64,000 bases of DNA from contig PRDH01000026.1 in assembly GCA_003345545.1 (NCBI GenBank), positions 64,001 through 128,000 of the forward strand. The letters run 5' to 3'. The DNA is from Candidatus Thorarchaeota archaeon. GTDB lineage: Archaea > Asgardarchaeota > Thorarchaeia > Thorarchaeales > Thorarchaeaceae. The notes below the pieces were generated by a model that was not told the origin of the DNA, searched no databases, and saw nothing but the letters and a program-made list of their open reading frames with translations. Numbering within the stretch: position 1 is the first letter of the stretch; the number at the start of each line of letters is the position of its first letter. Shown piece after piece: positions 1 through 64,000 of this stretch. Position numbers and translations under genes: made by a program.

Positions 1-381
1 CAGAAGAATCAGTTGGAGCTTTTTGGCAGAGATATCGGAGAGCGCTATGATTTAGAGAATGGAGCTGTGCGGCAGCTAGTGAATAGTCCCGACCTAGACG
101 ATACCATCGATCCTATCTTTGATAGTCACTTTGATGGAGCTCTCATGAATCGGTATGTCGGAGTCAGGGACGACCTTCCTGAGCATCTGAGTTTCGTGAA
201 GGAAACCATGGCATCAATGGACCTCACAGATGGTGCTACGCCTGAATTCATTGTCAAATCGATGACACTATTGGGCCATAGTGATAGAAAGTCACACAGC
301 ACAGTCCTGAATGCACTCGATGGAGGTTACCTGATCGCCGCTGAGAAGGTATTTCCTTCGAAGACAGAGCCAGAGCACTAG
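1..381 (+). CDS. 3' part of a hypothetical protein, probably truncated by the window edge
   Basis: Frame is open from base 1 to TAG at 379-381; no recognisable motif. Confidence 0.55.
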   Translation, partial: QKNQLELFGRDIGERYDLENGAVRQLVNSPDLDDTIDPIFDSHFDGALMNRYVGVRDDLPEHLSFVKETMASMDLTDGATPEFIVKSMTLLGHSDRKSHSTVLNALDGGYLIAAEKVFPSKTEPEH

Positions 382-455
382 TACCATCCCAATTCTGTCT
401 TCATGGGCTTCATTTATCAGGAGTGATGATGCATTCTTTCTAGGTCGTCCTTCAG

Positions 456-1577
456 ATGGAAGAGATAACGATTAGATATTGGAGCCCGCACGGACGCCAA
501 GAGGAAACGAAGTTCCACAGAGAGCACTCGAAGATTGATTTGATCATGCGGGCAGCAAAACGGATTGACCTCTCTGATGTCAGAATGTGCACCAGTCTTC
601 AGACTCTAGATCTATCGCATAACATGCTGGAGGAGCTTGACCTCACACCTCTGACTGGTTGCTCATTGCTCAAACAGCTCCGCATTCGGAGCAATCATCT
701 CACAAGACTAGATCTATGGCCTCTTCTTGATTGCATGAGTCTGAGCGAAATCGACATCTCGGAAAATCGTCTTCAGAATCTGGACCTCTCTCCAGTCTTT
801 CTGCGGTCTTCTGTCCGTGCGGACTCTTCTGTTGTCCTGTCAGCTGACGCTCTCCTCCACTATGTCTTCACTCAGGATGAACTAAACAGACGTTTTCAAC
901 TGGTCAGAGGCGATGGTGCTCCTTGGACAGCACACCCAGTAATTATCTGGATGGAATACGCAGACCTCGCACACAGGATAGAGTGGAATAGTATCAAGAA
1001 ACGCATCGATTCACTACTGTGCATGATGACAGAAGATAACTGGTTTGGCGTTCAGCGTGGATTGCTTAGTGGGTTAGGGATGGAGGAGCTTGCTGGATTT
1101 GACGGCAATCCTAAGCAACTGCTGAAAGGTACAGATGGTAACATGTCTTTCAAGGACGCTCGTCGTGTTGTTTTTGACAATGCTATTGAACTACTTGAAG
1201 AACAACTGGAGAACGGAGGACCCACACTCTTCCTTGATACAGACAGGATGCGAGAAACAAGGGCATCGAAACTGATACCCGGAATTGCCGAGAGAAGAAA
1301 GCAAGAAGTCGAGGAAGTCATCTTGCCTGTGAAGGGCAGCAAGGTGAACTTGGAGACTCTATGGATGACTCATTACGGATTTGAGATTCTCAAGGCTCTT
1401 AGATTAGACTTGACAACAAATCTAGAAGGTCTTCATATAGTAAGAACAAGCTTTGAGGAACTTGGCATGGAGATACAGACACAGAAGGCTTCGACTGTAT
1501 CTCCTGCATACCCCGTCACGGTATCGAGAAGCATGTATCTTCATTCATTGAACTACATCCAAGGCAAATACGATTAG
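456..1577 (+). CDS. Leucine-rich repeat protein (N-terminal LRRs plus helical C-terminal domain)
   Basis: LxxLxLxxNxLxxLDL repeats (LQTLDLSHNMLEELDL, LKQLRIRSNHLTRLDL, LSEIDISENRLQNLDL). Confidence 0.85.
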   Translation: MEEITIRYWSPHGRQEETKFHREHSKIDLIMRAAKRIDLSDVRMCTSLQTLDLSHNMLEELDLTPLTGCSLLKQLRIRSNHLTRLDLWPLLDCMSLSEIDISENRLQNLDLSPVFLRSSVRADSSVVLSADALLHYVFTQDELNRRFQLVRGDGAPWTAHPVIIWMEYADLAHRIEWNSIKKRIDSLLCMMTEDNWFGVQRGLLSGLGMEELAGFDGNPKQLLKGTDGNMSFKDARRVVFDNAIELLEEQLENGGPTLFLDTDRMRETRASKLIPGIAERRKQEVEEVILPVKGSKVNLETLWMTHYGFEILKALRLDLTTNLEGLHIVRTSFEELGMEIQTQKASTVSPAYPVTVSRSMYLHSLNYIQGKYD

Positions 1578-1660
1578 GGCGTAGTTGGATGATTACCTGC
1601 TTCAATAGGTTAAATTACATGTTGGAATTCAGCGCAACGCCGAAGGATGTGTTCGTCTGA

Positions 1661-2257
1661 TTGACGGGATACAGGAAGTACTTTGACGAGCCCATAATAA
1701 GAGCGAGAATAAGTGGACTCAGATTTCCGAAGATATGCCCGGTCTGTTGCGCCCCATCCACTTCAATAAGCACAATATCTGCAACGCCTCAGAATAGACA
1801 GTGGTTGCGCCCGCATTGGAATCCTGCTTTCTATACCAGAGAGAGAAGACGAATTGGATTGCCAAATCCCAGAACGATAAGCTTTCTAGTACGTGTATGC
1901 GAAGAACACCATATTGCAGATGACGGCAACGGGAGAATGCGCTGTCTTGCGATGCTATTTGCTGCTTTCCTGTCAGGATTGTCAATATTCGCCCTTATCT
2001 TCGTAAGTTATGATTTGTCGTCGGGAAGAGGGATTCATCCTATCGCGATAGCATACGTGGTAGGACTTACCTTGTCTCTTGTCTTCGGTTATGTTGCGTT
2101 CAGACCTAACACACTAGAGGCATCAGTAGGAATCATCGGTTTTGACCCTGATTTTCAACACGTGTGGTTCGAGTTGAAGAATGCAGAGTATAGGAAGCAA
2201 TTCATCATGGAGAACCAGACTATTTCTGAATTCGTAAACTGGGTCGAGATGGCATGA
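1661..2257 (+). CDS. Membrane protein with a putative split Zn-binding motif and 2 TM helices
   Basis: CPVC ... CEEH; two hydrophobic segments. Confidence 0.7.
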   Translation: MTGYRKYFDEPIIRARISGLRFPKICPVCCAPSTSISTISATPQNRQWLRPHWNPAFYTRERRRIGLPNPRTISFLVRVCEEHHIADDGNGRMRCLAMLFAAFLSGLSIFALIFVSYDLSSGRGIHPIAIAYVVGLTLSLVFGYVAFRPNTLEASVGIIGFDPDFQHVWFELKNAEYRKQFIMENQTISEFVNWVEMA

Positions 2258-3719
2258 TTTGCCCGCGCCGACTATCACTCACTTCATAGTACTTGCAGAC
2301 CCGCGCCAAGGCTCTGATTGCTTCGTACATATTGTGAAACACAGGAAGGCCTTCTTTGACAAATGAGGCCCAAGCATCACTTCGTGCCTTTTGATAGGCA
2401 ACTTCTGGAACCACAACAAGCACTGGCTTATTGACATCTTCTACGGCTTGTCTTCCTGCCTTTGCGACCGTCCTCCAATAGTCGACTAGTACATCTTGGG
2501 CTCCCATTATTGTTGCGACCTGGTACATGTTATAGACATCTGCCTCAAAGATGAACGAAGAGAATCCTGTGTCTTCCGCAATAGTACGAATGACTTCTGT
2601 CGTAGTCTGATCTTGATAATAATCCGCAGCCATGTCGATAGGATTGGCCAATCCTGTCCCCACATCACGCATGAGTTTTCTAAGACGTGCCATTGTTTCA
2701 GGCGTTGTTTGAGGAACTTGCAGACCATTCTCAATACAGAGATCTGTGTATACGACGCTAGTCCCTCCACTTATAGCAACGATTCCGACATCTCTTGTCT
2801 TTGGTCTGGGGCTCAGTGAGAATATGCTCAAAGTGGCCACCAAGTCTTCAATCGTTTCCGCAGTCTGAACATTCGCTTGTTGAAAAGTAGCCTTCCAGAT
2901 CTCCTGGTTCCCTGCAAGCGCCCCAGTATGAGATGATGCCGCTCGTGACCCTGCACCAGTTCGCCCTCCTTTGAGAACCACAACTGGCTTCGCCTTGGCT
3001 GCATCGATGAGCGAGTTCAGGACCTGTCGTCCGTTTTTCGCTCCTTCGATGTAGGCTCCGATGACCTTCGTTTTTGCATCGTCTCTTAGGTAGTCCAAAA
3101 GTTCCTGTGGTGATATGTCGACTTCGTTTCCATAGCTGAAGACTTTGCTGAAGCCGACCCCTGCCTCAACCCCTGAGGTATATGACGTCATTGATACTCC
3201 ACCTGACTGAGAGAGAAATCCCACATTCCCTGAGAGCCGTTTCAGAGTTGGCATAAACGCAAAGCCAATCTCAGGGTACATGAGTCCCATGCAATTTGGT
3301 CCAAAGGCTCTCATTCCTAATTCATCTAGGATGAATCGAATTTCGTGCTCTCTCTGCCTGCCCTCTTCAGTTCCGAGCTCTGAGAATCCACTTGAAAAAA
3401 TAGTGACTGCTTTTGCTCCCTTCTCATAGCATTCCCTCAGAACTTGAGGAACATACTTGTACGGTACTGCAATGATGGCATAGTCAATTCTCTCGGGGAC
3501 CTCTGAGAGACTCTTGTATATCTTGTGACCGAGTATTTCTCCCTCTCTTCTAGAAACTAGCCACACTCTGAGATCATGCTCCCATTGTAGCATTGAATGT
3601 ACCCAGTAGTACCCGAGCGTTTCAGAGACTCCCACAATGGCTACAGACCGAATATCAAGAATCTCCTTGATTGTGGGTCTCATCATGGCTGTCATGTGGC
3701 TGGCTCCAGTTGAAGCCAC
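2220..3719 (-). CDS. Acetate/acyl-CoA ligase (ADP-forming) alpha-subunit family, CoA-binding protein
   Basis: SVAIVGVS, GPNCMG, SQSGG, AASSHTGALAG (phospho-His), NPIDM; true start may be the ATG near 3695. Confidence 0.88.
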   Translation of the reverse strand: MASTGASHMTAMMRPTIKEILDIRSVAIVGVSETLGYYWVHSMLQWEHDLRVWLVSRREGEILGHKIYKSLSEVPERIDYAIIAVPYKYVPQVLRECYEKGAKAVTIFSSGFSELGTEEGRQREHEIRFILDELGMRAFGPNCMGLMYPEIGFAFMPTLKRLSGNVGFLSQSGGVSMTSYTSGVEAGVGFSKVFSYGNEVDISPQELLDYLRDDAKTKVIGAYIEGAKNGRQVLNSLIDAAKAKPVVVLKGGRTGAGSRAASSHTGALAGNQEIWKATFQQANVQTAETIEDLVATLSIFSLSPRPKTRDVGIVAISGGTSVVYTDLCIENGLQVPQTTPETMARLRKLMRDVGTGLANPIDMAADYYQDQTTTEVIRTIAEDTGFSSFIFEADVYNMYQVATIMGAQDVLVDYWRTVAKAGRQAVEDVNKPVLVVVPEVAYQKARSDAWASFVKEGLPVFHNMYEAIRALARVCKYYEVSDSRRGQIMPSRPSLRIQK

Positions 3720-4044
3720 GAACTCTGCCGGTGATTTAAACTAACTGATACTAGAAAAAAAAAGTCGTGATTGCAGCGACTGATTCCTTGAGGCCATTTG
3801 TTCGTAAACCTAACAATGCTGATTGCCATGTTGTCCAAGAAGAAGAACCACCCGCGATCTAAGGATGCGCCCTTGGGATGGATTCACAGAAATCCTGAAT
3901 TCATGAGCACTACTCCTCATTGCGATTTTTCGAACGGTTGTGAATTATATGGAATCACCATCTATTCATATACTAGTAATGACAAGATTGGCAAGTCAGA
4001 CGTACTGTCGTGAACATAGCTATGGCCATTGAGGAGATTAGCCA

Positions 4045-7000
4045 ATGAGAACTAAGAGAACTGTGGGACTAATTCTAGTAATTCTTCCTCTGATTCTGGG
4101 TATTATGATCTTGCCTCCTGGTTGGGCAATCGACTCAAAGCGTGGGTTAGATAGCGAGACTGTCGTCTTAGACAATGGCCAAAAGATTGTGGTAGCGCCC
4201 GATGAGGTGCTCATGAAGTACATCATCTCGGATTTGCCGACCTCAATGGCTGGAACAGGTGACCCATTGATTGCTTCAGAGTATGGAACGAGAATCGACT
4301 CGTTCATAGAACAGCGCATGGTCTATTATCCATCAGGAAGTATCACGACTGCTAACCTCTCGGTGCCCCTAGGCGAGCAGTGGGAAGGATATGGTGTCTA
4401 TGGAGACATCAGTAGTATAACAGAAAACCGTAGTTGGCTGGTCAATCAGGGCTTCAGCACAGATGCAACTTGGTCCTTCGAAACTCGATACGAGGAAGGG
4501 GATTTCAGTGGCAATAACAGAATGCATTACTTCACTCAAACAGGCACTAACGTAGGCACGTGGGGAACCAGAGGTACGGGAACGAGCCAATTCATTGATC
4601 CTTGGGGCGTCGCAATTGACTCCTCTGGCAACATCTACGTAGCTGATGCCTTCAACAACCGCATACAAGTCTTTACGAACACTGGCAGTTTCATTAGACA
4701 GTGGGGAAGCTATGGCATTGGAAATGGGCAATTCGACCGCCCCACAGGAGTTGCTGTCAACACCACAGGCTATGTATATGTTGTTGACCAAGGCAATGAT
4801 AGGGTGCAGGTGTTCAGTTCTACAGGTGTCTATCAGCGGCAATTCGGTACCTCGGGGATTGACAACGGTGAGTTCAGAAGTCCAACTGGTATAGCAATAC
4901 GCAACTCACTCGGATATGTATATGTGACAGACACAGGCAATGACCGTGTGCAGTACTTCAATTGGAATGGTGTACGACAAGGTGGTTGGGGCTCCACAGG
5001 GACAGGTAACAGCCAATTTCAGATGCCAACAGGAATCGCCGTCGACCAGGGCACTGGGCAGGTAGCTATCGCTGACAGTACCAACAATCGCGTTCAGAGG
5101 TTTACAGCTGCTGGAACATACTCTGGCCAGTTTGGCAGTCTTGGTGGCGGAAACACGAACTTTAGGACACCTATGGGAGTTGCCATCAACTCCACGACAG
5201 GTCGTATTTATGTGAATGACCTCGGCAATCACAGGATTTCTTACTTCTCCAACGCAGGTGCATATCAGGGACAATGGGGAACTGACGGAACAGGCACATC
5301 GAACCTACGCTTCAACTACGGTATCGCTGTAAGCCCGACGGGTAATGTGTACGTGAGTGAAGGCAGTGGTACTGAGAGGATGGATGCAAACTGGCTTTCA
5401 AACGGCCACGGAACGGGTAATCCATCTTCCATCTTTCAGATTGATGGCTACTGGCATGATGACCAGACTACGGATCTCTACGGATTCTGGTACAATCCTG
5501 GTGACAAAGCTTTTGCAAGACAGGACCTCGTAATCGAACGGGGCGAAGTGACGTGGGCTGGCATCTCCCTCGATTACTATGCAGACTGTCGCGGTTGGGG
5601 AACCTATATGACCGGGTTCTTTGAGCTCTTTGTATCGGTAGGCGATCCGGACCATGGTGGAAGCTACCTTTGGTCCAAGCAGTTTGACGATATTAATGAT
5701 GATAATATCTGGTACTCAACCGGACTTATCCCAATTGACTATTCTGACCTATCTCTGCCGAATGTAGAGATACTCGCAGGACTGAGAGTGACTGATAGCG
5801 AGTGGTATCGAGCAAGCGATATCCGACCTGAAGGCAGACTAGACAATATGGTCCTGTATATCAAAGCTAAGGCAACTCCTGATAACATTAATCTCCAGAT
5901 GAATGGAGTGGATGTCGATAATGTCTATAGTGGACCCACGCCAGTCTTTGGTCTCGGGACTGCTAGCTACGCGCCCTCGTTTCCATGGACATACGGCAAC
6001 GCCTATGCTAATTTCTCCTGGACCCCTGATGATAATCCCCCTGACCCGAATCTTGAGATATCCGTCTATATCGACGTTGATGTCAAGGTCTATGCACGTA
6101 GGTACAATGCAGTAACAGTCAATGACACTGAGCTTTTCAGCTATGGTGACAACTATGTCGTGCAGAACAGCACTACTGTCGAATGGACAACTAATCACTA
6201 CGTCGCGGTACCAGGAGGATACGAAGACGAGTTCTTCTACAATGTTTCCATACCACTGAATCGTGATATCACGTTCGTATCAGAACCCACGCAGCGATAT
6301 AGCAATCTTACGAATAGTTGGTATCTGGGCGACCCCGGTGATGGAGCTGTTAATATCTCAGTTTATGAGCTCGGACTCTCTGAACCTAACGGATTCTGGA
6401 TGATTCGCGGCGTTTCACCCAATATGGTGACGAATCTGCACGTGTGGGACAATGTGCTTGGTCAATGGGTTCAGACGAAGACCTTTAGGGCGGATGAGAA
6501 CACGAGATTCCGTGCTGTTCTGCCATCTGCGTACCAAGGTGACCTTGTCACTTTCACAATATATGACTCCCATGGAGAAGTCTGGGATACACTCACAGCT
6601 ACAGTGGACGTATCTGGCTACGCAATCAGCAATTATGTGAATCTTGATGCTGTCAGTGCACGAGTCGGTTCCTGGGAGGTACAAGCTTTTGTAGACGATC
6701 ATGATTCGGGCATCGAGGTGCACAATATTGGTTTCTTCCGTCGAGGTTTCTCTATTGACCATTCTACTCAATTATCAGTGAAGTACCCTGTCGAGGGCAG
6801 ACTGACCTGGGCTGTGAATGTGACCTATGGGGCTCTTGTCTTTCTCCAAATCCGTGTGAATGACAGCGATAATGGTGACCTGCTGGCCGCGGGCGTGATG
6901 TTATATTCTGGAGGATTTGGCAGTGGGACGGTCAGCGACCTTGGCACTGGTGAGTACAGTGTGACCCTGAATACCAACCTGCTGCCTTCAAATGGTGTCT

Positions 7001-10000
7001 ATGAAGTTGACCTAAGTTGGACCAAAGCCAACTACGATTCTCTCTTCGATACTTTTACAGTCTATGTCGTCTATGAAACAGAACTGCTATCTTCTGACGC
7101 ACCTGGTATAGATGTTGCAAGTGGAAACACTGCTGAGCTCCATGTCTACTTCCAGGACATGTTTACCAATCCAGTAGTTGGTGCTGCGGTTGTATGTAAT
7201 TGGACGCAAGGCTACACTGTGACACCAGATGGCTCCGGTAACTATCTATTGAGGCTGGATACGACAGGTGTGACTCTGAATCTTTATCGTGTTTCAATTA
7301 CCGCCTCAAAGAACTACTACCAATCTCGTTCCATCATTTTGAGTGTTGAAGTGCGCGAACTGCATACCTCTGCCATTCCATCAACAAGCTTCTTGTCGCT
7401 CCCTGTTGGCTATACAACCTCATTCACTATCACTTACAGAGATACTGATCTTCAGGTTCCAATTACTGGCGCGGCAAACACAATAAGCTGCAACTGGTCG
7501 GCTATTCATTCTGCTGGCGACCAGAACTACACTGTCACAGGAACTGCAACCCCGGGAGTCTATCAAGTATTGATCTACTCTATGGACGACGACGCACTAG
7601 ATTCCTATGATCTACTTTTCAGAGTTGAGCGATATGGTGCGCAGAATCACACATTCTTCGTGACAGTGGAACTGAGAACACATCTGACCTCGCTCTACCT
7701 TGACAACTCAGTCGAGCCCACACCCTACACTGGCAATATCACAGTCAATCTTGTCTATTACGATGTTGATGCGAACACGGGGATAGTCAATGGAACGACC
7801 TTGGGAGGCTATGTGGAGCTGATTATTACGAGCTCGACACTGCCCTATCCGACGTTCTGGATTGCCGGCATAAGTCCTGATGGACTCTATGCCATTCATA
7901 TTCCTGCAAATCAGTGGCCGGATGTTGGACAGATTACTCTTAGTTTCGAGGTCAACTGGATTGGTGTGAATCTCAAATACTCTAATTTGACCCTTTCAAC
8001 GAGTGCTCTGATAACAGCCGCTCCTACTGATCTCTTTATCGGAGAGAGCCCTGTCATAACGCCCTATGGAGAAGAAATCTCATTCAGCATCATCTATTTT
8101 GACATAGGGGCTGACACAGGAGTAGTCAATGCCACAGGACCGTACTCTGGAAATGTTCACCTGTTCATTGAAGTGCTGACCATTGGTGAAACACTCACAC
8201 AGTACGATATGACCATCCTTGAGATTGACTACACTGCGCGCCCCGGTGAGTATCGAATCACATTCGATTCATCGCTCTTGAGCGGGCTCGGGGCAGTCGA
8301 ACTCAAGATTTGGCTGAACTGGACGTATGCGGAGTTGCCATACTATCAGAATCAGGTCATTGTGGTCACAGTCTACTCTGCACACCGATTGACAACCGTT
8401 GACTGGACTCCACTTCCTCTCACACCGTACGATGAGCTTGTCAACCTCACCTTTACTTTCACAGACTCGCTCAGCGGGGCTCCCATCTCGAACAGTCCCC
8501 AACTTTCAATTGCTGTCCCTGCCTATCCGTCATTCAATATCTACTATCTCGGTGATATCACAGGCGTATTCATTGTTGAGATTGATACATCTCTGCTTAG
8601 CATTGGAAGTCAGACATTCTATCTCGATGTCATATGGACGGGAAGCCCCTACTACCAGAATAGGACAGGTGTCCAGATCTTCATATCAGTTAGAGAGAGA
8701 TACACGGACCTTACCCATGGGACCTACTCACCAATTCAGATAGGCAACACATTGCACCTCAACTTCACATATCGCGATCTCGATGACTATACATCGTTAG
8801 GAATGAATGGAGCTACACTTCTTCTTGATAGCTGGTTGGCCGGAAGCTACACAGTAGATGATCTTGGTAATGGAATGTACACACTGCACCTTGATACGAC
8901 TGCCTTCAGCACGATTGGAACAAAGATTGTGAACGTAACAATACTCTATGGAGGAAGTCGCAATTGTGCTGATGCCTATGACATATTCTATCTCACTCTT
9001 ACCATAAGGCGAACCCAGCTGACAAGCGACCTCCCTGATCTGGCGCCTTACCTAACCGAAGCTGTGATTGTCATCCATTACACGGATGATACAACAGATA
9101 CTGGTATCGTCGGGGCGACTGCGACAGCTGCTTGTGCTGCGGCAATTCAGACCCTGCAATTGAATGTCAACTACTGGGTTGACGACAACCTCGATGGAAG
9201 CTATAGTGTACGAATTCTTACCACTGCTCTAGGCAACTTCGGACCATATACAATCACCATCACAGTCACCTGGGACCTAGGCTGGCCATTCTATCAAGAG
9301 AGAGTCCGTGATGTGGACATTGAGGTTTCAAGGCGTCCCGCAACCGTCACAGTTTCCAAATCTCCTCTAAATACACCGTTTCTATCGAATGTGACATTCG
9401 AGATAGTTGTCACTGACCAACTTGATAGTACTGGAATCACTCTGAGCAAATCGAACCTGATTCTAACGCACGGAATAGGAGGCACCTTGATTAGTAATGA
9501 TCAGTATTCCATGGCTGGTTCAAATGGCATATACGTCATCTCCATCAATTCACTAGTTCTATCATCCGATCTCGAGGAAGACTATCCAATATTCATCTTA
9601 TTTGTCTGGGGTGACCTTACTCCGTACTATGCAAATGCATCATCCTCTACAGAAGTGTCCATTGTTGCACGATTCACTCAGGTCGCAGTGCTACAGACCC
9701 CGCCGGGCTATTACTACTTCAATGTCAGTGCTCTATTGCGTTTCAGCGACTACCTAACTGGTGCTCCAATTGCCGGCGCCACTGTCAGCGTGGCTTGCAC
9801 AAATACATCGAGTTTCGACTATTGGGTCGTCGACAATTCTGATGGTACCTACACAATACTAGTGGATTCGAACAGCCTAGCGGGTCTCGGCAGGTACTTC
9901 TTCCAAGCCAATTTCACATGGTCTGGCAGTCCGTTCTATCGCGACGTTATCGGCGTGAAATTCAGCATATCCGTAAATCCAGTATCTACAACCTTGAATT

Positions 10001-12744
10001 TTGTCCTACCTGAGGGAGTTACATACTATCTTGGCGATATGGTCTACGCCAACATTAGCTACACTGCTATTGCCTTTGGTACTGGAGTGGCCGGAGCTGC
10101 TATCACGACTGACTGGTTCACACGGTATGGGACCGGCAGTAGCATTGTGGAAATAGCACCTGGCATATACCAGATGTCAATCAATACATCTGGACTCAAT
10201 GCTCAGCTATATCGATTCATTGTAAATGCAAGCAAATACCTCCATTTGAGTCAGAGTATTGAGGCGGACATTCTTCTTGCAGCTGTGCCTGTCTTGTTGG
10301 AACTTGTCTTCACTCCTCAGAATCCCATGTGGGGTGATAGTGTGGCGTTCCAGGCAAATGTAACAGATGCAAGGACAGGTGCCCCGGTTGTCGGAGCATA
10401 TGTCAACCTGACCATTGGTCTGTTAGTATTTGATATGACGCCAGTTGCCGATGGTCTGTATAACTGCACAGTTCTCACTTCTTCATTGACCTCAGGTGAG
10501 TACACAATCGAGGTACAGTCGTCTCTACTTAACTACGAGACCGCGCAGCGAGATTTCCAGATCCGCATTGAAAAAATCGCCGCAAAGATTTTTGCGTCCA
10601 TCGATCCAATCTCTGCTGTTAATGGCCAGACGGTCATTGTCCATGTCGATTACCTCGAGTACGCAACCGGTCTTCCAATCTCCGTGGATGGAGTGGTTGA
10701 ATTCTCATGGATCGGTGGCAGCGGCTTCATTGGCTGGTCAGCTGGCGATGACAAATATGTTGGTTCCTTTATCGTGACTGGAGCTGCCGTTGGTAACCAC
10801 CATATTCTCATCCAGGCCTCCTCCCCTAACTACAAGAGCGTCAGTACTGTGGTAACAATTGAAATCACAGAGATAAACACGCAACTCGTCCCGATATCAA
10901 ACACAGTTATCTCCGGCAACTACAGAGATATTGTCAATATCACCGTGTATCTGAACAATACTGATCTCAATCTACCAGTTGATGGCGCTACTCTCAGTTT
11001 TGGAGTGGGCTCTATCGTTGGCAATCTCATAGAGTTGACAGCTCCAGGCTACTACAGTGCTTTAGTGGATACATCGTTCCTGAGTGTGCAAGAATGGACC
11101 GTGTCTATATCTAGTGTCAAACCTGGATTCACTCCATCTCAATTCGACTTCACGCTGACAGTTGAACAGATCGAGACTACGATTGTGATTCTCACTAGTG
11201 GTACAGTTTCAGGCTACTACGGTGAGATCGTGACATTCAACTTCTTGTTCAATGATACTCATGCTAACGAAGGAATATCCGGCGCAATCACGAACTACAC
11301 TTTAGAACAGACACATGGATCGCTTGTGGACAATGGAGATGGAACCTACAGTCTGACTCTGAACACTTCTATTGCATCCGCTGGAGCGATACCGCACGAC
11401 ATATCTTTGACTTTCAGGAAAGAGAACTACCGCTTCGCCTATGGACTCGCCAAGCTTCTCGTGATGCCCGTCCCCACACAAATCGAAGGTCCTCTTGAAG
11501 CTGAGTATCCAATATATGACAACTATTCAATGCTTTTCAGTTTCAGGGACACACTTAATGATGCTTGGGTCACTGATGCAGTTGCAACAGCAGTATGGGA
11601 ATTCGGCACTGCGACTCTGACGAATCTCGGAAATGGTTCGTACATGTTTGGTCCTCATGAAGCGAATCTGTCGACACCTCTTCAGTACAGAGAACTCTCC
11701 TACAGGATCAGGATATCACTCTCAAGAGCAAACTATACCAGGATGGAGATTGAGCATTATTTGACCATTCGTAGAATCCTGACAGAGACGGTCTCTGCTG
11801 CGCCAACCTCAGCTATCTATGTTGGAGATGTGTTCCTTGTCAATGTCACTTTTTGGGACGCCGACCATGGCATAATGATCACTGATGCTATCATCAATGT
11901 TATCACTAGCAGCCAGGTTGATAACGGACTCATCCATGAAATTAATTTGGACATCAACTGGGGTAATGGGACCTATACGATTGCTCTCCGTGCACCTAAC
12001 TTGGCGTTCTATAGCCTCCGCATTGATTTCAGTAAGGCGGACTATCAGACTTCGTCAGTGGAGCTCGATATCTACGCTAGGCTAAGTCCCGAACAGGAAG
12101 CACTTGCGAGGGGCTTCGAGTACTCAGCAATTGGAATACTTGCGCTCGCGGCTCTCGCAACCCTGTACATCAAGGTGCTGTCGGTTCCAAAGCTGCTTCG
12201 GACTCTTAGACGGATGGTGGCAGTTCTTGGTAGAGGCCGCATACCAAAACCCGCCAATGTTCCAGTACGACGTAACATGCTGCTGGCGATGATGAAAGAG
12301 GAGCTTGCAGGTGTGGCGGTCGTGAAGACCATTGAGGATATTTCAGTTTCGACAGTTGATGTAGCTGCTATGGATGTCGAGGCTCTGCTTGAGGACCTTG
12401 CAACAGTTGTTGGTCTGACAGCGAGCGATGTTGACACTCTTAGGAGAGATCTTGACCAGATGAGGCCGAGTGAACGTGCTGGCTTCATCAATGAAGTCTT
12501 GAAGCAAGAACGTGCTAGACGGGCAAAGGAGCTTGCCGAAACCGAGGGTGTCACACCCGAGAAACGCCCAAGCACCGAAGTTGAGGAGAAGCTCTCTGAT
12601 GAGGAGCTCAAACACCTCAAGGAGCGATTGATGAAGATGGGAATTGCGGAAACTGAAGCAGATCTTATGGTCGAACAGGCGCGTAATTTGTCTAGGGCCG
12701 AGATAGATGCACTACTTCGTGAAATAGGAGGCTCAGAAGAATGA
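4045..12744 (+). CDS. Giant single-pass surface protein A: signal peptide, NHL propeller, many Ig-like beta repeats, TM helix, ~190-aa cytoplasmic tail
   Basis: N-terminal hydrophobic signal; NHL repeats; recurring ~100-aa beta-rich units (Y.D...I.GA...GNG.Y.L.L.T); many N-x-S/T sequons; TM SAIGILALAALATLYI; charged helical tail. Confidence 0.9.
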   Translation: MRTKRTVGLILVILPLILGIMILPPGWAIDSKRGLDSETVVLDNGQKIVVAPDEVLMKYIISDLPTSMAGTGDPLIASEYGTRIDSFIEQRMVYYPSGSITTANLSVPLGEQWEGYGVYGDISSITENRSWLVNQGFSTDATWSFETRYEEGDFSGNNRMHYFTQTGTNVGTWGTRGTGTSQFIDPWGVAIDSSGNIYVADAFNNRIQVFTNTGSFIRQWGSYGIGNGQFDRPTGVAVNTTGYVYVVDQGNDRVQVFSSTGVYQRQFGTSGIDNGEFRSPTGIAIRNSLGYVYVTDTGNDRVQYFNWNGVRQGGWGSTGTGNSQFQMPTGIAVDQGTGQVAIADSTNNRVQRFTAAGTYSGQFGSLGGGNTNFRTPMGVAINSTTGRIYVNDLGNHRISYFSNAGAYQGQWGTDGTGTSNLRFNYGIAVSPTGNVYVSEGSGTERMDANWLSNGHGTGNPSSIFQIDGYWHDDQTTDLYGFWYNPGDKAFARQDLVIERGEVTWAGISLDYYADCRGWGTYMTGFFELFVSVGDPDHGGSYLWSKQFDDINDDNIWYSTGLIPIDYSDLSLPNVEILAGLRVTDSEWYRASDIRPEGRLDNMVLYIKAKATPDNINLQMNGVDVDNVYSGPTPVFGLGTASYAPSFPWTYGNAYANFSWTPDDNPPDPNLEISVYIDVDVKVYARRYNAVTVNDTELFSYGDNYVVQNSTTVEWTTNHYVAVPGGYEDEFFYNVSIPLNRDITFVSEPTQRYSNLTNSWYLGDPGDGAVNISVYELGLSEPNGFWMIRGVSPNMVTNLHVWDNVLGQWVQTKTFRADENTRFRAVLPSAYQGDLVTFTIYDSHGEVWDTLTATVDVSGYAISNYVNLDAVSARVGSWEVQAFVDDHDSGIEVHNIGFFRRGFSIDHSTQLSVKYPVEGRLTWAVNVTYGALVFLQIRVNDSDNGDLLAAGVMLYSGGFGSGTVSDLGTGEYSVTLNTNLLPSNGVYEVDLSWTKANYDSLFDTFTVYVVYETELLSSDAPGIDVASGNTAELHVYFQDMFTNPVVGAAVVCNWTQGYTVTPDGSGNYLLRLDTTGVTLNLYRVSITASKNYYQSRSIILSVEVRELHTSAIPSTSFLSLPVGYTTSFTITYRDTDLQVPITGAANTISCNWSAIHSAGDQNYTVTGTATPGVYQVLIYSMDDDALDSYDLLFRVERYGAQNHTFFVTVELRTHLTSLYLDNSVEPTPYTGNITVNLVYYDVDANTGIVNGTTLGGYVELIITSSTLPYPTFWIAGISPDGLYAIHIPANQWPDVGQITLSFEVNWIGVNLKYSNLTLSTSALITAAPTDLFIGESPVITPYGEEISFSIIYFDIGADTGVVNATGPYSGNVHLFIEVLTIGETLTQYDMTILEIDYTARPGEYRITFDSSLLSGLGAVELKIWLNWTYAELPYYQNQVIVVTVYSAHRLTTVDWTPLPLTPYDELVNLTFTFTDSLSGAPISNSPQLSIAVPAYPSFNIYYLGDITGVFIVEIDTSLLSIGSQTFYLDVIWTGSPYYQNRTGVQIFISVRERYTDLTHGTYSPIQIGNTLHLNFTYRDLDDYTSLGMNGATLLLDSWLAGSYTVDDLGNGMYTLHLDTTAFSTIGTKIVNVTILYGGSRNCADAYDIFYLTLTIRRTQLTSDLPDLAPYLTEAVIVIHYTDDTTDTGIVGATATAACAAAIQTLQLNVNYWVDDNLDGSYSVRILTTALGNFGPYTITITVTWDLGWPFYQERVRDVDIEVSRRPATVTVSKSPLNTPFLSNVTFEIVVTDQLDSTGITLSKSNLILTHGIGGTLISNDQYSMAGSNGIYVISINSLVLSSDLEEDYPIFILFVWGDLTPYYANASSSTEVSIVARFTQVAVLQTPPGYYYFNVSALLRFSDYLTGAPIAGATVSVACTNTSSFDYWVVDNSDGTYTILVDSNSLAGLGRYFFQANFTWSGSPFYRDVIGVKFSISVNPVSTTLNFVLPEGVTYYLGDMVYANISYTAIAFGTGVAGAAITTDWFTRYGTGSSIVEIAPGIYQMSINTSGLNAQLYRFIVNASKYLHLSQSIEADILLAAVPVLLELVFTPQNPMWGDSVAFQANVTDARTGAPVVGAYVNLTIGLLVFDMTPVADGLYNCTVLTSSLTSGEYTIEVQSSLLNYETAQRDFQIRIEKIAAKIFASIDPISAVNGQTVIVHVDYLEYATGLPISVDGVVEFSWIGGSGFIGWSAGDDKYVGSFIVTGAAVGNHHILIQASSPNYKSVSTVVTIEITEINTQLVPISNTVISGNYRDIVNITVYLNNTDLNLPVDGATLSFGVGSIVGNLIELTAPGYYSALVDTSFLSVQEWTVSISSVKPGFTPSQFDFTLTVEQIETTIVILTSGTVSGYYGEIVTFNFLFNDTHANEGISGAITNYTLEQTHGSLVDNGDGTYSLTLNTSIASAGAIPHDISLTFRKENYRFAYGLAKLLVMPVPTQIEGPLEAEYPIYDNYSMLFSFRDTLNDAWVTDAVATAVWEFGTATLTNLGNGSYMFGPHEANLSTPLQYRELSYRIRISLSRANYTRMEIEHYLTIRRILTETVSAAPTSAIYVGDVFLVNVTFWDADHGIMITDAIINVITSSQVDNGLIHEINLDINWGNGTYTIALRAPNLAFYSLRIDFSKADYQTSSVELDIYARLSPEQEALARGFEYSAIGILALAALATLYIKVLSVPKLLRTLRRMVAVLGRGRIPKPANVPVRRNMLLAMMKEELAGVAVVKTIEDISVSTVDVAAMDVEALLEDLATVVGLTASDVDTLRRDLDQMRPSERAGFINEVLKQERARRAKELAETEGVTPEKRPSTEVEEKLSDEELKHLKERLMKMGIAETEADLMVEQARNLSRAEIDALLREIGGSEE
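4522..5370 (+). repeat. NHL repeat array (about 6 blades) within giant protein A
   Basis: Tandem ~47-aa units: QFIDPWGVAID, QFDRPTGVAVN, EFRSPTGIAIR, QFQMPTGIAVD, NFRTPMGVAIN, NLRFNYGIAVS. Confidence 0.9.
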
Positions 12745-15700
12745 AGAACACCAGGCGATTGGTTCCAATTATCCTCCTCGTAGCACTGATGATAGCGCCT
12801 CTCTTCCTTACTCCGCAGGCATCAATTGCTGTAGCTACTCCCAACCTTGATGCAGACACATCTAGCGATGTTCGTATAGTCGATATTGGGAATGGTGAAT
12901 TCATTGAGTTGGCACCCGATGAGGAGCTGCATAGGTTCGTTCTCTCAGACCAAGGCTGGACTGAATGGACCGGCTTCAGCGACCCTCTCAACGGCTCCGA
13001 ATTCGGAAATAGCACCAACATCTTCCTTGACAGACAAATGACGTATATTCCAGGTTCTGGCACAAGTTCTGTTCAAACCGGTATTTCCATGGGCGTTGGC
13101 TGGGAATCATACGAAACCAGAGTCCAGATTACTAGCCTGACTGAGAATAGAACATGGATAACGAATCCAGGATTCCAGGATAGTGAGAGTGGCTGGACAG
13201 TATCAAACACAGACCTTGGTTCTTCCAGCACGACTACATCTTCATGGCTTAATGATGGGCATGGAGTGAATGATGATTGCATACAGGTTGATATAAACTC
13301 TGTAGGCTCCGTTCCACCCTACTACTACGATGATGGTGATATTTCTGCATATGAGCAAGCGACAACAGTGACTCGTGGCGCGGTCGTTTGGTCAGCCCTT
13401 CGTCTAGATTATTGGGCAGATACAGTGGATGATACTCATTACGGGATGACTGGCTCATTCCGACTTTTCACGAATGTTGAGGGCACTGACATCTGGAGAA
13501 GAGTATTCACTGATATCGGAGCTGAAGAAACATGGTACAACACAGGTCTTGTTACTGTCATCCCCTCGATATTCGGGCTACCAGGCGATGCAACGGTAAC
13601 CACGCGAATCGGTCTGGAATCACTTGTTGCTGTGGGTTATGACCCGAATATTCATCCTCGGGCAAGGTTTGATAACGTCGAGCTCTTTCTCAAGACTCTG
13701 GTCAATCCAAGTGAGATTACCCTTCGAATGAATGGCCTGACAGTGAGCGATGGCGCATCACGAGGGATCTGCGCGATAACGCAAATTCCGGCTACTCCAT
13801 GGACAACATCGCCCGTGCTGCTCACATTCTCATGGACTCCGATTCCTTCACCACCAAATCCAAACAAAGTAGTCAGAATTGACTTCAACGTGAACGTGAA
13901 TATGTTCGCGCGACGCTATGATGTTTCCAGTCTTTATGAGATCGGTCCCACCTCATATGGTGAGAGATTCATCGTAAGAAATGGAACGAACGCCGAGTTC
14001 ACTTCTTATTTCAGAGCCGATATACCCACGGGGTATGCAAATCGCTATTTCTTCAACGAAACAATACCAATGGAACGTGATATCTATTCTGTTGCGCAAC
14101 CACTTGCTCCAGCAACAAATCTCACGAGCGGATGGACTGGAGGGAATCCAGGAGATGGTTTCTTCAACGTATCAACCTATGATATCACCAATGAGCCTGG
14201 AAGATTCGGTTACTGGAGAATCCTAAGCAGTTCTCCCAACATGATTTCTGACCTGGAATTATGGAATCCCGACATAAGTGGTTGGGCGCGGACGGTCGAC
14301 CTGAGAGCAGGAGATACGACGAGAGTACGCGCGGATGTCGGAGCTGAGTTCGCTGGATCGACTGTCACAATCACAATATACAAACCAGACGATTCTGTGT
14401 GGTTAACCTTGAGCCCGATAGTTGATGGAGCAGGTTATGCTACATCTACGACGTTCGCCCTCGATGGCTCTTCTGCTCCTGCTGGCAGCTGGATGGTTCA
14501 GGCGACTACAAACAACGTAGGAGCTGATGGCGAGTGGACTTCAGTCGGTCTATTCAAGAGACCTTTCACAATCACACATGCCTCTGATATCACCCTGACA
14601 TACCCAGCGGATGCTGTGGGAACGATGTTGACCAATGTGACTTTTGGAGATCTCTTGCTGATCATCCTGGAAGTCGAGGACACCGACAGCTATTCACCCA
14701 CAGTCCTTGTTCCAGGAGGCACGCTGACTCTTGACTGGGTCTTGGGTAGTGATACGTTCGATGACAATAGAAATGGTCAATACACCAAAGTCATCGATAC
14801 AGCACTTCTTCCTGGCAGTGGCAATTATGTGATGGGTCTGGACTGGACTCACCCCAACTTCGATGCTTCCAATACTGCGCTTACGATAAATGTGAACTAC
14901 GCTGCCACATTGACCTCTCCAGATTATCCAGGTATCTCTGGTCCTGTTGGTGATGACCAGTCATTCATAGCAATATTCGCGAATGTGAATGGAACCGGAA
15001 TCACAGAGGGAGAGCTATGGTGTGATTGGTCCAATCCTTACACAGTAGTCCCACTGGGAACTGGCCAGTTCGAATTTCAGCTGGACATGGAAGATATCCC
15101 CATTGGTGAATATCCGATTCATGTCTACGCAACGGGCCCCTTCATTGAGCCGCAAACAATGCTGATGTACGTGGGAGCAAGAGAGATCTATAGTTCTATC
15201 ACGTACACCTCTAGCCAGCTGTCGATACCGCTTGGTGAAGCATCTTCATTCCTTCTAACATGGACCGATACTGACCATGGAACACTGATCGCAGGTTCCG
15301 CCTCATCTATAACCTGCAACTGGACATCGTTCCATACATCAGGCGATACGAACTACACGGTCGTCGAGGTTTCGCCAGGAAAGTACAACATAAGTATCTT
15401 CACAAAATCCAGTGATCCTCTGACAGGATCGGATTTCTTTGACGTACGTTTCAATGTAATGAAGGATGACTATCAGAATCACACCTTTGATATCGCTGTT
15501 GAGATTCGGAAGAGGAACACTCTCTTTGTCTTGGATGCACCGATTGTACAGACTCCCTATGGAAGTCCAATAACTGTTCTTGTCTTCTACCAAGATACAG
15601 ACCTTCGAGTTGGCATTGGAAACGTCACAGGAGAAGTGAGACTAACCATCACTTCATCAGAATTGGGAGGCATAGTATATACAACTGCAGCATCCTCTCT

Positions 15701-18700
15701 GGGTCTTGGACATTACAACATCACCATCCCGAGCGACCAGTGGGGGAGCATTGGGTGGAAAGACCTGCACCTTCTTATTGAGTGGAGCGGAGTTGTTGAC
15801 AAGTTCTATAGTCAAACGATAGACACCAGCGCAAGAATAACTGGTACTGATACTGATTTGTATCTTGAACTCGCACCGACTGCTACCTACTACTTGAACA
15901 CCTTCAACTTCACGGTGATTTATTGGGACACCGTAGGCCTGCTGAGGATTAGCAATAGCACGAACAACGTGTTTCTACACATCATGGCACTTGGTGCGGG
16001 CAATTCAGTGACTCAGAGCGATTTCACAGTGACTGAATCTGCATCGGTCCCTGGTACGTACATTTTCGTTCTTGGCAGTTCGCTATTCTCGAGTACAGAT
16101 ACATTTCGATTTGAGTTGTCCTTCATGTGGAAGAAAGGACAGAGTCCTCTCTATGAGAATGGAACTATGGTCGTTTCGCTCATTCTGTTGGATAGGCCTA
16201 CATATGTTGACTATACACCTGTCGCTTCGACTCCCTATGGCGAACAAGCTGAATTTCTCTTCAGCTTTGTTGATACTCTGACTTCAGTGAAGATCGCAAA
16301 TTCATCTCAATTGTACATAGACTTGAATGATTTAGGTGTAATATTCACTTACTCGTATAATCCAGTTACTAAGGAGTTCACATTGTACATAGATACTGCA
16401 TCGATTGGCAGCATAGGACCTCATGATCTTCACCTGAATGTGACTTGGATTGGAGCACCATTCTATGCTTCTATTCAAAGCAAGATATTCTCTGTCAGCG
16501 TGATCACAAGAGCGACGCAGCTCTCTCACCTATCCTTTAGCCCTGGGCAGTGGGGCAACAACATCACAATTGTCTTCATCTATACAGACATAGTAGCAGG
16601 CTCTACTACTGGCATGACTGGTACATTGACACTGAATATCGCAGCGGACAAGTATAGTGTGGTTTACAGTCCAGAGGGACGATTCATTGTTACCTTGAAC
16701 ACGACGGCCTTTCTTGGAGATGGAGAGTATTCTGTAACGGCAGTTGTTGTCCATACGTTTGCGTATTATGCTAACGCAACCGAGATATTCGATATTTCGG
16801 TACTCAAACGGTCTACGCAACTTGGCTATGACAGCCCGGATCCTGCACCGTATGCATCGAATGCTACACTTTATGTAACCTATGTCGATGACAGTACGGG
16901 AAGAGGTATTCCAGGAGCTAGCATTGCTATCTCCGGAAACAGTACCTATGCACTCGTCCTGAATTCCAATTATTGGTTCACGTACATAGGAAATGGTCGC
17001 TATCTCATCGAAGTCGATACGGCCGCTCTTGGCGCGCCAGGCTATTACCTCCTCACTGTTTCAGTCACATTTACAGGAGAACCGTTCTATCTTCCTGGCT
17101 CGAGAGATGTATTGACAAGGGTCACTTTGAGAACAACTCAGATTCTGATAACCCAGACTCCCGGAAGCGTTTCCTTCCTTGAAAATGTGGTCTTCAGATT
17201 CAAGTTCACTGATTACTTGCTGGGCACCAAGATTGCGATTACTAAGAGCCACATCACTCTCACACACGGCGAATACCCCTACACAGAGATTGCATCCGGA
17301 AGTTACTTCCTCTATGAGTATGCAACGTACTACGAGATAGTATTCAACTCAACCATTGTCAGTCCCGACACTCTCGTCACTGGACACCCTATTCAAATGA
17401 CAATCGATCTGGGTTCTGGCGTCCCCTATTATGCGCCTAGAAGTACTTCAACAACTGTATCGACAGTTGAGCGACCAACGCAGATTCTGTTTCCACTTGT
17501 GGAAGACACTCCCTACTTTGATAATATCACCATAGAGCTCAGTTACGTCGATTACTTGACAGGAGCCGGCATTGACGGCGCGAACCTGCTGATAGCAAGT
17601 GGTAACTGGTCGTCGCCTCAATACACGTTGTTCCGCGAGGGCGATGGCACCTACAGAATCCTCATCAATAGTAGCGTATTTGGAAACACTGGAACTGTCT
17701 TCTTTGACATCACTCTCAGCAAGTCAGGTGCACCGTTCTACTCAACCAGGGCTACCCTCGGTGTTCCAGCAACCATTAGGGAGGTACAGACCTCTCTCGT
17801 CGCGGACGCTCCTCCTGCTGGTTCCACAGCTGTGGGAGCACCTATCGAGGTCCTGCTTACGCTAGTTGATTTTGACCATGACTTGCCCCTATCAAATGCA
17901 GTCATCACCAGTGACTGGACGGCACTCTTTGGCAGGAGCTATACAGTGGTAGAACTGGGGAATGGTGCCTACACAATCACCCTCACCACAACTGGACTGC
18001 TTGCACAGAGGTATGACTTTCACGTCTATGGTGACAAACCGTTCTATCAGACTGCAGTGGCAGGAGTATTTGTTCAACCCGGTGCAGCCACAGTCGAGAT
18101 ATTCTTGGAGAGGAGCACCTACTACGCAGATTGGGGCGAACTAGTCAATATCACATTTCAAGTTCGGGAACCCTATTACAGCACGCCTGTCACTGGCATG
18201 ACTGCATCTCTTCTTTGGCAAGGCATGCTCTATGGCTTCAGCGAGGTCGGCAATGGCTATTACACGCTGTTGCTTGATTCGTCAGATACTAACTTTGGCG
18301 TCTATGCTCCGCAGATATCTGTCACGAAGCAGTACTATCAACCAAGGCAGACAACATTCAATCTCATAGTGTCAAAAGCTACAGGACAGATCATTCCTGA
18401 CTTTTCGAGTTATCAGGTTGTGATTGACACTTCAATAGACATCCAGCTGTTTCTGAATGACACTGTTTCTGGAATGCCTGTGACCACGGCGACAGTGACA
18501 ATGGAGTTCAATAGTACAGTCTATCTGCTCACTCATCTCGGTGCAGGTGTCTATTCTGGTGACTTGCTTGTATCCGGTTTTGCGATTGGGCAATATCCAC
18601 TCACAATCAGAGCTATCTCTCTCAATCATATGTTCCTGGAAACCATCGTTGGCATCAACGTTGTCCCAATTTACACCGAAGTGAAGTTGGTGAGTGGCGC

Positions 18701-20498
18701 TACGGTTTTGACAGTCTATTTCGGTGACACGTTGAACATACTTGCGATCTATAACGACACGTACTATAATGCGCTAGTGAGTGGGGCTAGTGTGATCTAT
18801 ACCCTTGGAAGCCTCACCGGCACATTGACCGAGGAAACAAATCACACCTATAGTGCTGTGATTGACGTGAGCTCCCTGCCATCCCAATCAATCTACCTGC
18901 GGTTGACTGCTACGAAGTTCGGCTACTCGACCACAACGAAATCGATCATCGTGACAATCCTTCCGATTCCAACTTCTGCGACTGTTGATGAAGCCAGCAC
19001 GTTGGAGAGCGGATATTTCGGCGCTCCGCTCAGCTTCAAGTTCTATTACGATGACCTTCAGCACTATGTAGGCATCGGAGGAGCTAATGTGATTGCCAGC
19101 TGGGAAGGAGGTACACCAACTGTAACTGACTATTCTAACGGGACATACAGAGTTGACTTGGTCATCACTGTGACAATTCCAGGTATCTATGATTTAGTTG
19201 TAAGGTTCGACCTTCAGAACTACACAACAAGAACAGCGATAGCTAGGATTGAGGTCTATGCCACTCCCGCCGCAATCTACGGTCCAACCACCTACTCATC
19301 GCCGATCAATGATACCATCGTGATTCCTTATCATGTGAAGAATATGTTGGACAATAGCACCATATCGGATGTGATTGGATTCGCATCATCCTCTCAATTG
19401 GGTGAATACGAGCTTCTGTTACTGCCAAATGGCAACTATACCCTGAACCTCCCTGGCGACCTACAGTACGGAACTTACGGTTTTGATGTCTATTTCGCCA
19501 CAACGAAATACACTATGTCTCCCATTCATGTGGATGTTACGGTGCGGACGATCCTGACAGCAGCTCTGCATGGAAATCTGACTATTCGAACCCAGCCTGG
19601 AGTGTCTTTCTCCTTTACTGTGACATATATGGACTTGGACCATAATGTTCCGATCAGCGGAGGAAGTCTGTCCTTAGAACTAGACCCTCAAGCGATTACC
19701 TACTACAACCAATCTATGCTCGATGAAGATGGAACGTACACATTGTACTTCTTCGCGAAAGGCGGCGGAACCCACTCGATTGTCATCAATATTGTAAAGG
19801 AGGGTTATGTCGCTCAGCAAGTCAGACTGTCGATTCAGTCAGACATCTCTGCAGAGCAAGCCTTCCAGCAGTTGGTTACAACAGCCGTAGGATCCGGAGT
19901 TCTCATAGTAGCCCTGCTTCTAGTAGCCTATGTGAAAGTGTGGAGTATTCCAAAACAGATACGCATCATGAGCCGTATGATTCGAGCGCTGGCGAAAGGT
20001 CATGTGCCAAAGGCTGCTAAAGCCCCAACTAGACAAGACATAGCTATGACTATTGTCAATGAAGAGATAGCTTCAATGCACCTAGTGAAACCCAGAGAGG
20101 ACATAGCTCCGGAACCAATAGTAACAACGGTTCCAGAGGTTAATGAGCTATTAGAGGAACTCGCATCTATCACTGGACTGGGTGAGGCTGAGATTGATGC
20201 GTTCAAGGCTGACCTCTCTCGAATGAGGGCCAGCGAGAGACCCGGATTCCTCAAGGAAGTGATTGACCAGGAGAAGGCTCGTCGCGCTGACGTCTTGGCA
20301 AAGCCCGCGAAGGTGGTCGCCAAGAAAGAGCAAGTTCCTTTGCAGGACTTGCCTGGTGAGCTAGAGGACCTACGGAAGAAACTACTCAAGAAGGGCATGG
20401 CAAGTGATGAGATTGACATCATCCTAGAGGAGGCCAAGGGTCTCTCGAAGGCGGATCTTGAAGCACTGCTGGATAGCTTGGGTATTAGCTTGGACTAG
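12741..20498 (+). CDS. Giant single-pass surface protein B, paralog of A without the NHL propeller
   Basis: Colinear similarity to A (DPLNGSEFG/DPLIASEYG, TENRTW/TENRSW, SPNMISDL/SPNMVTNL); TM VGSGVLIVALLLVAYV; homologous tail; ATGA overlap with the stop of A. Confidence 0.9.
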   Translation: MKNTRRLVPIILLVALMIAPLFLTPQASIAVATPNLDADTSSDVRIVDIGNGEFIELAPDEELHRFVLSDQGWTEWTGFSDPLNGSEFGNSTNIFLDRQMTYIPGSGTSSVQTGISMGVGWESYETRVQITSLTENRTWITNPGFQDSESGWTVSNTDLGSSSTTTSSWLNDGHGVNDDCIQVDINSVGSVPPYYYDDGDISAYEQATTVTRGAVVWSALRLDYWADTVDDTHYGMTGSFRLFTNVEGTDIWRRVFTDIGAEETWYNTGLVTVIPSIFGLPGDATVTTRIGLESLVAVGYDPNIHPRARFDNVELFLKTLVNPSEITLRMNGLTVSDGASRGICAITQIPATPWTTSPVLLTFSWTPIPSPPNPNKVVRIDFNVNVNMFARRYDVSSLYEIGPTSYGERFIVRNGTNAEFTSYFRADIPTGYANRYFFNETIPMERDIYSVAQPLAPATNLTSGWTGGNPGDGFFNVSTYDITNEPGRFGYWRILSSSPNMISDLELWNPDISGWARTVDLRAGDTTRVRADVGAEFAGSTVTITIYKPDDSVWLTLSPIVDGAGYATSTTFALDGSSAPAGSWMVQATTNNVGADGEWTSVGLFKRPFTITHASDITLTYPADAVGTMLTNVTFGDLLLIILEVEDTDSYSPTVLVPGGTLTLDWVLGSDTFDDNRNGQYTKVIDTALLPGSGNYVMGLDWTHPNFDASNTALTINVNYAATLTSPDYPGISGPVGDDQSFIAIFANVNGTGITEGELWCDWSNPYTVVPLGTGQFEFQLDMEDIPIGEYPIHVYATGPFIEPQTMLMYVGAREIYSSITYTSSQLSIPLGEASSFLLTWTDTDHGTLIAGSASSITCNWTSFHTSGDTNYTVVEVSPGKYNISIFTKSSDPLTGSDFFDVRFNVMKDDYQNHTFDIAVEIRKRNTLFVLDAPIVQTPYGSPITVLVFYQDTDLRVGIGNVTGEVRLTITSSELGGIVYTTAASSLGLGHYNITIPSDQWGSIGWKDLHLLIEWSGVVDKFYSQTIDTSARITGTDTDLYLELAPTATYYLNTFNFTVIYWDTVGLLRISNSTNNVFLHIMALGAGNSVTQSDFTVTESASVPGTYIFVLGSSLFSSTDTFRFELSFMWKKGQSPLYENGTMVVSLILLDRPTYVDYTPVASTPYGEQAEFLFSFVDTLTSVKIANSSQLYIDLNDLGVIFTYSYNPVTKEFTLYIDTASIGSIGPHDLHLNVTWIGAPFYASIQSKIFSVSVITRATQLSHLSFSPGQWGNNITIVFIYTDIVAGSTTGMTGTLTLNIAADKYSVVYSPEGRFIVTLNTTAFLGDGEYSVTAVVVHTFAYYANATEIFDISVLKRSTQLGYDSPDPAPYASNATLYVTYVDDSTGRGIPGASIAISGNSTYALVLNSNYWFTYIGNGRYLIEVDTAALGAPGYYLLTVSVTFTGEPFYLPGSRDVLTRVTLRTTQILITQTPGSVSFLENVVFRFKFTDYLLGTKIAITKSHITLTHGEYPYTEIASGSYFLYEYATYYEIVFNSTIVSPDTLVTGHPIQMTIDLGSGVPYYAPRSTSTTVSTVERPTQILFPLVEDTPYFDNITIELSYVDYLTGAGIDGANLLIASGNWSSPQYTLFREGDGTYRILINSSVFGNTGTVFFDITLSKSGAPFYSTRATLGVPATIREVQTSLVADAPPAGSTAVGAPIEVLLTLVDFDHDLPLSNAVITSDWTALFGRSYTVVELGNGAYTITLTTTGLLAQRYDFHVYGDKPFYQTAVAGVFVQPGAATVEIFLERSTYYADWGELVNITFQVREPYYSTPVTGMTASLLWQGMLYGFSEVGNGYYTLLLDSSDTNFGVYAPQISVTKQYYQPRQTTFNLIVSKATGQIIPDFSSYQVVIDTSIDIQLFLNDTVSGMPVTTATVTMEFNSTVYLLTHLGAGVYSGDLLVSGFAIGQYPLTIRAISLNHMFLETIVGINVVPIYTEVKLVSGATVLTVYFGDTLNILAIYNDTYYNALVSGASVIYTLGSLTGTLTEETNHTYSAVIDVSSLPSQSIYLRLTATKFGYSTTTKSIIVTILPIPTSATVDEASTLESGYFGAPLSFKFYYDDLQHYVGIGGANVIASWEGGTPTVTDYSNGTYRVDLVITVTIPGIYDLVVRFDLQNYTTRTAIARIEVYATPAAIYGPTTYSSPINDTIVIPYHVKNMLDNSTISDVIGFASSSQLGEYELLLLPNGNYTLNLPGDLQYGTYGFDVYFATTKYTMSPIHVDVTVRTILTAALHGNLTIRTQPGVSFSFTVTYMDLDHNVPISGGSLSLELDPQAITYYNQSMLDEDGTYTLYFFAKGGGTHSIVINIVKEGYVAQQVRLSIQSDISAEQAFQQLVTTAVGSGVLIVALLLVAYVKVWSIPKQIRIMSRMIRALAKGHVPKAAKAPTRQDIAMTIVNEEIASMHLVKPREDIAPEPIVTTVPEVNELLEELASITGLGEAEIDAFKADLSRMRASERPGFLKEVIDQEKARRADVLAKPAKVVAKKEQVPLQDLPGELEDLRKKLLKKGMASDEIDIILEEAKGLSKADLEALLDSLGISLD

Positions 20499-20509
20499 GC
20501 CCTGTGTGA

Positions 20510-20539
20510 CGCACTAGCAATGGCAGGGTTGTTAGTGCG
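20510..20539 (+). terminator. 12-bp hairpin just after the giant-protein operon (terminator or 3' stabiliser)
   Basis: CGCACTAGCAAT / GTTGTTAGTGCG with G-U pairs on the + strand; no U-tract. Confidence 0.4.
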
Positions 20540-20633
20540 CCCCTACCGATCAGTAGATACCTCTGAATTTCGATGGAGCTCACTGAGGGAGGCTCCATTT
20601 ATACAATGGAGAACAGTTAAGTAAGTATCAAGC

Positions 20634-21734
20634 TTGTCTGACCTCATGAATCTCGATGACCGAATCAAGTTGATCGCTGGAGTTGGCGAAGAAGTAGTTA
20701 CATTGGATGAATTGAGACAGCTATTAGAAGAGAAGCCTCATCCGATTGCTTATGATGGATTTGAACCATCTGGACTTGCACACCTGCCCTTTGGCGTCTA
20801 CAGAGCACTTCTTCTAAAGGACTTGGTCAAGGCTGGAGTCAGATTCAAGATTTGGCTTGCGGACTGGTTTGCATGGATCAATCGCAAGATGGATAGCGAC
20901 CTAGAGAAGATCAGGAACGTTGGAGAATACTTCATCGAGGTTTGGAAAGCAGCCGGTGTCCCTACTGATAAGGTAGAATTCTTGTGGGCATCTGAGGCCA
21001 TGGACTCAATAGAGTATTGGGAAAGAGTTGTGAGAGTCGCAAAAAGCACAACAATCGCTAGAGCAAATCGGGCACTGACAATCATGGGCAGGCGTGAGGG
21101 AGAACTGAATGAGGTGGCTCAGTATTTCTACCCGATGATGCAGGTTGCTGATATCTTTCATCTAGAAGCTGACATCACGCAGCTTGGACTTGACCAGCGC
21201 AGAGCCAATATGCTTGCTAGAGAAATCGGTCCCAAACTGGGATGGTGGAAGCCTGTCGTTATCAGCCATCACATGCTCATGAACCTTGAAGGAGCGGCTG
21301 AGCCAGAGGGATTCGACGAGGAAAAGGCATTTGACATCCAGATATCCTCGAAGATGAGCAAGAGCAAGCCCTCCTCTAGCATATTCGTCCATGATTCTGA
21401 GGAGAGGATTCGTGAGAAGATAATGTCTGCATACTGTCCTCCGAAGGAGGTTGTGAACAATCCTCTACTAGACTATGCGAAGCATATCGTGTTTCGCCAG
21501 TATGATACAATGAATATCGAGCGAAAACCAAAGTACGGCGGCGACATTGACTTCACGAGTTATGAGGGTCTGGAGAAGGCGTACGGAAACGGAGAGATTC
21601 ATCCTCTCGACCTGAAGAATGCAATGGTGATCTACCTCGATAGGATGATTGAGCCCATCCGTTCATATTTCGATACGAAGAAGAGGGCGAGAGAGATGCT
21701 CGAGCTTGTCAAAAGCTATCAAGTAACGCGGTAG
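20634..21734 (+). CDS. tyrS: Tyrosine--tRNA ligase (archaeal/eukaryotic type)
   Basis: AYDGFEPSG, HIGH-like HLPFG, YPMMQVADI, GLDQR, KMSKS, HPLDLK. Confidence 0.95.
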   Translation: MSDLMNLDDRIKLIAGVGEEVVTLDELRQLLEEKPHPIAYDGFEPSGLAHLPFGVYRALLLKDLVKAGVRFKIWLADWFAWINRKMDSDLEKIRNVGEYFIEVWKAAGVPTDKVEFLWASEAMDSIEYWERVVRVAKSTTIARANRALTIMGRREGELNEVAQYFYPMMQVADIFHLEADITQLGLDQRRANMLAREIGPKLGWWKPVVISHHMLMNLEGAAEPEGFDEEKAFDIQISSKMSKSKPSSSIFVHDSEERIREKIMSAYCPPKEVVNNPLLDYAKHIVFRQYDTMNIERKPKYGGDIDFTSYEGLEKAYGNGEIHPLDLKNAMVIYLDRMIEPIRSYFDTKKRAREMLELVKSYQVTR

Positions 21735-21738
21735 ACAT

Positions 21739-22764
21739 CTAATCATCAGAGTTTCTCTTCCTTGCTCTCTGTGTCACTATACCGAGTGCAACAAATCCCA
21801 CGATGACGCTGAACCATAGAGTGACCACTCTAATCAGGATAGTGGCCGCACTTGCATGCGATGTAGATACTCCAAGTAGCAAGGGAATCAGTAAGACAGA
21901 TGTGAGCTCATATGTTCCGACTCCGCCGGGCAAGAACGAGACTGCACCGATGACTGAAGCTGTCGAGTGAATGAATGTTGCAGTGAGCAATAGCAGCAGA
22001 GGACTCATTGGAATCGCTGGTGCGAGTACTGTTAGTAGTAGCCACAGTTCGATACACTCCATGAACCATCCAGGAATACTGATTGCTGTGCCGGCCAACA
22101 TGGGCCTAGGACTCAGTGTTTTGGTCATAGTGTCTTCGACAAGGTCAAGGCTGTCTTGAAATCTCTTCAAAGGGCCGACTGAAGTCAGTCGCTTCAAGAT
22201 TCTGCTGTAGAACACGCCGGTTCCGAGGACAATCGCGCCCCCAAGTACTGCTCCGCCTAGAACGAGCACTGTGAGCAATTGATTTCCTGTGTTGATGCCG
22301 ACCGAGAATCCAACTAGCACCAGAATCACCATTGCCAAGAGATCCGTGACCCGTTCTGATATCACTAGTGGAGCTGTCTTTGCCACAGGCGTACCATCGA
22401 TTGTCCTGATGAAATAGCCTTTGACAGCCTCTCCGATCTTTGCGGGGGTCGTCGTGAGGGTAAAGCCTGCGAGAAAGACACTGAAGCTGTCCGCATGGCT
22501 AAGGCGAATGTGTATCCGGTGGAGAAAATACTGCCATTTGAAATACCGAATGATATAGTTCAGAAAAGAAAGCGCCATCATTGCTGGCAGTACCCACATC
22601 CATGGGATCGAGCCCAGCGCCAATAGAACTTCGTTCGGGTCTCCATAGACTCCTACTAGTGCAAAAACAACCATACTGAAAATGATGAAGATGGCTATGT
22701 TTCGTGGACTGATGAAGGAACTTTCCCTGATTGTATTCTCAGATTCACCAAGCATCGTATGCAA
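21739..22764 (-). CDS. Lysylphosphatidylglycerol-synthase TM family (flippase/transferase-like) protein
   Basis: Polytopic; TPAKIGEAVK, ERVTDL, FLPGGVGTYE, IRVVTLW. Confidence 0.85.
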   Translation of the reverse strand: MHTMLGESENTIRESSFISPRNIAIFIIFSMVVFALVGVYGDPNEVLLALGSIPWMWVLPAMMALSFLNYIIRYFKWQYFLHRIHIRLSHADSFSVFLAGFTLTTTPAKIGEAVKGYFIRTIDGTPVAKTAPLVISERVTDLLAMVILVLVGFSVGINTGNQLLTVLVLGGAVLGGAIVLGTGVFYSRILKRLTSVGPLKRFQDSLDLVEDTMTKTLSPRPMLAGTAISIPGWFMECIELWLLLTVLAPAIPMSPLLLLLTATFIHSTASVIGAVSFLPGGVGTYELTSVLLIPLLLGVSTSHASAATILIRVVTLWFSVIVGFVALGIVTQRARKRNSDD

Positions 22765-23434
22765 TCCTCCGAATCCGTTGCCAGAGCATTGTTGGGACGT
22801 GTAAAAGGAAAAACGAGGGATAGCCAGTGATCTGCGTTCGACCTGCCTTCAATTCAGTATAGATATCGTCAGCAGTTTCAATATCCTGAAGCCAGGTTTT
22901 GGCATGCCCCATCTCAAGGATGGAATGTCCATCGCTGCCTGCTGTCATTGGTTTGTTCATACGTTTTGCAAGATTCTGAGCGCTTCTGTTGAAACTATTG
23001 ATGATACATCTTGAGTTGATACCTTCAACAAGGTCCACGTGCTTGGCTATCAAATGCTCAGGAAGTCCCCGTCTTACGGCAGCGTTTTTTCGTAGTATGT
23101 CGGTGGGGTGCGGAAGAATGACGAGGCCGTTCATGTCGTGAATGTCTTCTGAAATCTCAGCAAAAGTTCTATTTTCAATATGCCCTGAGATGAATAGACC
23201 GATCACTTCGCCAAAGTCTTTAGACTTGTATTCACATCCGGGAAGGATGAATCTTCCATCTCGGTGAATGACTCTCAGATTCGCAGCTCGAACGTGTTCG
23301 GTCGGTGCTACTCCTCTCAGACCTTTCTTCTTCATCGTTTTCAAGAGCGAGTGTGGAGTCTGAAGACCATCCTTTGAATGAAATGTGTGCATATGGAAAT
23401 CGAAAGCCGACAGCCGCTCGCTCATCTTTGACAC
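22745..23434 (-). CDS. PHP-domain phosphoesterase
   Basis: DFHMHT, PTEH, GCE, LPHP, EGINSR, AGSDGH. Confidence 0.88.
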   Translation of the reverse strand: MSKMSERLSAFDFHMHTFHSKDGLQTPHSLLKTMKKKGLRGVAPTEHVRAANLRVIHRDGRFILPGCEYKSKDFGEVIGLFISGHIENRTFAEISEDIHDMNGLVILPHPTDILRKNAAVRRGLPEHLIAKHVDLVEGINSRCIINSFNRSAQNLAKRMNKPMTAGSDGHSILEMGHAKTWLQDIETADDIYTELKAGRTQITGYPSFFLLHVPTMLWQRIRRIAYDAW

Positions 23435-24427
23435 CTAGGGGGTGAAGGGAAATGGAAAGAGTGGTGGAAATAGATTCTCAAGGAAATCTAGGACAACTTT
23501 GAATACTGCTTCTAGGCCATCCATCACAATCCCCCAGAAGAATAGCGTCCAGACCAACGTCACCAAGAGTAAGACACCACCAATCAGGATTCCTTTGTCC
23601 TTGACAGCCAGATGAGGCTTTCTTCCGATAGGACTACCTATGTGTATTAGATAGACGTATCGCAGTATGATTCCTGCCATTATGGGAACTGTGAACATTA
23701 TGTACTGCTGCTCTATCGCTGCTCTGGAGATATCGTAGCAATACAGTGTGTAGAATATGACAAACCATGTTGCTGACATGGAAATCGCGTGGTCCAGGAT
23801 TGTATGTGTGTACATCTTAAAGACGGATTTGTGAGCAGCCGCATTCGCACCCAAGTACTGCAGCTCATTTTTTCTCTTGCCAAATCCCAGAATCAATGCA
23901 AAGAAGAATACACCAATGACCAGCCACGAGGTAGCATCGATGCGTATCAGAACTGCTCCTGAAACCGCTCTAATGACAAAGCCAACTGCGATAGTGACTA
24001 CGTCAATGACTGCTCGTTTCCTAAGATAACTATTGTACAGCTGGGATGTCACTATGTAGAGGATCACGGTGAGGAAGAACTTCCAATAGAGAATGAAGGA
24101 TAGGAATAGTCCAGAAACAAGGAGAATAATGGCAAAGTAGAAAGCGCTTTCCTTTGTCACAGCCCCTGAGGGCAGAGGCCTGTTTCTTTTCTCAGGATGA
24201 ACAGAGTCGGCCTCGAAATCACGGATATCATTGATGATGTATGTGGCGCTTGTTACTGCACACAAAGCTGCGAATCCGAAAAACAGCGGTATGTATTGTA
24301 TCCAGTAGGCAGGCTGAAAGACTTCCTCGAGTTGCTTGACTGGATAGAAAAGGATGGGTAAGAAGACAAGCAAGTTCTTGTACCATTGGGCAGGTCTCAT
24401 GAGTCGAATGTAGCCACTAAGAACCAT
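23435..24427 (-). CDS. UbiA-family polyprenyl-phosphate phosphoribosyltransferase (DPPR synthase-like)
   Basis: RPAQWYKNLLVF, YIINDIRDFEADSVHPEKRNRPLPSG, GFVIRAVSGA, GKRKNEL. Confidence 0.88.
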   Translation of the reverse strand: MVLSGYIRLMRPAQWYKNLLVFLPILFYPVKQLEEVFQPAYWIQYIPLFFGFAALCAVTSATYIINDIRDFEADSVHPEKRNRPLPSGAVTKESAFYFAIILLVSGLFLSFILYWKFFLTVILYIVTSQLYNSYLRKRAVIDVVTIAVGFVIRAVSGAVLIRIDATSWLVIGVFFFALILGFGKRKNELQYLGANAAAHKSVFKMYTHTILDHAISMSATWFVIFYTLYCYDISRAAIEQQYIMFTVPIMAGIILRYVYLIHIGSPIGRKPHLAVKDKGILIGGVLLLVTLVWTLFFWGIVMDGLEAVFKVVLDFLENLFPPLFPFPFTP

Positions 24428-24442
24428 TACCTAATCCTCCAA

Positions 24443-25522
24443 TTATTCAGAGTATGAACTCCATAATGCGCCCCATTCAGTCTCTTCAAGGAACCACTTC
24501 ACCCATCTCCTTCCTTTGAGAGGAAGCCAGATACCATCATGGTAGAAACCGGATAGCTGCGTCGGAAGCCACATAAGTGGAGACCTGAACAAGAATGTTT
24601 CCATTCCGGGAAACTTCAGGAAACCGCGATTCCAGGCAATCACTGGACTCTTCTTGGGACAGAGGTGAAAGTTGGGGAGGTCTTCCCATGATTCATAGTC
24701 ACCGACTATCTCGATTTTCTCAGGATCAGACTCTCCGAGCCCTACCTCTTTCGCAAGCTGAAGCTTCCGCACGAGTGTTTGGTCAATCCCCATGAGACGC
24801 GTCTGAACAGTGTCTGCGGCCACCATATCGCTCGTGGCAATCAAAACGTTTCCAATCTTCGGGATCATTGTACGGGGGCCGGCTCCATCACCCATGACAG
24901 TACCGTCAGTAAGGACAAATTCAGAGTGTGAGATGGTCCGTTGCAGAAGAAGCAAGTCAACTAATACCTCATGTATCTTCAAATGTGCTAGGTGCCTATT
25001 CTTCGTGAGGTAGAGACCGAAGCTGTCCTTCATTGCTCCTGTCATCTGTGTGTGTCCATGAGTCTTGATTGTGGGGAGATGGATGATGTTTGTTCCGAAA
25101 ATCTCCTTGGGTGCAATAATCTCGCCGAATATCTTTTCGAGCACTAGCGTCTTCTTGGGGAGCTTCACATCGACATAGTGCGCCTTGATGAGGGGAAGGA
25201 ACTTGATACGATGCTTCTTGATGACTGGATACCAGTTGTTATTCCTCGTGCCTGTATAGATATTGGTTACAACGGTCTCGTTTTCGACTGCTTGAATTGT
25301 TCTTCGATCGAAACCATCACTGATGAGCTTCCTAAGCATTCCATCGAAAATGTAGGGATTCGTGCTGCATGCTGGATAGAGTTTGCTCCATGAGAGATTC
25401 AGTTTGATTGTTGTTGCAACATCTTTCGATACGAATTTGCTGTAATCAGCATCATTCATTGCTCTAGCTATATCCTCATTGATTGTCTTTGGGGATGTGT
25501 TGACCACGGCTACCTTCGGCAT
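24443..25522 (-). CDS. DUF362 domain protein
   Basis: IKLNLSW, LPTIKTHGHTQMTGAMKDSFG, DGT...GAGP, SDMVAAD. Confidence 0.8.
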   Translation of the reverse strand: MPKVAVVNTSPKTINEDIARAMNDADYSKFVSKDVATTIKLNLSWSKLYPACSTNPYIFDGMLRKLISDGFDRRTIQAVENETVVTNIYTGTRNNNWYPVIKKHRIKFLPLIKAHYVDVKLPKKTLVLEKIFGEIIAPKEIFGTNIIHLPTIKTHGHTQMTGAMKDSFGLYLTKNRHLAHLKIHEVLVDLLLLQRTISHSEFVLTDGTVMGDGAGPRTMIPKIGNVLIATSDMVAADTVQTRLMGIDQTLVRKLQLAKEVGLGESDPEKIEIVGDYESWEDLPNFHLCPKKSPVIAWNRGFLKFPGMETFLFRSPLMWLPTQLSGFYHDGIWLPLKGRRWVKWFLEETEWGALWSSYSE

Positions 25523-25622
25523 CGTTCCTTCAACTCAGCATGAGCATCGCTCTGCGCATCAAAATGCCCTCTTCACTCTCATCTTAATAAGTTGCCTCAA
25601 TGGTTATTCTTGTACCAATGCA

Positions 25623-26078
25623 TTATTGGGGCGTTTCAGCGGATTCACTTGCCCAGAGAGATTCGATTCCAGAATATACCTCTCGTACCTGTGGATTCTT
25701 CAAATACCAGAGCAGTATGATGTTGAGAGCGAGTATGAGCGGACTCAGGGTGAGTACATGGACGATTACAGATGCGATGCCGACAGCCATAGCCACTCTC
25801 CATGCCCAAGGCTCCAGTCGCCAGAAACCCCAGCCTGCAATAAGTGATAAGACTGCGAGAGCGCCGATGATTACTCCGTGGGCAACGTACATAATCAGAA
25901 GACCAAGTGGACCCGGATAGAGATCCATCGAGAGATGCACGGCTGTCAGTATGATTCCAAAAACCCCTGACATGATTTCAAGAACAAAAATGATGATTAG
26001 CTTGGTCTCCGTTTGATTTGCGGCTTCGGAAAATGCGTCCAGATTATCAAAGGAATCCTGTGAATCTGCCAAGACCAA
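25623..26078 (-). CDS. Small 4-TM membrane protein
   Basis: Four hydrophobic segments; G.W.L.PWA and I..YL....V motifs shared with 55512..55946. Confidence 0.7.
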   Translation of the reverse strand: MVLADSQDSFDNLDAFSEAANQTETKLIIIFVLEIMSGVFGIILTAVHLSMDLYPGPLGLLIMYVAHGVIIGALAVLSLIAGWGFWRLEPWAWRVAMAVGIASVIVHVLTLSPLILALNIILLWYLKNPQVREVYSGIESLWASESAETPQ

Positions 26079-26129
26079 TCCCTCATCTGAACTATTGAGT
26101 CTGCAATCTATTATGTTCTTCGATAGGCG

Positions 26130-26975
26130 TTATCGGAGAGAGAGCGTTTCGAGTCTGTTATCGTGCCCAAGTCGGATGGCCTTAGGCTGCACCTGCCCGC
26201 CATATGATGCACTGAAGACACTGACAAGCCTATCTTGGAAGAATGTGACATACCCCTCAGGGAAGACTTCATGCGCACGAAACATGAGGTGTGCATCAAT
26301 GTTCTTCATGAAAGTATCAAAGGCCTCCTGTCCATAATACCTTGCCCGGTCGCCTCTAATATTGGCTTTGAATCTGAATGGGCCCTCTTGTGGATCATTC
26401 CACACTAGTTGAAATACAATATCATCGGGGAAATTGGGGTCTCTTCTGTTGCATGACTGAATGTCTTCGATTGAGGTCACTCCCTCAGGAATCCCACCAT
26501 GACATGCGAATATCGCATTCTTGTGATAGGCTGCAATAGGAAGAACTACAAAGACTCTCGCGTAGGAGTTGAATATGTCCAGCGGATATGAGCTCGTCAC
26601 AGCATTGTAGAAACCATAGCGAGCAACAATCTCTTCAGATTCATGATTTCCCCTGAGCATCATCACTCTTCCTGGATGGGCGAGTGCCAGTGCCATGACC
26701 AAGCTAAAAGTCTCTATCTGTTCTGGTCCACGATCTACATAGTCACCCAGAAAGACGAAGTGGTGATTATCATACTTCTGAATCAAGCGTTGTACGGACA
26801 ATGCGCTTGCAAGTTCACCGTGAAGGTCTCCGATGAAAACCACATTCTCAGAGGGGATGTTTACAACGTTTGGCTTCTCTCTAAGAAGATCCTGAGTCAA
26901 TCCTGTAAGATGCCGTATCTCATCTTCTTCGAGATCTGTTCTGCCGTCAAGAATAGACTGAACAAGCCTGTCCAT
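26130..26975 (-). CDS. PPP-family Ser/Thr protein phosphatase
   Basis: GDLHG, GDYVDRG, LRGNHE, HGG, WNDP, RAHE, VSVFSA; start ATG 26975 after AGGTG. Confidence 0.92.
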   Translation of the reverse strand: MDRLVQSILDGRTDLEEDEIRHLTGLTQDLLREKPNVVNIPSENVVFIGDLHGELASALSVQRLIQKYDNHHFVFLGDYVDRGPEQIETFSLVMALALAHPGRVMMLRGNHESEEIVARYGFYNAVTSSYPLDIFNSYARVFVVLPIAAYHKNAIFACHGGIPEGVTSIEDIQSCNRRDPNFPDDIVFQLVWNDPQEGPFRFKANIRGDRARYYGQEAFDTFMKNIDAHLMFRAHEVFPEGYVTFFQDRLVSVFSASYGGQVQPKAIRLGHDNRLETLSLR

Positions 26976-26986
26976 TGTATACACAC

Positions 26987-27490
26987 CTATTGCCAATCAA
27001 GAACGTCGAAGACCAGCTGAACTGCCTCTTTGGGCGTCTTGGCTGAGTACACCTTATCAGTTCTCCGTCCGTCTAGCTGTGTCCCAGCAAGTTTCGCAGC
27101 CCAACCTCCGGAACTGGTCACTGAAACAATGGGCCGGTCCGAGAACCAAGCGATAGCAATTTCGCTTAGGGTTCCAGCTGAGCCATCCATCGCAATGACT
27201 GCATCTCCTGCTTTTGCTACAAGAAAATTCCTGGCGTAGCCAAGACCAGTAGGGATTACGATATCGACAAACTCATTGGCGTGTTCTTTCGAGTCAGTGG
27301 GAAGGATGCCAATCGTCAAACCATTGTTCCTCTTTGCACCTCTGCAAGCAGCTTCCATGACCCCTCCCAAGCCCCCGCAAATCAAAGCCACATTTCTCTT
27401 CGCTATCTCTTCGCCAACTTGCTCCGCGAGCATCAGTACCTTCTGGTCCGAGTCAGAGCCACCAATGACTGAGATAGTCCTGAAGTGCAT
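26987..27490 (-). CDS. LOG/SLOG family protein (TIGR00725-like)
   Basis: CGGLGGVMEAACRGAK, TIGILP, TGLGYARN, GTLSEI; start ATG 27490 after AGGAGA. Confidence 0.88.
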   Translation of the reverse strand: MHFRTISVIGGSDSDQKVLMLAEQVGEEIAKRNVALICGGLGGVMEAACRGAKRNNGLTIGILPTDSKEHANEFVDIVIPTGLGYARNFLVAKAGDAVIAMDGSAGTLSEIAIAWFSDRPIVSVTSSGGWAAKLAGTQLDGRRTDKVYSAKTPKEAVQLVFDVLDWQ

Positions 27491-27691
27491 TACGAATTCT
27501 CCTGTTGGTTCTTCCTTGACTTCTCTACGGAGAGTGGCCTTCTTTTGAGCGTATTGTATGTCCAGCTTGACAGTCTTCGATCGTTTACTCGACCCTCTGC
27601 TGACTGCAGCAGTGACTTTGGCAACCATCATGAGAGGGACCGAAAAACAGTAAGTAGTAGCCACAGAACAAGATTCATCTTCTGTATCTCA

Positions 27692-28087
27692 ATGCGAACA
27701 CTGGTTGAAATGGTAAGACTATTCAGAACTGCAGATGCAGAAGAGCTGGCAAGAGCAGGATATAGTGCAAGATATCTCGCTAACGTGAAGTTTCGTAAGA
27801 GCATCAAGGATGGCGGATTCATTTGGGTGACTATACCTGCAGGCACCGTCACAGCACCTCACGCCCATGCGAAGCTCGAGGAGGCTTTTGTGGCATTGAC
27901 TACCCTAAACATCCACATAGATGACAGAGAGCTGCAGCTCGAGCGAGGTGACGTAGTACTCGTTGAACCAGGAGAAAAGCACTCCTTCTCTGCATCGAAG
28001 AATTCTGAAAGCAGCGTCCTAGCGATCAAGTTTCCGAACCTGAAGAATGATAAGATCGAATTCCATTCATCGGAGTCAGCTCAGTAG
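27692..28087 (+). CDS. Cupin domain protein
   Basis: PHAHAKLEEAF ... GDVVLVEPGEKHSF; start 27692 or 27710. Confidence 0.85.
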   Translation: MRTLVEMVRLFRTADAEELARAGYSARYLANVKFRKSIKDGGFIWVTIPAGTVTAPHAHAKLEEAFVALTTLNIHIDDRELQLERGDVVLVEPGEKHSFSASKNSESSVLAIKFPNLKNDKIEFHSSESAQ

Positions 28088-28521
28088 TCCTCAAAGTCGT
28101 AGTCATCCTCATCTTCATCCTCCTCCTCATCATCGAAGAGGATGTCAACGGGACTTCTGTACTGCGTCATCAAGCTCGCCCTTGGAATAGCCCTTCTAAC
28201 GACACTATCAAAATCCTTCCATTCATTGTACCGCCTTCTCCTACCAATCACACCTGCTATTGTAACAACAGCAAAGGAAATGATGCCAGTCAGAAAGAGC
28301 TCTGGGCGAGTCTGGAACATTCCTGAGCCTGCGCTCAAAGCAATCACCAAGATTCCACCAAGGATTAGGGGATTCAGATAGCAGTCACACGTGAGATTGA
28401 GCTGTGGAGGACCGATTCTAAAATCATCTGGATCTGCTCCTGGTGCAAGATTCAGGTAGTAATTGAATACGCTCAGGAACGATACTGCAACCACTATCAA
28501 GACCAGTGCCAGTATTTCCAA
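28081..28521 (-). CDS. 3-TM membrane protein with an acidic C-terminal tail
   Basis: Hydrophobic segments; ends DDEEEDEDEDDYDFEDY. Confidence 0.75.
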   Translation of the reverse strand: MEILALVLIVVAVSFLSVFNYYLNLAPGADPDDFRIGPPQLNLTCDCYLNPLILGGILVIALSAGSGMFQTRPELFLTGIISFAVVTIAGVIGRRRRYNEWKDFDSVVRRAIPRASLMTQYRSPVDILFDDEEEDEDEDDYDFEDY

Positions 28522-28540
28522 ATCGCTTCCCTTCTCTTAT

Positions 28541-30358
28541 TCATGCCTCAGTTTCGGGGACTGCCACCTTGATGCAGGAGAAACCATATTCACCTTCGTA
28601 CGATATTTCTGCTTGTTCACTTGGTTCAATCATCAATACTATAGAGTAGCTCTTGACCACATCAGGTTTTGCATTCGAGACATCGAATTTGCCTCTTGTG
28701 AGAGCTACCTTATGTCCTGTCTTCAAAGATCGGAGCTCAGGATGGTGTTTGGTCATAATGGCCACTCTAGCCTGCAATCTCTCGTTTCGCACTACCAGGG
28801 CTTCCTCTCCATTAATTCTTTCTACAGTTAGGACATCCATCCAGCCCTTCAGTTCATCGCGAATGGACTTGAATGCCACCGGCCCTCCCGTCGCCAAATT
28901 GTCAATAGGCGGGAACTCGCCCTGAACTTCGTTGAGAATGGGAGTGACCATATTCGTATTCCATCCCTTCTTTACAAAGGCCTTCAGCGCGTGCTCTGAT
29001 ATTTTCTCTAGCGCGGGCTTGAATCGGTCGTGAGATGAAGATGATACCTTGTAGAGCATCCGGAATGAATTGACTGCGCCCTCCTCCCTGTTGTATGCTA
29101 CACCAATCTTGTAGGCAGCAACTGCTAGCTGCCACGCATTATCATGGTCTTCAAAGAGAAGACTGTATTTCGCTATGTCGTTGAGCATTGCCATTGTTAC
29201 ATCAGGAAATTGCAGCTTTGTCTTTGTGAGGCTGAAACCGCCCATGATCTCTGACCGTAGGACTTGCATTGTTATGTAGAAACCCTCTGTGGTTTCCATC
29301 ATGCTATCAAGAGACAGTCTGTTTATCATCGAATCGTAGAGGCTGTAGAAGTAGTCAATTTCATCATAATCCTCCCGAATGAGGGATAGGAGGATTCTCA
29401 CGAAGAAAACTGATGCCTTGAGTTCGTTGTTCTGTACTTCTGCGAACATGAGTAGACGAAAGGCTTCCTCGCTGACAGCTAGTGCGTCCTCTATTCCTTC
29501 ACGTGTACCTCTGTACATGTGACAGATTATCTCGAGATAATAAAGAAAGAGCGTGAGGTCAGCAGCATGACGAACAAGCTTGCCATGAGTTTCTGATTCC
29601 TCAGTCAGCGTTGAAACGATTAGTAAACGTTCGATTTCGTTTTGAACTGCTTCTATCTCAAGCGCCAGAGGATCATACTTACCCTCGCGGAAATCGTCAA
29701 ACATGTTCGGAATGCCTGCTTTGATATCTTCAAGGAAGTCTAGCACGAACAATGGCTGGCCTTTCGCCAATTGCTTGTCCAGCCCCTCTGCGGGTCTCTT
29801 TACAGCCCTGAGCACACGAAGAGCATGATCCTCAATAACACGAATTCTTGTCACAGGATCGTATGACTCCTGCCTTGAAATGCTATACCTGACTTCCTCA
29901 GAGTAGATTCTGTCGCGAATTGGCGAGAGAGCTTTCTTCATCTCATCGTCATCTGCAAGCTCCATTAGCTCGAGGACGAACGCAGAACCAACAATCCCCT
30001 CTACTTCTACCTTGAGATCTTGAATAGTATTAAGCAGCTTCATGTCGCTTGTTACAATCCTAGATTTCTTCGAGCGCATCGCAGCAAGGATCAGAGATAT
30101 GTCATTGGGTTGGGGAAGCGAGCTTTCGGGACGCTTTATGCTCTCTGTTAAAGCCTTGATGTCTTTGGATAGTGTTTCATCGATTTGGATTATCGTTTCC
30201 ACTTCTCGTCTCAAGTACCAACGCAGCTCCTGGAATACCTGCCTCGTAATCCACAACTCGATGCCGACTTTGTCTGCTGCTTTCTTGATTATTGCCACAT
30301 CTTTGGGTCGGTCCGCGAAGCCACTGATAAAGAAGTTCGCATCAAGGTACACTCGCAT
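28541..30358 (-). CDS. PIN-domain protein with a long helical region and a beta-rich C-terminal domain
   Basis: RVYLDANFF, VFQEL, NDISLILAA, IVTSD acidic PIN pattern. Confidence 0.8.
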   Translation of the reverse strand: MRVYLDANFFISGFADRPKDVAIIKKAADKVGIELWITRQVFQELRWYLRREVETIIQIDETLSKDIKALTESIKRPESSLPQPNDISLILAAMRSKKSRIVTSDMKLLNTIQDLKVEVEGIVGSAFVLELMELADDDEMKKALSPIRDRIYSEEVRYSISRQESYDPVTRIRVIEDHALRVLRAVKRPAEGLDKQLAKGQPLFVLDFLEDIKAGIPNMFDDFREGKYDPLALEIEAVQNEIERLLIVSTLTEESETHGKLVRHAADLTLFLYYLEIICHMYRGTREGIEDALAVSEEAFRLLMFAEVQNNELKASVFFVRILLSLIREDYDEIDYFYSLYDSMINRLSLDSMMETTEGFYITMQVLRSEIMGGFSLTKTKLQFPDVTMAMLNDIAKYSLLFEDHDNAWQLAVAAYKIGVAYNREEGAVNSFRMLYKVSSSSHDRFKPALEKISEHALKAFVKKGWNTNMVTPILNEVQGEFPPIDNLATGGPVAFKSIRDELKGWMDVLTVERINGEEALVVRNERLQARVAIMTKHHPELRSLKTGHKVALTRGKFDVSNAKPDVVKSYSIVLMIEPSEQAEISYEGEYGFSCIKVAVPETEA

Positions 30359-30797
30359 TCATTCATATCTCCATCTACTAGTACTGCATGACCAAGGTCT
30401 TGGAACCACAGTCTCGTTGCTCAAGCTTCTGTTTCACAGAACAGGTTCTCATAAAGGTCTTATGTTAAGCTCTTCGGCAAAACGGATGATATCAGCTAAT
30501 GGAAAAAGGTTCCGATTTGCACCATTCATGGTTGTCAACTTGAGCTATGGTGATGCCTCCTTAGTGCAGGTCATCCTGTCTGCGGCAAGCGCAGTGCTCA
30601 CATGTACTTCAAACGATACAAGTCTAATCTTCCTGTTCATCCCAACATCGTTCTTAAGTAATATCACATCATATGATATCATATCCCTGCAGGCAACTGC
30701 GTCGATCGACGACTACGTGGCTGCTTGAGCTATCCTACGGAACCAACGCAAACCGTAAGGGTTAACTGCAATTGCTCCCAAATCATAATCGAACCAA

Positions 30798-30947
30798 GGG
30801 CATAGCAAATTCGGTGTGAGCCGTCGTCACTACGGCGTGCGGTGGCGACTTGCAACGACCTCAGAATAGGCCTGTTGGAATGCGGCGTACAAAATCATTA
30901 GGTGGTGGCGCGGCAATACGACGCGTTGCTTGCATGACGCTATGCCC
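30798..30947 (+). ncRNA. Candidate ~150-nt structured ncRNA, family unknown
   Basis: Perfect 9-bp terminal stem GGGCATAGC/GCTATGCCC; inner helices with G-U pairs on the + strand; TTAACT box upstream; pyrimidine tract downstream. Confidence 0.55.
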
Positions 30948-31096
30948 ACCTTCTTATTCTGTCCTTGATTTTCGTTATTACGACAGCGCCCTAAACCAAG
31001 GACCGTTGTTGAGTTTCTTCTTGGCTGAAGCATAGATCCATTGCAGGAATCAGACTCTCGCATAATGCGCTAACAAGCGAGCTAATTAAGAGAGAA

Positions 31097-31678
31097 TTGA
31101 AGATGAGCACGATCATGATGGCTCAATACCGAAGAAATTCCTATGCCCTTACATTTCTTGTGCTGGCTGTTCTGTTCTCGAGTCTTGTCCTATCTGTCAG
31201 CACGACGGGAGTAGTGTCAGTTGCCCAGACACAGGGACAGGGCGCTACACGCCTAGCGGATGTGAGTCCTTCTATCTACAACTGGGGCATTACCGGAAGA
31301 CCAAACATGAGTGAGCCATTCACAGTATGGGCAAACGTCACTGACGATGATCTCGACCTGGCCAATGTGAGCGTCTATGTTAACGGGCCGAATACAACCA
31401 TCCATGAGCTAATGTCGTACAATGGGTCTCTTTATGTTGAGGACCTCGATGCTTTGCTAGATGCTGGTACATATGACATCTACGTTACTGCCACAGATCT
31501 AGCAAACAATACGCGCGTGAGTCGCCATGAATACATCGAACTTCAAATGGAAACGACGACTGTGGTTGACCCTAATATCACAATGCCATATGTCGTCGCA
31601 TCAAGTCTATGTATTGGATTGGTTGCTTGCATCGTCGCATACTTGTATCGACAACGCCAGTTAGCTGGTTCAACATGA
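31097..31678 (+). CDS. Membrane-anchored protein with one Ig-like domain
   Basis: Signal peptide; VWANVTD...GTYDIYVTATDLANN; C-terminal TM with basic tail. Confidence 0.8.
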   Translation: MKMSTIMMAQYRRNSYALTFLVLAVLFSSLVLSVSTTGVVSVAQTQGQGATRLADVSPSIYNWGITGRPNMSEPFTVWANVTDDDLDLANVSVYVNGPNTTIHELMSYNGSLYVEDLDALLDAGTYDIYVTATDLANNTRVSRHEYIELQMETTTVVDPNITMPYVVASSLCIGLVACIVAYLYRQRQLAGST

Positions 31679-31735
31679 AACAACCGGAATTGTGGCGAGA
31701 AGCGAAGAAATATCATAAATGATACATCCATCCGG

Positions 31736-31743
31736 TTTATAAG
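31736..31743 (+). promoter_or_regulatory. TATA box of the ABC operon
   Basis: TTTATAAG about 40 nt before ATG 31780. Confidence 0.5.
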
Positions 31744-31779
31744 ACTTCATCAGTTGGGACACAAGAGGTCGCTGTTGTC

Positions 31780-34566
31780 ATGTTCAAGTACGCCTTCAAG
31801 CGAGTAGTCCGCAGCTATCGCCTCTTCGTTGCCCTCACAATTGGCGTTCTGTTGGCTACAACTTTCTTTGCGTCCACGAATGTTGCGGCTGACATCATAT
31901 CAAAGGATGCCCTCAGTGCGACCATCGAGAACATCTTGTATGACTTTGATGTAGATTCAGAGAACTCGAATTGGACAATTGCGGACGTAAATGGACTGGA
32001 GAATGAGCTAGATGCAGTAGACGGTGTTGTAGGCAGCGCCCATTCAACCAAGTTCTACTTTGACTACAATGGCACTGGCACGAACATGACAGTTGCAGCC
32101 ATAGAAATGTCTTCAGACCTTGCTTCAGGCATACAGGTACTTCAAGGAAGTTTCTCACTGGGGCCGAACGAAACTTATGTTGTGAGGGGCTCCAAGAATG
32201 AGTCACTCTTTTCTCTGGGGCAAGTACTGGAGGTTCAGATTCGCGTTTCCAGATTGTTTATGCCCCCACAGACAATAGCCAGAAACCTCACAGTCGTCGG
32301 ATACATCGACTTGCCTCAGAGAAACAGAGAGGCAATAATTCCGTCATTCGGCGCAGGAATCATGGCGATACTCGAAGGTCTGGGCGGCGGTGCACGCGCA
32401 TTCACCTTCGACACCTCCTACAATCTTGTGTTAGCTGATTGGGACATGGTCATGGATTCTATCTTGCGAGAGGCTGAGACCATTACTGGTCACACTCACC
32501 TCGGAATTAGTACCTCAATTCACCTCCAGATAGATAGAGCAAATTACCTCAATCCCTATGATATCACGAATTCGCTCCAGAGAATCCAGAACTTAGCAGA
32601 TGTGATCAGCGAGCACACTAGTGCCTATGGTGCAGGCGTGTCCTCGAACCTTCAGGGCCGTCTTGTCGTCTATCAGTTCACCCAGCTCATAATGAGTGCG
32701 CAGTTTCTTGCATTGTCTCTACCCATCTTTCTTCTGGCCTACTTCACAGGCACAATGGTTAGCGACGTAGGATACAATTTCAGAAGACGCGAGATAGGCC
32801 TCCTACTTACGAAGGGCTACGAACGAGGAACTATTAGGCGGATGTTCCTAGTCGAAGGAGCTCTCATCGGAGCAATTGCAGGAGCAGTTTCTGTCTTTCT
32901 AGGCACCGCGTCGGCATACATTATCCTAGGCGTTGAGAACCTGAACATGTTCCAAGCGATTCTTGACAATCTAGTGTCAGTAATCCTTTCTGTCATTCTA
33001 GGCATGTTTCTTGGTCTTCTCTCGGTGTGGCGTCCTTCTGGACGGGCATCGAAACTCGAAATTCTGGACGCTCTCAAGCAGTACATCTTTGTTGAAGAAA
33101 CCTCAGAGTACAAGAAACTGCTGCCTACTATCTGTTTGATCTTGGGAACCTACAAGCTAATTGTCTGGACCCTAGGGATTGACATGAGCGGGCTACTTGG
33201 TAGCATAAGCTTCGGGAACCTTTTCGTTTCAATCGCCATCGTCGCCTGGCTTGCGGTTGATGGTGTGCTTAATAGTATAGGCCCGCTCCTCTTTCTCTAC
33301 GGCGCGACAAAGGTATTCATTCGAGGCTCGCAGAAGTTCCAGGAGGCCGTTATGAGCGCAGGCCGTAGGTTCTTTGGTGCTTTCGGGAAGCTAGCTACAA
33401 GCAATATCAAACGTCACCCGGCTCGTAATGCAACACTTGTATTCATAGCTGCTCTAATTGTTTCGTATGGCATCTTTGCTACTGGGAGTCTGTACTCTCA
33501 GTACGATTTTACTGAAAGAACCGCTAGATACGATGTCGGTGCAGATGTGAGGCTCCAGCTCAACGCTGGTACGAATATGACTGAAATGCTCGGAGCTGTT
33601 TTGGAGTACGAATCAGTTCAGAATGTGACTCCAGAATACACCCTGAACCTCCGAGCTGGAACGAGCACAATAGATGCCCGAGGAATTCGACCGGAAGAAT
33701 GGAGGGACATTGCCTTTTGGGAACCAGGGTGGTTCATTGGCGACGTCGAACAAATGTTCGAGGACCTCACAGATGACAGCATAATCCTCTCGCTGGATGT
33801 AGCGCAGCGACTTGATCTCTCTGTTGGTGACACAATCAATGTTGCAGGTCCATTTTCGTCTGGGACACATGCGCTCACAATTGTGGGGCTTGTTGGCTAT
33901 CTCTCACCAATTGAGCAAATTGCGGGAGGGTTTCAGTTCTCCATTGGTGGTGACTACACATCCTTTGTGTCTGAGGGCTTTCTCAACTCCAGTTTGCTAA
34001 TCTATACATCGACTGCCAATGTGCTCATCGACACTGTGAACAACACGAATGGTACCCAACTGCAGGAACAGCTGGCAGCTGAGCTCAGCGGGGTCTATGC
34101 AAGTTACTCGGTCACAACTGAGCTAACAGATTATCAGACTAGCGTTATCAGGAGCGGCACAACAAAGATACAGTGGCTGGCAATTTCATTCGCTGTCATT
34201 CTCGCAATGGTTGGTACTGCATTGGTGGTGATTCTTACTCTACAGGAGAAGGATGCTGAGATAGCTCTCCTCTCAGTGCGCGGCTTCAGCAAATGGCAAT
34301 TGTTCAAGACTCTCTTGGCTGAGGTAATGGTGACTGTCTTCTTTGCACTTCTGCTTGGCATAGCCGTGGGATATATCGAGAACCTTGGACAAATCGCCTC
34401 GCTCAATGAGAGCACAACGGGCCTGATCCGGTACAGAATGGCATTAGGAGGGACAGCGGGCTACACGATTCTGCTACTTCTCTCTGTGGTGCTGTTAGCC
34501 GCTATTATTCCTGTTTGGTGGTCTTCAAGGAGGCCGGAATCGAAAATTGATCTACTAAGGGTATAG
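31780..34566 (+). CDS. FtsX/MacB-like ABC permease (two FtsX domains)
   Basis: RRREIGLLLTKG and EKDAEIALLSVRG motifs; large extracellular loops. Confidence 0.88.
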   Translation: MFKYAFKRVVRSYRLFVALTIGVLLATTFFASTNVAADIISKDALSATIENILYDFDVDSENSNWTIADVNGLENELDAVDGVVGSAHSTKFYFDYNGTGTNMTVAAIEMSSDLASGIQVLQGSFSLGPNETYVVRGSKNESLFSLGQVLEVQIRVSRLFMPPQTIARNLTVVGYIDLPQRNREAIIPSFGAGIMAILEGLGGGARAFTFDTSYNLVLADWDMVMDSILREAETITGHTHLGISTSIHLQIDRANYLNPYDITNSLQRIQNLADVISEHTSAYGAGVSSNLQGRLVVYQFTQLIMSAQFLALSLPIFLLAYFTGTMVSDVGYNFRRREIGLLLTKGYERGTIRRMFLVEGALIGAIAGAVSVFLGTASAYIILGVENLNMFQAILDNLVSVILSVILGMFLGLLSVWRPSGRASKLEILDALKQYIFVEETSEYKKLLPTICLILGTYKLIVWTLGIDMSGLLGSISFGNLFVSIAIVAWLAVDGVLNSIGPLLFLYGATKVFIRGSQKFQEAVMSAGRRFFGAFGKLATSNIKRHPARNATLVFIAALIVSYGIFATGSLYSQYDFTERTARYDVGADVRLQLNAGTNMTEMLGAVLEYESVQNVTPEYTLNLRAGTSTIDARGIRPEEWRDIAFWEPGWFIGDVEQMFEDLTDDSIILSLDVAQRLDLSVGDTINVAGPFSSGTHALTIVGLVGYLSPIEQIAGGFQFSIGGDYTSFVSEGFLNSSLLIYTSTANVLIDTVNNTNGTQLQEQLAAELSGVYASYSVTTELTDYQTSVIRSGTTKIQWLAISFAVILAMVGTALVVILTLQEKDAEIALLSVRGFSKWQLFKTLLAEVMVTVFFALLLGIAVGYIENLGQIASLNESTTGLIRYRMALGGTAGYTILLLLSVVLLAAIIPVWWSSRRPESKIDLLRV

Positions 34567-35469
34567 GTGCGAAAGATGATGAACAATACAGCATACATTC
34601 AGACCGATGACTTGGTGAAGGTGTTTCGCCTCGGAAATGTTGAGGTGCAGGCCTTGCGAGGCTTGTCGATGCAGGTCAATAAGGGGGAGATGGTGGCCAT
34701 TGTTGGAGCATCGGGCTCTGGAAAGACCACGCTGCTCAATATCCTGGGTGGCATTACGAGAGCTACTGCTGGAAGGACCGTGGTAGCGGGATATGATGTC
34801 ACAAACGCCAATCCTACCCAGCTAGTTGCCCTTCGCCGGGAAATCGTCGGCCATATCTTCCAAGAACTGAACCTTCTTAGTACCCTCACCGCGTACGAGA
34901 ATGTCGAGCTTCCGATGCTTGCCGCTAAGAAGGATGGAAGTACCAGAAAGAGGCGAGTTGAGGAACTCCTCTCAGTAGTTAGCCTCGAGGATAGAAAAGA
35001 CCACAAGCCCGATGAGCTCTCTGGGGGCGAGCGTCAACGAGTGGCCATCGCCGCTGCAATTGCAAATGACCCAATGGTATTACTCTGTGACGAACCCACC
35101 GGGGACCTCGACACGGAAACTGGTGGCGTCATTGTCCAGTACTTGCACAAAGTGAACAAGGAATATGGTAAGACAATCATCATGGTGACACACGATCCCT
35201 CTATTGCTAGGCAGTGCGATAGAATCTACAGGATTCGTGATGGCCAGATAATCTCAGTCCAGTCTCCTACTGCAGACCAGGAAATGGGTGCAGCATCCAG
35301 AGTCGACGTCGTTAGAGAACGCCTAAAGGAGATCAAAGATGAGATTACTAGACTTGACGAAGCCGCAAGAAAAGGTACTCTCGACCTTGGCGTGTTCGCA
35401 GGGCAAAGGACGAGACTAGTCGACAGGCAGAAGATATTCGAAGAGGAACTCCACCGACTAGGTCTATAG
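34567..35469 (+). CDS. ABC ATP-binding protein (LolD/MacB-like) with a C-terminal extension
   Basis: GASGSGKTT, LSGGERQRVAIA, LLCDEPTGDLD, VTHD. Confidence 0.93.
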   Translation: MRKMMNNTAYIQTDDLVKVFRLGNVEVQALRGLSMQVNKGEMVAIVGASGSGKTTLLNILGGITRATAGRTVVAGYDVTNANPTQLVALRREIVGHIFQELNLLSTLTAYENVELPMLAAKKDGSTRKRRVEELLSVVSLEDRKDHKPDELSGGERQRVAIAAAIANDPMVLLCDEPTGDLDTETGGVIVQYLHKVNKEYGKTIIMVTHDPSIARQCDRIYRIRDGQIISVQSPTADQEMGAASRVDVVRERLKEIKDEITRLDEAARKGTLDLGVFAGQRTRLVDRQKIFEEELHRLGL

Positions 35470-35509
35470 TGCGATACGTTTTTGATGCACCTGCTCTCCC
35501 TAGTTTCAA

Positions 35510-36388
35510 GTGATCTTGATGGCATTACCCATAATGATGGTGCATGGCGGTGCAACAAGATTCCAGACCAGATTCCATAAGGATATTCTGAACGCTGTTG
35601 AGAAAGCTGCTCGCACGGGGATGTGTGTTTTCACCAAAGGGGGTTCCTCACTGGACGCTGTAGAGGCCGCCGTATATGTTCTTGAAGAAACGAATCTATT
35701 CACTGCAGGTCGGGGCGCAAGCAAGAACCAAGACGGAGAGATCGAATTGGATGCTATGATCATGGACGGCAACCGTCTTGAGAGTGGCGCCGTAATGGCC
35801 GTTCAAGACATTATTCATCCCATCTCTCTTGCACGTTATGTGCTGGAGAGAACCTCGAACTATCAAATTGCAGGAAAGGGAGCAAATAGGCTCTACCAGA
35901 AGATGATAGCTGAAGGATATCGCGAGGAGGTGGATACCAAGAGAACATCCGTGCCCAGTATCGCAGCAGGATGTGACACAGTCGGAGCAGTTGCCGTCGA
36001 TGCAGACGGTCGAATGGCTGCTGCAGCTTCTACGAGTGGCTGGCCGGGCAAGCTCGTGGGAAGAGTCGGTGACTCCCCGATCATCGGAGCAGGAGTCTAT
36101 GCCAACGATGTGGCTGCAGCTTGCTGCACGGGAAAAGGCGAACAGATACTGAGGATTACGATGGCGAGAATGGCGGTTTATCACGTTGAGGATGGCTTGA
36201 CTGTCGAGGAAGCTGCCGAGAGGATAATGGGCGAATTGCGACAGAAGACAAGTGGAGAAGCAGGCATTATTCTGGCTGATTCCAGGGGGAATATGACTGT
36301 TCGATTCGACACTACCCATATGCCCACTGCAATACTGTGCTCCGATTCGAATGTCCCCTATGCATCAATGGTTCCCAAATGGCCTTGA
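35510..36388 (+). CDS. Isoaspartyl peptidase/L-asparaginase (Ntn hydrolase)
   Basis: VHGGA, ELDAMIMDG, D-TVGAVA autocleavage site, GRVGDSPIIGAG, TGKGE. Confidence 0.92.
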   Translation: MILMALPIMMVHGGATRFQTRFHKDILNAVEKAARTGMCVFTKGGSSLDAVEAAVYVLEETNLFTAGRGASKNQDGEIELDAMIMDGNRLESGAVMAVQDIIHPISLARYVLERTSNYQIAGKGANRLYQKMIAEGYREEVDTKRTSVPSIAAGCDTVGAVAVDADGRMAAAASTSGWPGKLVGRVGDSPIIGAGVYANDVAAACCTGKGEQILRITMARMAVYHVEDGLTVEEAAERIMGELRQKTSGEAGIILADSRGNMTVRFDTTHMPTAILCSDSNVPYASMVPKWP

Positions 36389-36621
36389 CTAGTAACGAAG
36401 GACTATCATCTATGGAGAACAGAAACAGTCACCGTCGGAGATCCAGCTATGCCCTCTGAATTTGTCGTAAAGTAATGCGCTAGTCACCAAGACTCATAAT
36501 CGTAGGCACTTCGACGAAGTCCAAAGACATATCGCCTGCGAGCAGAGTAGAGTATCCACGGTGGGAGATACTTCAGTCTAGAGACCGAGAGCCGCCGAGT
36601 CGTCGACAGATCGCTACTCGT

Positions 36622-37101
36622 TCACTTTCTCTTTTTGCTGTCATCTATAATCTTAACGATTTCCTCCTCAATCGTCGGCGTCATTCTTTGGCGTGTCCTA
36701 ATACGACCTATCTCTTCTCCTACCTTGTTGAAGATAAGAATCGTGGGACTGCTCGTGATTTTGAAAGTTTCCACTTCTGGCGGAGACGGAGGTACGGCCC
36801 ACAGACTCTTTGAACCGTACGGCGGTTTTGTCATTCCGCCTAACGCAGGAATCTTCTTTCCTGTCTCTTCCTCTATGAGTGCAAGTACTGGTAGTGCCTT
36901 TCTGGAATCTCCACACCAGTCAGCATAGAGGATGACACAGGTGTAATCTTCACATATTACTTTGAGCCGTTCCAAAGCCTTGGCGTTAAGTGAGTAATCC
37001 TCTTTCTGTCTGATGAAACCACCACGATACATTTGGGGAATCGTCTCAATGCATTCGGACGCGCCCTTGGTATCCTTCTGAATATCTTCTAGAGTTGGCA
37101 A
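36622..37101 (-). CDS. Thioredoxin-fold protein with a CxxS site
   Basis: YADWCGDS; SSPTILIFNKVGEEIGR. Confidence 0.8.
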   Translation of the reverse strand: MPTLEDIQKDTKGASECIETIPQMYRGGFIRQKEDYSLNAKALERLKVICEDYTCVILYADWCGDSRKALPVLALIEEETGKKIPALGGMTKPPYGSKSLWAVPPSPPEVETFKITSSPTILIFNKVGEEIGRIRTRQRMTPTIEEEIVKIIDDSKKRK

Positions 37102-37130
37102 AATTCGCGACCTCAGTAGAAATCGATAAC

Positions 37131-37607
37131 CTATTCGGGGTCACAGACAATGTCAGTGCCCTTTATTCCTTTCTTTGATTGTAGAGGGGATTGCTTGATC
37201 AGACGGATGAGTTTCGTGAGACCTACATGGTGGGATTTTTCTTCATCCTGCATGTGCTCGACTAGGAGCTGTGCAATTGGGTCGTTGATTTCCCCGAGAG
37301 CCTTACCAAGGAGCAAAACCATTTGGTTCTCGTCGTCCGCGAGTGACCTAAGCTCTCTGTCAAGCTTCACTCTGCCTGCATAACGTCCCACTTTGGCAGA
37401 CCACTCATCACACGGAGTTGTGGTTAACACTTCTATCATTCCTTCTAGGAACTTGATGTGTTTCCACGTGTCTAGTCGAAGGTCCATGAATGCTAGTCTT
37501 ACTGTTGTTTCATTCGCTGCTTCCTCAAGCTTGACAAGTTTCTCAAGTGTCTTCTTTTCGATGTCAATCTGCTCTCTGAATACATTGATTACTTCGGTAC
37601 TGCTCAC
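37131..37607 (-). CDS. Ferritin-like (rubrerythrin-type) protein
   Basis: E..DTWKH / E..EEKSH four-helix-bundle pattern; probable GTG start at 37607. Confidence 0.75.
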   Translation of the reverse strand: MSSTEVINVFREQIDIEKKTLEKLVKLEEAANETTVRLAFMDLRLDTWKHIKFLEGMIEVLTTTPCDEWSAKVGRYAGRVKLDRELRSLADDENQMVLLLGKALGEINDPIAQLLVEHMQDEEKSHHVGLTKLIRLIKQSPLQSKKGIKGTDIVCDPE

Positions 37608-37716
37608 TTGTCTGTCCCCTTGGATATTAACTATTGTTATTATTTGCACCGGTTTTCTGTATTTAAAACTATCTTTACCTGTTTATTCAATATTCCGGTT
37701 TGAGACATTCCTCTCA

Positions 37717-38733
37717 CTACCCCATATGTAATGCTCTGCGGTGATCAGGATGATCAAACTGCTGTTCCTGCTCATGCTTGTTGCCTAGAAACTGATTCAT
37801 CATTAATGCTGCATAATTCCCTGTTCCTACTGCCATAGCTATCTGCTGCGTTATGGGTCTCACATCGCCTGCCGACCAAATGCCTTCAACGTTTGTTTTC
37901 CCGCGATGGTCAGTGACTATGTTCCCTTTTTCATCTACTTCTATCCCTATTTGTCGCGCGAGTTCTGATCTCGCGACACCGACATGGGCGACAAAGAACA
38001 CGTTGGCTTTCAGTACTCGGCCGTCTGCGAGGCTCACTGACTGGACTATTCCGGGCCTCAGAAAGCTAATCGACTTGATAATACCTCTGGTCCAAGGAAA
38101 GGGTGAACTATCCAGCTTGGAGAGATCCTGGCTTTCAATTGGAACATACGCATCTTCAGTCATTAGAATCTGAATCTTATCGGTAAAGCGCGTGAGCGAG
38201 TTACCTACATGGAGAGCGCTTCCTACTGTGCCTACATTTACGATCAGAACCTCTTTTCCTTTGCACAATGGCGCCTCGCAGTCGGGACAATAGAATGCTC
38301 CGTTTCCGACATTTGCTGCTGGTAGCCATCCTCTCCACTGCCCATTTACCTTTGGGTGCTTTCTGGCTGTTCCAGTAGCTATGAGAAGCAACTTCGCATG
38401 ATACTCATTCTCATCCTTGGTCCGGTAGCTTGGAGATGTTCTGATCTTGAAATTGGGGTATCGACCTGATATCTCCACGACATCTGCGGCGACAAATTCA
38501 GCTCCAGCAGCTCGGGCTTCTCCTTGCATGCTGCGCAGGAGACTACGACCTTCGTGGTAGACCGAGCCCGTGAAGTTCAGGATGGAGTTCGTATGAAATG
38601 CCATTGGGCTGGTTCCTCGATCCAAAACCAGCACAGAACGTTCATGGAAAGCAAGATGAAGTGCCGCTGAGCATCCGGCAGGGCCGCCACCAATGATGAT
38701 TGCATCATAAATCTTAACCATAGTGCATTTCAC
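37717..38733 (-). CDS. TrxB-like FAD-dependent disulfide oxidoreductase
   Basis: IIIGGGPAG, IATG, YCPDCE, TNVEGIWSAGD; second Rossmann Gly motif degenerate. Confidence 0.85.
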   Translation of the reverse strand: MKCTMVKIYDAIIIGGGPAGCSAALHLAFHERSVLVLDRGTSPMAFHTNSILNFTGSVYHEGRSLLRSMQGEARAAGAEFVAADVVEISGRYPNFKIRTSPSYRTKDENEYHAKLLLIATGTARKHPKVNGQWRGWLPAANVGNGAFYCPDCEAPLCKGKEVLIVNVGTVGSALHVGNSLTRFTDKIQILMTEDAYVPIESQDLSKLDSSPFPWTRGIIKSISFLRPGIVQSVSLADGRVLKANVFFVAHVGVARSELARQIGIEVDEKGNIVTDHRGKTNVEGIWSAGDVRPITQQIAMAVGTGNYAALMMNQFLGNKHEQEQQFDHPDHRRALHMG

Positions 38734-38793
38734 TCATCCTAGAAGTTTTGATTATGGCGTTATAAGCATGTGGTGTGAGGCAATTTGCCACTA

Positions 38794-39426
38794 TCACCCA
38801 CCGAGACAATCCGCGCAGATACTACAGCCGAGGTCAAAAGCTCTTGAGTTGGCTTCGATGGTTTTAGGAGGGACAAGAGCAAGAACTGCCTTTTTTACTA
38901 CCTCCTTAGGAATTGGAAAATCCGCGCATGCAACTGTAGCGCCGACCAGAACTGAGTTCTCAGTTCTTGGATTTCCTGCCTGCAATGCCAGATTGAGAGA
39001 ATCGAGTACGACAACCTTACTTGTGACTTGCTTCAGCCGCTCTGTGATCTGTTCAACTGTCAGATACTTGGTCTTCTTTTCCTTATCCGATGCAAGCTTC
39101 TTGGTTTCGATGACGGTTGGCATTATCCGGTTGCTTGTAATGATGATCCCATCCTTCTTCAGGTACTCGATGTACCGAAGTGTTTCGGTTGCTTCCATTG
39201 ATAACATCATGTCTGCCTTCCCATATGGAATAAGCGGCGAGAGCGGGGCTCCAATTCGAAAGTGAACGTAGATTGAACCGTGTCTCTGCGAGAGTCCGTG
39301 TTGCTCACCAGTCATGATGTTGAAGCCGGAGTCAAGTCCAGCCTTACCAAGAATAGCTGATAAGAGCATCAGACCTTGCCCTCCTACTCCACAGAATAGG
39401 ATGTTGTAGGTCTCTCCCTTCTTCAT
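38794..39426 (-). CDS. iorB: Indolepyruvate:ferredoxin oxidoreductase beta subunit
   Basis: GVGGQG, EQHGLSQRHGS, SPLIPYGKAD, NSRAF. Confidence 0.92.
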   Translation of the reverse strand: MKKGETYNILFCGVGGQGLMLLSAILGKAGLDSGFNIMTGEQHGLSQRHGSIYVHFRIGAPLSPLIPYGKADMMLSMEATETLRYIEYLKKDGIIITSNRIMPTVIETKKLASDKEKKTKYLTVEQITERLKQVTSKVVVLDSLNLALQAGNPRTENSVLVGATVACADFPIPKEVVKKAVLALVPPKTIEANSRAFDLGCSICADCLGG

Positions 39427-41327
39427 CGGCCTTTCACCTCCACATGCTTAGGCGCATTCACGGGACATGCTTGTCTACATTCAAGACATCCATCGCACAA
39501 TTCCTGCTGAATTATCATCTTGTGGTCTTTCTCATCAATGGCAATGGCCGGGCAATAGAAATCCCTTATGCAAGCGTAGATACTACGACAGATGTCTTTC
39601 ATATTTTCACTAGGAACAATTATCTCGCCGGCCTCCCTTTTGAGGCGATCTCCGTAGAGTGCACAATCACGTCGGGAGATTATGACATTGAATCCATCGG
39701 CCTCCATTGCCTTCTTGATGGGGGCAATGCAATCACGCGTCTCGTATGGATCGATTATGGTGACAGAGTCTGCGCCAAGCGCATCGAACATCTTTTCCAT
39801 GTTGATTTTACGAGCTTCATGTCCGCCTGCGTTATACGGCGAGTTTGGATTGTATTGCTGTCCTGTCATTGCAGTGACTGCGTTATCAAGAACAAAGAGT
39901 GTCACGTTCGCATTGTGATGGATGAGATTGACGACGCCAGGCAGAGCAGCATGGTATAGAGTGCTGTCTCCCACCATGGCAATCACTTTGTCTTCGAGCG
40001 CCATCTCCATACCCGCAGAAATCCCAAGAGAAGACCCCATCGCCAGCATTGAATCACTGAACTCATTCGGCGGAAGGAAGGCCATTGAATAGCAGCCGAT
40101 ATCGTTGTTAAACACAATCTTGTTTTGGATTCGTAATTGCTGCAGGGCTTGTCGGAAAGCCCATAGCGTGCCCCTATGCGGACAGCCGGGACAGAAGATT
40201 GGAGGTCTCTCTGGAAGCATGTCCTTGAGTTCTTCCGCTTTCTTCAGGATTGCATCATAATCCATACTAGGCTTCTTTCCGAGGACTTGAGCCAAGGCAG
40301 TTTCAACAATTGGCACATTGTATTCAAGCATCTCACTGAAGTGCCCACTCTTCTTGCCCAGAATCTTGAGGCTCGGATTATACGTGTGTGCTAGTGCCGC
40401 TATTCGTGTTTCAAGATAGGGCGCCAGCTCCTCCACGACTATGAGAGTCGATATAGTCTTCAGGAATTCTCCAAGTTTTTTCTCAGGAAACGGGAAGACA
40501 GTGCCAAGCTTGAACATCGGCAGCTTCACTCTAAGGTTTCGCATTGCTTCTCTCGTGTGATCATAGGAAACACCTGCGGTGAGTATCCCCACGGTACCGC
40601 TACCCGGTACAACGAAGTTGAAATCGGACTCCTCGAAATCCGCCCTAATCGCATCGATCTTTTGCAGAAGCTTCGCTTTTAGGGCTCTGGCAACTTCTCC
40701 GACAGTGTAGTAGGGCCCTTTGATGTCTTGCCATCTGTTCTTCTTGAAGGGAGTTCTATCGAGCCTGCCGAGCTTCACCACCCCACGTTGATGATTGACA
40801 CGCGTCGTAGTTCTGAGAATGACTAGCGTCTTGTGCTTCTCCGAGACCTCGAAAGCCCATTTCGTCATATCGAGCGCCTCTTGAGCTGTTGACGGTTCAA
40901 GCATAGGTACGTATGCAGCCTCTCCAAAGTACCGCCCATCCTGCTCAGATTGAGAGGAATGCGCGTGTGGGTCGTCCGCAATTAGACACACGCAGCCGGC
41001 ATTGAGTCCGGTGTACCCGATACTGAACATCGAATCGCTCGCGACATTCATTCCCACGCTCTTCATAGATGTGAATGACCTCAGTCCAGCCATCGAGGCT
41101 CCGGCGACGGTTTCAAGTGCAACTTTCTCGTTTGATGAGATATGCATCTTATAATCGCCAAAGTGATCAATGACCTCACTAAATGTATCCAGAATCTCTG
41201 AAGTGGGTGAACCAGGGTAGAAAGCCACTACCTTCACATTGGCCTCTAAAGCTCCGCGTACGACGGCCTCGTTAGCAAGCAGAAGAGCATTTCCTGTGTC
41301 TGTGCGCTTAACGTCTTCAACTGTCAT
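39423..41327 (-). CDS. iorA: Indolepyruvate:ferredoxin oxidoreductase alpha subunit
   Basis: YPGSPTSEI, NEKVALE, DDPHAHSSQSEQD, RPPIFCPGCPHR, DIGCY, GDST, C-terminal ferredoxin Cys motifs. Confidence 0.95.
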   Translation of the reverse strand: MTVEDVKRTDTGNALLLANEAVVRGALEANVKVVAFYPGSPTSEILDTFSEVIDHFGDYKMHISSNEKVALETVAGASMAGLRSFTSMKSVGMNVASDSMFSIGYTGLNAGCVCLIADDPHAHSSQSEQDGRYFGEAAYVPMLEPSTAQEALDMTKWAFEVSEKHKTLVILRTTTRVNHQRGVVKLGRLDRTPFKKNRWQDIKGPYYTVGEVARALKAKLLQKIDAIRADFEESDFNFVVPGSGTVGILTAGVSYDHTREAMRNLRVKLPMFKLGTVFPFPEKKLGEFLKTISTLIVVEELAPYLETRIAALAHTYNPSLKILGKKSGHFSEMLEYNVPIVETALAQVLGKKPSMDYDAILKKAEELKDMLPERPPIFCPGCPHRGTLWAFRQALQQLRIQNKIVFNNDIGCYSMAFLPPNEFSDSMLAMGSSLGISAGMEMALEDKVIAMVGDSTLYHAALPGVVNLIHHNANVTLFVLDNAVTAMTGQQYNPNSPYNAGGHEARKINMEKMFDALGADSVTIIDPYETRDCIAPIKKAMEADGFNVIISRRDCALYGDRLKREAGEIIVPSENMKDICRSIYACIRDFYCPAIAIDEKDHKMIIQQELCDGCLECRQACPVNAPKHVEVKGR

Positions 41328-41507
41328 CTCTAGACCTCAGTATCTATTAACTCAAACCGCTCTATTGGAGTGCAAGCGCGAACATAAGCATTAGCAAATG
41401 GCTCTTCTGCGAGAGTAGTGATTCCATGAACAAGTGATCGACGCATCATGGAGGTGATGTGTGCGTTCTCAAGCCGCCCTCAGTAGGCGCGGCTAATCCG
41501 CGTGGTG

Positions 41508-41990
41508 CTATCCGCCCGGACTACCATGCCATGGATTGTCTTTCCAAATAGTATCCCAGATCATATCTTCGGTGAGCGTCTCTGGTTCTATGACTACTTT
41601 GTGAAGCTCCTTCAACAAAGCATGATGCCGTATCTCATCTTCTCGGATCATGCTAGCAATGGTCTTCACCTTCTCGTCTTTGCTTCTCTCAGTCAGCTCA
41701 GCATATGTTTCTACGGCCTGCTCCTCCATCTTGATGTGAGCCTCTATGCCCTTAGCAATCTTATTGCGTTCCCTCTCGCTGATGAAGGGCGCTGGACCCT
41801 CTACTGCCTTTCTCAGAGATTTCAAGAGGGCTGCATGCTTCTGCGAGTCTGTTGAAACGGCAAGCAGCAAATCCTTGACAAAGACGTTGCCAAGTTTCTC
41901 AACATTCTCTCTCACAATCTCTATTATCTTGTGTTCAAGGGCAATCTGTCTATCAATGAACTTCAGAGTTTCTTCTTTGTCCAATATCAT
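41508..41990 (-). CDS. Ferritin-like (rubrerythrin-type) protein
   Basis: E..DSQKH / E..DEIRHH; ends WHGSPGG; probable start 41990. Confidence 0.8.
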   Translation of the reverse strand: MILDKEETLKFIDRQIALEHKIIEIVRENVEKLGNVFVKDLLLAVSTDSQKHAALLKSLRKAVEGPAPFISERERNKIAKGIEAHIKMEEQAVETYAELTERSKDEKVKTIASMIREDEIRHHALLKELHKVVIEPETLTEDMIWDTIWKDNPWHGSPGG

Positions 41991-42147
41991 CCACTCCCGA
42001 TATGATAGGGAGTAGACCACTCTGTTACTTAAGACTATTCACTAATGGATTTCATTAGTTACTTCTGAATTGTTTCTTCACAATGTATATCAATGGTAAT
42101 GGCAACTGGTTCTACACCTCATTTGGCATATTTAGGAGACATCACAT

Positions 42148-42390
42148 ATGCCCAAGGCAGTAGTCTACACAGCACCTGAATGTCCACATTCCCGAAGACT
42201 GGTGGCTTTCCTTAAGCAGAACAAGATTGATTTCGAGGAGAGATGCATTCTTGCGTCACCTGGAATCTTGGATGAGTTGAAGAGAGTCAGTGGTCAACTT
42301 GCCGTGCCCGTTACAGTAATCGGCGATGGTATCTTTCTTGGTTTTGACAGTCGTGTCGAAAGAAGAATTAAGCGACAAGTAGGAGTGTGA
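42148..42390 (+). CDS. Glutaredoxin-like protein (CxxS)
   Basis: VYTAPECPHS, SGQLAVPV, GFD. Confidence 0.85.
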   Translation: MPKAVVYTAPECPHSRRLVAFLKQNKIDFEERCILASPGILDELKRVSGQLAVPVTVIGDGIFLGFDSRVERRIKRQVGV

Positions 42391-42394
42391 TCCG

Positions 42395-43324
42395 GTGTAT
42401 GACCTAGTAATCATTGGTTCTGGTGTGACTGGATATGGCGCAGCAATGTATGCCGCTAGGCTTGATTTGAGCGTGGCAGTCATTGGTAATGTCGATGGTG
42501 GCACGATTACGCTCACTGACGATGTGGCGAACTTCCCGGGCTTCATCCAGCTCACCGGAAAGGAACTAGCAGAGAAGGTCAAAGCTCATGCGCTAGATTA
42601 CCCAGTCTTCATCGAAACGGGTACTGTAACGGATGTCTTCAAGAGCAAGGAAAAGATCTTCTATGTCGTCACCGAGAACAAGTCGTTTCTGGCAAAGTCC
42701 CTCCTCTTTGCAACTGGAATGAAAGACCGGGAACTAGAAGTGCCAGGGCACAATGAGTTGAAAAACAAAGGAGTGAGTTACTGCGCTCTATGTGATGCAC
42801 CCCTCTACAAGGACAAAGTTGTTGCTGTTGTTGGAGGCAGTGATAGTGCAGTCAAGGATGCACTTCTGCTCGCCAAGTACTGCCCTACGGTCTACATCAT
42901 CTATCGAAGTGAAAAGATACATCCTGAACCCATCAATGGTGCACGAGTCATGAGAGAGCCCAGGATTGAGGTCATTACGAAAACTAACGTTGTCGAGATA
43001 CTCGGCAGTAACAAAGTGACTGGCGTTAAACTTGATAATCCCCATAACGGGTCGAACACTCTGAGTCTTGATGGAGTCTTTGTGGCAATCGGCGGTATTC
43101 CTTACTCAAGCCTTGCGGCTAAGCTGGGTGTCAAGCTCAATGCGAAAGGTGAGATTATGATTGACCGTTCAAGCAGGACTAATGTCGAAGGTGTGTTTGC
43201 CGCTGGTGATGTCGTCGACGGTGAATTCAAGCAGGCAATCACTGGTGTTGCTGAAGGCGTTAATGCAGCCTACCAGGCCTACAAGTACGTGAATGAGCAT
43301 GAGTTCGTATTGGCCTGCAAATAG
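42395..43324 (+). CDS. trxB: Thioredoxin reductase
   Basis: IIGSG, FATG, GVSYCALCDAP, VGGSDSA, TNVEGVFAAGD, KQAITG. Confidence 0.92.
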   Translation: MYDLVIIGSGVTGYGAAMYAARLDLSVAVIGNVDGGTITLTDDVANFPGFIQLTGKELAEKVKAHALDYPVFIETGTVTDVFKSKEKIFYVVTENKSFLAKSLLFATGMKDRELEVPGHNELKNKGVSYCALCDAPLYKDKVVAVVGGSDSAVKDALLLAKYCPTVYIIYRSEKIHPEPINGARVMREPRIEVITKTNVVEILGSNKVTGVKLDNPHNGSNTLSLDGVFVAIGGIPYSSLAAKLGVKLNAKGEIMIDRSSRTNVEGVFAAGDVVDGEFKQAITGVAEGVNAAYQAYKYVNEHEFVLACK

Positions 43325-43360
43325 CACACAGAAACTCATGATACTGGCATCATCACTCTT

Positions 43361-43645
43361 TCAGGTCGCCTTCAATGCAATTCTCCACGGGTATAATTCT
43401 GCATGGAAAACTCCCGATTTGACTGCTGGATCATTCCTCATGATTTCAAGAGCCTTGTCACGGGATGCCACTTCAATCATAACAAGACCAATCAAAACTT
43501 CTGAGAATCTCCCAGCCATAGTGAGGATTCCCTTCTTCAGAAGCTCCTTTAGATACTCAAAGTGCTCACTGACCCGTTCATCTGTTCCGGGACTTCCGTA
43601 TTTGTCTGCAGGCCTAAGCACAACGACGAACGATTGAGTTTCCAT
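43361..43645 (-). CDS. YciI family protein
   Basis: EHFEYL, MAGRF, NDPAVKSG, ELYPW. Confidence 0.82.
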   Translation of the reverse strand: METQSFVVVLRPADKYGSPGTDERVSEHFEYLKELLKKGILTMAGRFSEVLIGLVMIEVASRDKALEIMRNDPAVKSGVFHAELYPWRIALKAT

Positions 43646-43681
43646 GTTAGAGCAAGTCACACCCCTCATCAATAAGTCCTT

Positions 43682-44344
43682 TTAATTGAGCTTATCTATT
43701 GCTTCGTAGAGTTTCTCAACGAACATCTCAGGTGGTGTCAGCCCTTCGACAATCACAGTGTCGTTGAGGACTGTTTTAGGCACTCCGAATACTTCGAATT
43801 TGGCTGCATCTTCCTGCATTTCGAGCGACTCATACATTTCAGAGTCGATGAGTGGATTGAGTATGGCTGCCTGGTGAGCGAGCCTAGTCATACCTGGACA
43901 GTACGGGCATTGAGGAGTAACAAAGACGCGAATGAGAATTGGTTCGTCTATTGCACGAATATCCTCGATTACGTCCGGTGGGAGTGGAACTGCTCCATTC
44001 GATACATCAATGATATCTCCGATTAGCGCTCCAAACTCGTGGCCAGCTGGAATCCCGTAGAATTTTATTTTGTACTTCTCCTTCCCGTGGAGTACTATGG
44101 CTGGATGTCGTTTGACTCCTAGTTTCTTGGCCAGATTGCTCTCAAGTGATCCCTGATGCTCCTCCACCCTAATCAAGTCAGATAGTTCAGCGACTAATCG
44201 AACTAAGTCGCGAGTATCATTGCAGTACAGGCATTTCTCGCCTTCAGTAAACAGATGAATAGTCACTTCATTAACAAGGTTCTCGAACATCTCTCTGACT
44301 TGCTCTCGAGTGGCTTCGTCCATTTCAACGACCATGTCAGTCAC
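43682..44344 (-). CDS. Protein disulfide oxidoreductase (two Trx folds, AhpF N-terminal-like)
   Basis: CLYC, FYGIPAGHEF, FVTPQCPYCP, GVPK. Confidence 0.92.
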   Translation of the reverse strand: MTDMVVEMDEATREQVREMFENLVNEVTIHLFTEGEKCLYCNDTRDLVRLVAELSDLIRVEEHQGSLESNLAKKLGVKRHPAIVLHGKEKYKIKFYGIPAGHEFGALIGDIIDVSNGAVPLPPDVIEDIRAIDEPILIRVFVTPQCPYCPGMTRLAHQAAILNPLIDSEMYESLEMQEDAAKFEVFGVPKTVLNDTVIVEGLTPPEMFVEKLYEAIDKLN

Positions 44345-44478
44345 ATCCTAATCTGGAGTCTTGCAGGTTTTAATACATTCCCTTTGCCAGCCCATCTGTA
44401 GCATGAGCGTTCGCAGACTCGATCATGTTGCATGATGGAATCCATCCTGAGCTCTCTGACTACAACATAACGAATGTT

Positions 44479-45552
44479 CTAGATCCACTTGATTCTACGA
44501 TCATGAATCAACTCCTCAAGTGCTGCTGGTATCTCCTCGGAGTCCTCAAGATTAGCCTTTGCATGAATCACCGTATCCTTGGCAATGCTGACGTCTTCGA
44601 GCTGCTTGCATTTGAAGAGCGGAGTTATATTGATCTCTTTGAAGTTATTCTCCTGCGGGTGGTCACTGTAAAGATATAGCTCAGCTATCTCCTTGCATTT
44701 CGATAATGGTGTGAGGTCAATTGCGCTGAGCTGGTTGCCTGCAATATCAAGCGCTGTGAGCTTCTTGGCCTTCGCAAGTGGTGACAAGTCAAGAAGGCTG
44801 ATTTCATTCATCGCAAGATCCAGCCGGCGTAACTGAGTACAAGCAGCGAGTGAACCCAGATCAATGATTCTAATCCTGTTTCCGCCCAATCTAAGAATGC
44901 GGATATCGAGGCAATTCTCAAGGGGCTTCAGATCAACCGATTCCAATTCATTGTGGTGCAGATACAGGAATTTCATGTTAGTGCAACTTGCAAGCGGAGA
45001 GAGATTCAAGTGTGATAGCGAGTTATACATGAGATTCAGTTGCTGCAATCCTGTGCACCCCGCCAAGCCGGAAATATCAAGAACCCTAAACTGATTATTC
45101 TCAATTTCAAGACTTGCAAGTGCCTTGCATGACGCAAGAGGTGAGAGGTCCAAGTGTGTAAGTCGATTCCCCAAGAGACGCAGCCTTGTGAGGTACTTGC
45201 ATTTAGATAACGGTCCTAGGTCAATCTCTGCCAGGTTGTTTGAACCTAGATGGAGCTCCTTTAGATTCACGACATTGGCGAGATGTTTCAGTTCTATCGA
45301 GGTGAGGGAGTTCTTGAAGAGACTCAGATTCATAAGATTAGGTAATCTGGCGAGGGGACTGAGGTCTACGTCAGATATCGCGTTGTTTTCAAGTTGGAGA
45401 TCCCGAAGATTATCTAGCCCTTTCAGAGACTCGAGGCGAATGGTGGCAATACCTCGACGAGAGAGATCAAGTGCTGAGATTGTGACATCATCCACCTCGT
45501 ATCTACACTCTTTGTTCTCTTTGTCCACGTACTCAACAATAACGTCTTCCAT
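44479..45552 (-). CDS. Leucine-rich repeat protein
   Basis: About 12 tandem 22-aa LRRs (LxxLxLxxNxLxxxDLxPL); probable start 45552. Confidence 0.92.
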   Translation of the reverse strand: MEDVIVEYVDKENKECRYEVDDVTISALDLSRRGIATIRLESLKGLDNLRDLQLENNAISDVDLSPLARLPNLMNLSLFKNSLTSIELKHLANVVNLKELHLGSNNLAEIDLGPLSKCKYLTRLRLLGNRLTHLDLSPLASCKALASLEIENNQFRVLDISGLAGCTGLQQLNLMYNSLSHLNLSPLASCTNMKFLYLHHNELESVDLKPLENCLDIRILRLGGNRIRIIDLGSLAACTQLRRLDLAMNEISLLDLSPLAKAKKLTALDIAGNQLSAIDLTPLSKCKEIAELYLYSDHPQENNFKEINITPLFKCKQLEDVSIAKDTVIHAKANLEDSEEIPAALEELIHDRRIKWI

Positions 45553-45631
45553 ATTCTCTTCTCCGTCAGTCAGAGTCTGATTTGCAGAACATTCGAACAA
45601 TTCATGTATTCAATGTTGCTGAAACAACACC

Positions 45632-46231
45632 TTGATCCATTCAATGCTGGGTAAAGGCTTAATGGCCATGCTGATGATGAAGGCACAGCGACCTGAGATG
45701 AATTCAGACCTTCACGCACAGATGAGGACCAGCGATTATTATATATTGTCAGTAACGGGACTGCTCTTTCTCTTCCAGCTCCTGCTCCTTTTCTTCTTTT
45801 TCAATGCGGGGCTCAATGTCATACTTCTGGGAGTAGGCTGGATTCTCCTCATCCCTACTTTTCTTCTGCTTACACTCTCGGCGAACATTCTGCGTAGATA
45901 CGGAAATGCAGTCGAAGGAAAATCCCGGTTCCATACCACATCCCTTGTGAATCGTGGCGCCTATGCAATCATTCGGCATCCGCTCTACTTGGGATGGATT
46001 ATGATGTCTCTTGCCCTGGTGTTAGTATCCCAGTACTGGCTAAGCGCCTTCTTCTCGGGAATCATGATCCCATTAGTCCTGACAGAGATTCAGCGCGAGG
46101 ACAAATTCAACGAGATCAAATTCGGACAGGAGTATTGCCAGTATCAACAGGATATTCCTATGTTGAATGTATTCGCCGGTCTATGGAGATACTATGCGAG
46201 AAGAGAACGTCGTCAGCCCCTGCAGAGTTAG
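45632..46231 (+). CDS. ICMT/PEMT-family membrane methyltransferase
   Basis: LVNRGAYAIIRHPLYLG, EDKFNEIKFGQEY; start may lie further downstream. Confidence 0.85.
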   Translation: MIHSMLGKGLMAMLMMKAQRPEMNSDLHAQMRTSDYYILSVTGLLFLFQLLLLFFFFNAGLNVILLGVGWILLIPTFLLLTLSANILRRYGNAVEGKSRFHTTSLVNRGAYAIIRHPLYLGWIMMSLALVLVSQYWLSAFFSGIMIPLVLTEIQREDKFNEIKFGQEYCQYQQDIPMLNVFAGLWRYYARRERRQPLQS

Positions 46232-46354
46232 GCTGTCCGTTTCTCATATTATCTGCAATGGTGCTGTCCAAAATCAAAAGAGTATTCGCCAGAAGAGTAT
46301 GCTTTTTAACAGGTTTCCAATGAGCGGCGGCAATCTACGAAGGAGATTGGACTC

Positions 46355-46720
46355 TTGAATAAGAAGACGCTTGGCATCCTGCTTATGACATCGCCGTACA
46401 CCTTTCAAAACAGCCACACTTTCTATGATCTGTGCAAGGCAACGCTTGAGAGAGGTTATGGCGTGAAGGTCTTCCTTTTCGTAGATGGTGTCAATAATGC
46501 GAAACTGAAACAGGAGCCTGACCCCGATAGACCAATGAATGACAAGCTCCTGGAGCTAGCCAGCTCAGGAGTGGAGTTTCAGGCTTGCGGCCTCTGTACC
46601 TCAGCTCGTGGTTTTGATCAGAGAGGTGGCGACTTCGTGCAGGGCGTGGAAGTAACAGGCCTCACTGAGTTCGCCGAACAGGTCGGTCAGGTGGACCGAT
46701 TCATCACTTTCTCATTATAG
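46355..46720 (+). CDS. dsrE: DsrE/TusD-like sulfur relay subunit
   Basis: TSPY, FLFVDGV, ACGLCTSARG. Confidence 0.85.
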   Translation: MNKKTLGILLMTSPYTFQNSHTFYDLCKATLERGYGVKVFLFVDGVNNAKLKQEPDPDRPMNDKLLELASSGVEFQACGLCTSARGFDQRGGDFVQGVEVTGLTEFAEQVGQVDRFITFSL

Positions 46721-46731
46721 GAGGGACTAAC

Positions 46732-47082
46732 ATGGATTTCGTAGAAAAGAGAGTGCTGGTTCTCATCACTAGTAAACCGTTCGGGAAGATTATTGCAGCG
46801 GAGGGCTGGCGAGCAGCAGTGGGTATGTTCGGCATGGACCATCAGTCACAGTTGCTCTTCATTGGTGATGGTGTGTACGGCCTCGTCAAGGATCAGGATA
46901 TTCAACCAATTAGAATGTTCAAGTCGACATTCGAGAGCTTTGACGGACACATCTATGCAAGCAAGAAGTCACTAGACGAACGGGACATCAATGCAAGTGA
47001 GGTCTTTGATGAAGTCGAGGTACTTGACGACGAAGGGGTTGCGAGGACATTTATTGAGAATGAAGTCATCATAACGTTCTGA
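46732..47082 (+). CDS. dsrF: DsrF/TusC-like subunit
   Basis: SKPFG, EGWR, LFIGDGVY.L.KDQ, SLDER. Confidence 0.82.
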   Translation: MDFVEKRVLVLITSKPFGKIIAAEGWRAAVGMFGMDHQSQLLFIGDGVYGLVKDQDIQPIRMFKSTFESFDGHIYASKKSLDERDINASEVFDEVEVLDDEGVARTFIENEVIITF

Positions 47083-47095
47083 GGAGGAAGCAAAT

Positions 47096-47395
47096 GTGAA
47101 GTACATGATTCTGCTCTCGAATGAATGCATGAGTATCAAAGAGGTAGTCACGGGTCTGAAAAGCAGGAATATTGAGGTCGAACTGCTGCTCCTTCAGGAC
47201 GGAGTGTATCTTGTAGACAAGGGAAACCCTGAATCCAAGGAGCTTAAGGAGCTTGGATTGAAAGTCCATGCACTCAAACATCATGTGGTTGAACGAGGAA
47301 TTGCTAGTCGCTTGGCAGTCGATGTTGACCTTGTCGATTATCCTTCGGTCGTCGACCTTCTCATGGAGAAATCCGATAAGGTAATCTCCTTGTGA
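47096..47395 (+). CDS. dsrH: DsrH/TusB-like subunit
   Basis: LLLLQDGVY, ERG, VDYPSVVDL. Confidence 0.82.
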   Translation: MKYMILLSNECMSIKEVVTGLKSRNIEVELLLLQDGVYLVDKGNPESKELKELGLKVHALKHHVVERGIASRLAVDVDLVDYPSVVDLLMEKSDKVISL

Positions 47396-47436
47396 TGCGG
47401 GACTTGATGATCACATATTTGGTTCCTTGGCTGTTT

Positions 47437-47844
47437 CTAGGCTCTTTTCCCAAGGACAATGAGAACTTGACCCAATAGGTCGCCTGGAAGAACAGAAGCT
47501 TTGATTCGAGAACTGAACATTGACATATCGGCAGTCCTTTCCTCGGAATACTTTTTCATTTCAGTGCTACCGATACAGGCCAATTCACCCATGCCATTAG
47601 AGCCGTAGAATGACCGAAAGACTACGTGGTACGCTGGAACCTTGATAGGCTTGATAGAGACTATCTTCGTTTCACCACCTTGATACGCCACTTTTTCTGA
47701 TGCGATGACTGGCACCAATCTTGTTTTTGACCAGTCGAGTGCAACTCTGGCTTCCTCTAGTCCCTCAACTGAAGTTCTCATTCTATCCATTCCGAGACTT
47801 CCAAGGTCTTGCCCGCAGCTAATGATATAGATTTTTTCTGACAA
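47437..47844 (-). CDS. DUF22-like archaeal protein
   Basis: PVIASE, GETKIVSIKPIKVP, GDLLGQV. Confidence 0.7.
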   Translation of the reverse strand: MSEKIYIISCGQDLGSLGMDRMRTSVEGLEEARVALDWSKTRLVPVIASEKVAYQGGETKIVSIKPIKVPAYHVVFRSFYGSNGMGELACIGSTEMKKYSEERTADMSMFSSRIKASVLPGDLLGQVLIVLGKRA

Positions 47845-48250
47845 TTCGTGCCACCCTGTTTTCAGCCGGCAATGTTACTTGTCCTTGTTTCGCAACGAGA
47901 CCTCTGCCGCTTAAGTAGTTAACCAAACTGCCACATTGAATGATAGTTTGACCACTTTCGGATTGTATGATTAAGAAGATCATGAACATAATCAATTCAT
48001 GCACGTCAGAAAATTCAAGGCGACTTGTCCATTCGGGCACAAAGTGCCACGAGGAGCGCTATCCGAGCATTGTCAATATTTATTATGCTTTGATACGTGA
48101 AATATCTCAAGGCGATTTGGCCTTATCATGAAACTAACGATAACTCTATCCGAGCTAGACTGGATGAATGCAGTTGGTCACAATGAGCTTGACTCTGTGA
48201 GCGACTGTAGCTTGTTCTCAGCAATTTCCTCCGCACGTGTAGGTGGATTG

Positions 48251-48307
48251 CTTGCCTTTGCAGAGTCAGAAGGGACTACATCCTCAAAGACATCTGCAAC
48301 TGGCAAG
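48251..48307 (+). promoter_or_regulatory. Long leader hairpin upstream of the small ORF
   Basis: CTTGCC/GGCAAG, TTGCAGA/TCTGCAA, GTC/GAC, GGGA/TCCT with an A-rich internal loop. Confidence 0.5.
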
Positions 48308-48345
48308 GCGTTGATCGCTTTTGTTTCACGTCCGGAGGTGATTTA

Positions 48346-48492
48346 GTGGGCAGACATAATCACTCAAGTAGACACGAACACGAAAGGAAGAGAGGGCGAC
48401 GTCATGACTCGAACCATTCTAGAGATGACTCGAGTAGTAGTCGACTGAAGATCCTAGGCGACCAGCAAGGGCTTGGCTGGGCTGGGGCATAA
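48346..48492 (+). CDS. 48-aa His/Arg/Ser-rich small protein (absent from the ORF track)
   Basis: SD GGAGGTGA, then GTG; MGRHNHSSRHEHERKRGRRHDSNHSRDDSSSSRLKILGDQQGLGWAGA*. Confidence 0.65.
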   Translation: MGRHNHSSRHEHERKRGRRHDSNHSRDDSSSSRLKILGDQQGLGWAGA

Positions 48493-48588
48493 TATATAGT
48501 CCAATTGGGCTGATGGGAACCAGTCTTTTCCCGAACGCTCTGTATCTTGGGACTAGGAAAGAGACTGTGTTTCTTCTTATGAAAGGAC

Positions 48589-48640
48589 GCATGGGCTGCG
48601 GACCAAGCAGCCTGTGCCTCTCTTTTTCTCATCTCTTTTT
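48589..48640 (+). terminator. Hairpin plus pyrimidine tract terminator
   Basis: GCATGGGCTGC/GCAGCCTGTGC (11 bp), then CTCTCTTTTTCTCATCTCTTTTT. Confidence 0.65.
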
Positions 48641-48776
48641 ATAACCTTCACTGGGGCGTTTCGCTGATAATCAAGTTGCAAGGTTAATAACCGCTCATGA
48701 CAATCTCTACACATAAGTGTGCACGAACTACTCCACGTGAGAGGGTTGAGAGATTGCCGAACTGGGAGCTGGAAAC

Positions 48777-49442
48777 TTGATGCTTCAGTCGATTTGGGAC
48801 CAATTAGATGAGATATTTGGGCCGATTCTTCATCCGATATTTGATCCGGTTTTCGCAGCGTTGCAGGACGCTTCTCTGAGATCAATGCTTCTTTCAGCAA
48901 TCATTTGGTCATTCCTCGTTATTGGAGGGTTAGTCTTCTTAGTCTACGAGGGCCGTGTCTTTGTAGGTTTTGTCACCGGTTCTAAGATTGCGCCTCTTCC
49001 ACCTGCAGTATCTTCAAAGAGCACTAGCAAAACAAGGACGCAGTCAGAGTCAGCAAGACTCCGTAAGACGAGCGCTGAGAAATCTAAGCAGGAGGGGCAG
49101 GAGCGTGAGAGCAAGGTTCAGGCGAGCGGTGTGAGAGTCAGTGCAAAGATGAAGAAAAGCAGAGAGGCCGTCTTGCTGACTGTCACGGTGCATAATGGAA
49201 GTGACTCGAAGATTGACATGGTTGTGGTAGACATCGATCTTCCCGCCGGAGTAGACGCCGCTATTGGATCCTTCAGAATGCAGCGCCTTGGGTCTATTCT
49301 CGCAGGACAATCCGAATCCAAGGAATTTCTCCTAAACGTTCGAGGGGGCGACCTGAGTCAGATCGGGGGTTATGTGGAGTTTCTTGGGGCATCATATGAA
49401 GTGTCAAAAATCCCCCTTCCAGCAATTGAGGTGGGAACCTAA
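48777..49442 (+). CDS. Membrane protein with linker and C-terminal beta-sandwich domain
   Basis: N-terminal TM, Ser/Lys-rich linker, LTVTVHNGS..IDLPAG..LGSILAGQS. Confidence 0.7.
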   Translation: MMLQSIWDQLDEIFGPILHPIFDPVFAALQDASLRSMLLSAIIWSFLVIGGLVFLVYEGRVFVGFVTGSKIAPLPPAVSSKSTSKTRTQSESARLRKTSAEKSKQEGQERESKVQASGVRVSAKMKKSREAVLLTVTVHNGSDSKIDMVVVDIDLPAGVDAAIGSFRMQRLGSILAGQSESKEFLLNVRGGDLSQIGGYVEFLGASYEVSKIPLPAIEVGT

Positions 49443-49957
49443 TGAGTAGCCAGAATGAGGACCGTGTCCCTGAGAACAACTTCATTCCAGCCATACTTGG
49501 TTTCATCAACTTCGGAATTCTGCTCGCAATAGCAATGCCGCTCATGAGCTATAGCACAGGACTCTGGGACTTCACTTTTGTGGCTGCTGGAGTCTATTTT
49601 GAACTGAAGTTCATCCGGTGTCTCAGCAGAGCGCATGAGCAGCCTCTGACCCGAGTGAGTCCACGCAACCGTAACTCCATTCCGAAAGAGGGCATCTATG
49701 CAAGAATCAGGCATCCAGTCGCCGCGGGAGCCATCTATCTGAATATTGCCTTGTTGTTCTTCTTCAGGTCATTGTACTTGATTCCAATCGTACCCGTCTT
49801 TGGAGCCATGTGGTATCTCTATGCTAAATACGATGAAGACATCATGCTCGAACGATTCGGCGATGAGTACAGGGAGTACATGCGTGGTACGAGCATGTTT
49901 CGCGGGGCGGGTTTTGATCAGCAGCGCCTTGCGTCTTCAGGTTACGACATGTACTAG
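49442..49957 (+). CDS. ICMT/PEMT-family membrane methyltransferase
   Basis: EGIYARIRHP, DEDIMLERFGDEYREY. Confidence 0.85.
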   Translation: MSSQNEDRVPENNFIPAILGFINFGILLAIAMPLMSYSTGLWDFTFVAAGVYFELKFIRCLSRAHEQPLTRVSPRNRNSIPKEGIYARIRHPVAAGAIYLNIALLFFFRSLYLIPIVPVFGAMWYLYAKYDEDIMLERFGDEYREYMRGTSMFRGAGFDQQRLASSGYDMY

Positions 49958-50013
49958 TGAGCAGGACTAGGCCTATTCTGTTCGGTCTCAGCGCATGCTT
50001 CGATTGATACTCA

Positions 50014-51561
50014 CTAGAACCCGAATAATTCCGAGTACTTACTTTCTAGGTATTTTAGATACGGTGCCGCTGTCATCTCCTTCCCGGACACATGCCTAAT
50101 GAGCTCTGCTGGGTCGTACAGTGATGCATAGTGGTGCACATTCTTGGCTAGCCACTCGATTGCTGGTCTTAGATTTCCGTGCCCTATTTCAGAAAGCCAT
50201 TTGGGTTCCTCTTTGCCTATCCTCTCAAGCAACATACCGTCGTAGACGTTCCCTAGCGCGTAACTCGGGAAGTACCCGTAATATCCATTTGCCCAGTGAA
50301 TGTCCTGCAAGACTCCTCTTGTGTCATCAGGGACATTCACGCCCAGATACTCATCATAGCGTTCATTCCAGATCTGAGGTAGTTCTGAAACCGTAATCCT
50401 GTCTGAGAATAAGTCCCTCTCTATTTCGAAACGAATGATAATGTGAAGCGAGTATGTCACTTCGTCAGCTTCGATACGTATCAGTGAGGGTCTTACTGTG
50501 TTTACCGCCTTGGCAAAGTCGTTCAGAGATACACCAGAGTAGATACCGCCTGCAAGCTCATTGAGTTTCGGATAGTAGAACTGAATGAACTCATGGGATC
50601 GCCCAATCATATTCTCTATGAACCTGGACTGTGACTCGTGGATACCGTAAGAGGCAGCCTCACCAATCATCTGATACATCCATTCCTTGTTCAGATTCTG
50701 CTCATAGAGCGCGTGTCCGCCCTCATGCAAGATTGCGTAGATCATCGATGCGACGTTATCCTCATGGTACTTGACAGTGATTCTAACATCGTCATAGTAT
50801 CCTATCGTAAAAGGATGCTCTACCTCATCTATTCGACCGCCTGCACTCTCAGAGACTGTGTCATAGCCAATCACCTTGGTGAGGTCTGTTGCTATCTTGC
50901 GTTGAGTTTCCGTTGGCACAACTTTGTTCAGGAATGAAGCGTCAACATCGCGAGATGCATCAGCGCACTTCTTCACCAGAGGGACAAGTCGCTTTCGAAG
51001 GGTCGCAAAGAGCTGATATGTCCTTGCGGATGTGATGCCTCTCTCGTACTCGTCAAGCATTGAGTCGTAGAGTATGGGTATTCCACGAACCTCGCCAATG
51101 ATTTCGGAACGCTTTCTACTCAGGTCCACCATTTTCTGAAGTTCTGGCAGGAACATTCTCCAGTTATTCGATGCCTTTGCTTTCTTCCAGACCTCAACGC
51201 TAATGGCTCGTTGCTTTGCCAGCTGACCAACTAAACCTTCGGGTATCTTTGTAAGAGCATCGTAGTTTCTACGAAAGAGGTACACGTTTCGATTCTGCTC
51301 TTCGCTGAGAGAACTTGCATTGTCCTCGGCCATGTCGAGAAACTTGCCTATTTTGGAATCAGTGGTCATTCTATGAATGACCTGACGGACCAGCCCAAGT
51401 TGTTCGCTGCGAAGCATGAGACCTCTCGGCGGCATGTATGTTTCAAGGTCCCATGATATCACTGAATAGACAGTGTCAAGCAGCTTCAATTCCTTACAGA
51501 TTCCGGAGAGTTTCTCATAGGCTTCCATTTTGAACACCCTCGTATAGTACAGATTTTTCAT
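50014..51561 (-). CDS. Carboxypeptidase Taq (peptidase M32)
   Basis: WDLETYMP, HPF, DVRIT, HEGGHALYEQ, HESQ, IRIEADEVTY, QDIHW, GYFPSY. Confidence 0.95.
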   Translation of the reverse strand: MKNLYYTRVFKMEAYEKLSGICKELKLLDTVYSVISWDLETYMPPRGLMLRSEQLGLVRQVIHRMTTDSKIGKFLDMAEDNASSLSEEQNRNVYLFRRNYDALTKIPEGLVGQLAKQRAISVEVWKKAKASNNWRMFLPELQKMVDLSRKRSEIIGEVRGIPILYDSMLDEYERGITSARTYQLFATLRKRLVPLVKKCADASRDVDASFLNKVVPTETQRKIATDLTKVIGYDTVSESAGGRIDEVEHPFTIGYYDDVRITVKYHEDNVASMIYAILHEGGHALYEQNLNKEWMYQMIGEAASYGIHESQSRFIENMIGRSHEFIQFYYPKLNELAGGIYSGVSLNDFAKAVNTVRPSLIRIEADEVTYSLHIIIRFEIERDLFSDRITVSELPQIWNERYDEYLGVNVPDDTRGVLQDIHWANGYYGYFPSYALGNVYDGMLLERIGKEEPKWLSEIGHGNLRPAIEWLAKNVHHYASLYDPAELIRHVSGKEMTAAPYLKYLESKYSELFGF

Positions 51562-51572
51562 ATCTACAGCAG

Positions 51573-52514
51573 TTATGTTTCTTCCGCATTCTGCGGCGCT
51601 GTTAATGCGTGCTGCTTCACAGGGTAGTTTATGAGTACGATGCCAATCACAATCAAGATTAGACCTGCACCGAATGTCCAGTATATAGCGTCCTCGGGCA
51701 TGATGAAAGCAGAAAGCGTGACGCCAAATACAGGCACGAGGTTGATGAAGCCTCCAGCTCTGGTCACTCCTAGCTCTTTGATACTCATGAAATAGAAGAG
51801 GAAACCAACCACGGTAACGAAGACGCCCAAGTAAACAATATTCGCCCAGAAGATTGGCTCGAGTCTTGCTGGATGGACCCAGAACTGCTCATTGAATGCC
51901 CCTAGACCGAACAAAAGAGACCCAATAATAGCGCCCCCAGTGTTCACTTCAAGTGGAGTTAAGGTCTTCATTGCCTCTTTACCAATCGATGAATAGAAAC
52001 CCCAAGTGAAAATGGCACCAAGGATGAACAGGTTACCTATGAGATGCTGCATGTTGAACTCTATGAAGGCTTGGACACCTACAACGAACACTACTCCTAT
52101 GAACGCCAGAACAAACCCTGAGTATTGCCACTTTCTGGCCAGTCGCTCATGATGGACTACATGCGCGACCATGCTGACTGCTGCAGGGTTGATGCCTGCA
52201 ATGATCGAGCCCTGTGCCGCCGTCGTGAAATTCATCCCAGTCAGGAAGAAAACACCATAACCGAAGATGCCCGTAAGTCCAACAAGGAAGAGGACTCTGA
52301 GATTCTCTCTTCGGAAGATGCGTATAGGTTTAGGCCCTGCGATAAGCAGTACGACCACGAAAAAGAGACTTGCGGTGAAGAATCTCAGAAAACCCACTGT
52401 CATGGTCATCCCAGGAGCTATATTGACTATGATTTTCGCTGAGACCCAGCTACCTCCCCAGAAAGCCATGGTGATGGCAAGCATTGTATAGTATCTGTAG
52501 GGGCTGGCTGACAT
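51573..52514 (-). CDS. DMT/EamA family transporter
   Basis: About 10 TM; FWGGSW, NLVPVFG; probable start ATG 52514. Confidence 0.9.
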   Translation of the reverse strand: MSASPYRYYTMLAITMAFWGGSWVSAKIIVNIAPGMTMTVGFLRFFTASLFFVVVLLIAGPKPIRIFRRENLRVLFLVGLTGIFGYGVFFLTGMNFTTAAQGSIIAGINPAAVSMVAHVVHHERLARKWQYSGFVLAFIGVVFVVGVQAFIEFNMQHLIGNLFILGAIFTWGFYSSIGKEAMKTLTPLEVNTGGAIIGSLLFGLGAFNEQFWVHPARLEPIFWANIVYLGVFVTVVGFLFYFMSIKELGVTRAGGFINLVPVFGVTLSAFIMPEDAIYWTFGAGLILIVIGIVLINYPVKQHALTAPQNAEET

Positions 52515-52680
52515 TCGTGTTCTCCGCCTTTGCCTTCCACGTCCCTTTTGTCGGGGATATAAAGAGCTTCGAAGAGGTAACAGCCAGGCGACCAATATGC
52601 TGCCCCTCGTACGAGGTCGACCTTTCCAAAAACTCATATACGGTCGTGCAACAATCGTACACATCCGCTGGGGTGACGTC

Positions 52681-53127
52681 ATGCTTAGTGATGATGAGCT
52701 AGAAGAGATTCGACGCAGAAAAATGCAGCTTATGATTGAGCGTGCGCAGAAACCGAAAGTAGATGAGCCAATGGCCAACGGGCTCGTGAATCAACTGTAT
52801 GACCACAATTTCTGGCAGACAATCTCCCAGACCAAGACGACCTTCGTTGAGTTTTTCGGAGAATGGTGCAGCCCGTGCAAGGTTCTAGCTCCCATTTTCG
52901 CTGAGCTAGCAAAAGACTACAAAGGTAAGGTCTATTTTGCCAGAGTCGATATTGACAGGAATCGCATGACAGTCACCCAATTTGGCGTGCAGTCAGTTCC
53001 AATGGTGATTGTCTTCAAGAATCAGAAGGTCGTTGGAGCGCTTCCGGGTCTACGAAGCTATGTTGAATATGAGATGGCGATTAACCAAGTACTGGGCACG
53101 GGACGGGACGAGAGTAGTTATGTGTAA
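52681..53127 (+). CDS. trxA: Thioredoxin with N-terminal helical extension
   Basis: DDELEEIRRRK, EWCSPCK, GVQSVP. Confidence 0.9.
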   Translation: MLSDDELEEIRRRKMQLMIERAQKPKVDEPMANGLVNQLYDHNFWQTISQTKTTFVEFFGEWCSPCKVLAPIFAELAKDYKGKVYFARVDIDRNRMTVTQFGVQSVPMVIVFKNQKVVGALPGLRSYVEYEMAINQVLGTGRDESSYV

Positions 53128-53459
53128 TAGAGGATATTGAGATAGTGACCCAGAACAGGGTCACATATTGAACCTCAAGCTCTTGTACCGCGAGAGCCAG
53201 CTGCAAGCACTGAATGAGAGAAAGCTAAGTGGATTGTGATCTTCAATGCGAGATGATTCATGTGTCTCGTTCTGGGCCGGGGTTAGTGACCTAACCACGC
53301 AAGAAATGAAACACAATGATTGAATAAAAGGAGTCGCTTCGTAGCAACAAAGGCGGGCCAATTGAATCGCAACAACTACCATAGATGTTTCCTGAACATG
53401 CTTATTACTTGGAAAGTACAATGCACTCTCAATCTCTTCTTGTGGAGGTATCTGCAACC

Positions 53460-53645
53460 ATGGGAGTCTTACGGAAATTAGGCATAGCGCTAGCAGCCTA
53501 TGTCGTACTCGGAACTATCTTCTCTTTACTTCTGCTGATAGGTCTGTACAGTGTCAGTACTCACTTCATCATCTACATACTCTACCTGTTCTTTCAACCA
53601 GTATTTTTCGTCATCAATGTGGTTTATTACACATTGATCTTCTGA
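53460..53645 (+). CDS. Small 2-TM membrane protein (61 aa)
   Basis: GGAGGT before ATG 53460; almost entirely hydrophobic. Confidence 0.6.
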   Translation: MGVLRKLGIALAAYVVLGTIFSLLLLIGLYSVSTHFIIYILYLFFQPVFFVINVVYYTLIF

Positions 53646-53816
53646 TTCAGCTAATCGTTCAGATCGGGGAAACTGGGAGGTTCAGATGGGTCCGGGCTGC
53701 ACCCCATTGCGAAGCGAACTCTTGCGGTTACGATAGAAAAGCAACTGGGACTACGGTCACAGGAATGGCGCAAATACGCAATAGAAGCGGTTGGTCTCTT
53801 TCCAGAATTGATGAAT

Positions 53817-54692
53817 CTATTCTCTTAAGCAGTCCAGTGTCGTCATGCTTCGCAACTTGCCCTGTATGAAGGCAACAGGCATTGCTTTTGCATTGGTGGC
53901 ATACCCGATATTCCCTCCAGCATCAGCTACGATGACGCCAGCCTCGCTTCCTGTTTTCTTCTGAAACATCTCGATTCCTTTTCGCGCTGCACTCATTGGA
54001 TCTGTACCCTCTTCGACATATAGTGTCACCATCCTGCATAGCACGACCCGCATGATGTGTTCTCCATAACCGGTTGCTGTCGCGCCGCAAAGGCTGTTCG
54101 CGTATGCACCCGAACCCATTACGGGTGAGTCACCTATTCTTCCGGGTCTCTTCTTGCTTATGCCTCCAGTCGATGATGTCACTGCGATTCTTCCTTTAGA
54201 ATCAACAACGATGCAGCCGATTGTATCAGCGCCCTCTGCAGCGCCTAGGGGCCCTATTGCCCCTCCTTCCTCCTCTCTTCTATAGCCCTGCGCAATCATC
54301 TCGTCATAGACTCTCTTAGCATTGGGTCCGGCAAAGAATTTGTGCTCCGTCTTCTCCATGATGTACCGTGCAAGCGATATTGGATTTTGGATGCCGGTTA
54401 TGGCGGCGACCGATCCGAAATCAAGTCTACTGCCATCGATTATCATCGCATCAAGTTCAATGATGCCGTCTTGATTCGGTCTTGCTCCTTTCCCGGCATT
54501 GAGCTCTCCACAGTTCTCCATGAACAATGTACATGCTTCTGCGGCATCCAATACAGAGCTACTCTTCTTAAGAACCCGAAAACCGACGCGGGCTGCTTCT
54601 GCAACATATTTGACTCCGATGGGAATTCTCTCGTCTTTCCAGTCTCCTGCGCCTCCATGAGCGACGATTAACGGTAGCAATGCTCGTAACAC
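53817..54692 (-). CDS. Isoaspartyl peptidase/L-asparaginase, second paralog
   Basis: AHGGAG, ELDAMIIDG, D-TIGC, STGG, GRIGDSP, TGYGE. Confidence 0.92.
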   Translation of the reverse strand: MLRALLPLIVAHGGAGDWKDERIPIGVKYVAEAARVGFRVLKKSSSVLDAAEACTLFMENCGELNAGKGARPNQDGIIELDAMIIDGSRLDFGSVAAITGIQNPISLARYIMEKTEHKFFAGPNAKRVYDEMIAQGYRREEEGGAIGPLGAAEGADTIGCIVVDSKGRIAVTSSTGGISKKRPGRIGDSPVMGSGAYANSLCGATATGYGEHIMRVVLCRMVTLYVEEGTDPMSAARKGIEMFQKKTGSEAGVIVADAGGNIGYATNAKAMPVAFIQGKLRSMTTLDCLRE

Positions 54693-54897
54693 CTGAATAT
54701 ACCTTGCTTTGACTCAGAGATAATAATATCCCTTGGACAGCATCCAAAAAGAAAAGACATCCGGCCTTGGGATTGGAGTCGGAGAACCAACGCTCATTTT
54801 AGAGTTGTTGGCGTGTATCATGCTCTGTGTCAGAGGAAACCGCTTATCAATCGCGTCTTAAATGATGCCTTTGACATTCCTACATCTTCGGTTGAGA

Positions 54898-55389
54898 TCA
54901 AAATGCTATTCCTGGACCAGCATCGGGGTGACCCGGGCTCAGTGCGTTCAGGAATGAGTTGTATTCATGTTCACATTGAGGTAGTAAATTCCCCGAAGCA
55001 GTGACTGCTATATGAACTGGATACTCACCACTTGCTGTGAGGGCATACTCAACTTTGTTTGGCTTCAGGAAGAAATAGCCATAGCTTATTGGCATACACG
55101 TAAAGGCTCCTACTAGGATTACGATTACGGCGAATAAGACACCTGCTGGACCCATGTAGGCCGCAAACGTAATAGCCGCGACTATACCAAGGAGCATTGT
55201 AGCACAAAGCCCAACGCATCCGTAGACACAGTATTTGGTATCCTGCTTCGACTTAATGACCTTCACATGCCTGTCATCTATCTTTTCCAAGTAGTAGTCT
55301 AAGGCTTCGGCTGTTGTGAGCCAGGTATTGACCCTCCGCTTGACCTCTTCGAGGCCTGCATTCGCTATATCAAATCGCGTCGTAGACAT
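54898..55389 (-). CDS. 2-TM hypothetical membrane protein
   Basis: Central hydrophobic hairpin, Cys-rich near the TM. Confidence 0.7.
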   Translation of the reverse strand: MSTTRFDIANAGLEEVKRRVNTWLTTAEALDYYLEKIDDRHVKVIKSKQDTKYCVYGCVGLCATMLLGIVAAITFAAYMGPAGVLFAVIVILVGAFTCMPISYGYFFLKPNKVEYALTASGEYPVHIAVTASGNLLPQCEHEYNSFLNALSPGHPDAGPGIAF

Positions 55390-55456
55390 TAGAAGTCCCC
55401 TCAGACAACGACGAATGTAGCAGGACTCTTCATCGTATTAGCACTTTCGGTTCATC

Positions 55457-55490
55457 AAGAAAAAGAAAGAGAGGAGGGGCAAGGCCCCTC
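55457..55490 (-). terminator. Hairpin plus U-rich terminator of 55512..55946
   Basis: GAGGGGC/GCCCCTC stem followed on the - strand by CTCTCTTTCTTTTTCTT. Confidence 0.7.
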
Positions 55491-55511
55491 TAGCAAACTG
55501 TTTACTGGACT

Positions 55512-55946
55512 CTACCAGCCGCCTACGCCCTCGAAGGCCGCCTTGACTCCGCCGGAGTTGAGGTAGAAGATGATAATGAGGTCGATTACTATCGCTGGCA
55601 AAGCGGCTATTAGCAAGACCATGATGACGAGTGGGCCAAGCAATACACCAAGCAGCCCACCAAGGTAAAATATCATGGCGAGGACCATGATGAGACTAAT
55701 GATGTACCATATTAGCGAAACCTTTCGAGCCCATGGGATGAGCTTCCACATCGCCACAGCCAGAATCAAACCCAGAATACCTGCAATGGCACTCCATGCC
55801 ATGTCAAAATAAGTGTACGAAGTGACTATACCATACAGGTTGAATATTCCACCTAAGAACATGAGAATAGCCAAGATGGTAATTCCTAGAGGCCTAGACC
55901 TCGAGGACGCAGAAGATCCAGAAGTAGGTGTCGGTATTTCAGCCAT
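55512..55946 (-). CDS. 4-TM membrane protein
   Basis: RPLGITILAIL, WKLIPWAR, IIFYL...VKAAF; GGAGGG SD. Confidence 0.8.
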   Translation of the reverse strand: MAEIPTPTSGSSASSRSRPLGITILAILMFLGGIFNLYGIVTSYTYFDMAWSAIAGILGLILAVAMWKLIPWARKVSLIWYIISLIMVLAMIFYLGGLLGVLLGPLVIMVLLIAALPAIVIDLIIIFYLNSGGVKAAFEGVGGW

Positions 55947-56178
55947 TTATTTACCCTCCTTAAGCCAAAGGATGAAACAGAGTTATCGTAACGGTCTTAT
56001 ATAAATGCTGTCTGTGTACGCTAATTGGGCGCGAAATCAATGCTCTAAGTCCAATCTCCTATGAAGGGTCATTTTGTTCCCTCGAATTGAGGTAATGATT
56101 CATCAATCATATCTGATATTCTGACTGTCGATGGGTCGAATCTCAACCATGATAGACAATTCGTCACCTTTATAGCGC

Positions 56179-56186
56179 TTATAAAA
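56179..56186 (+). promoter_or_regulatory. TATA box of the tbp pair
   Basis: TTATAAAA upstream of 56244. Confidence 0.55.
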
Positions 56187-56243
56187 GGGAGTTCTGTATC
56201 ATCTGATTCACTATGAAAGGGAGAGATTCATATTACACGCCCA

Positions 56244-56840
56244 TTGCCCCATACGAGAATTGAGAACGTTGTCGCATCTGTTGTTGTGAACCAACCATTC
56301 GACCTGGACGAAATAGCAGCTACTATGCCCAACGTTGAGTTTGATCCAGAACAATTCCCCGGCCTAGTCTACCGGCTCAAGAAACCAAAGACCGCTACGC
56401 TTGTCTTCAGAACAGGCAAGATGGTCTGTACTGGCGCTAAGAGCGAGAAAGATGCAAGACGGGCAGTGCACCGAATTGTTCAGAATCTTAAGGATGCTGG
56501 AATCGAGGTCACAGGCAAGCCGATTATCACTGTGCAAAACATAGTGGCAAGTGCGAGCCTAGGTGCTGAACTGAATCTCGAACTAGCAGCCATGAAGCTT
56601 GAGAATACCATGTACGAGCCTGAGCAGTTCCCAGGACTGATATACAGGATGAAGGATCCCAAGGTCGTCATACTTCTCTTCGGCTCAGGCAAGCTCGTCA
56701 TTACAGGCGCGAAATTCGAGGACCAAATCGATGAGGCAGCTCTCAAGGCCAGAGATCGCCTCTTCGAGCTCGGAGTGATTAGGATTCCAGAGGGTGAAGA
56801 TTGGGGTCAAGTCGAAGAAGCAGACGAAGACAATTGGTAG
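56244..56840 (+). CDS. tbp: TATA-binding protein 1
   Basis: IENVVAS, FDPEQFPGLVYR, GKMVCTGAKS, VQNIVAS, YEPEQFPGLIYR, LLFGSGKLVITG. Confidence 0.96.
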   Translation: MPHTRIENVVASVVVNQPFDLDEIAATMPNVEFDPEQFPGLVYRLKKPKTATLVFRTGKMVCTGAKSEKDARRAVHRIVQNLKDAGIEVTGKPIITVQNIVASASLGAELNLELAAMKLENTMYEPEQFPGLIYRMKDPKVVILLFGSGKLVITGAKFEDQIDEAALKARDRLFELGVIRIPEGEDWGQVEEADEDNW

Positions 56841-56857
56841 ACATAGGAGACCGTACT

Positions 56858-57466
56858 ATGCCCCAACCAACACCGACGACTAGAATCGAAAACGTTGTTG
56901 CATCTGTTGTTTTCAATCAGTCATTCGACCTGGATGAAATAGCGGCGACGATGCCAAATGTGGAGTTCGACCCAGAACGATTCCCAGGGCTCGTATACAG
57001 ATTGAAGTCTCCCAAGACTGCAACCTTAGTATTCAATACCGGCAAGATGGTATGCACGGGTGCCAAGTCCGAGAAGGAAGCAAGGAGAGCAGTTCATAAA
57101 ATCGTGAAGCTTGTCAATGAAGCTGGAATCAACATGTCTCGGAAACCGATAATCACTGTCCAGAATATTGTTGCCAGTGCGAATCTCGGAGCAGAGTTGA
57201 ACCTTGAGCTTGCAGCGATGAAGCTTGAAAACACTCTCTACGAACCGGAGCAATTCCCAGGACTGATCTATAGAATGCGAGACCCGAAAGTTGTCATTCT
57301 CCTCTTCGGGTCTGGTAAGCTGGTAATCACAGGAGCAAAGTTTGAGCCCCAGATTCAAGAGGCCGCTGAGAAAGCTTTTGATCGGCTGTTGGAGTTGGGC
57401 GTTGTAAGAATTCCTGAAGGTGAACACTGGGGACAAGCAGAATCTGATGAAGATGAGAATTGGTGA
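56858..57466 (+). CDS. tbp: TATA-binding protein 2 (tandem paralog)
   Basis: Same motifs as TBP1; start ATG 56858 after AGGAGA. Confidence 0.96.
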   Translation: MPQPTPTTRIENVVASVVFNQSFDLDEIAATMPNVEFDPERFPGLVYRLKSPKTATLVFNTGKMVCTGAKSEKEARRAVHKIVKLVNEAGINMSRKPIITVQNIVASANLGAELNLELAAMKLENTLYEPEQFPGLIYRMRDPKVVILLFGSGKLVITGAKFEPQIQEAAEKAFDRLLELGVVRIPEGEHWGQAESDEDENW

Positions 57467-57641
57467 TGTACTCGATTTCTGAGTATGTCGAGGCCTTCTC
57501 CTCATGATTGATAATCTAGGTTTCTCTGATTCAGAAAGTGAGTATGTAGGCTCTGGAGCCAATAGAATGGGTGATTTTGATATTGACCTCATCATCCTGC
57601 TTAGGACCAAATCACTCAAAATCGCATGGTTAGAAAGTTAA
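57466..57641 (+). pseudogene. Possible degraded Pol-beta-type nucleotidyltransferase remnant
   Basis: YVGSGANRMGDFDIDLIIL motif in a 45-aa ORF (57504-57641), one frameshift from an ATG overlapping the TBP2 stop. Confidence 0.3.
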
Positions 57642-57773
57642 CCCTCGATTCTCACGTTGGGATTTGAATTCTCTATACAGGCATTAGGATTGCAGGTTGT
57701 CACAAGCATCTTGGCATTAGTCAGGATTCCGTTGAAGTTAAGTACTAGAGATTCGTGTGTGTCACAGTGGTTT

Positions 57774-59210
57774 ATGGTGAAGACCGGAAACGAATATCTG
57801 CAGAAAATCTCTCAGATGAAACCGAATGTTATTATTGGCGGGAAGAATGTCAAACGTAGTGACCCTCGACTTCAAGCAGTTGCTCACGTTATGGCACTGA
57901 CATTAGATAAAGTTGAGGACCCGGAGTTCAAGGATCTTCTCAATGTAGAATCTCCGAAATTTGGAACAATCAATCGATTCACAAATATCCATCGAAATGT
58001 TGATGACCTTCTAAAGAAGCAGGAATTGACGAGGAAGTTATGTCGCGAAACCGGGGGCTGCATTTTTCGGTGTATGGGCATTGATGCAATGAATGCACTG
58101 TCAATCATCACTCATCGAGCTGAGGCAATGACTGGGCAACCCTATAATCAGAGATTCCTGAAGTATCTAGATTACTGGCAAGAGAACAATATTGTTGGTT
58201 GTTGCGCACAGACAGACCCCAAGGGAAACAGAAACCTGAGACCTCATGAACAAGCAGACCCTGATCTATACCTACGAGTCATTGAACATCGCGATGACGG
58301 TATTGTTGTTCGAGGGGCGAAGAATCACATAACAGCTGCCGCTGTGGCGGAGGAAATCATAGTTCTCCCTACACGAATGCTCACTCCTGAGGAGGACCAA
58401 TATGCTGTTGCGTTTGCGGTTCCTGGCGATTGGGACGGTGTAAAGCTTGTTACTCGCGCATCCAGCCACAAACGCGAGAAGTTCGCGTGCCCAATGGGTG
58501 ACCTTGGAGATGTGGAGAATTTCGTGATCTTTGACGATGTCTTTATTCCAAATGATCGTGTCTTTCTAAGTGGAAGCAAAGGAGAACATGCATTTGGAGG
58601 ATATGCCGCACTGCTCTTCGCACTCTATCATCGACACAGCTATACCGGATGCAAACCAGCAAGTTCGGAGATCATCCTAGGCTTCAGTGCATTGGCAAGT
58701 GAGTATAATGGAGTCGAGGACAAGAAGCACGTGCAAGCAAAACTTGCTGACTTGATTAGCGTATGTGAACTGGTCTACGCAGCCGGAATTGCTGCGGCGT
58801 ATAAGGGATCAAAGGATGAATCAGGGACAATGATTCCAGATGCCGTCTTCTGCAATGTCGGAAGAAAGCACGCAGGGAAGAGCTACTATCACGAGCTTGA
58901 GATTCTCTCCGATCTAGCAGGAGGACTACCTGCAACGCTTCCTACTGAAGAGGACTTCTATGATAAGAAGATTGGGCCGCTCCTTCAGAAATATATCAAA
59001 CGAAAAGAAGACGTGTCGTCTGAAGATGTCTACAGGCTGTACCGAGCTCTCTCAGATATGCTATGTTCCTCGATTGGAGGCGTAACGGCAGTAGCTGGGC
59101 TTCATGGCGGAGGGAGCCCACAAATGGAGGATGTCGCCATTCTGAAAGGGTACGACGTAGAATTGAGGAAGAGAATCGCAAAGAAACTTGCAGGAATCCC
59201 TGACAGCTGA
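57774..59210 (+). CDS. abfD: 4-hydroxybutyryl-CoA dehydratase-like protein (AbfD/HpaB family)
   Basis: GGCIFRCMGIDA and HRHSYTGCK Fe-S ligand motifs, QTDPKGNR, VVRGAK.H, HGGGSP; probable start ATG 57774. Confidence 0.85.
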   Translation: MVKTGNEYLQKISQMKPNVIIGGKNVKRSDPRLQAVAHVMALTLDKVEDPEFKDLLNVESPKFGTINRFTNIHRNVDDLLKKQELTRKLCRETGGCIFRCMGIDAMNALSIITHRAEAMTGQPYNQRFLKYLDYWQENNIVGCCAQTDPKGNRNLRPHEQADPDLYLRVIEHRDDGIVVRGAKNHITAAAVAEEIIVLPTRMLTPEEDQYAVAFAVPGDWDGVKLVTRASSHKREKFACPMGDLGDVENFVIFDDVFIPNDRVFLSGSKGEHAFGGYAALLFALYHRHSYTGCKPASSEIILGFSALASEYNGVEDKKHVQAKLADLISVCELVYAAGIAAAYKGSKDESGTMIPDAVFCNVGRKHAGKSYYHELEILSDLAGGLPATLPTEEDFYDKKIGPLLQKYIKRKEDVSSEDVYRLYRALSDMLCSSIGGVTAVAGLHGGGSPQMEDVAILKGYDVELRKRIAKKLAGIPDS

Positions 59211-59279
59211 TTTCTCGAATTGTACGCTATCCTGTGATCCACGCTGACCGAGCAAATTTCATGAAGATGTGAAGCAGCC

Positions 59280-60101
59280 ATGAGTTCATCCAGAACAGGT
59301 ACCAGAGGGATATTGGTATCTTTTGATGAGCCGTTTTTTACCAATGTCTACATCATATTCGGAAATGAACATGTGTTTGTGCTTGACACATTTCTTGGCA
59401 ATGACCCAATGAAGATTGTACGTCATTTGATAGAAGATGAGGGATGTGCAAGTATGCCCTTAATCATCTTCAATTCACATGCTGACTATGACCACTACTG
59501 GGGCAATGGTGCCTTCAAGGATGCGTCAATTGTAGGACATGAACATTGTCGTCAGAGAATCATTTCTGAGGGCGAGGCGTCTCTCGTGAAGTATGCAAAC
59601 CATGTGAGAGGCAAGGTGGAGTTGCTACCACCCACACGTACATTTCAAGAAGCCTTGAGGTATGAGGATGAAGAGGTGGCATTCTTCCATACTCCTGGGC
59701 ATACTCTTGATTCATCATCCTGCTTTGATGACAAAGACAGAATTCTCTTTGTAGGGGACAATGTTGAGAGTCCAATTCCTTACCTGAATCACGCTAATTT
59801 TGAGGAGTATATTCGAAGTCTGGAGTCATATCTCGAACTTGATTGGAAACTCATCATTGCCGGTCATGATCCCCCCCTGAGAGAATCGCACCTCATCAAA
59901 CGAAACATTGACTACCTACGCAAGTTCAAAGATTGGAGCATTGACCTTGGTGCATTAAGTAGTTCTGAACTTCATCGCCATATTCATGACAATCTAAAAA
60001 CAATCAGAGCTGAACTAATCAGAAGCAAGGATAGGCAAGCGGCAATGAAACATCTTGAAGAGGCTAGGGAATACACCACTCTCAAGACACTACGACCCTG
60101 A
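59280..60101 (+). CDS. MBL-fold metallo-hydrolase
   Basis: NSHADYDHYWGN, TPGHT, FVGD, AGH. Confidence 0.9.
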   Translation: MSSSRTGTRGILVSFDEPFFTNVYIIFGNEHVFVLDTFLGNDPMKIVRHLIEDEGCASMPLIIFNSHADYDHYWGNGAFKDASIVGHEHCRQRIISEGEASLVKYANHVRGKVELLPPTRTFQEALRYEDEEVAFFHTPGHTLDSSSCFDDKDRILFVGDNVESPIPYLNHANFEEYIRSLESYLELDWKLIIAGHDPPLRESHLIKRNIDYLRKFKDWSIDLGALSSSELHRHIHDNLKTIRAELIRSKDRQAAMKHLEEAREYTTLKTLRP

Positions 60102-60128
60102 GGTGCTGAAGGCAAACTGTCAGTGGTT

Positions 60129-61808
60129 CTATTGTTTTGCCTTCATGGCTTCTTGCTCTTTCAGATCCCTTCGAAGCACTTTGCCCACCAGTGTTTCGGG
60201 AAGTTCCTTTCTAAACTCGACGGACTTGGGAACTTTGTAGGGTGAAACACTCTTTCGGCAAAACTCCCGAATTCCATTCTCAAGCTCAGGGCTTCCCTTG
60301 AATCCTTCTTTCAAGACTACATATGCTTTGACGAGCTCACTTCCCTTCATCTTTGGGTCTGGAATACCAATGACAGCCGCGTTCTCGATGGCTTCATGCT
60401 CAAAGAGCACATCTTCCACTTCCCGTGGATAGACCTTGAATCCACTGACATCAATCATGTCCTTCTTTCTATCCATTATGAAGAAGTATCCATCCTCGTC
60501 CATTCTTCCTATGTCGCCGGTCAGGAGCCATCCATCTTTAATCTGGTCAGCTGTGGCCGCTGGTTTGTTCCAATAGCCCATCATGACCTGCGGACCCCTA
60601 ATCATTATCTCTCCCTGCTCTCCTATGGGCATGATTTTTCTGTAGTCATCGGTATCCACGATTCTTACCTCTGTGTCTGGAAGTGGTACGCCAATTGATC
60701 CTATTTTCCGTACTCCTTTGATAGGATTGCTGTGAGTGACTGGAGAGCATTCAGTAAGCCCGTATCCTTCAATTACGACGCAGCCAGTTCTCTTCTCAAA
60801 CTCATGCAAGACTTCGGGAGGCATAGCTGCAGCGCCAGTATTGCAGAATCGTATTGACCTCAGGTCCTTTGCATAGTCCTCGAGGTCATCGCGTTCTAGC
60901 AATTTCATGTACATCGTTGGCACGCCAGGAAACATCGATGGTTTGGTCTCTCGAACAATCTCGAACAGTGATTTCTGATCTCGAGCATCAGGATTCAAAG
61001 CAATCCGAGAAGCATTGTATACCCAAACGTTCATACACACTGTCATTCCGTAAATATGGAATAAAGGCAAGTTAGTAAGTCCGGTTTCCTTTCCTCGTTG
61101 CATTTGCGAAGAAACCAAGGTGTGCACAGCAATACAGTTTGAAAGCAAGTTACGATGTGTAAGCATGGCTCCTTTCGGGAGTCCTGAAGTCCCACCTGTA
61201 TATTGAAGCACTGCGATCGTTTTCTTAGGATCGATTTTGAACTGAGGAGGACTAGGTTTTGTTTTGCCTATCAAGTTCAGAAACTGTATCGTTCCCGCAA
61301 TTTCAGGGGGGTTTCTTGGAGCATTTGGAATAAAGTCCATGACACTAGTAATGATGATGTTCCTGAGTCGCGTGCGGTCCTTGATATTGTTGATTTTCTC
61401 AAGCTGAGCATCCCAAGCTATGATGGTTTCAGCCCCGGAATCATTAAGCTGGAATGCCAGCTCAGGCTCGGTCAATAACACGCTGCATGCTGTTACAGTC
61501 CCGCCTGCTTTTAGAATCCCATAGAAACTGAATAGGTATTGCGGAAAGTTCGGAATCATGATTGCGACTGTATCACCTTGCTTCACACCCAGATTCCGAA
61601 GTGCAGTTGCAAGTCGGTCAGCTATATCCTTGAACTCCTTATATGATATCTTTCTCTTCATGAACCAGATTGCAGTACAACCTCCGAAATCATTTGCAGA
61701 ATTGTCCAGTATCTCATATAGATTCATTTCAGGATAGTCTATGTGTTCAGGTACACCTTGGTCATAGTGTTTCAACCATGGTTTAGCCGCATATGGGTCT
61801 TCGCTCAT
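60129..61808 (-). CDS. Long-chain fatty acid--CoA ligase
   Basis: QYTGGTSGLPKG, EGYGLTE, GWLLTGD, DRKKDMI, VGKVLRR. Confidence 0.93.
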   Translation of the reverse strand: MSEDPYAAKPWLKHYDQGVPEHIDYPEMNLYEILDNSANDFGGCTAIWFMKRKISYKEFKDIADRLATALRNLGVKQGDTVAIMIPNFPQYLFSFYGILKAGGTVTACSVLLTEPELAFQLNDSGAETIIAWDAQLEKINNIKDRTRLRNIIITSVMDFIPNAPRNPPEIAGTIQFLNLIGKTKPSPPQFKIDPKKTIAVLQYTGGTSGLPKGAMLTHRNLLSNCIAVHTLVSSQMQRGKETGLTNLPLFHIYGMTVCMNVWVYNASRIALNPDARDQKSLFEIVRETKPSMFPGVPTMYMKLLERDDLEDYAKDLRSIRFCNTGAAAMPPEVLHEFEKRTGCVVIEGYGLTECSPVTHSNPIKGVRKIGSIGVPLPDTEVRIVDTDDYRKIMPIGEQGEIMIRGPQVMMGYWNKPAATADQIKDGWLLTGDIGRMDEDGYFFIMDRKKDMIDVSGFKVYPREVEDVLFEHEAIENAAVIGIPDPKMKGSELVKAYVVLKEGFKGSPELENGIREFCRKSVSPYKVPKSVEFRKELPETLVGKVLRRDLKEQEAMKAKQ

Positions 61809-61823
61809 CTCAATCGGCTTGTC

Positions 61824-63167
61824 TTATTGCTCTCCACCTATTAAGTCAAGTGCTTCTTGAGCAGCCTCAGAAACATAATCATACTCGTCCTCGAGCAGAT
61901 TCGTTAGAGCTGGGATAAGGCTAGCATTCGATATTCCCACCTTTCCAAGAGCCTCTGACGCACGCCATCTAACATCTGGTTTCTTATCGCCTAATGCGAC
62001 CACAAGGGCAGGAACTGAAGCAGAAGCAGATGCACCTAGTTTTCCAAGACTTAGTGCAGCTTCACGCCGCACAATGCTCTCCTCGTCTGTCAGAGCATCC
62101 ATCAATGCTTGGACAACCGAGTCATCTGGAACTCCGATTCTGCCTAATGCACTGGCGGCTTCTGCACGAACATCAGTCCCAACACCTTTCAAAATCGTGA
62201 TTAGAGTCGGAATTGCATCTACAGCCTCCCTGCCAATGCCTCCAATCGTAGAGATTATTATTATCTTCATTTGTTTTCTGGCGGGTATATACGAGTTCAC
62301 TAGTGAAGGAATCGCATCTCTTCCAATTGACCGGAGCGCGTCAGCTGCTTTTCCACGAACACTCTCAACTTTGTCTTCCAGGAGTGATGCTACTGAGCCA
62401 ACTATCTTCTTGTCAGCTACTTTCATCTCGCCTAAAGCTTCTATTGCCCCCTGTCGGACAACTGGATTCGGGTCGTTAAGAACTTCTAGAATCGATGGGA
62501 TAGCTGGCTCGCGAATTTGAACAAGCGTGTTTATTGATCTATATCGAACTCTCCAATCATCGTCTTCCAGAGTCTTGATTAGAGTTGGAATTGCCTCGCT
62601 TGAGCCTTTGCCAATTCTCTCTATAGCTTGAGCCGATGCGGTCCTTATGGTCCAACCTGGATCCCTCAGACTCTGTATCAATCTTGGGATCGCTTTGTGT
62701 GCACCATGTCCCATCTTTCCCAAGGTCTTTGCAGCTTCAGTTCGAACCTCTTCATCCTGATCATCAAGGGCTGCAATTAGTCTTGAAATAGCCTCATCTG
62801 AGGCAATTCCGATTCTGCCTAGGGAAACTGCTGCCTCTCTTCTAATTGACACTTCTTGGTCACTTAGTAGAAAAGATAATTTGGGGGTGGCGTCAACTGC
62901 GGCCTCCCCGATTCTTCCAAGCGATTTTGTGGCTTCTCGACAGATACTCCAATCATTATCCTCTAGGCAGTCTATTAGTTCTGAAACACTGCTGGCAGCT
63001 CTTTCACCCAGTTCTCCTAGGGATAGTGCTGCATTGAATCGAACTGAACGAATGTCGCTAGTGAGACACTTGACTATCTCACCTATGACGCTTGAATCCT
63101 TCTCCGCTCTTGCTACAACTAATTCAACTTTCGCATCACGCAGAAGGTCTTCCAAAGATGCTGACAT
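61824..63167 (-). CDS. HEAT (PBS-lyase-like) repeat protein
   Basis: About 13 repeats of L.D.D..VR..AA..LG.IG. Confidence 0.92.
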   Translation of the reverse strand: MSASLEDLLRDAKVELVVARAEKDSSVIGEIVKCLTSDIRSVRFNAALSLGELGERAASSVSELIDCLEDNDWSICREATKSLGRIGEAAVDATPKLSFLLSDQEVSIRREAAVSLGRIGIASDEAISRLIAALDDQDEEVRTEAAKTLGKMGHGAHKAIPRLIQSLRDPGWTIRTASAQAIERIGKGSSEAIPTLIKTLEDDDWRVRYRSINTLVQIREPAIPSILEVLNDPNPVVRQGAIEALGEMKVADKKIVGSVASLLEDKVESVRGKAADALRSIGRDAIPSLVNSYIPARKQMKIIIISTIGGIGREAVDAIPTLITILKGVGTDVRAEAASALGRIGVPDDSVVQALMDALTDEESIVRREAALSLGKLGASASASVPALVVALGDKKPDVRWRASEALGKVGISNASLIPALTNLLEDEYDYVSEAAQEALDLIGGEQ

Positions 63168-63178
63168 TTCGACACTTC

Positions 63179-63892
63179 CTATATCCCAAGGTATACTCTC
63201 TTGATTCGAGGCTCCCTTTCGAGTTCTTCTCTTGTTCCACTCAACTCTATCTTTCCATCTTCAAGGACATGAATGGTATCAGCAACTTCCATTGCCAATA
63301 CTGCATCCTGCTCGACCAAGAGAGTGGTGGTTCCCTCTTGTTTTATCTGCCTTATGGCTTCAAAAATCCTGTCCTTGACCCTTGGCGCAAGTCCCAGTGA
63401 AGGTTCGTCCAGAAGCAAGAATCTTGGATTGGCCATTAGTGACCTGGCGATGGCCAGCATTTGTTGTTCACCGCCACTCAGAGTACCAGCTCTCTGTTTG
63501 GTTCGTTCATGGAGTCTTGGAAAAATCTCAAACACGAAGTCCAAGAGCTTTGAATACTTCGCTTTGTCTTTCAAAGTGTATGCGCCTAGCTCAATATTCT
63601 CCATGACAGTCATGTCATAGAACAATCGTCTACGTTCTGGACAATGAGCAATACCTCTTTGAGCAATCTCATGCGCCTTCAGTTCATCAATCCTTTCTCC
63701 TTCGAAGATGATTCTCCCGCGGTCTATCTCCTCCAGTCCCGAGATAGCTCGAAGTAGAGTGGATTTTCCAGCACCATTTGGACCAATTACAGCATCTAGT
63801 GCATTAGCTTCCACTGTGAGGTTGATCTCTTCAAGAGCTTTTGCTTTTCCGTAGTAGAGATAGACTTTCTTCAGCTCAAGCAAACTCTTCAC
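63179..63892 (-). CDS. livF: Branched-chain amino acid-type ABC ATPase (LivF-like)
   Basis: GPNGAGKST, PERRRLF, LSGGEQQMLAIAR, LDEPSLGLAP, VEQ. Confidence 0.9.
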   Translation of the reverse strand: MKSLLELKKVYLYYGKAKALEEINLTVEANALDAVIGPNGAGKSTLLRAISGLEEIDRGRIIFEGERIDELKAHEIAQRGIAHCPERRRLFYDMTVMENIELGAYTLKDKAKYSKLLDFVFEIFPRLHERTKQRAGTLSGGEQQMLAIARSLMANPRFLLLDEPSLGLAPRVKDRIFEAIRQIKQEGTTTLLVEQDAVLAMEVADTIHVLEDGKIELSGTREELEREPRIKRVYLGI

Positions 63893-64000
63893 CTCTGCCT
63901 AAGTATGCCTCAAGAACAATCCTGTTGTTTGCGACCTCCTTCGGCGGTCCTTCTGCAATCAACCTTCCTTGATGCATGGCAATGACTCTCGGTACTAGTG
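63876..64000 (-). CDS. livG: C-terminal fragment of a LivG-like ABC ATPase (truncated by window)
   Basis: ...VIAMHQGRLIAEGPPKEVANNRIVLEAYLG*. Confidence 0.8.
   Translation of the reverse strand, partial: LVPRVIAMHQGRLIAEGPPKEVANNRIVLEAYLGRGEEFA

Follow-up and report, generated by a model that had tools for sequence, protein, structure and literature searches.

Two adjacent giant genes, A and B, on one strand of the stretch of DNA analysed here (64 kb, henceforth the window) encode paralogous proteins that we predict to be co-transcribed, translationally coupled type-I membrane glycoproteins, and that probably build together one fixed-length, two-component surface fibre of Thorarchaeia, a reading to which we give a probability of about 55%. 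Across the group A and B remain neighbours in an unchanged order, and the two proteins therefore very likely work as one unit, although tandem coupled paralogues may also be co-regulated without binding each other. From this conserved pairing we infer a 1:1 A/B heterodimer. Two chains of equal length would assemble side by side as a hetero-oligomer, each with a lectin-like jelly-roll head at its tip, to which A adds a plug-in NHL propeller, and the fibres may stand as single adhesion spikes or pack into a canopy-like envelope layer.

The locus and its two genes

The features of the locus are collected in the table below. As the sequence-only reading had it, the two open reading frames (2899 and 2585 aa) overlap by a stop/start ATGA, which both their coordinates and a direct reading of the sequence confirm. 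With this overlap, the same membrane-bound ribosomes would make A and B in nearly equal quantity. That read-through or a frameshift fuses the two products could be ruled out: B begins with its own signal peptide and is thus a separate secreted chain. The proteins align colinearly from A450/B169 to their C-termini (BLASTP, 32% identity over 2466 columns with 3% gaps), and their N-terminal ~120–150 aa align at a further 32–34% identity, in agreement with the colinearity from N-terminal domain to tail that had been noticed at the outset. Each gene has about 86 orthologue clusters (defined at 90% identity), so the architecture is not a product of chance. These orthologues are named Candidatus Thorarchaeota in the source records, which bears out the Asgard host that had been thought probable.

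The genes adjoining the pair are of the housekeeping kind (an ADP-forming acyl-CoA synthetase type, a class-I tRNA synthetase and a lipid-modification operon), and none of them hints at a function; the 64-kb window gave no match in tRNA and Rfam scans. Many more giant single-pass proteins are encoded in the same genome, with unrelated cytoplasmic tails and no obvious pairing.

Features of the A/B locus, with positions counted from the first letter of the window
Feature	Position	Strand	Basis and remarks
Shine-Dalgarno-like GAGGAG	4031..4036	+	8 nt upstream of the gene A ATG; sequence reading
Gene A	4045..12744	+	2899 aa, predicted type-I membrane glycoprotein, upstream pair member; ~86 orthologue clusters, all with Thorarchaeota-type names
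A signal peptide, aa 1-28	4045..4128	+	basic N-terminus, then hydrophobic stretch, Kyte-Doolittle peak 2.68
NHL beta-propeller, six-bladed, within A head, aa ~146-449	4480..5391	+	Pfam NHL 5.7e-34; DUF5128 six-bladed propeller 4.5e-10; gap in alignment with B
A head proper, aa 450-917	5392..6795	+	jelly-roll CBM-like and beta-sandwich domains; homologous to B 169-617; fold inferred from B-head model
A stalk, 17 Ig-like modules, aa 918-2658	6796..12018	+	iterated HMM, 17 domains, i-E 1e-8 to 1e-24
A TM helix, aa ~2692-2712	12118..12180	+	hydrophobicity; conserved small residues (AALAAL)
A cytoplasmic tail, aa 2713-2899	12181..12741	+	basic juxtamembrane helix starting S-V-P-K, central helical module, acidic linker, C-terminal three-helix module; AF2 model of B tail
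GGAGG within 3' end of gene A	12727..12731	+	9 nt ahead of the gene B ATG
ATGA stop/start overlap, gene A/gene B	12741..12744	+	translational coupling signature; 4-nt overlap kept in 10/10 same-genus loci and in distant locus L042
Gene B	12741..20498	+	2585 aa, predicted type-I membrane glycoprotein, downstream pair member; ~86 orthologue clusters, 2550-2600 aa
B signal peptide, aa 1-30	12741..12830	+	own signal of gene B
B head, aa 31-617	12831..14591	+	CBM-like jelly roll, then beta-sandwich domains; AF2 model m0cd6904ced5b
B stalk, 17 Ig-like modules, aa 618-2348	14592..19784	+	iterated HMM; colinear with A module by module
B TM helix, aa ~2378-2401	19872..19943	+	hydrophobicity
B cytoplasmic tail, aa 2402-2585	19944..20495	+	all-helical; AF2 model m735d3bf3e851

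Heads, stalks and cytoplasmic tails

The propeller in the head of A matches Pfam NHL (PF01436) in five stretches at 114.9 bits, above the curated cut-off of 20. This insert of ~300 aa is found neither in B nor in many A orthologues, which come in two size forms, ~2550–2630 aa without the propeller and ~2870–2900 aa with it. The AF2 model of the B head reached pLDDT 80–93 over model residues ~57–360, and Foldseek matched it at probability 1.0, with target TM-scores of 0.52–0.56 and only 13–14% identity, to CBM61 (2xom, TM 0.56), CBM4-2 (2y6k, 0.52) and an alginate CBM (8zqf, 0.54); a search of Pfam gave no sequence-family match for the CBM-like jelly roll of the heads. Multi-domain matches of the same model were to Eph ectodomains, to the MAM-Ig-FN domains of PTPRK and to the S-layer of N. 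maritimus. In the proposed fibre, the heads would bind glycans or other surface ligands.

What had been described as many ~100-aa, beta-rich and sequon-rich repeats resolved under an iterated HMM into exactly 17 Ig-like modules in each protein, with an 85-aa core and a period of ~105 aa. Module by module, the best match of an A module is the B module of the same rank in 13 of 17 cases. The count is 17 in 127 of 170 class-I proteins (15–19 in the remainder), and both members of one pair from another family also score 17. N-x-S/T sequons exceed expectation in both ectodomains (47 observed against 29 expected in A, z 3.8; 41 against 21 in B, z 4.7), and the cytoplasmic tails hold one in A and none in B. 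Sub-threshold Pfam matches of the two proteins were Invasin_D3, CarboxypepD_reg and MG2, and in neither did a curated bacterial repeat family (Big_1, Invasin_D3, Ca_tandemer and the like) reach its threshold; the scores were 14.4 bits for Invasin_D3 (cut-off 33), 25.5 for CarboxypepD_reg (cut-off 32.3) and 10 for Ca_tandemer (cut-off 50).

Besides the signal peptide, each protein has a single strongly hydrophobic helix (A with one extra borderline window at 2071), followed by a tail of 187 aa in A and 184 aa in B, so that the single TM helix and ~190-aa cytoplasmic tail first read from the letters hold for both. Small residues are kept on one face of both TM helices. The tails are 38% identical, against 32% for the proteins overall, and net acidic (K+R 29; D+E 36 and 33), with E or D as the last residue. 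The AF2 model of the B tail has nine helices, a mean pLDDT of 79.6 and a pTM of 0.35; given this low pTM, the tail may consist of small helical units flexibly strung together and not of one docking domain. A long structured tail is, as had been claimed, unusual for a TM-anchored archaeal surface protein: that of PySLP, the structurally solved 292-kDa 'colossal' S-layer protein of Pyrobaculum arsenaticum, which has homologues in Thermoproteota, is short and basic (bioRxiv 10.64898/2026.08.21.746120).

The tail is a domain of no known Pfam family or solved fold, confined to the C-termini of a Thorarchaeia-centred family of giant proteins. Against Pfam and NCBIfam it gave noise only (e.g. DNA_ligase_A_N, VipA, Pex14_N and MazE at E 0.02 or worse), and a feature-based search of the ESM Atlas gave no usable match. 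The tail model had no Foldseek match in the PDB at E 0.001 or better, and VIA-align wide returned from the PDB generic three-helix bundles only, at Z 7 or less, which is helical-bundle noise. With a profile of the C-terminal tail module, the best hit among PDB sequences was a designed protein (E 0.019). Of the small three-helix domains considered for this module (RecX, Pex14-N and UBA-like), RecX_HTH1 matches it in 12 of 26 copies, at best at E 1e-3 and below the cut-off; a SAP/HeH identity is unsupported, YqbF_HeH appearing at 4e-4 in one of the 26 copies and SAP in none. When the tail profile was run against 1.84 billion representatives, 191 proteins matched. Where the match is full-length, the tail stretch sits at the C-terminal end or close to it; most of these proteins are giants or fragments of giants, and one is a fusion in which the stretch follows a UppS-like domain.

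Within the proposed fibre, the tail would use its basic juxtamembrane helix and its two helical modules to dock a cytoplasmic or membrane-peripheral partner, or to cluster the fibres. A complex prediction for the TM helices and tails of A and B scored 0.00, which in a run with no control pairs makes no call either way. It is a long shot that A and B are a true heterodimeric transmembrane receptor, the tail physically linking what the surface touches (syntrophic partners, particles, glycans) to a eukaryote-like machinery of the cytoskeleton or of membrane remodelling; if true, eukaryotic adhesion receptors would have a prokaryotic counterpart that evolved independently, in the lineage nearest to eukaryotes.

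Conservation of the pair and selection on its parts

Homologues had been expected to occur as tandem A/B pairs and not singly, and this is how we found them: in at least 28 sampled genomes from many genera, ~7.7 kb separates the A tail from the B tail, both on one strand with A first, and where the contig permitted the check, no complete A or B without its partner was seen in the sampled genomes. Ten adjacent NCBI locus-tag pairs join A-type to B-type matches (e.g. JW779_11065/11070 and HXY34_03775/03770). The overlap is exactly 4 nt in all ten same-genus loci read, and a 4-nt gap takes its place in a different family. In a tree of the tails, the A clade (SH-aLRT 100) takes in the upstream genes of five other genera, and the B clade (96) their downstream genes. 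In one genome the pair occurs twice, as A-B-A-B; the two A copies are each other's sisters and so are the two B copies, so the pair was duplicated as a unit. Further tandem pairs of larger paralogues form classes II and III, and one such pair, cut by the contig end, lies on contig C19 of the genome that the window comes from. The class II tails of upstream and downstream genes are closer to each other than to A or B, so pairs arose more than once. In one genome of another family (G025), the A tail and the B tail group together (support 81); the A/B split may therefore be younger than the pair, or gene conversion may have acted.

This pairing bears directly on whether A and B might be independent, co-expressed paralogues with different ligand specificities that do not bind each other, their overlap being the mark of a compact operon only. 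Four-nucleotide overlaps are indeed common in archaeal operons, type-specific conserved residues in the heads and tails of A and B indicate sub-functionalisation, only A carries the NHL insert, with a patchy distribution among lineages, and the genome of the window holds those many unpaired-looking giants with unrelated tails. We nevertheless regard independence as unlikely, given that order and overlap are kept across genera, that the duplication was of an A-B unit, that partnerless copies were not seen where they could be looked for, and that an equal module number and a module-by-module match have been retained at a mere 32% identity.

The tail is the most constrained part of each protein, as had been predicted: omega (genome G000 versus G001) is 0.07–0.09 in heads and stalks, 0.026 in the A tail and 0.044 in the B tail, and the mean pairwise identity of orthologues is 0.5–0.6 in the ectodomain versus 0.64–0.76 in the tail. 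Purifying selection is even, with no sign of diversification, which together with the fixed module number suits a core envelope fibre better than a variable adhesin. The same evenness and the constant length of 17 modules speak for such a structural fibre at least as much as for a ligand-driven adhesion receptor. Across a sample of the phylum, three families carried the tail (42 of 43, 1 of 1 and 19 of 19 genomes), and it was not found in most other sampled families (e.g. 0 of 21 genomes), and the synteny beside housekeeping genes is kept even in a distant relative.

Near-universality in its taxonomic family (42 of 43 genomes), this retained synteny, the fixed length and module number and the even purifying selection also favour an explanation that overlaps with the fibre and differs from it by a regular lattice and a mainly structural role. 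A and B would then be an S-layer-like outer envelope of Thorarchaeia (a canopy on pillars), the two-subunit counterpart of the 'colossal' Ig-rich, TM-anchored S-layer proteins of Thermoproteota, with the tails tying the lattice to the interior. The N. maritimus S-layer protein among the head-model matches agrees with it, as does PySLP with its 19 Ig-like domains, signal peptide and C-terminal TM helix (bioRxiv 10.64898/2026.08.21.746120). Proteins of the PySLP type, which build a paracrystalline lattice and rank among the most abundant proteins of the cell, have a short basic tail and form homo-hexamers, however, whereas here there are two subunits with tails of 184–187 aa, and the cultured Ca. 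L. ossiferum, from a different Asgard class, has unordered complex surface proteins instead of an ordered S-layer (PMC9834061). We consider a lattice of this kind improbable and keep to the two-component fibre.

Meaning and comparison with known surface systems

No published description of the A/B family was found in the literature searched, and in a survey of huge proteins just three entries of at least 5000 aa are from Thorarchaeota, given without analysis. All A and B family members are at present annotated as hypothetical proteins. Cultured Asgard archaea have no regular S-layer, and their complex surface proteins are thought to mediate cell-cell contacts relevant to eukaryogenesis (PMC9834061). 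The molecules behind Asgard surface densities are mostly unnamed, and the A/B family is a concrete, conserved candidate from Thorarchaeia, a two-gene, fixed-length and predicted glycosylated fibre whose most constrained part would be intracellular, a domain confined to A/B-type giant proteins. If the tail has a cytoplasmic partner, it would offer a direct handle on the connection between surface and interior in Asgard archaea; even in a purely structural role, an envelope protein that is putatively hetero-paired and has 185 aa of cytoplasmic domain would represent a new archaeal cell-envelope organisation.

Bacterial fibrillar adhesins (invasin/intimin Big domains, SiiE, LapA type) have a head-stalk-anchor build, with a distal binding domain on an Ig-like string; these giants have their anchor in the outer membrane or the cell wall, or are secreted by T1SS, usually vary in repeat number and have no cytoplasmic domain. 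A and B likewise carry a head on a long string of Ig-like modules with an anchor and differ in being type-I TM proteins with 17 fixed modules and a conserved tail, and in having an obligatory paralogous partner.

Integrin alpha and beta chains, which are not paralogues, combine a seven-bladed FG-GAP propeller, a beta-I (vWA) domain with MIDAS, and tails of 20–70 aa with NPxY. The likeness to eukaryotic heterodimeric adhesion receptors that had been suggested for this pair stands as far as layout goes, with two distinct subunits that each cross the membrane once, a head that in one of them holds a beta-propeller, long legs, and TM helix plus tail as the conserved inner end. It fails for the domains: the A propeller is six-bladed and of NHL type, Pfam gave no match to VWA or integrin_beta at E up to 0.1 in the whole proteins and up to 10 in the heads, NPxY tails are absent, and A and B are mutual paralogues. 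The resemblance to integrins is an analogy of layout only. An integrin-like receptor signalling both outside-in and inside-out, in which a head ligand would shift how the TM helices and tails associate and so bring in proteins of the cytoskeleton or of trafficking, could draw on that layout, on the conserved juxtamembrane helix and on the small residues along one face of both TM helices; with the integrin domains and any NPxY-type motif lacking, the subunits paralogous and the tail folds matching generic three-helix bundles only (Z 7 or less), we find it very improbable.

Eph receptors and RPTP-kappa, whose ectodomains (PDB 2x11, 7s7k, 8a1f) are among the best multi-domain Foldseek matches of the head model (E 1e-6 to 3e-5), have a ligand-binding jelly-roll head, then beta-sandwich domains, one TM helix and a cytoplasmic part, an order that A and B share with their predicted jelly-roll heads. 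A and B have no kinase or phosphatase domain, and at overall TM-scores of 0.14–0.21 the likeness is one of domain order and common folds.

The two-component S-layer of Sulfolobales is made of SlaA and SlaB, which are unrelated to each other; SlaB alone is anchored, and there is no cytoplasmic domain. Like them, A and B would be two co-transcribed envelope proteins acting jointly with membrane anchoring; unlike them, they are related paralogues, both anchored and both with a cytoplasmic tail.

With PySLP, an archaeal protein of ~2,700 aa, A and B share size and build: a signal peptide, a tandem array of many Ig-like domains (~19 in PySLP), one TM helix near the C-terminus as the anchor, and a pillar that stands, as predicted for A and B, tens of nm off the membrane. 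The likeness is one of architecture only, and no sequence relationship is claimed. PySLP is the product of one gene and forms a homo-hexameric lattice, with a short, highly basic tail ending in Lys that neither A nor B has; A and B are instead coupled paralogues, each with a predicted lectin-like head, with or without the NHL propeller, and a helical tail of 184–187 aa.

Architecture of the overlapping genes

The upstream and downstream genes A and B lie on contig C26, a portion of which forms the window, in a genome of 2.69 Mb (completeness 93%). Direct reading of the sequence places GAGGAG 8 nt upstream of the A ATG and GGAGG 9 nt upstream of the B ATG. Each protein has one signal peptide at its N-terminus and, near the C-terminus, one strongly hydrophobic helix, beyond which 187 (A) or 184 (B) residues remain. 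In BLASTP comparisons the N-terminal ~120–150 residues share 32–34% identity, and A450–2895 aligns with B169–2581 at 32% identity with gaps of only 3%. N-glycosylation sequons are over-represented in the ectodomains (z 3.8 in A, 4.7 in B) and close to absent from the tails, consistent with the outside/inside topology of both proteins. Every feature that the sequence-only reading had listed for the pair (ORFs, ATGA overlap, colinear alignment, modules, sequons, TM helix and tail) was recovered here: A and B are two separately exported, glycosylation-rich, single-pass proteins with an equal number of modules.

The greater length of A is due to a ~300-aa insert, an NHL propeller. A orthologues with it (~2870–2915 aa) were found in the same genome, its nearest relative and several other genera, and those of the next relatives of the same genus are without it (~2570–2620 aa). 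This patchiness implies either repeated loss or a plug-in cassette regained through recombination. The window also encodes two leucine-rich-repeat proteins of 373 aa each (456–1577, +, and 44479–45600, −; Pfam LRR_4, LRR_8).

Features of the A/B pair in the window, and the larger tandem-pair classes of the genus
Feature	Position	Strand	Size or extent	Basis
Gene A	4045–12744	+	2899 aa	ORF
Gene B	12741–20498	+	2585 aa	ORF
ATGA, shared by A stop and B start	12741–12744	+		sequence reading
Six-bladed NHL propeller in A	4480–5391	+	aa ~146–449	Pfam NHL, E 5.7e-34
Class II pair			about 2,300–4,100 aa with about 3,170 aa	genus sample
Further larger pair class			about 3,400–6,200 aa with about 4,000 aa	genus sample

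The pair and its tail across genomes

Orthologues of A form ~86 clusters at 90% identity and those of B about as many; almost all named ones are from 'Candidatus Thorarchaeota' and annotated as hypothetical proteins. The expectation that homologues would occur as tandem A/B pairs, and not mostly singly, was borne out. Tandem A/B tails are present in at least 28 genomes from many genera (genus and wider phylum samples), spaced ~7.7 kb apart on one strand wherever contigs in the genus sample permit, and ten NCBI records carry A-type and B-type matches under adjacent locus tags. The 4-nt overlap of A stop and B start recurs in all ten same-genus loci read (ATGA, once GTGA), a 4-nt gap taking its place in a genome of another family. 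A distant relative (locus L042, tail identity 55%) retains both the overlap and the synteny past B, comprising a tRNA synthetase, a PHP-LPG-synthase fusion, UbiA, DUF362, a metallophosphoesterase and a PIN protein. In the window, too, the pair is adjoined by a DUF362/UbiA prenyltransferase/PHP/LPG-synthase-TM cluster (21739–25522, −), likewise beside B in the distant relative. At L042:1347–10004 four consecutive ORFs of 1407, 915, 283 and 297 aa stand in place of a single A orthologue, and the fourth overlaps the B start by 4 nt. The split reflects either assembly frameshift errors or a decaying gene.

In a tree of the TM-plus-tail region, genes from five further genera sorted by position: the upstream ones fell with A (SH-aLRT 100 for the A clade), the downstream ones with B (96 for the B clade). 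One genome, G153, has four class-I (A/B-type) genes in the order A-B-A-B (C22:~1–30200, loci L043–L046); its A copies are sisters, as are its B copies, so that the duplication took in the whole pair and left its order intact. A and B thus co-occur obligatorily, in fixed order and with a coupling overlap. Against this background we consider it unlikely that they are independent paralogues that happen to be co-expressed.

The tail itself is narrowly distributed. A profile of the cytoplasmic part, run against 1.84 billion proteins, matched no more than 191 representatives. Where the matched protein is full-length, the tail stretch sits C-terminally or nearly so, in most cases on a giant protein or a fragment of one. 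The sole match with a tail module outside giant surface proteins, P0311 (245 aa), has a UppS-like cis-prenyltransferase domain at its N-terminus and, after it, the ~45-aa C-terminal tail module in duplicate; it may represent either a genuine fusion or a chimeric gene call. Among 200 further genomes of the phylum, the tail was present in 42/43, 1/1 and 19/19 genomes of three families, weak in one more and not found in most others.

The genus holds two more tandem-pair classes of larger paralogues (table), with a separate clade for each position. A class-II paralogue of the same genome (C19:75498–88128, outside the window; 4119 aa, same tail) stops 274 nt short of the contig end, and since the signal peptide of the ~3170-aa partner expected downstream is encoded in the final 75 bases of C19, this pair was cut by the assembly. 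Another family of the phylum has tandem relatives that are much shorter, 1424 and 1515 aa, and carry a diverged version of this tail, the two tails lying 4.7 kb apart (G035:C24:89553–94876). Many more giant single-pass proteins, the largest of 6620 aa, are encoded on contigs C55, C32, C9, C58, C44 and others of the 2.7-Mb genome that holds the window. Their cytoplasmic tails, 45–315 aa long, differ from that of A/B, and inner domains seem to be a general feature of the surface proteins of this organism.

Modules, folds and constraint

An HMM iterated from one module located 17 Ig-like modules in each stalk (A 918–2658, B 618–2348). For 13 of the 17, the top match of a B module is the A module of the same rank (mean score 102 on the diagonal vs 41 off it), indicating that the stalk was duplicated once as a whole and that its modules have been individual since. 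The count is 17 in 127 of 170 class-I proteins and 15–19 in the remainder, and class-I lengths vary only within about 1–2%. Measured against the nearest relative of this genome, omega in the head and stalk of A and B is 0.07–0.09, which points to strong, even purifying selection over the entire ectodomain. Fixed length and even constraint are not what fast-evolving adhesins with variable repeat number would display; judged by these comparisons, the pattern is that of a core structural part with a defined length. A regular two-subunit S-layer-like canopy of A and B, which overlaps with the fibre proposed below, would be one such part, although we regard it as rather improbable.

The tails are better conserved than the ectodomains, as had been anticipated. 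Mean pairwise identity, computed for 9 A and 12 B orthologues, is 0.41–0.44 in the N-terminal 100 residues (signal peptide plus head start), 0.5–0.6 in the remaining head and stalk and 0.64–0.76 in the tail, where omega falls to 0.026 (A) and 0.044 (B). The B tail model is helical throughout, with nine helices (mean pLDDT 79.6 but pTM 0.35). The TM helix leads into an amphipathic juxtamembrane helix of basic character that starts S-[VI]-P-K, and beyond it come two three-helix units, one central and one C-terminal, joined by a linker that is acidic or proline-rich. Searches of these units against Pfam, NCBIfam and solved folds gave no match above noise. The B head model (aa 30–640; core pLDDT 80–93) begins with a jelly roll of carbohydrate-binding-module type, matching CBM61, CBM4-2 and an alginate CBM (target TM 0.52–0.56), and continues with beta-sandwich domains; as a multi-domain object it recalls, at low TM, the Eph and RPTP-kappa ectodomains and a Nitrosopumilus S-layer protein. 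The pair combines lectin-like heads with a unique, highly constrained inner tail.

A putative two-component fibre and its known analogues

We favour, at a probability of about 0.55, the reading that A and B are a two-component fibre acting as a unit; that they physically heterodimerise within it is roughly an even bet. The two proteins would be made in equal amounts at the membrane and would assemble side by side as a hetero-oligomer, giving a fibre tens of nm in length whose tip would bind a ligand, probably a glycan, and whose tails would dock or cluster. A true integrin-like signalling receptor is very unlikely: the layout alone is common to integrins and A/B, and the integrin-defining domains are absent from both proteins.

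Our literature search found no paper describing the A/B family. Bacterial giant Ig-repeat adhesins share its head-stalk-anchor logic, without the TM-tail and without pairing. The surface of Ca. Lokiarchaeum ossiferum, with complex surface proteins and no ordered S-layer (PMC9834061), makes A/B-like fibres plausible in Asgard envelopes, though this organism belongs to a different class from Thorarchaeota. The nearest archaeal analogue is PySLP, the 292-kDa S-layer protein of Pyrobaculum arsenaticum, with 19 Ig-like domains and a TM anchor; unlike A/B, it is encoded by one gene, assembles as homo-hexamers and ends in a tail that is short and basic (bioRxiv 10.64898/2026.08.21.746120).

Follow-up and report, generated by a model that had tools for sequence, protein, structure and literature searches.

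The intergenic gap of 930 nt examined here holds a bicistronic cassette of about 530 nt in which translation of a leader ORF (ORF1) would gate the synthesis of a conserved microprotein (ORF2), a predicted disordered and basic adaptor with two conserved motifs; we give this reading a probability of roughly 0.65. The gap lies in a 64,000-nt stretch of Candidatus Thorarchaeota DNA (the window) from a 2.69-Mb, 93%-complete MAG, with a DUF22 gene (minus strand, 47437-47844) on one side and a membrane-protein/ICMT pair, beginning at 48777, on the other. An earlier note, made from the letters of the window and a list of its ORFs, had described a hidden transcription unit here, with a promoter, a Shine-Dalgarno (SD) sequence, a microprotein ORF, and a terminator hairpin. 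Upon reading the sequence and the ORF list, we found each listed feature where the note had placed it, and the unit as a whole is borne out by its recurrence in relatives. Its features, completed by those that emerged from the comparison, are the following.

48079..48086, plus strand: putative TATA box TTTATTAT, conserved in position and assigned a promoter role from archaeal promoter geometry
48108..48124, plus strand: conserved motif CAAGGCGA at the predicted transcription start, with a short inverted repeat (AAGGC-N6-GCCTT)
48128..48346, plus strand: ORF1, leader ORF of 72 codons, conserved in openness and position; its TAG shares the G with the ORF2 start (TAGTG)
48228..48232, plus strand: anti-SD tract CCUCC within ORF1, predicted partner of the ORF2 SD (MFE and partition function)
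48251..48307, plus strand: 57-nt hairpin within ORF1, inside the SD/anti-SD pairing (MFE and centroid folds)
48334..48342, plus strand: SD of ORF2, GGAGGTGAT, a perfect 9-nt complement of the 3' end of the organism's own 16S rRNA
48346..48492, plus strand: ORF2, encoding a 48-aa basic microprotein, predicted to be disordered (N terminus MGRHNHSS, C terminus GLGWAGA), identified by conservation, dN/dS, and frame statistics
48589..48641, plus strand: terminator-like hairpin of 11 bp (48589-48617), then a CT-rich tract containing T5 runs (scan and fold), a probable site of termination

ORF2 starts with GTG, and its 48-aa peptide contains 6 His and 8 Arg, exactly as had been read before. The earlier note had proposed tblastn searches in related genomes and dN/dS as a check, and these, together with profile searches, yielded same-genus matches in four further species (92, 73, 69, and 52% identity), as well as divergent members in clade B of the same genus (36 aa) and, outside the genus, in four others belonging to its taxonomic family. 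Homologues were found at 21 loci, from five genera of a single Thorarchaeota family, with lengths ranging from 36 to 52 aa; alignment A3 comprises 20 of these homologues, L066, a metagenome locus, being additional. Pairwise dN/dS values (Nei-Gojobori) were between 0.05 and 0.40, with Fisher P values down to 1e-8, and the ORF2 frame, summed over 19 loci, contained 0 stops, compared to 29 to 92 in each of the five other frames. One same-genus homologue has a 7-codon in-frame deletion, and start codons swap between GTG and ATG from one homologue to another. The sequence GGAGGTGA, described earlier as a perfect SD, is present at 48334-48341; it, or a one-base variant of it, lies 4 nt upstream of the ORF2 start at all loci, and the 3' end of the organism's own 16S rRNA (...GGAUCACCUCCU) complements GGAGGTGAT over 9 nt with no mismatch. 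Rather than being absent from close relatives, ORF2 and its SD are thus both conserved there. Judged by conservation over 21 loci, dN/dS, the in-frame deletion, the start codon swaps, the single stop-free frame, and an SD complementary to the cognate 16S rRNA, ORF2 is a genuine conserved gene under purifying selection.

By the searches that we conducted, the ORF2 family is found only in one family of the Thorarchaeota (Asgard archaea). In our sample of the phylum, it was present in 15 of the 85 genomes of that family, and the approximately 315 genomes beyond it gave a single weak match (E value of 0.008). Three clusters in public protein collections contain ORF2 relatives, and a profile search against 1.84 billion cluster representatives matched two clusters, both originating from ORF2's own family. 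Scanning with a DNA pattern returned four true loci, only one of which carried a new sequence, and also three bacterial L24 genes, which we discarded since they begin with MGRHN by coincidence. Protein-pattern scans of metagenome and viral contigs gave zero matches, in part because GTG starts were not back-translated to Met.

We then evaluated the unit as a whole. ORF2, its SD, the promoter block, and the leader ORF recur together in 18 further genome loci and on metagenome contigs. Every one of the 19 genome loci, and the metagenome loci as well, has a TTTAT/TTTAA box, the counterpart of the TTTATTAT already spotted at 48079-86, located 22 to 24 nt upstream of a (C/T)A(A)GGCGA motif, itself present in 19 of 19 genome loci across the five genera; the CAAGGCGA motif is the best-conserved noncoding element of the unit across genera. 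Under standard archaeal promoter geometry, the position of the TATA box would place the transcription start at about 48109 and give a 5' untranslated region of about 18 nt. The inverted repeat of the motif could form a hairpin (AAGGC-loop-GCCUU) that is kept in clade A, to which the window belongs, and in g23, but not in clade B; ENA1 shows a single compensatory swap (A-U to U-A). The motif also includes AGGCGAU, one base off the SD core AGGUGAU, 11 nt from the ATG of ORF1. At the other end, the 11-bp hairpin with a pyrimidine tract reported earlier was found at 48589-48617, with CT-rich sequence and T5 runs after it; clade A relatives have a GCAUGRG...CYCAUGC hairpin followed by T runs, and most other loci have 3' hairpins, with T runs present or absent. 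The sequence features expected of an archaeal promoter-plus-terminator unit are all in place, in TATA spacing (19/19) as in the hairpin with its T tract.

The surroundings of the unit vary. Clade A copies follow an ICMT-DsrE-DsrE-DsrH block and a DUF22 gene, clade B copies and those of the other genera occur in unrelated contexts, and our neighborhood comparison revealed no neighbors common to the clades. Within the genome of origin, a regulon search for the combination of TATA box and 5' motif returned this locus only, as did a search for other proteins ending in GWxG. This lack of shared neighbors and the uniqueness in the genome of both the promoter-plus-motif combination and the C-terminal motif support a self-contained unit, in which a probable promoter and a strong SD precede a conserved microprotein gene, with a terminator-like hairpin behind it. 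We rejected three minus-strand ORFs that overlap the region (76, 57, and 107 aa), as the antisense frames have stops in relatives; moreover, the junction covered by the 107-aa ORF is split by a radical SAM gene in G001.

The leader upstream of ORF2, about 240 nt in the earlier description and viewed there as a cis-regulatory RNA, is, from comparative evidence, a translated ORF. ORF1, whose 72 codons and TAG/GTG overlap had been correctly read, is open at every locus (21 loci, 48 to 72 codons), and the other two forward frames over it contain 0 to 8 stops each per locus. Its ATG is conserved, 17 to 20 nt past the 5' motif, in the 19 genome loci and the metagenome loci, and its stop is positioned at −4 to +14 nt relative to the ORF2 start in 17 of the 19. 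The remaining two loci, both from g23, have the ORF1 stop 49 nt upstream of ORF2, which makes coupling based on an overlap impossible there. In dinucleotide shuffles, the probability of an open ORF1 was 0.012 to 0.18 per locus, and the product over 10 lineage representatives, which are incompletely independent, was about 1e-13. The case for translation of ORF1 is built on this probability, on its openness in all loci, on the conserved ATG, and on an end point at or near the ORF2 start.

The selection on ORF1 differs between clades, with dN/dS values from 0.29 to 1.08 overall. Values of 0.29 to 0.46 (P of 0.003 to 0.05) in clade A and g23 imply that the product may matter in these lineages, and several pairs from clade B and g22 gave 0.85 to 1.08. 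In the same clade B pairs, the dS of ORF1 (0.24 to 0.57) was lower than that of ORF2 (0.66 to 2.35), and this low dS, combined with dN close to dS in clade B and g22, suggests a constraint at the nucleotide rather than at the protein level. The start, openness, and end point of ORF1 are conserved, and its amino acid sequence appears to be barely constrained, apart from recurrent FDFF and QPT/SPTS motifs. The model of its 72-aa product has a pLDDT of 0.41 (ESM Atlas), and cofolding of ORF1 with ORF2 scored 0.00, the partner's own fold being uncertain, a value that we weigh neither for nor against an interaction.

We next considered the RNA structure over ORF1 and the ORF2 start. The minimum free energy of 48110-48360 is below that of shuffled sequences (z = −2.87), and so is that of the 3' part (z = −3.1). 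In the window, the SD is predicted to pair with the CCUCC tract at 48228-32 with a probability of 1.00, a value reached in 0 of 40 shuffles, and the energy of the SD/anti-SD duplex is no better than that of shuffles (z = +0.39); beyond the window, the CCUCC tract is kept in G001 alone. The 57-nt hairpin already proposed at 48251-48307 does form part of the MFE fold and is partly kept in G001, but it is seen only in the window and its closest relative, as the region is unalignable in more distant ones. A separate solution is predicted by RNAalifold for 11 loci of the 167- to 178-nt class, where a helix joins a mid-ORF1 GCCCAC-W-UCU...UUYU element to the SD and start codon of ORF2. In this helix, 89% of the cells are paired, versus 46 to 59% in slid controls, for a structure derived from the same alignment; six pairs show compensatory double changes, including CAC/GUG to CAU/AUG, and the covariation score was reached by 0 of 500 shuffles. 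In nine loci from other clades, the duplexes were more stable than those of shuffles (z = −1.2 to −3.6), and complementarity was not above shuffles in clade A and g23. The SD is predicted to be unpaired in G017 and G011 (probability of 0.02 to 0.06), and sequestration of the SD, when measured by pairing probability against a shuffle baseline of about 0.75, is significant in some loci only. Masking of the ribosome-binding site (RBS) is consequently not universal, with a free SD in G017 and G011 and duplexes comparable to shuffles in clade A and g23; the evidence for it is good in part of the family but no more than suggestive in the window.

These results retain part of the cis-regulatory RNA that had been postulated over the leader. 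An RNA element is predicted to pair with the ORF2 RBS, through the SD/anti-SD tracts in the window and the covarying helix elsewhere, but Rfam returned no match, either at the gathering score over the whole window or at an E value of ≤1 over 47845-48776. Covariation of the leader, suggested as a check, was likewise detected in the 11 loci from other clades; in clade A, the duplex is no better than shuffles. A riboswitch is not supported. Going further, one may view the whole region as a noncoding or cis-regulatory RNA for the neighboring genes, both ORFs being incidental. The fold z scores given above (48110-48360 and the 3' part) and the conserved 5' motif agree with this view, but it leaves the codon-level conservation of ORF2 and the openness of ORF1 without explanation and is largely refuted by dN/dS. 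In addition, a terminator-like hairpin stands between the unit and the downstream genes, which vary by clade, and Rfam is blank, so that we regard such an RNA as extremely improbable.

A different reading takes both products as functional. ORF1 would be a fast-evolving partner of ORF2 (a neutralizer, a chaperone, or an antitoxin-like protein), and the two would form an addiction or accessory cassette, autoregulated at the inverted repeat. Several properties are indeed shared with type II toxin-antitoxin cassettes: small, overlapping bicistronic genes (here with a stop/start overlap), a promoter of their own whose predicted start lies at a palindrome, a patchy distribution (15/85 genomes of the family), and paralogous copies, since two divergent paralogues are present at different loci in G011 and genomic contexts are variable. 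The dN/dS of ORF1 in clade A and g23 (0.29 to 0.46) and the recurrence of its FDFF and QPT/SPTS motifs also point in this direction. However, ORF1 evolves with a dN/dS of about 1 in clade B and g22, making the upstream product near neutral in half of the family, and the QPT/SPTS motif falls on the RNA element whose pairing partners are the SD and start codon. No toxin or antitoxin fold or family was recognized, as Pfam, NCBIfam, and PADLOC gave no family match for either ORF, ORF1 has no confident fold (pLDDT of 0.41), and the downstream product is a disordered peptide of 36 to 52 aa; a contig scan found no copy of either ORF on viral contigs. We therefore consider a two-protein system unlikely.

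We favor instead a cassette in which ORF1 matters mostly through its translation. In the mechanism that we propose, the TATA box (48079-86) would set the transcription start at about 48109, inside CAAGGCGA, and ribosomes would translate ORF1 (48128-48346) after a 5' untranslated region of about 18 nt. The initiation region of ORF2, comprising the mismatch-free 9-nt SD and the GTG that overlaps the stop (TAGTG), would be carried by the last codons of ORF1 and would be base-paired with a pyrimidine tract of ORF1; this tract is CCUCC in the window, and other clades have GCCCACUUCU-type elements. Because of this pairing within ORF1, ORF2 would be made mainly while ORF1 is translated, whether the ribosome unmasks the site, terminates and reinitiates at the overlap, or does both. 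Regulation would likely act at the conserved 5' motif. The geometry is that of a termination-reinitiation pair, with the TAGTG overlap, stop-to-start distances of −4 to +14 nt in 17 of 19 loci, and, in the window, an SD located inside ORF1. From these features, we infer that ORF2 is coupled to ORF1 translation; the strong SD by itself could also support independent initiation at ORF2.

The architecture resembles known cases of translational coupling and of upstream ORF (uORF) or RBS-masking leaders, its novelty residing, from what the sequences indicate, in the unknown protein families and the Asgard host. Coupling of coat to lysis or replicase translation is classical in RNA phages. In archaea, termination-reinitiation at overlapping stop/start pairs is established in Haloferax volcanii (PMC6728339). 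The cassette matches the H. volcanii pairs (PMC6728339) in having a downstream SD contained in the upstream ORF and a stop that overlaps or adjoins the next start: clade A has TAGTG/TAATG, G362 has GTGA, and in clade B the two are 4 nt apart. In contrast to those pairs, the upstream ORF is here a weakly constrained leader of 48 to 72 codons instead of an ordinary gene, coupling is deduced from sequence, and, in part of the family, the initiation site of ORF2 is additionally masked by an RNA helix. Control by uORFs is also described in bacteria, with uRBS cases in Sinorhizobium (PMC13285730). With such leaders, the cassette shares a proposed opening, by upstream translation, of a structure hiding the SD and start codon, as well as a leader peptide whose sequence is largely irrelevant; it differs from them by its Asgard archaeal host, by a microprotein as the regulated product, by the length of the leader, and by the lack of an identified stalling or sensing motif.

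Should coupling hold, archaea would have in this locus a clear natural case of translation gated by a uORF. The expression architecture of the locus, with a promoter, a 5' motif, a leader ORF whose openness is maintained for its own sake, and a helix over the RBS, lends itself to direct tests in heterologous systems. A further lesson, relevant to how similar gaps are annotated, is that what the eye takes for a "structured leader" may be a translated ORF. Small proteins are largely absent from archaeal annotations, and Asgard archaea are the closest prokaryotic relatives of eukaryotes; to our knowledge, almost nothing is known of Asgard small proteins. The locus thus provides a lineage-specific microprotein family under strong purifying selection across 21 loci.

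We then analyzed the sequence of the ORF2 protein. Its N terminus is conserved and of the MGRHNxSS type, its middle is a linker rich in Arg, Asn, Ser, and Lys and variable in length, and its C terminus follows the pattern (I/L)-P-V-I-x-D-x-L-x-(L/I)-G-W-(S/A/T)-G-(A/V/I/C); M1, S7, D39, G44, W45, and G47 are invariant in alignment A3. These two conserved linear motifs offer handles for finding the partner of ORF2. AlphaFold2, run with alignment A3, gave a mean pLDDT of 59 and no secondary structure, so that ORF2 is predicted to be intrinsically disordered, as the earlier note had supposed. Searches of Pfam, NCBIfam, and PADLOC returned no family match for ORF1 or ORF2, except a chance FliL match in NCBIfam (E value of 0.03) from an ORF2 homologue; PDB sequences gave no significant match (E value of about 0.5), look-alikes in the ESM Atlas (0.77 to 0.82) were low-complexity RS-like or unnamed clusters without a family match, and no longer proteins with the ORF2 motif were found. 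At the level of these searches, both proteins belong to no known family.

The richness of ORF2 in His had raised the possibility of a Ni- or Zn-binding peptide. Clade A members, including that of the window, have 5 or 6 His in the first 24 residues, arranged in HxH and HEH patterns, which would suit metal binding. This cluster is nevertheless a property of clade A only: H4 is near-invariant, and the other His residues are replaced by N, G, R, or S in clade B, g17, g22, g23, and g25, while both termini stay conserved. As His richness is limited to one clade, metal binding would not be the function of the family, and no metal-handling gene is conserved beside ORF2. We judge a metal-binding role very unlikely.

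A second proposal of the earlier note was a modified-peptide precursor with a GLGWAGA core. PqqA and MftA are precursor peptides that depend on radical SAM enzymes, and ORF2 has in common with them a very small ORF, an invariant motif at the C terminus that includes an aromatic residue, and, in some genomes, an adjoining radical SAM gene. In this scenario, ORF2 would be a RiPP precursor, the neighboring enzyme would modify its GW(S/A)G core, and the conserved C terminus preceded by a variable, "leader-like" N-terminal region would fit. A gene encoding a radical SAM protein of 250 to 293 aa is found directly downstream of most clade A copies (G001, G011, G003, and the JGI and ENA contigs). Unlike the PqqA and MftA systems, however, the gene is convergent, hence not cotranscribed with ORF2, and it is not conserved with the peptide. 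It is missing beside all clade B, g17, g22, g23, and g25 copies and from the locus of the window, whose 93%-complete genome has no orthologue elsewhere (best matches of 26 to 30% identity, E value of about 1e-4). Against models of RiPP maturases (SPASM/RRE and named RiPP radical SAM proteins), it scored 15 to 52 bits, with many unrelated radical SAM models matched and with cutoffs of 180 to 775, and no conserved protease, transporter, or RRE-like gene lies beside ORF2. A RiPP precursor is accordingly highly improbable in our estimate.

Judging solely from composition and pattern of conservation, ORF2 most likely acts as a linear-motif adaptor, its Arg-rich middle contacting nucleic acid (RNA or the ribosome) and its C-terminal tail contacting a protein partner. 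We discarded N-myristoylation and a PIP box, as the Arg at residue 3 and the spacing in ORF2 do not suit these motifs. A more specific version of the adaptor, which we see as a very long shot, is a trans-acting mimic of the tail of the ribosomal stalk that would engage translational GTPases or compete for them. The flexible basic body of ORF2 would then sit on rRNA or the ribosome and present its C-terminal ...L-x-(L/I)-G-W-S-G-x tail at the GTPases, and ORF2 would be a translational regulator, gated by a leader ORF and restricted to one Asgard family. The resemblance, noticed by eye only, is to the tails of the organism's own aP1 and P0 stalk proteins (...AGLGSLFG and ...AGIGGLFG), which likewise combine a Gly-rich, hydrophobic tail containing an aromatic residue with a flexible chain and a GLG element. 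The aromatic register differs between the two (GW-x-G-x in ORF2 versus LFG in the stalk), and the body of ORF2 is basic rather than acidic; in both, acidic or polar residues precede the tail.

In all the clade A relatives, the closest ones within the genus, a DsrE-DsrE-DsrH (TusBCD-like) trio is syntenic together with the divergent DUF22 gene that comes after it, and the block is flanked by ICMT-like membrane methyltransferases. Features of the window locus are as follows:

46355-47395, DsrE-DsrE-DsrH (TusBCD-like) trio
47437-47844, minus strand, divergent DUF22 gene
47909-47927, 19-nt motif CTTAAGTAGTTAACCAAAC, 65-83 nt upstream of the DUF22 gene start
48630-48672, site compared with 6043-6822 of L025 (a G001 locus) for the radical SAM gene

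A motif search of the window's own genome returned CTTAAGTAGTTAACCAAAC only once. The motif is kept in three other genomes harboring microprotein homologues (G001, G017, and G011), and in a fourth, G003, it adjoins the DUF22 gene. We propose that CTTAAGTAGTTAACCAAAC is probably the promoter or operator of DUF22.

In the relatives G001, G011, G003, and the JGI and ENA contigs, a stand-alone, convergent radical SAM gene of 250 to 293 aa separates the microprotein unit from the gene beyond it. Compared with these relatives, the window locus lacks this gene through a clean absence of ∼1.15 kb, and no orthologue was found elsewhere in its own genome.

In another genome with a homologue, G357 (L054, 755-1018), the leader ORF is in frame with the microprotein ORF, and all that separates them is a lone TGA with a GTG immediately after it. 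G003 contains an additional ORF, placed 3.4 kb upstream of its microprotein copy:

L028:3410-3715, P0004, ORF of 101 aa

The N terminus of P0004 is signal-peptide/TM-like and its final 21 residues (...NRLTVIQNQQELGWSGI) are similar to the microprotein C terminus. The ORF looks like a chimeric partial duplicate.

Three metagenome contigs (L065, L069, and L070) matched the search pattern by chance and were rejected as family members: they carry bacterial ribosomal protein L24-like genes that start with MGRHNA... and are preceded by GGAGGTGA. By eye, the microprotein tail (...QGLGWAGA) loosely resembles those of stalk proteins from its own genome (G000:C27:15881-16129), where aP1 ends in ...AGLGSLFG and the upstream P0-like frame in ...AGIGGLFG.
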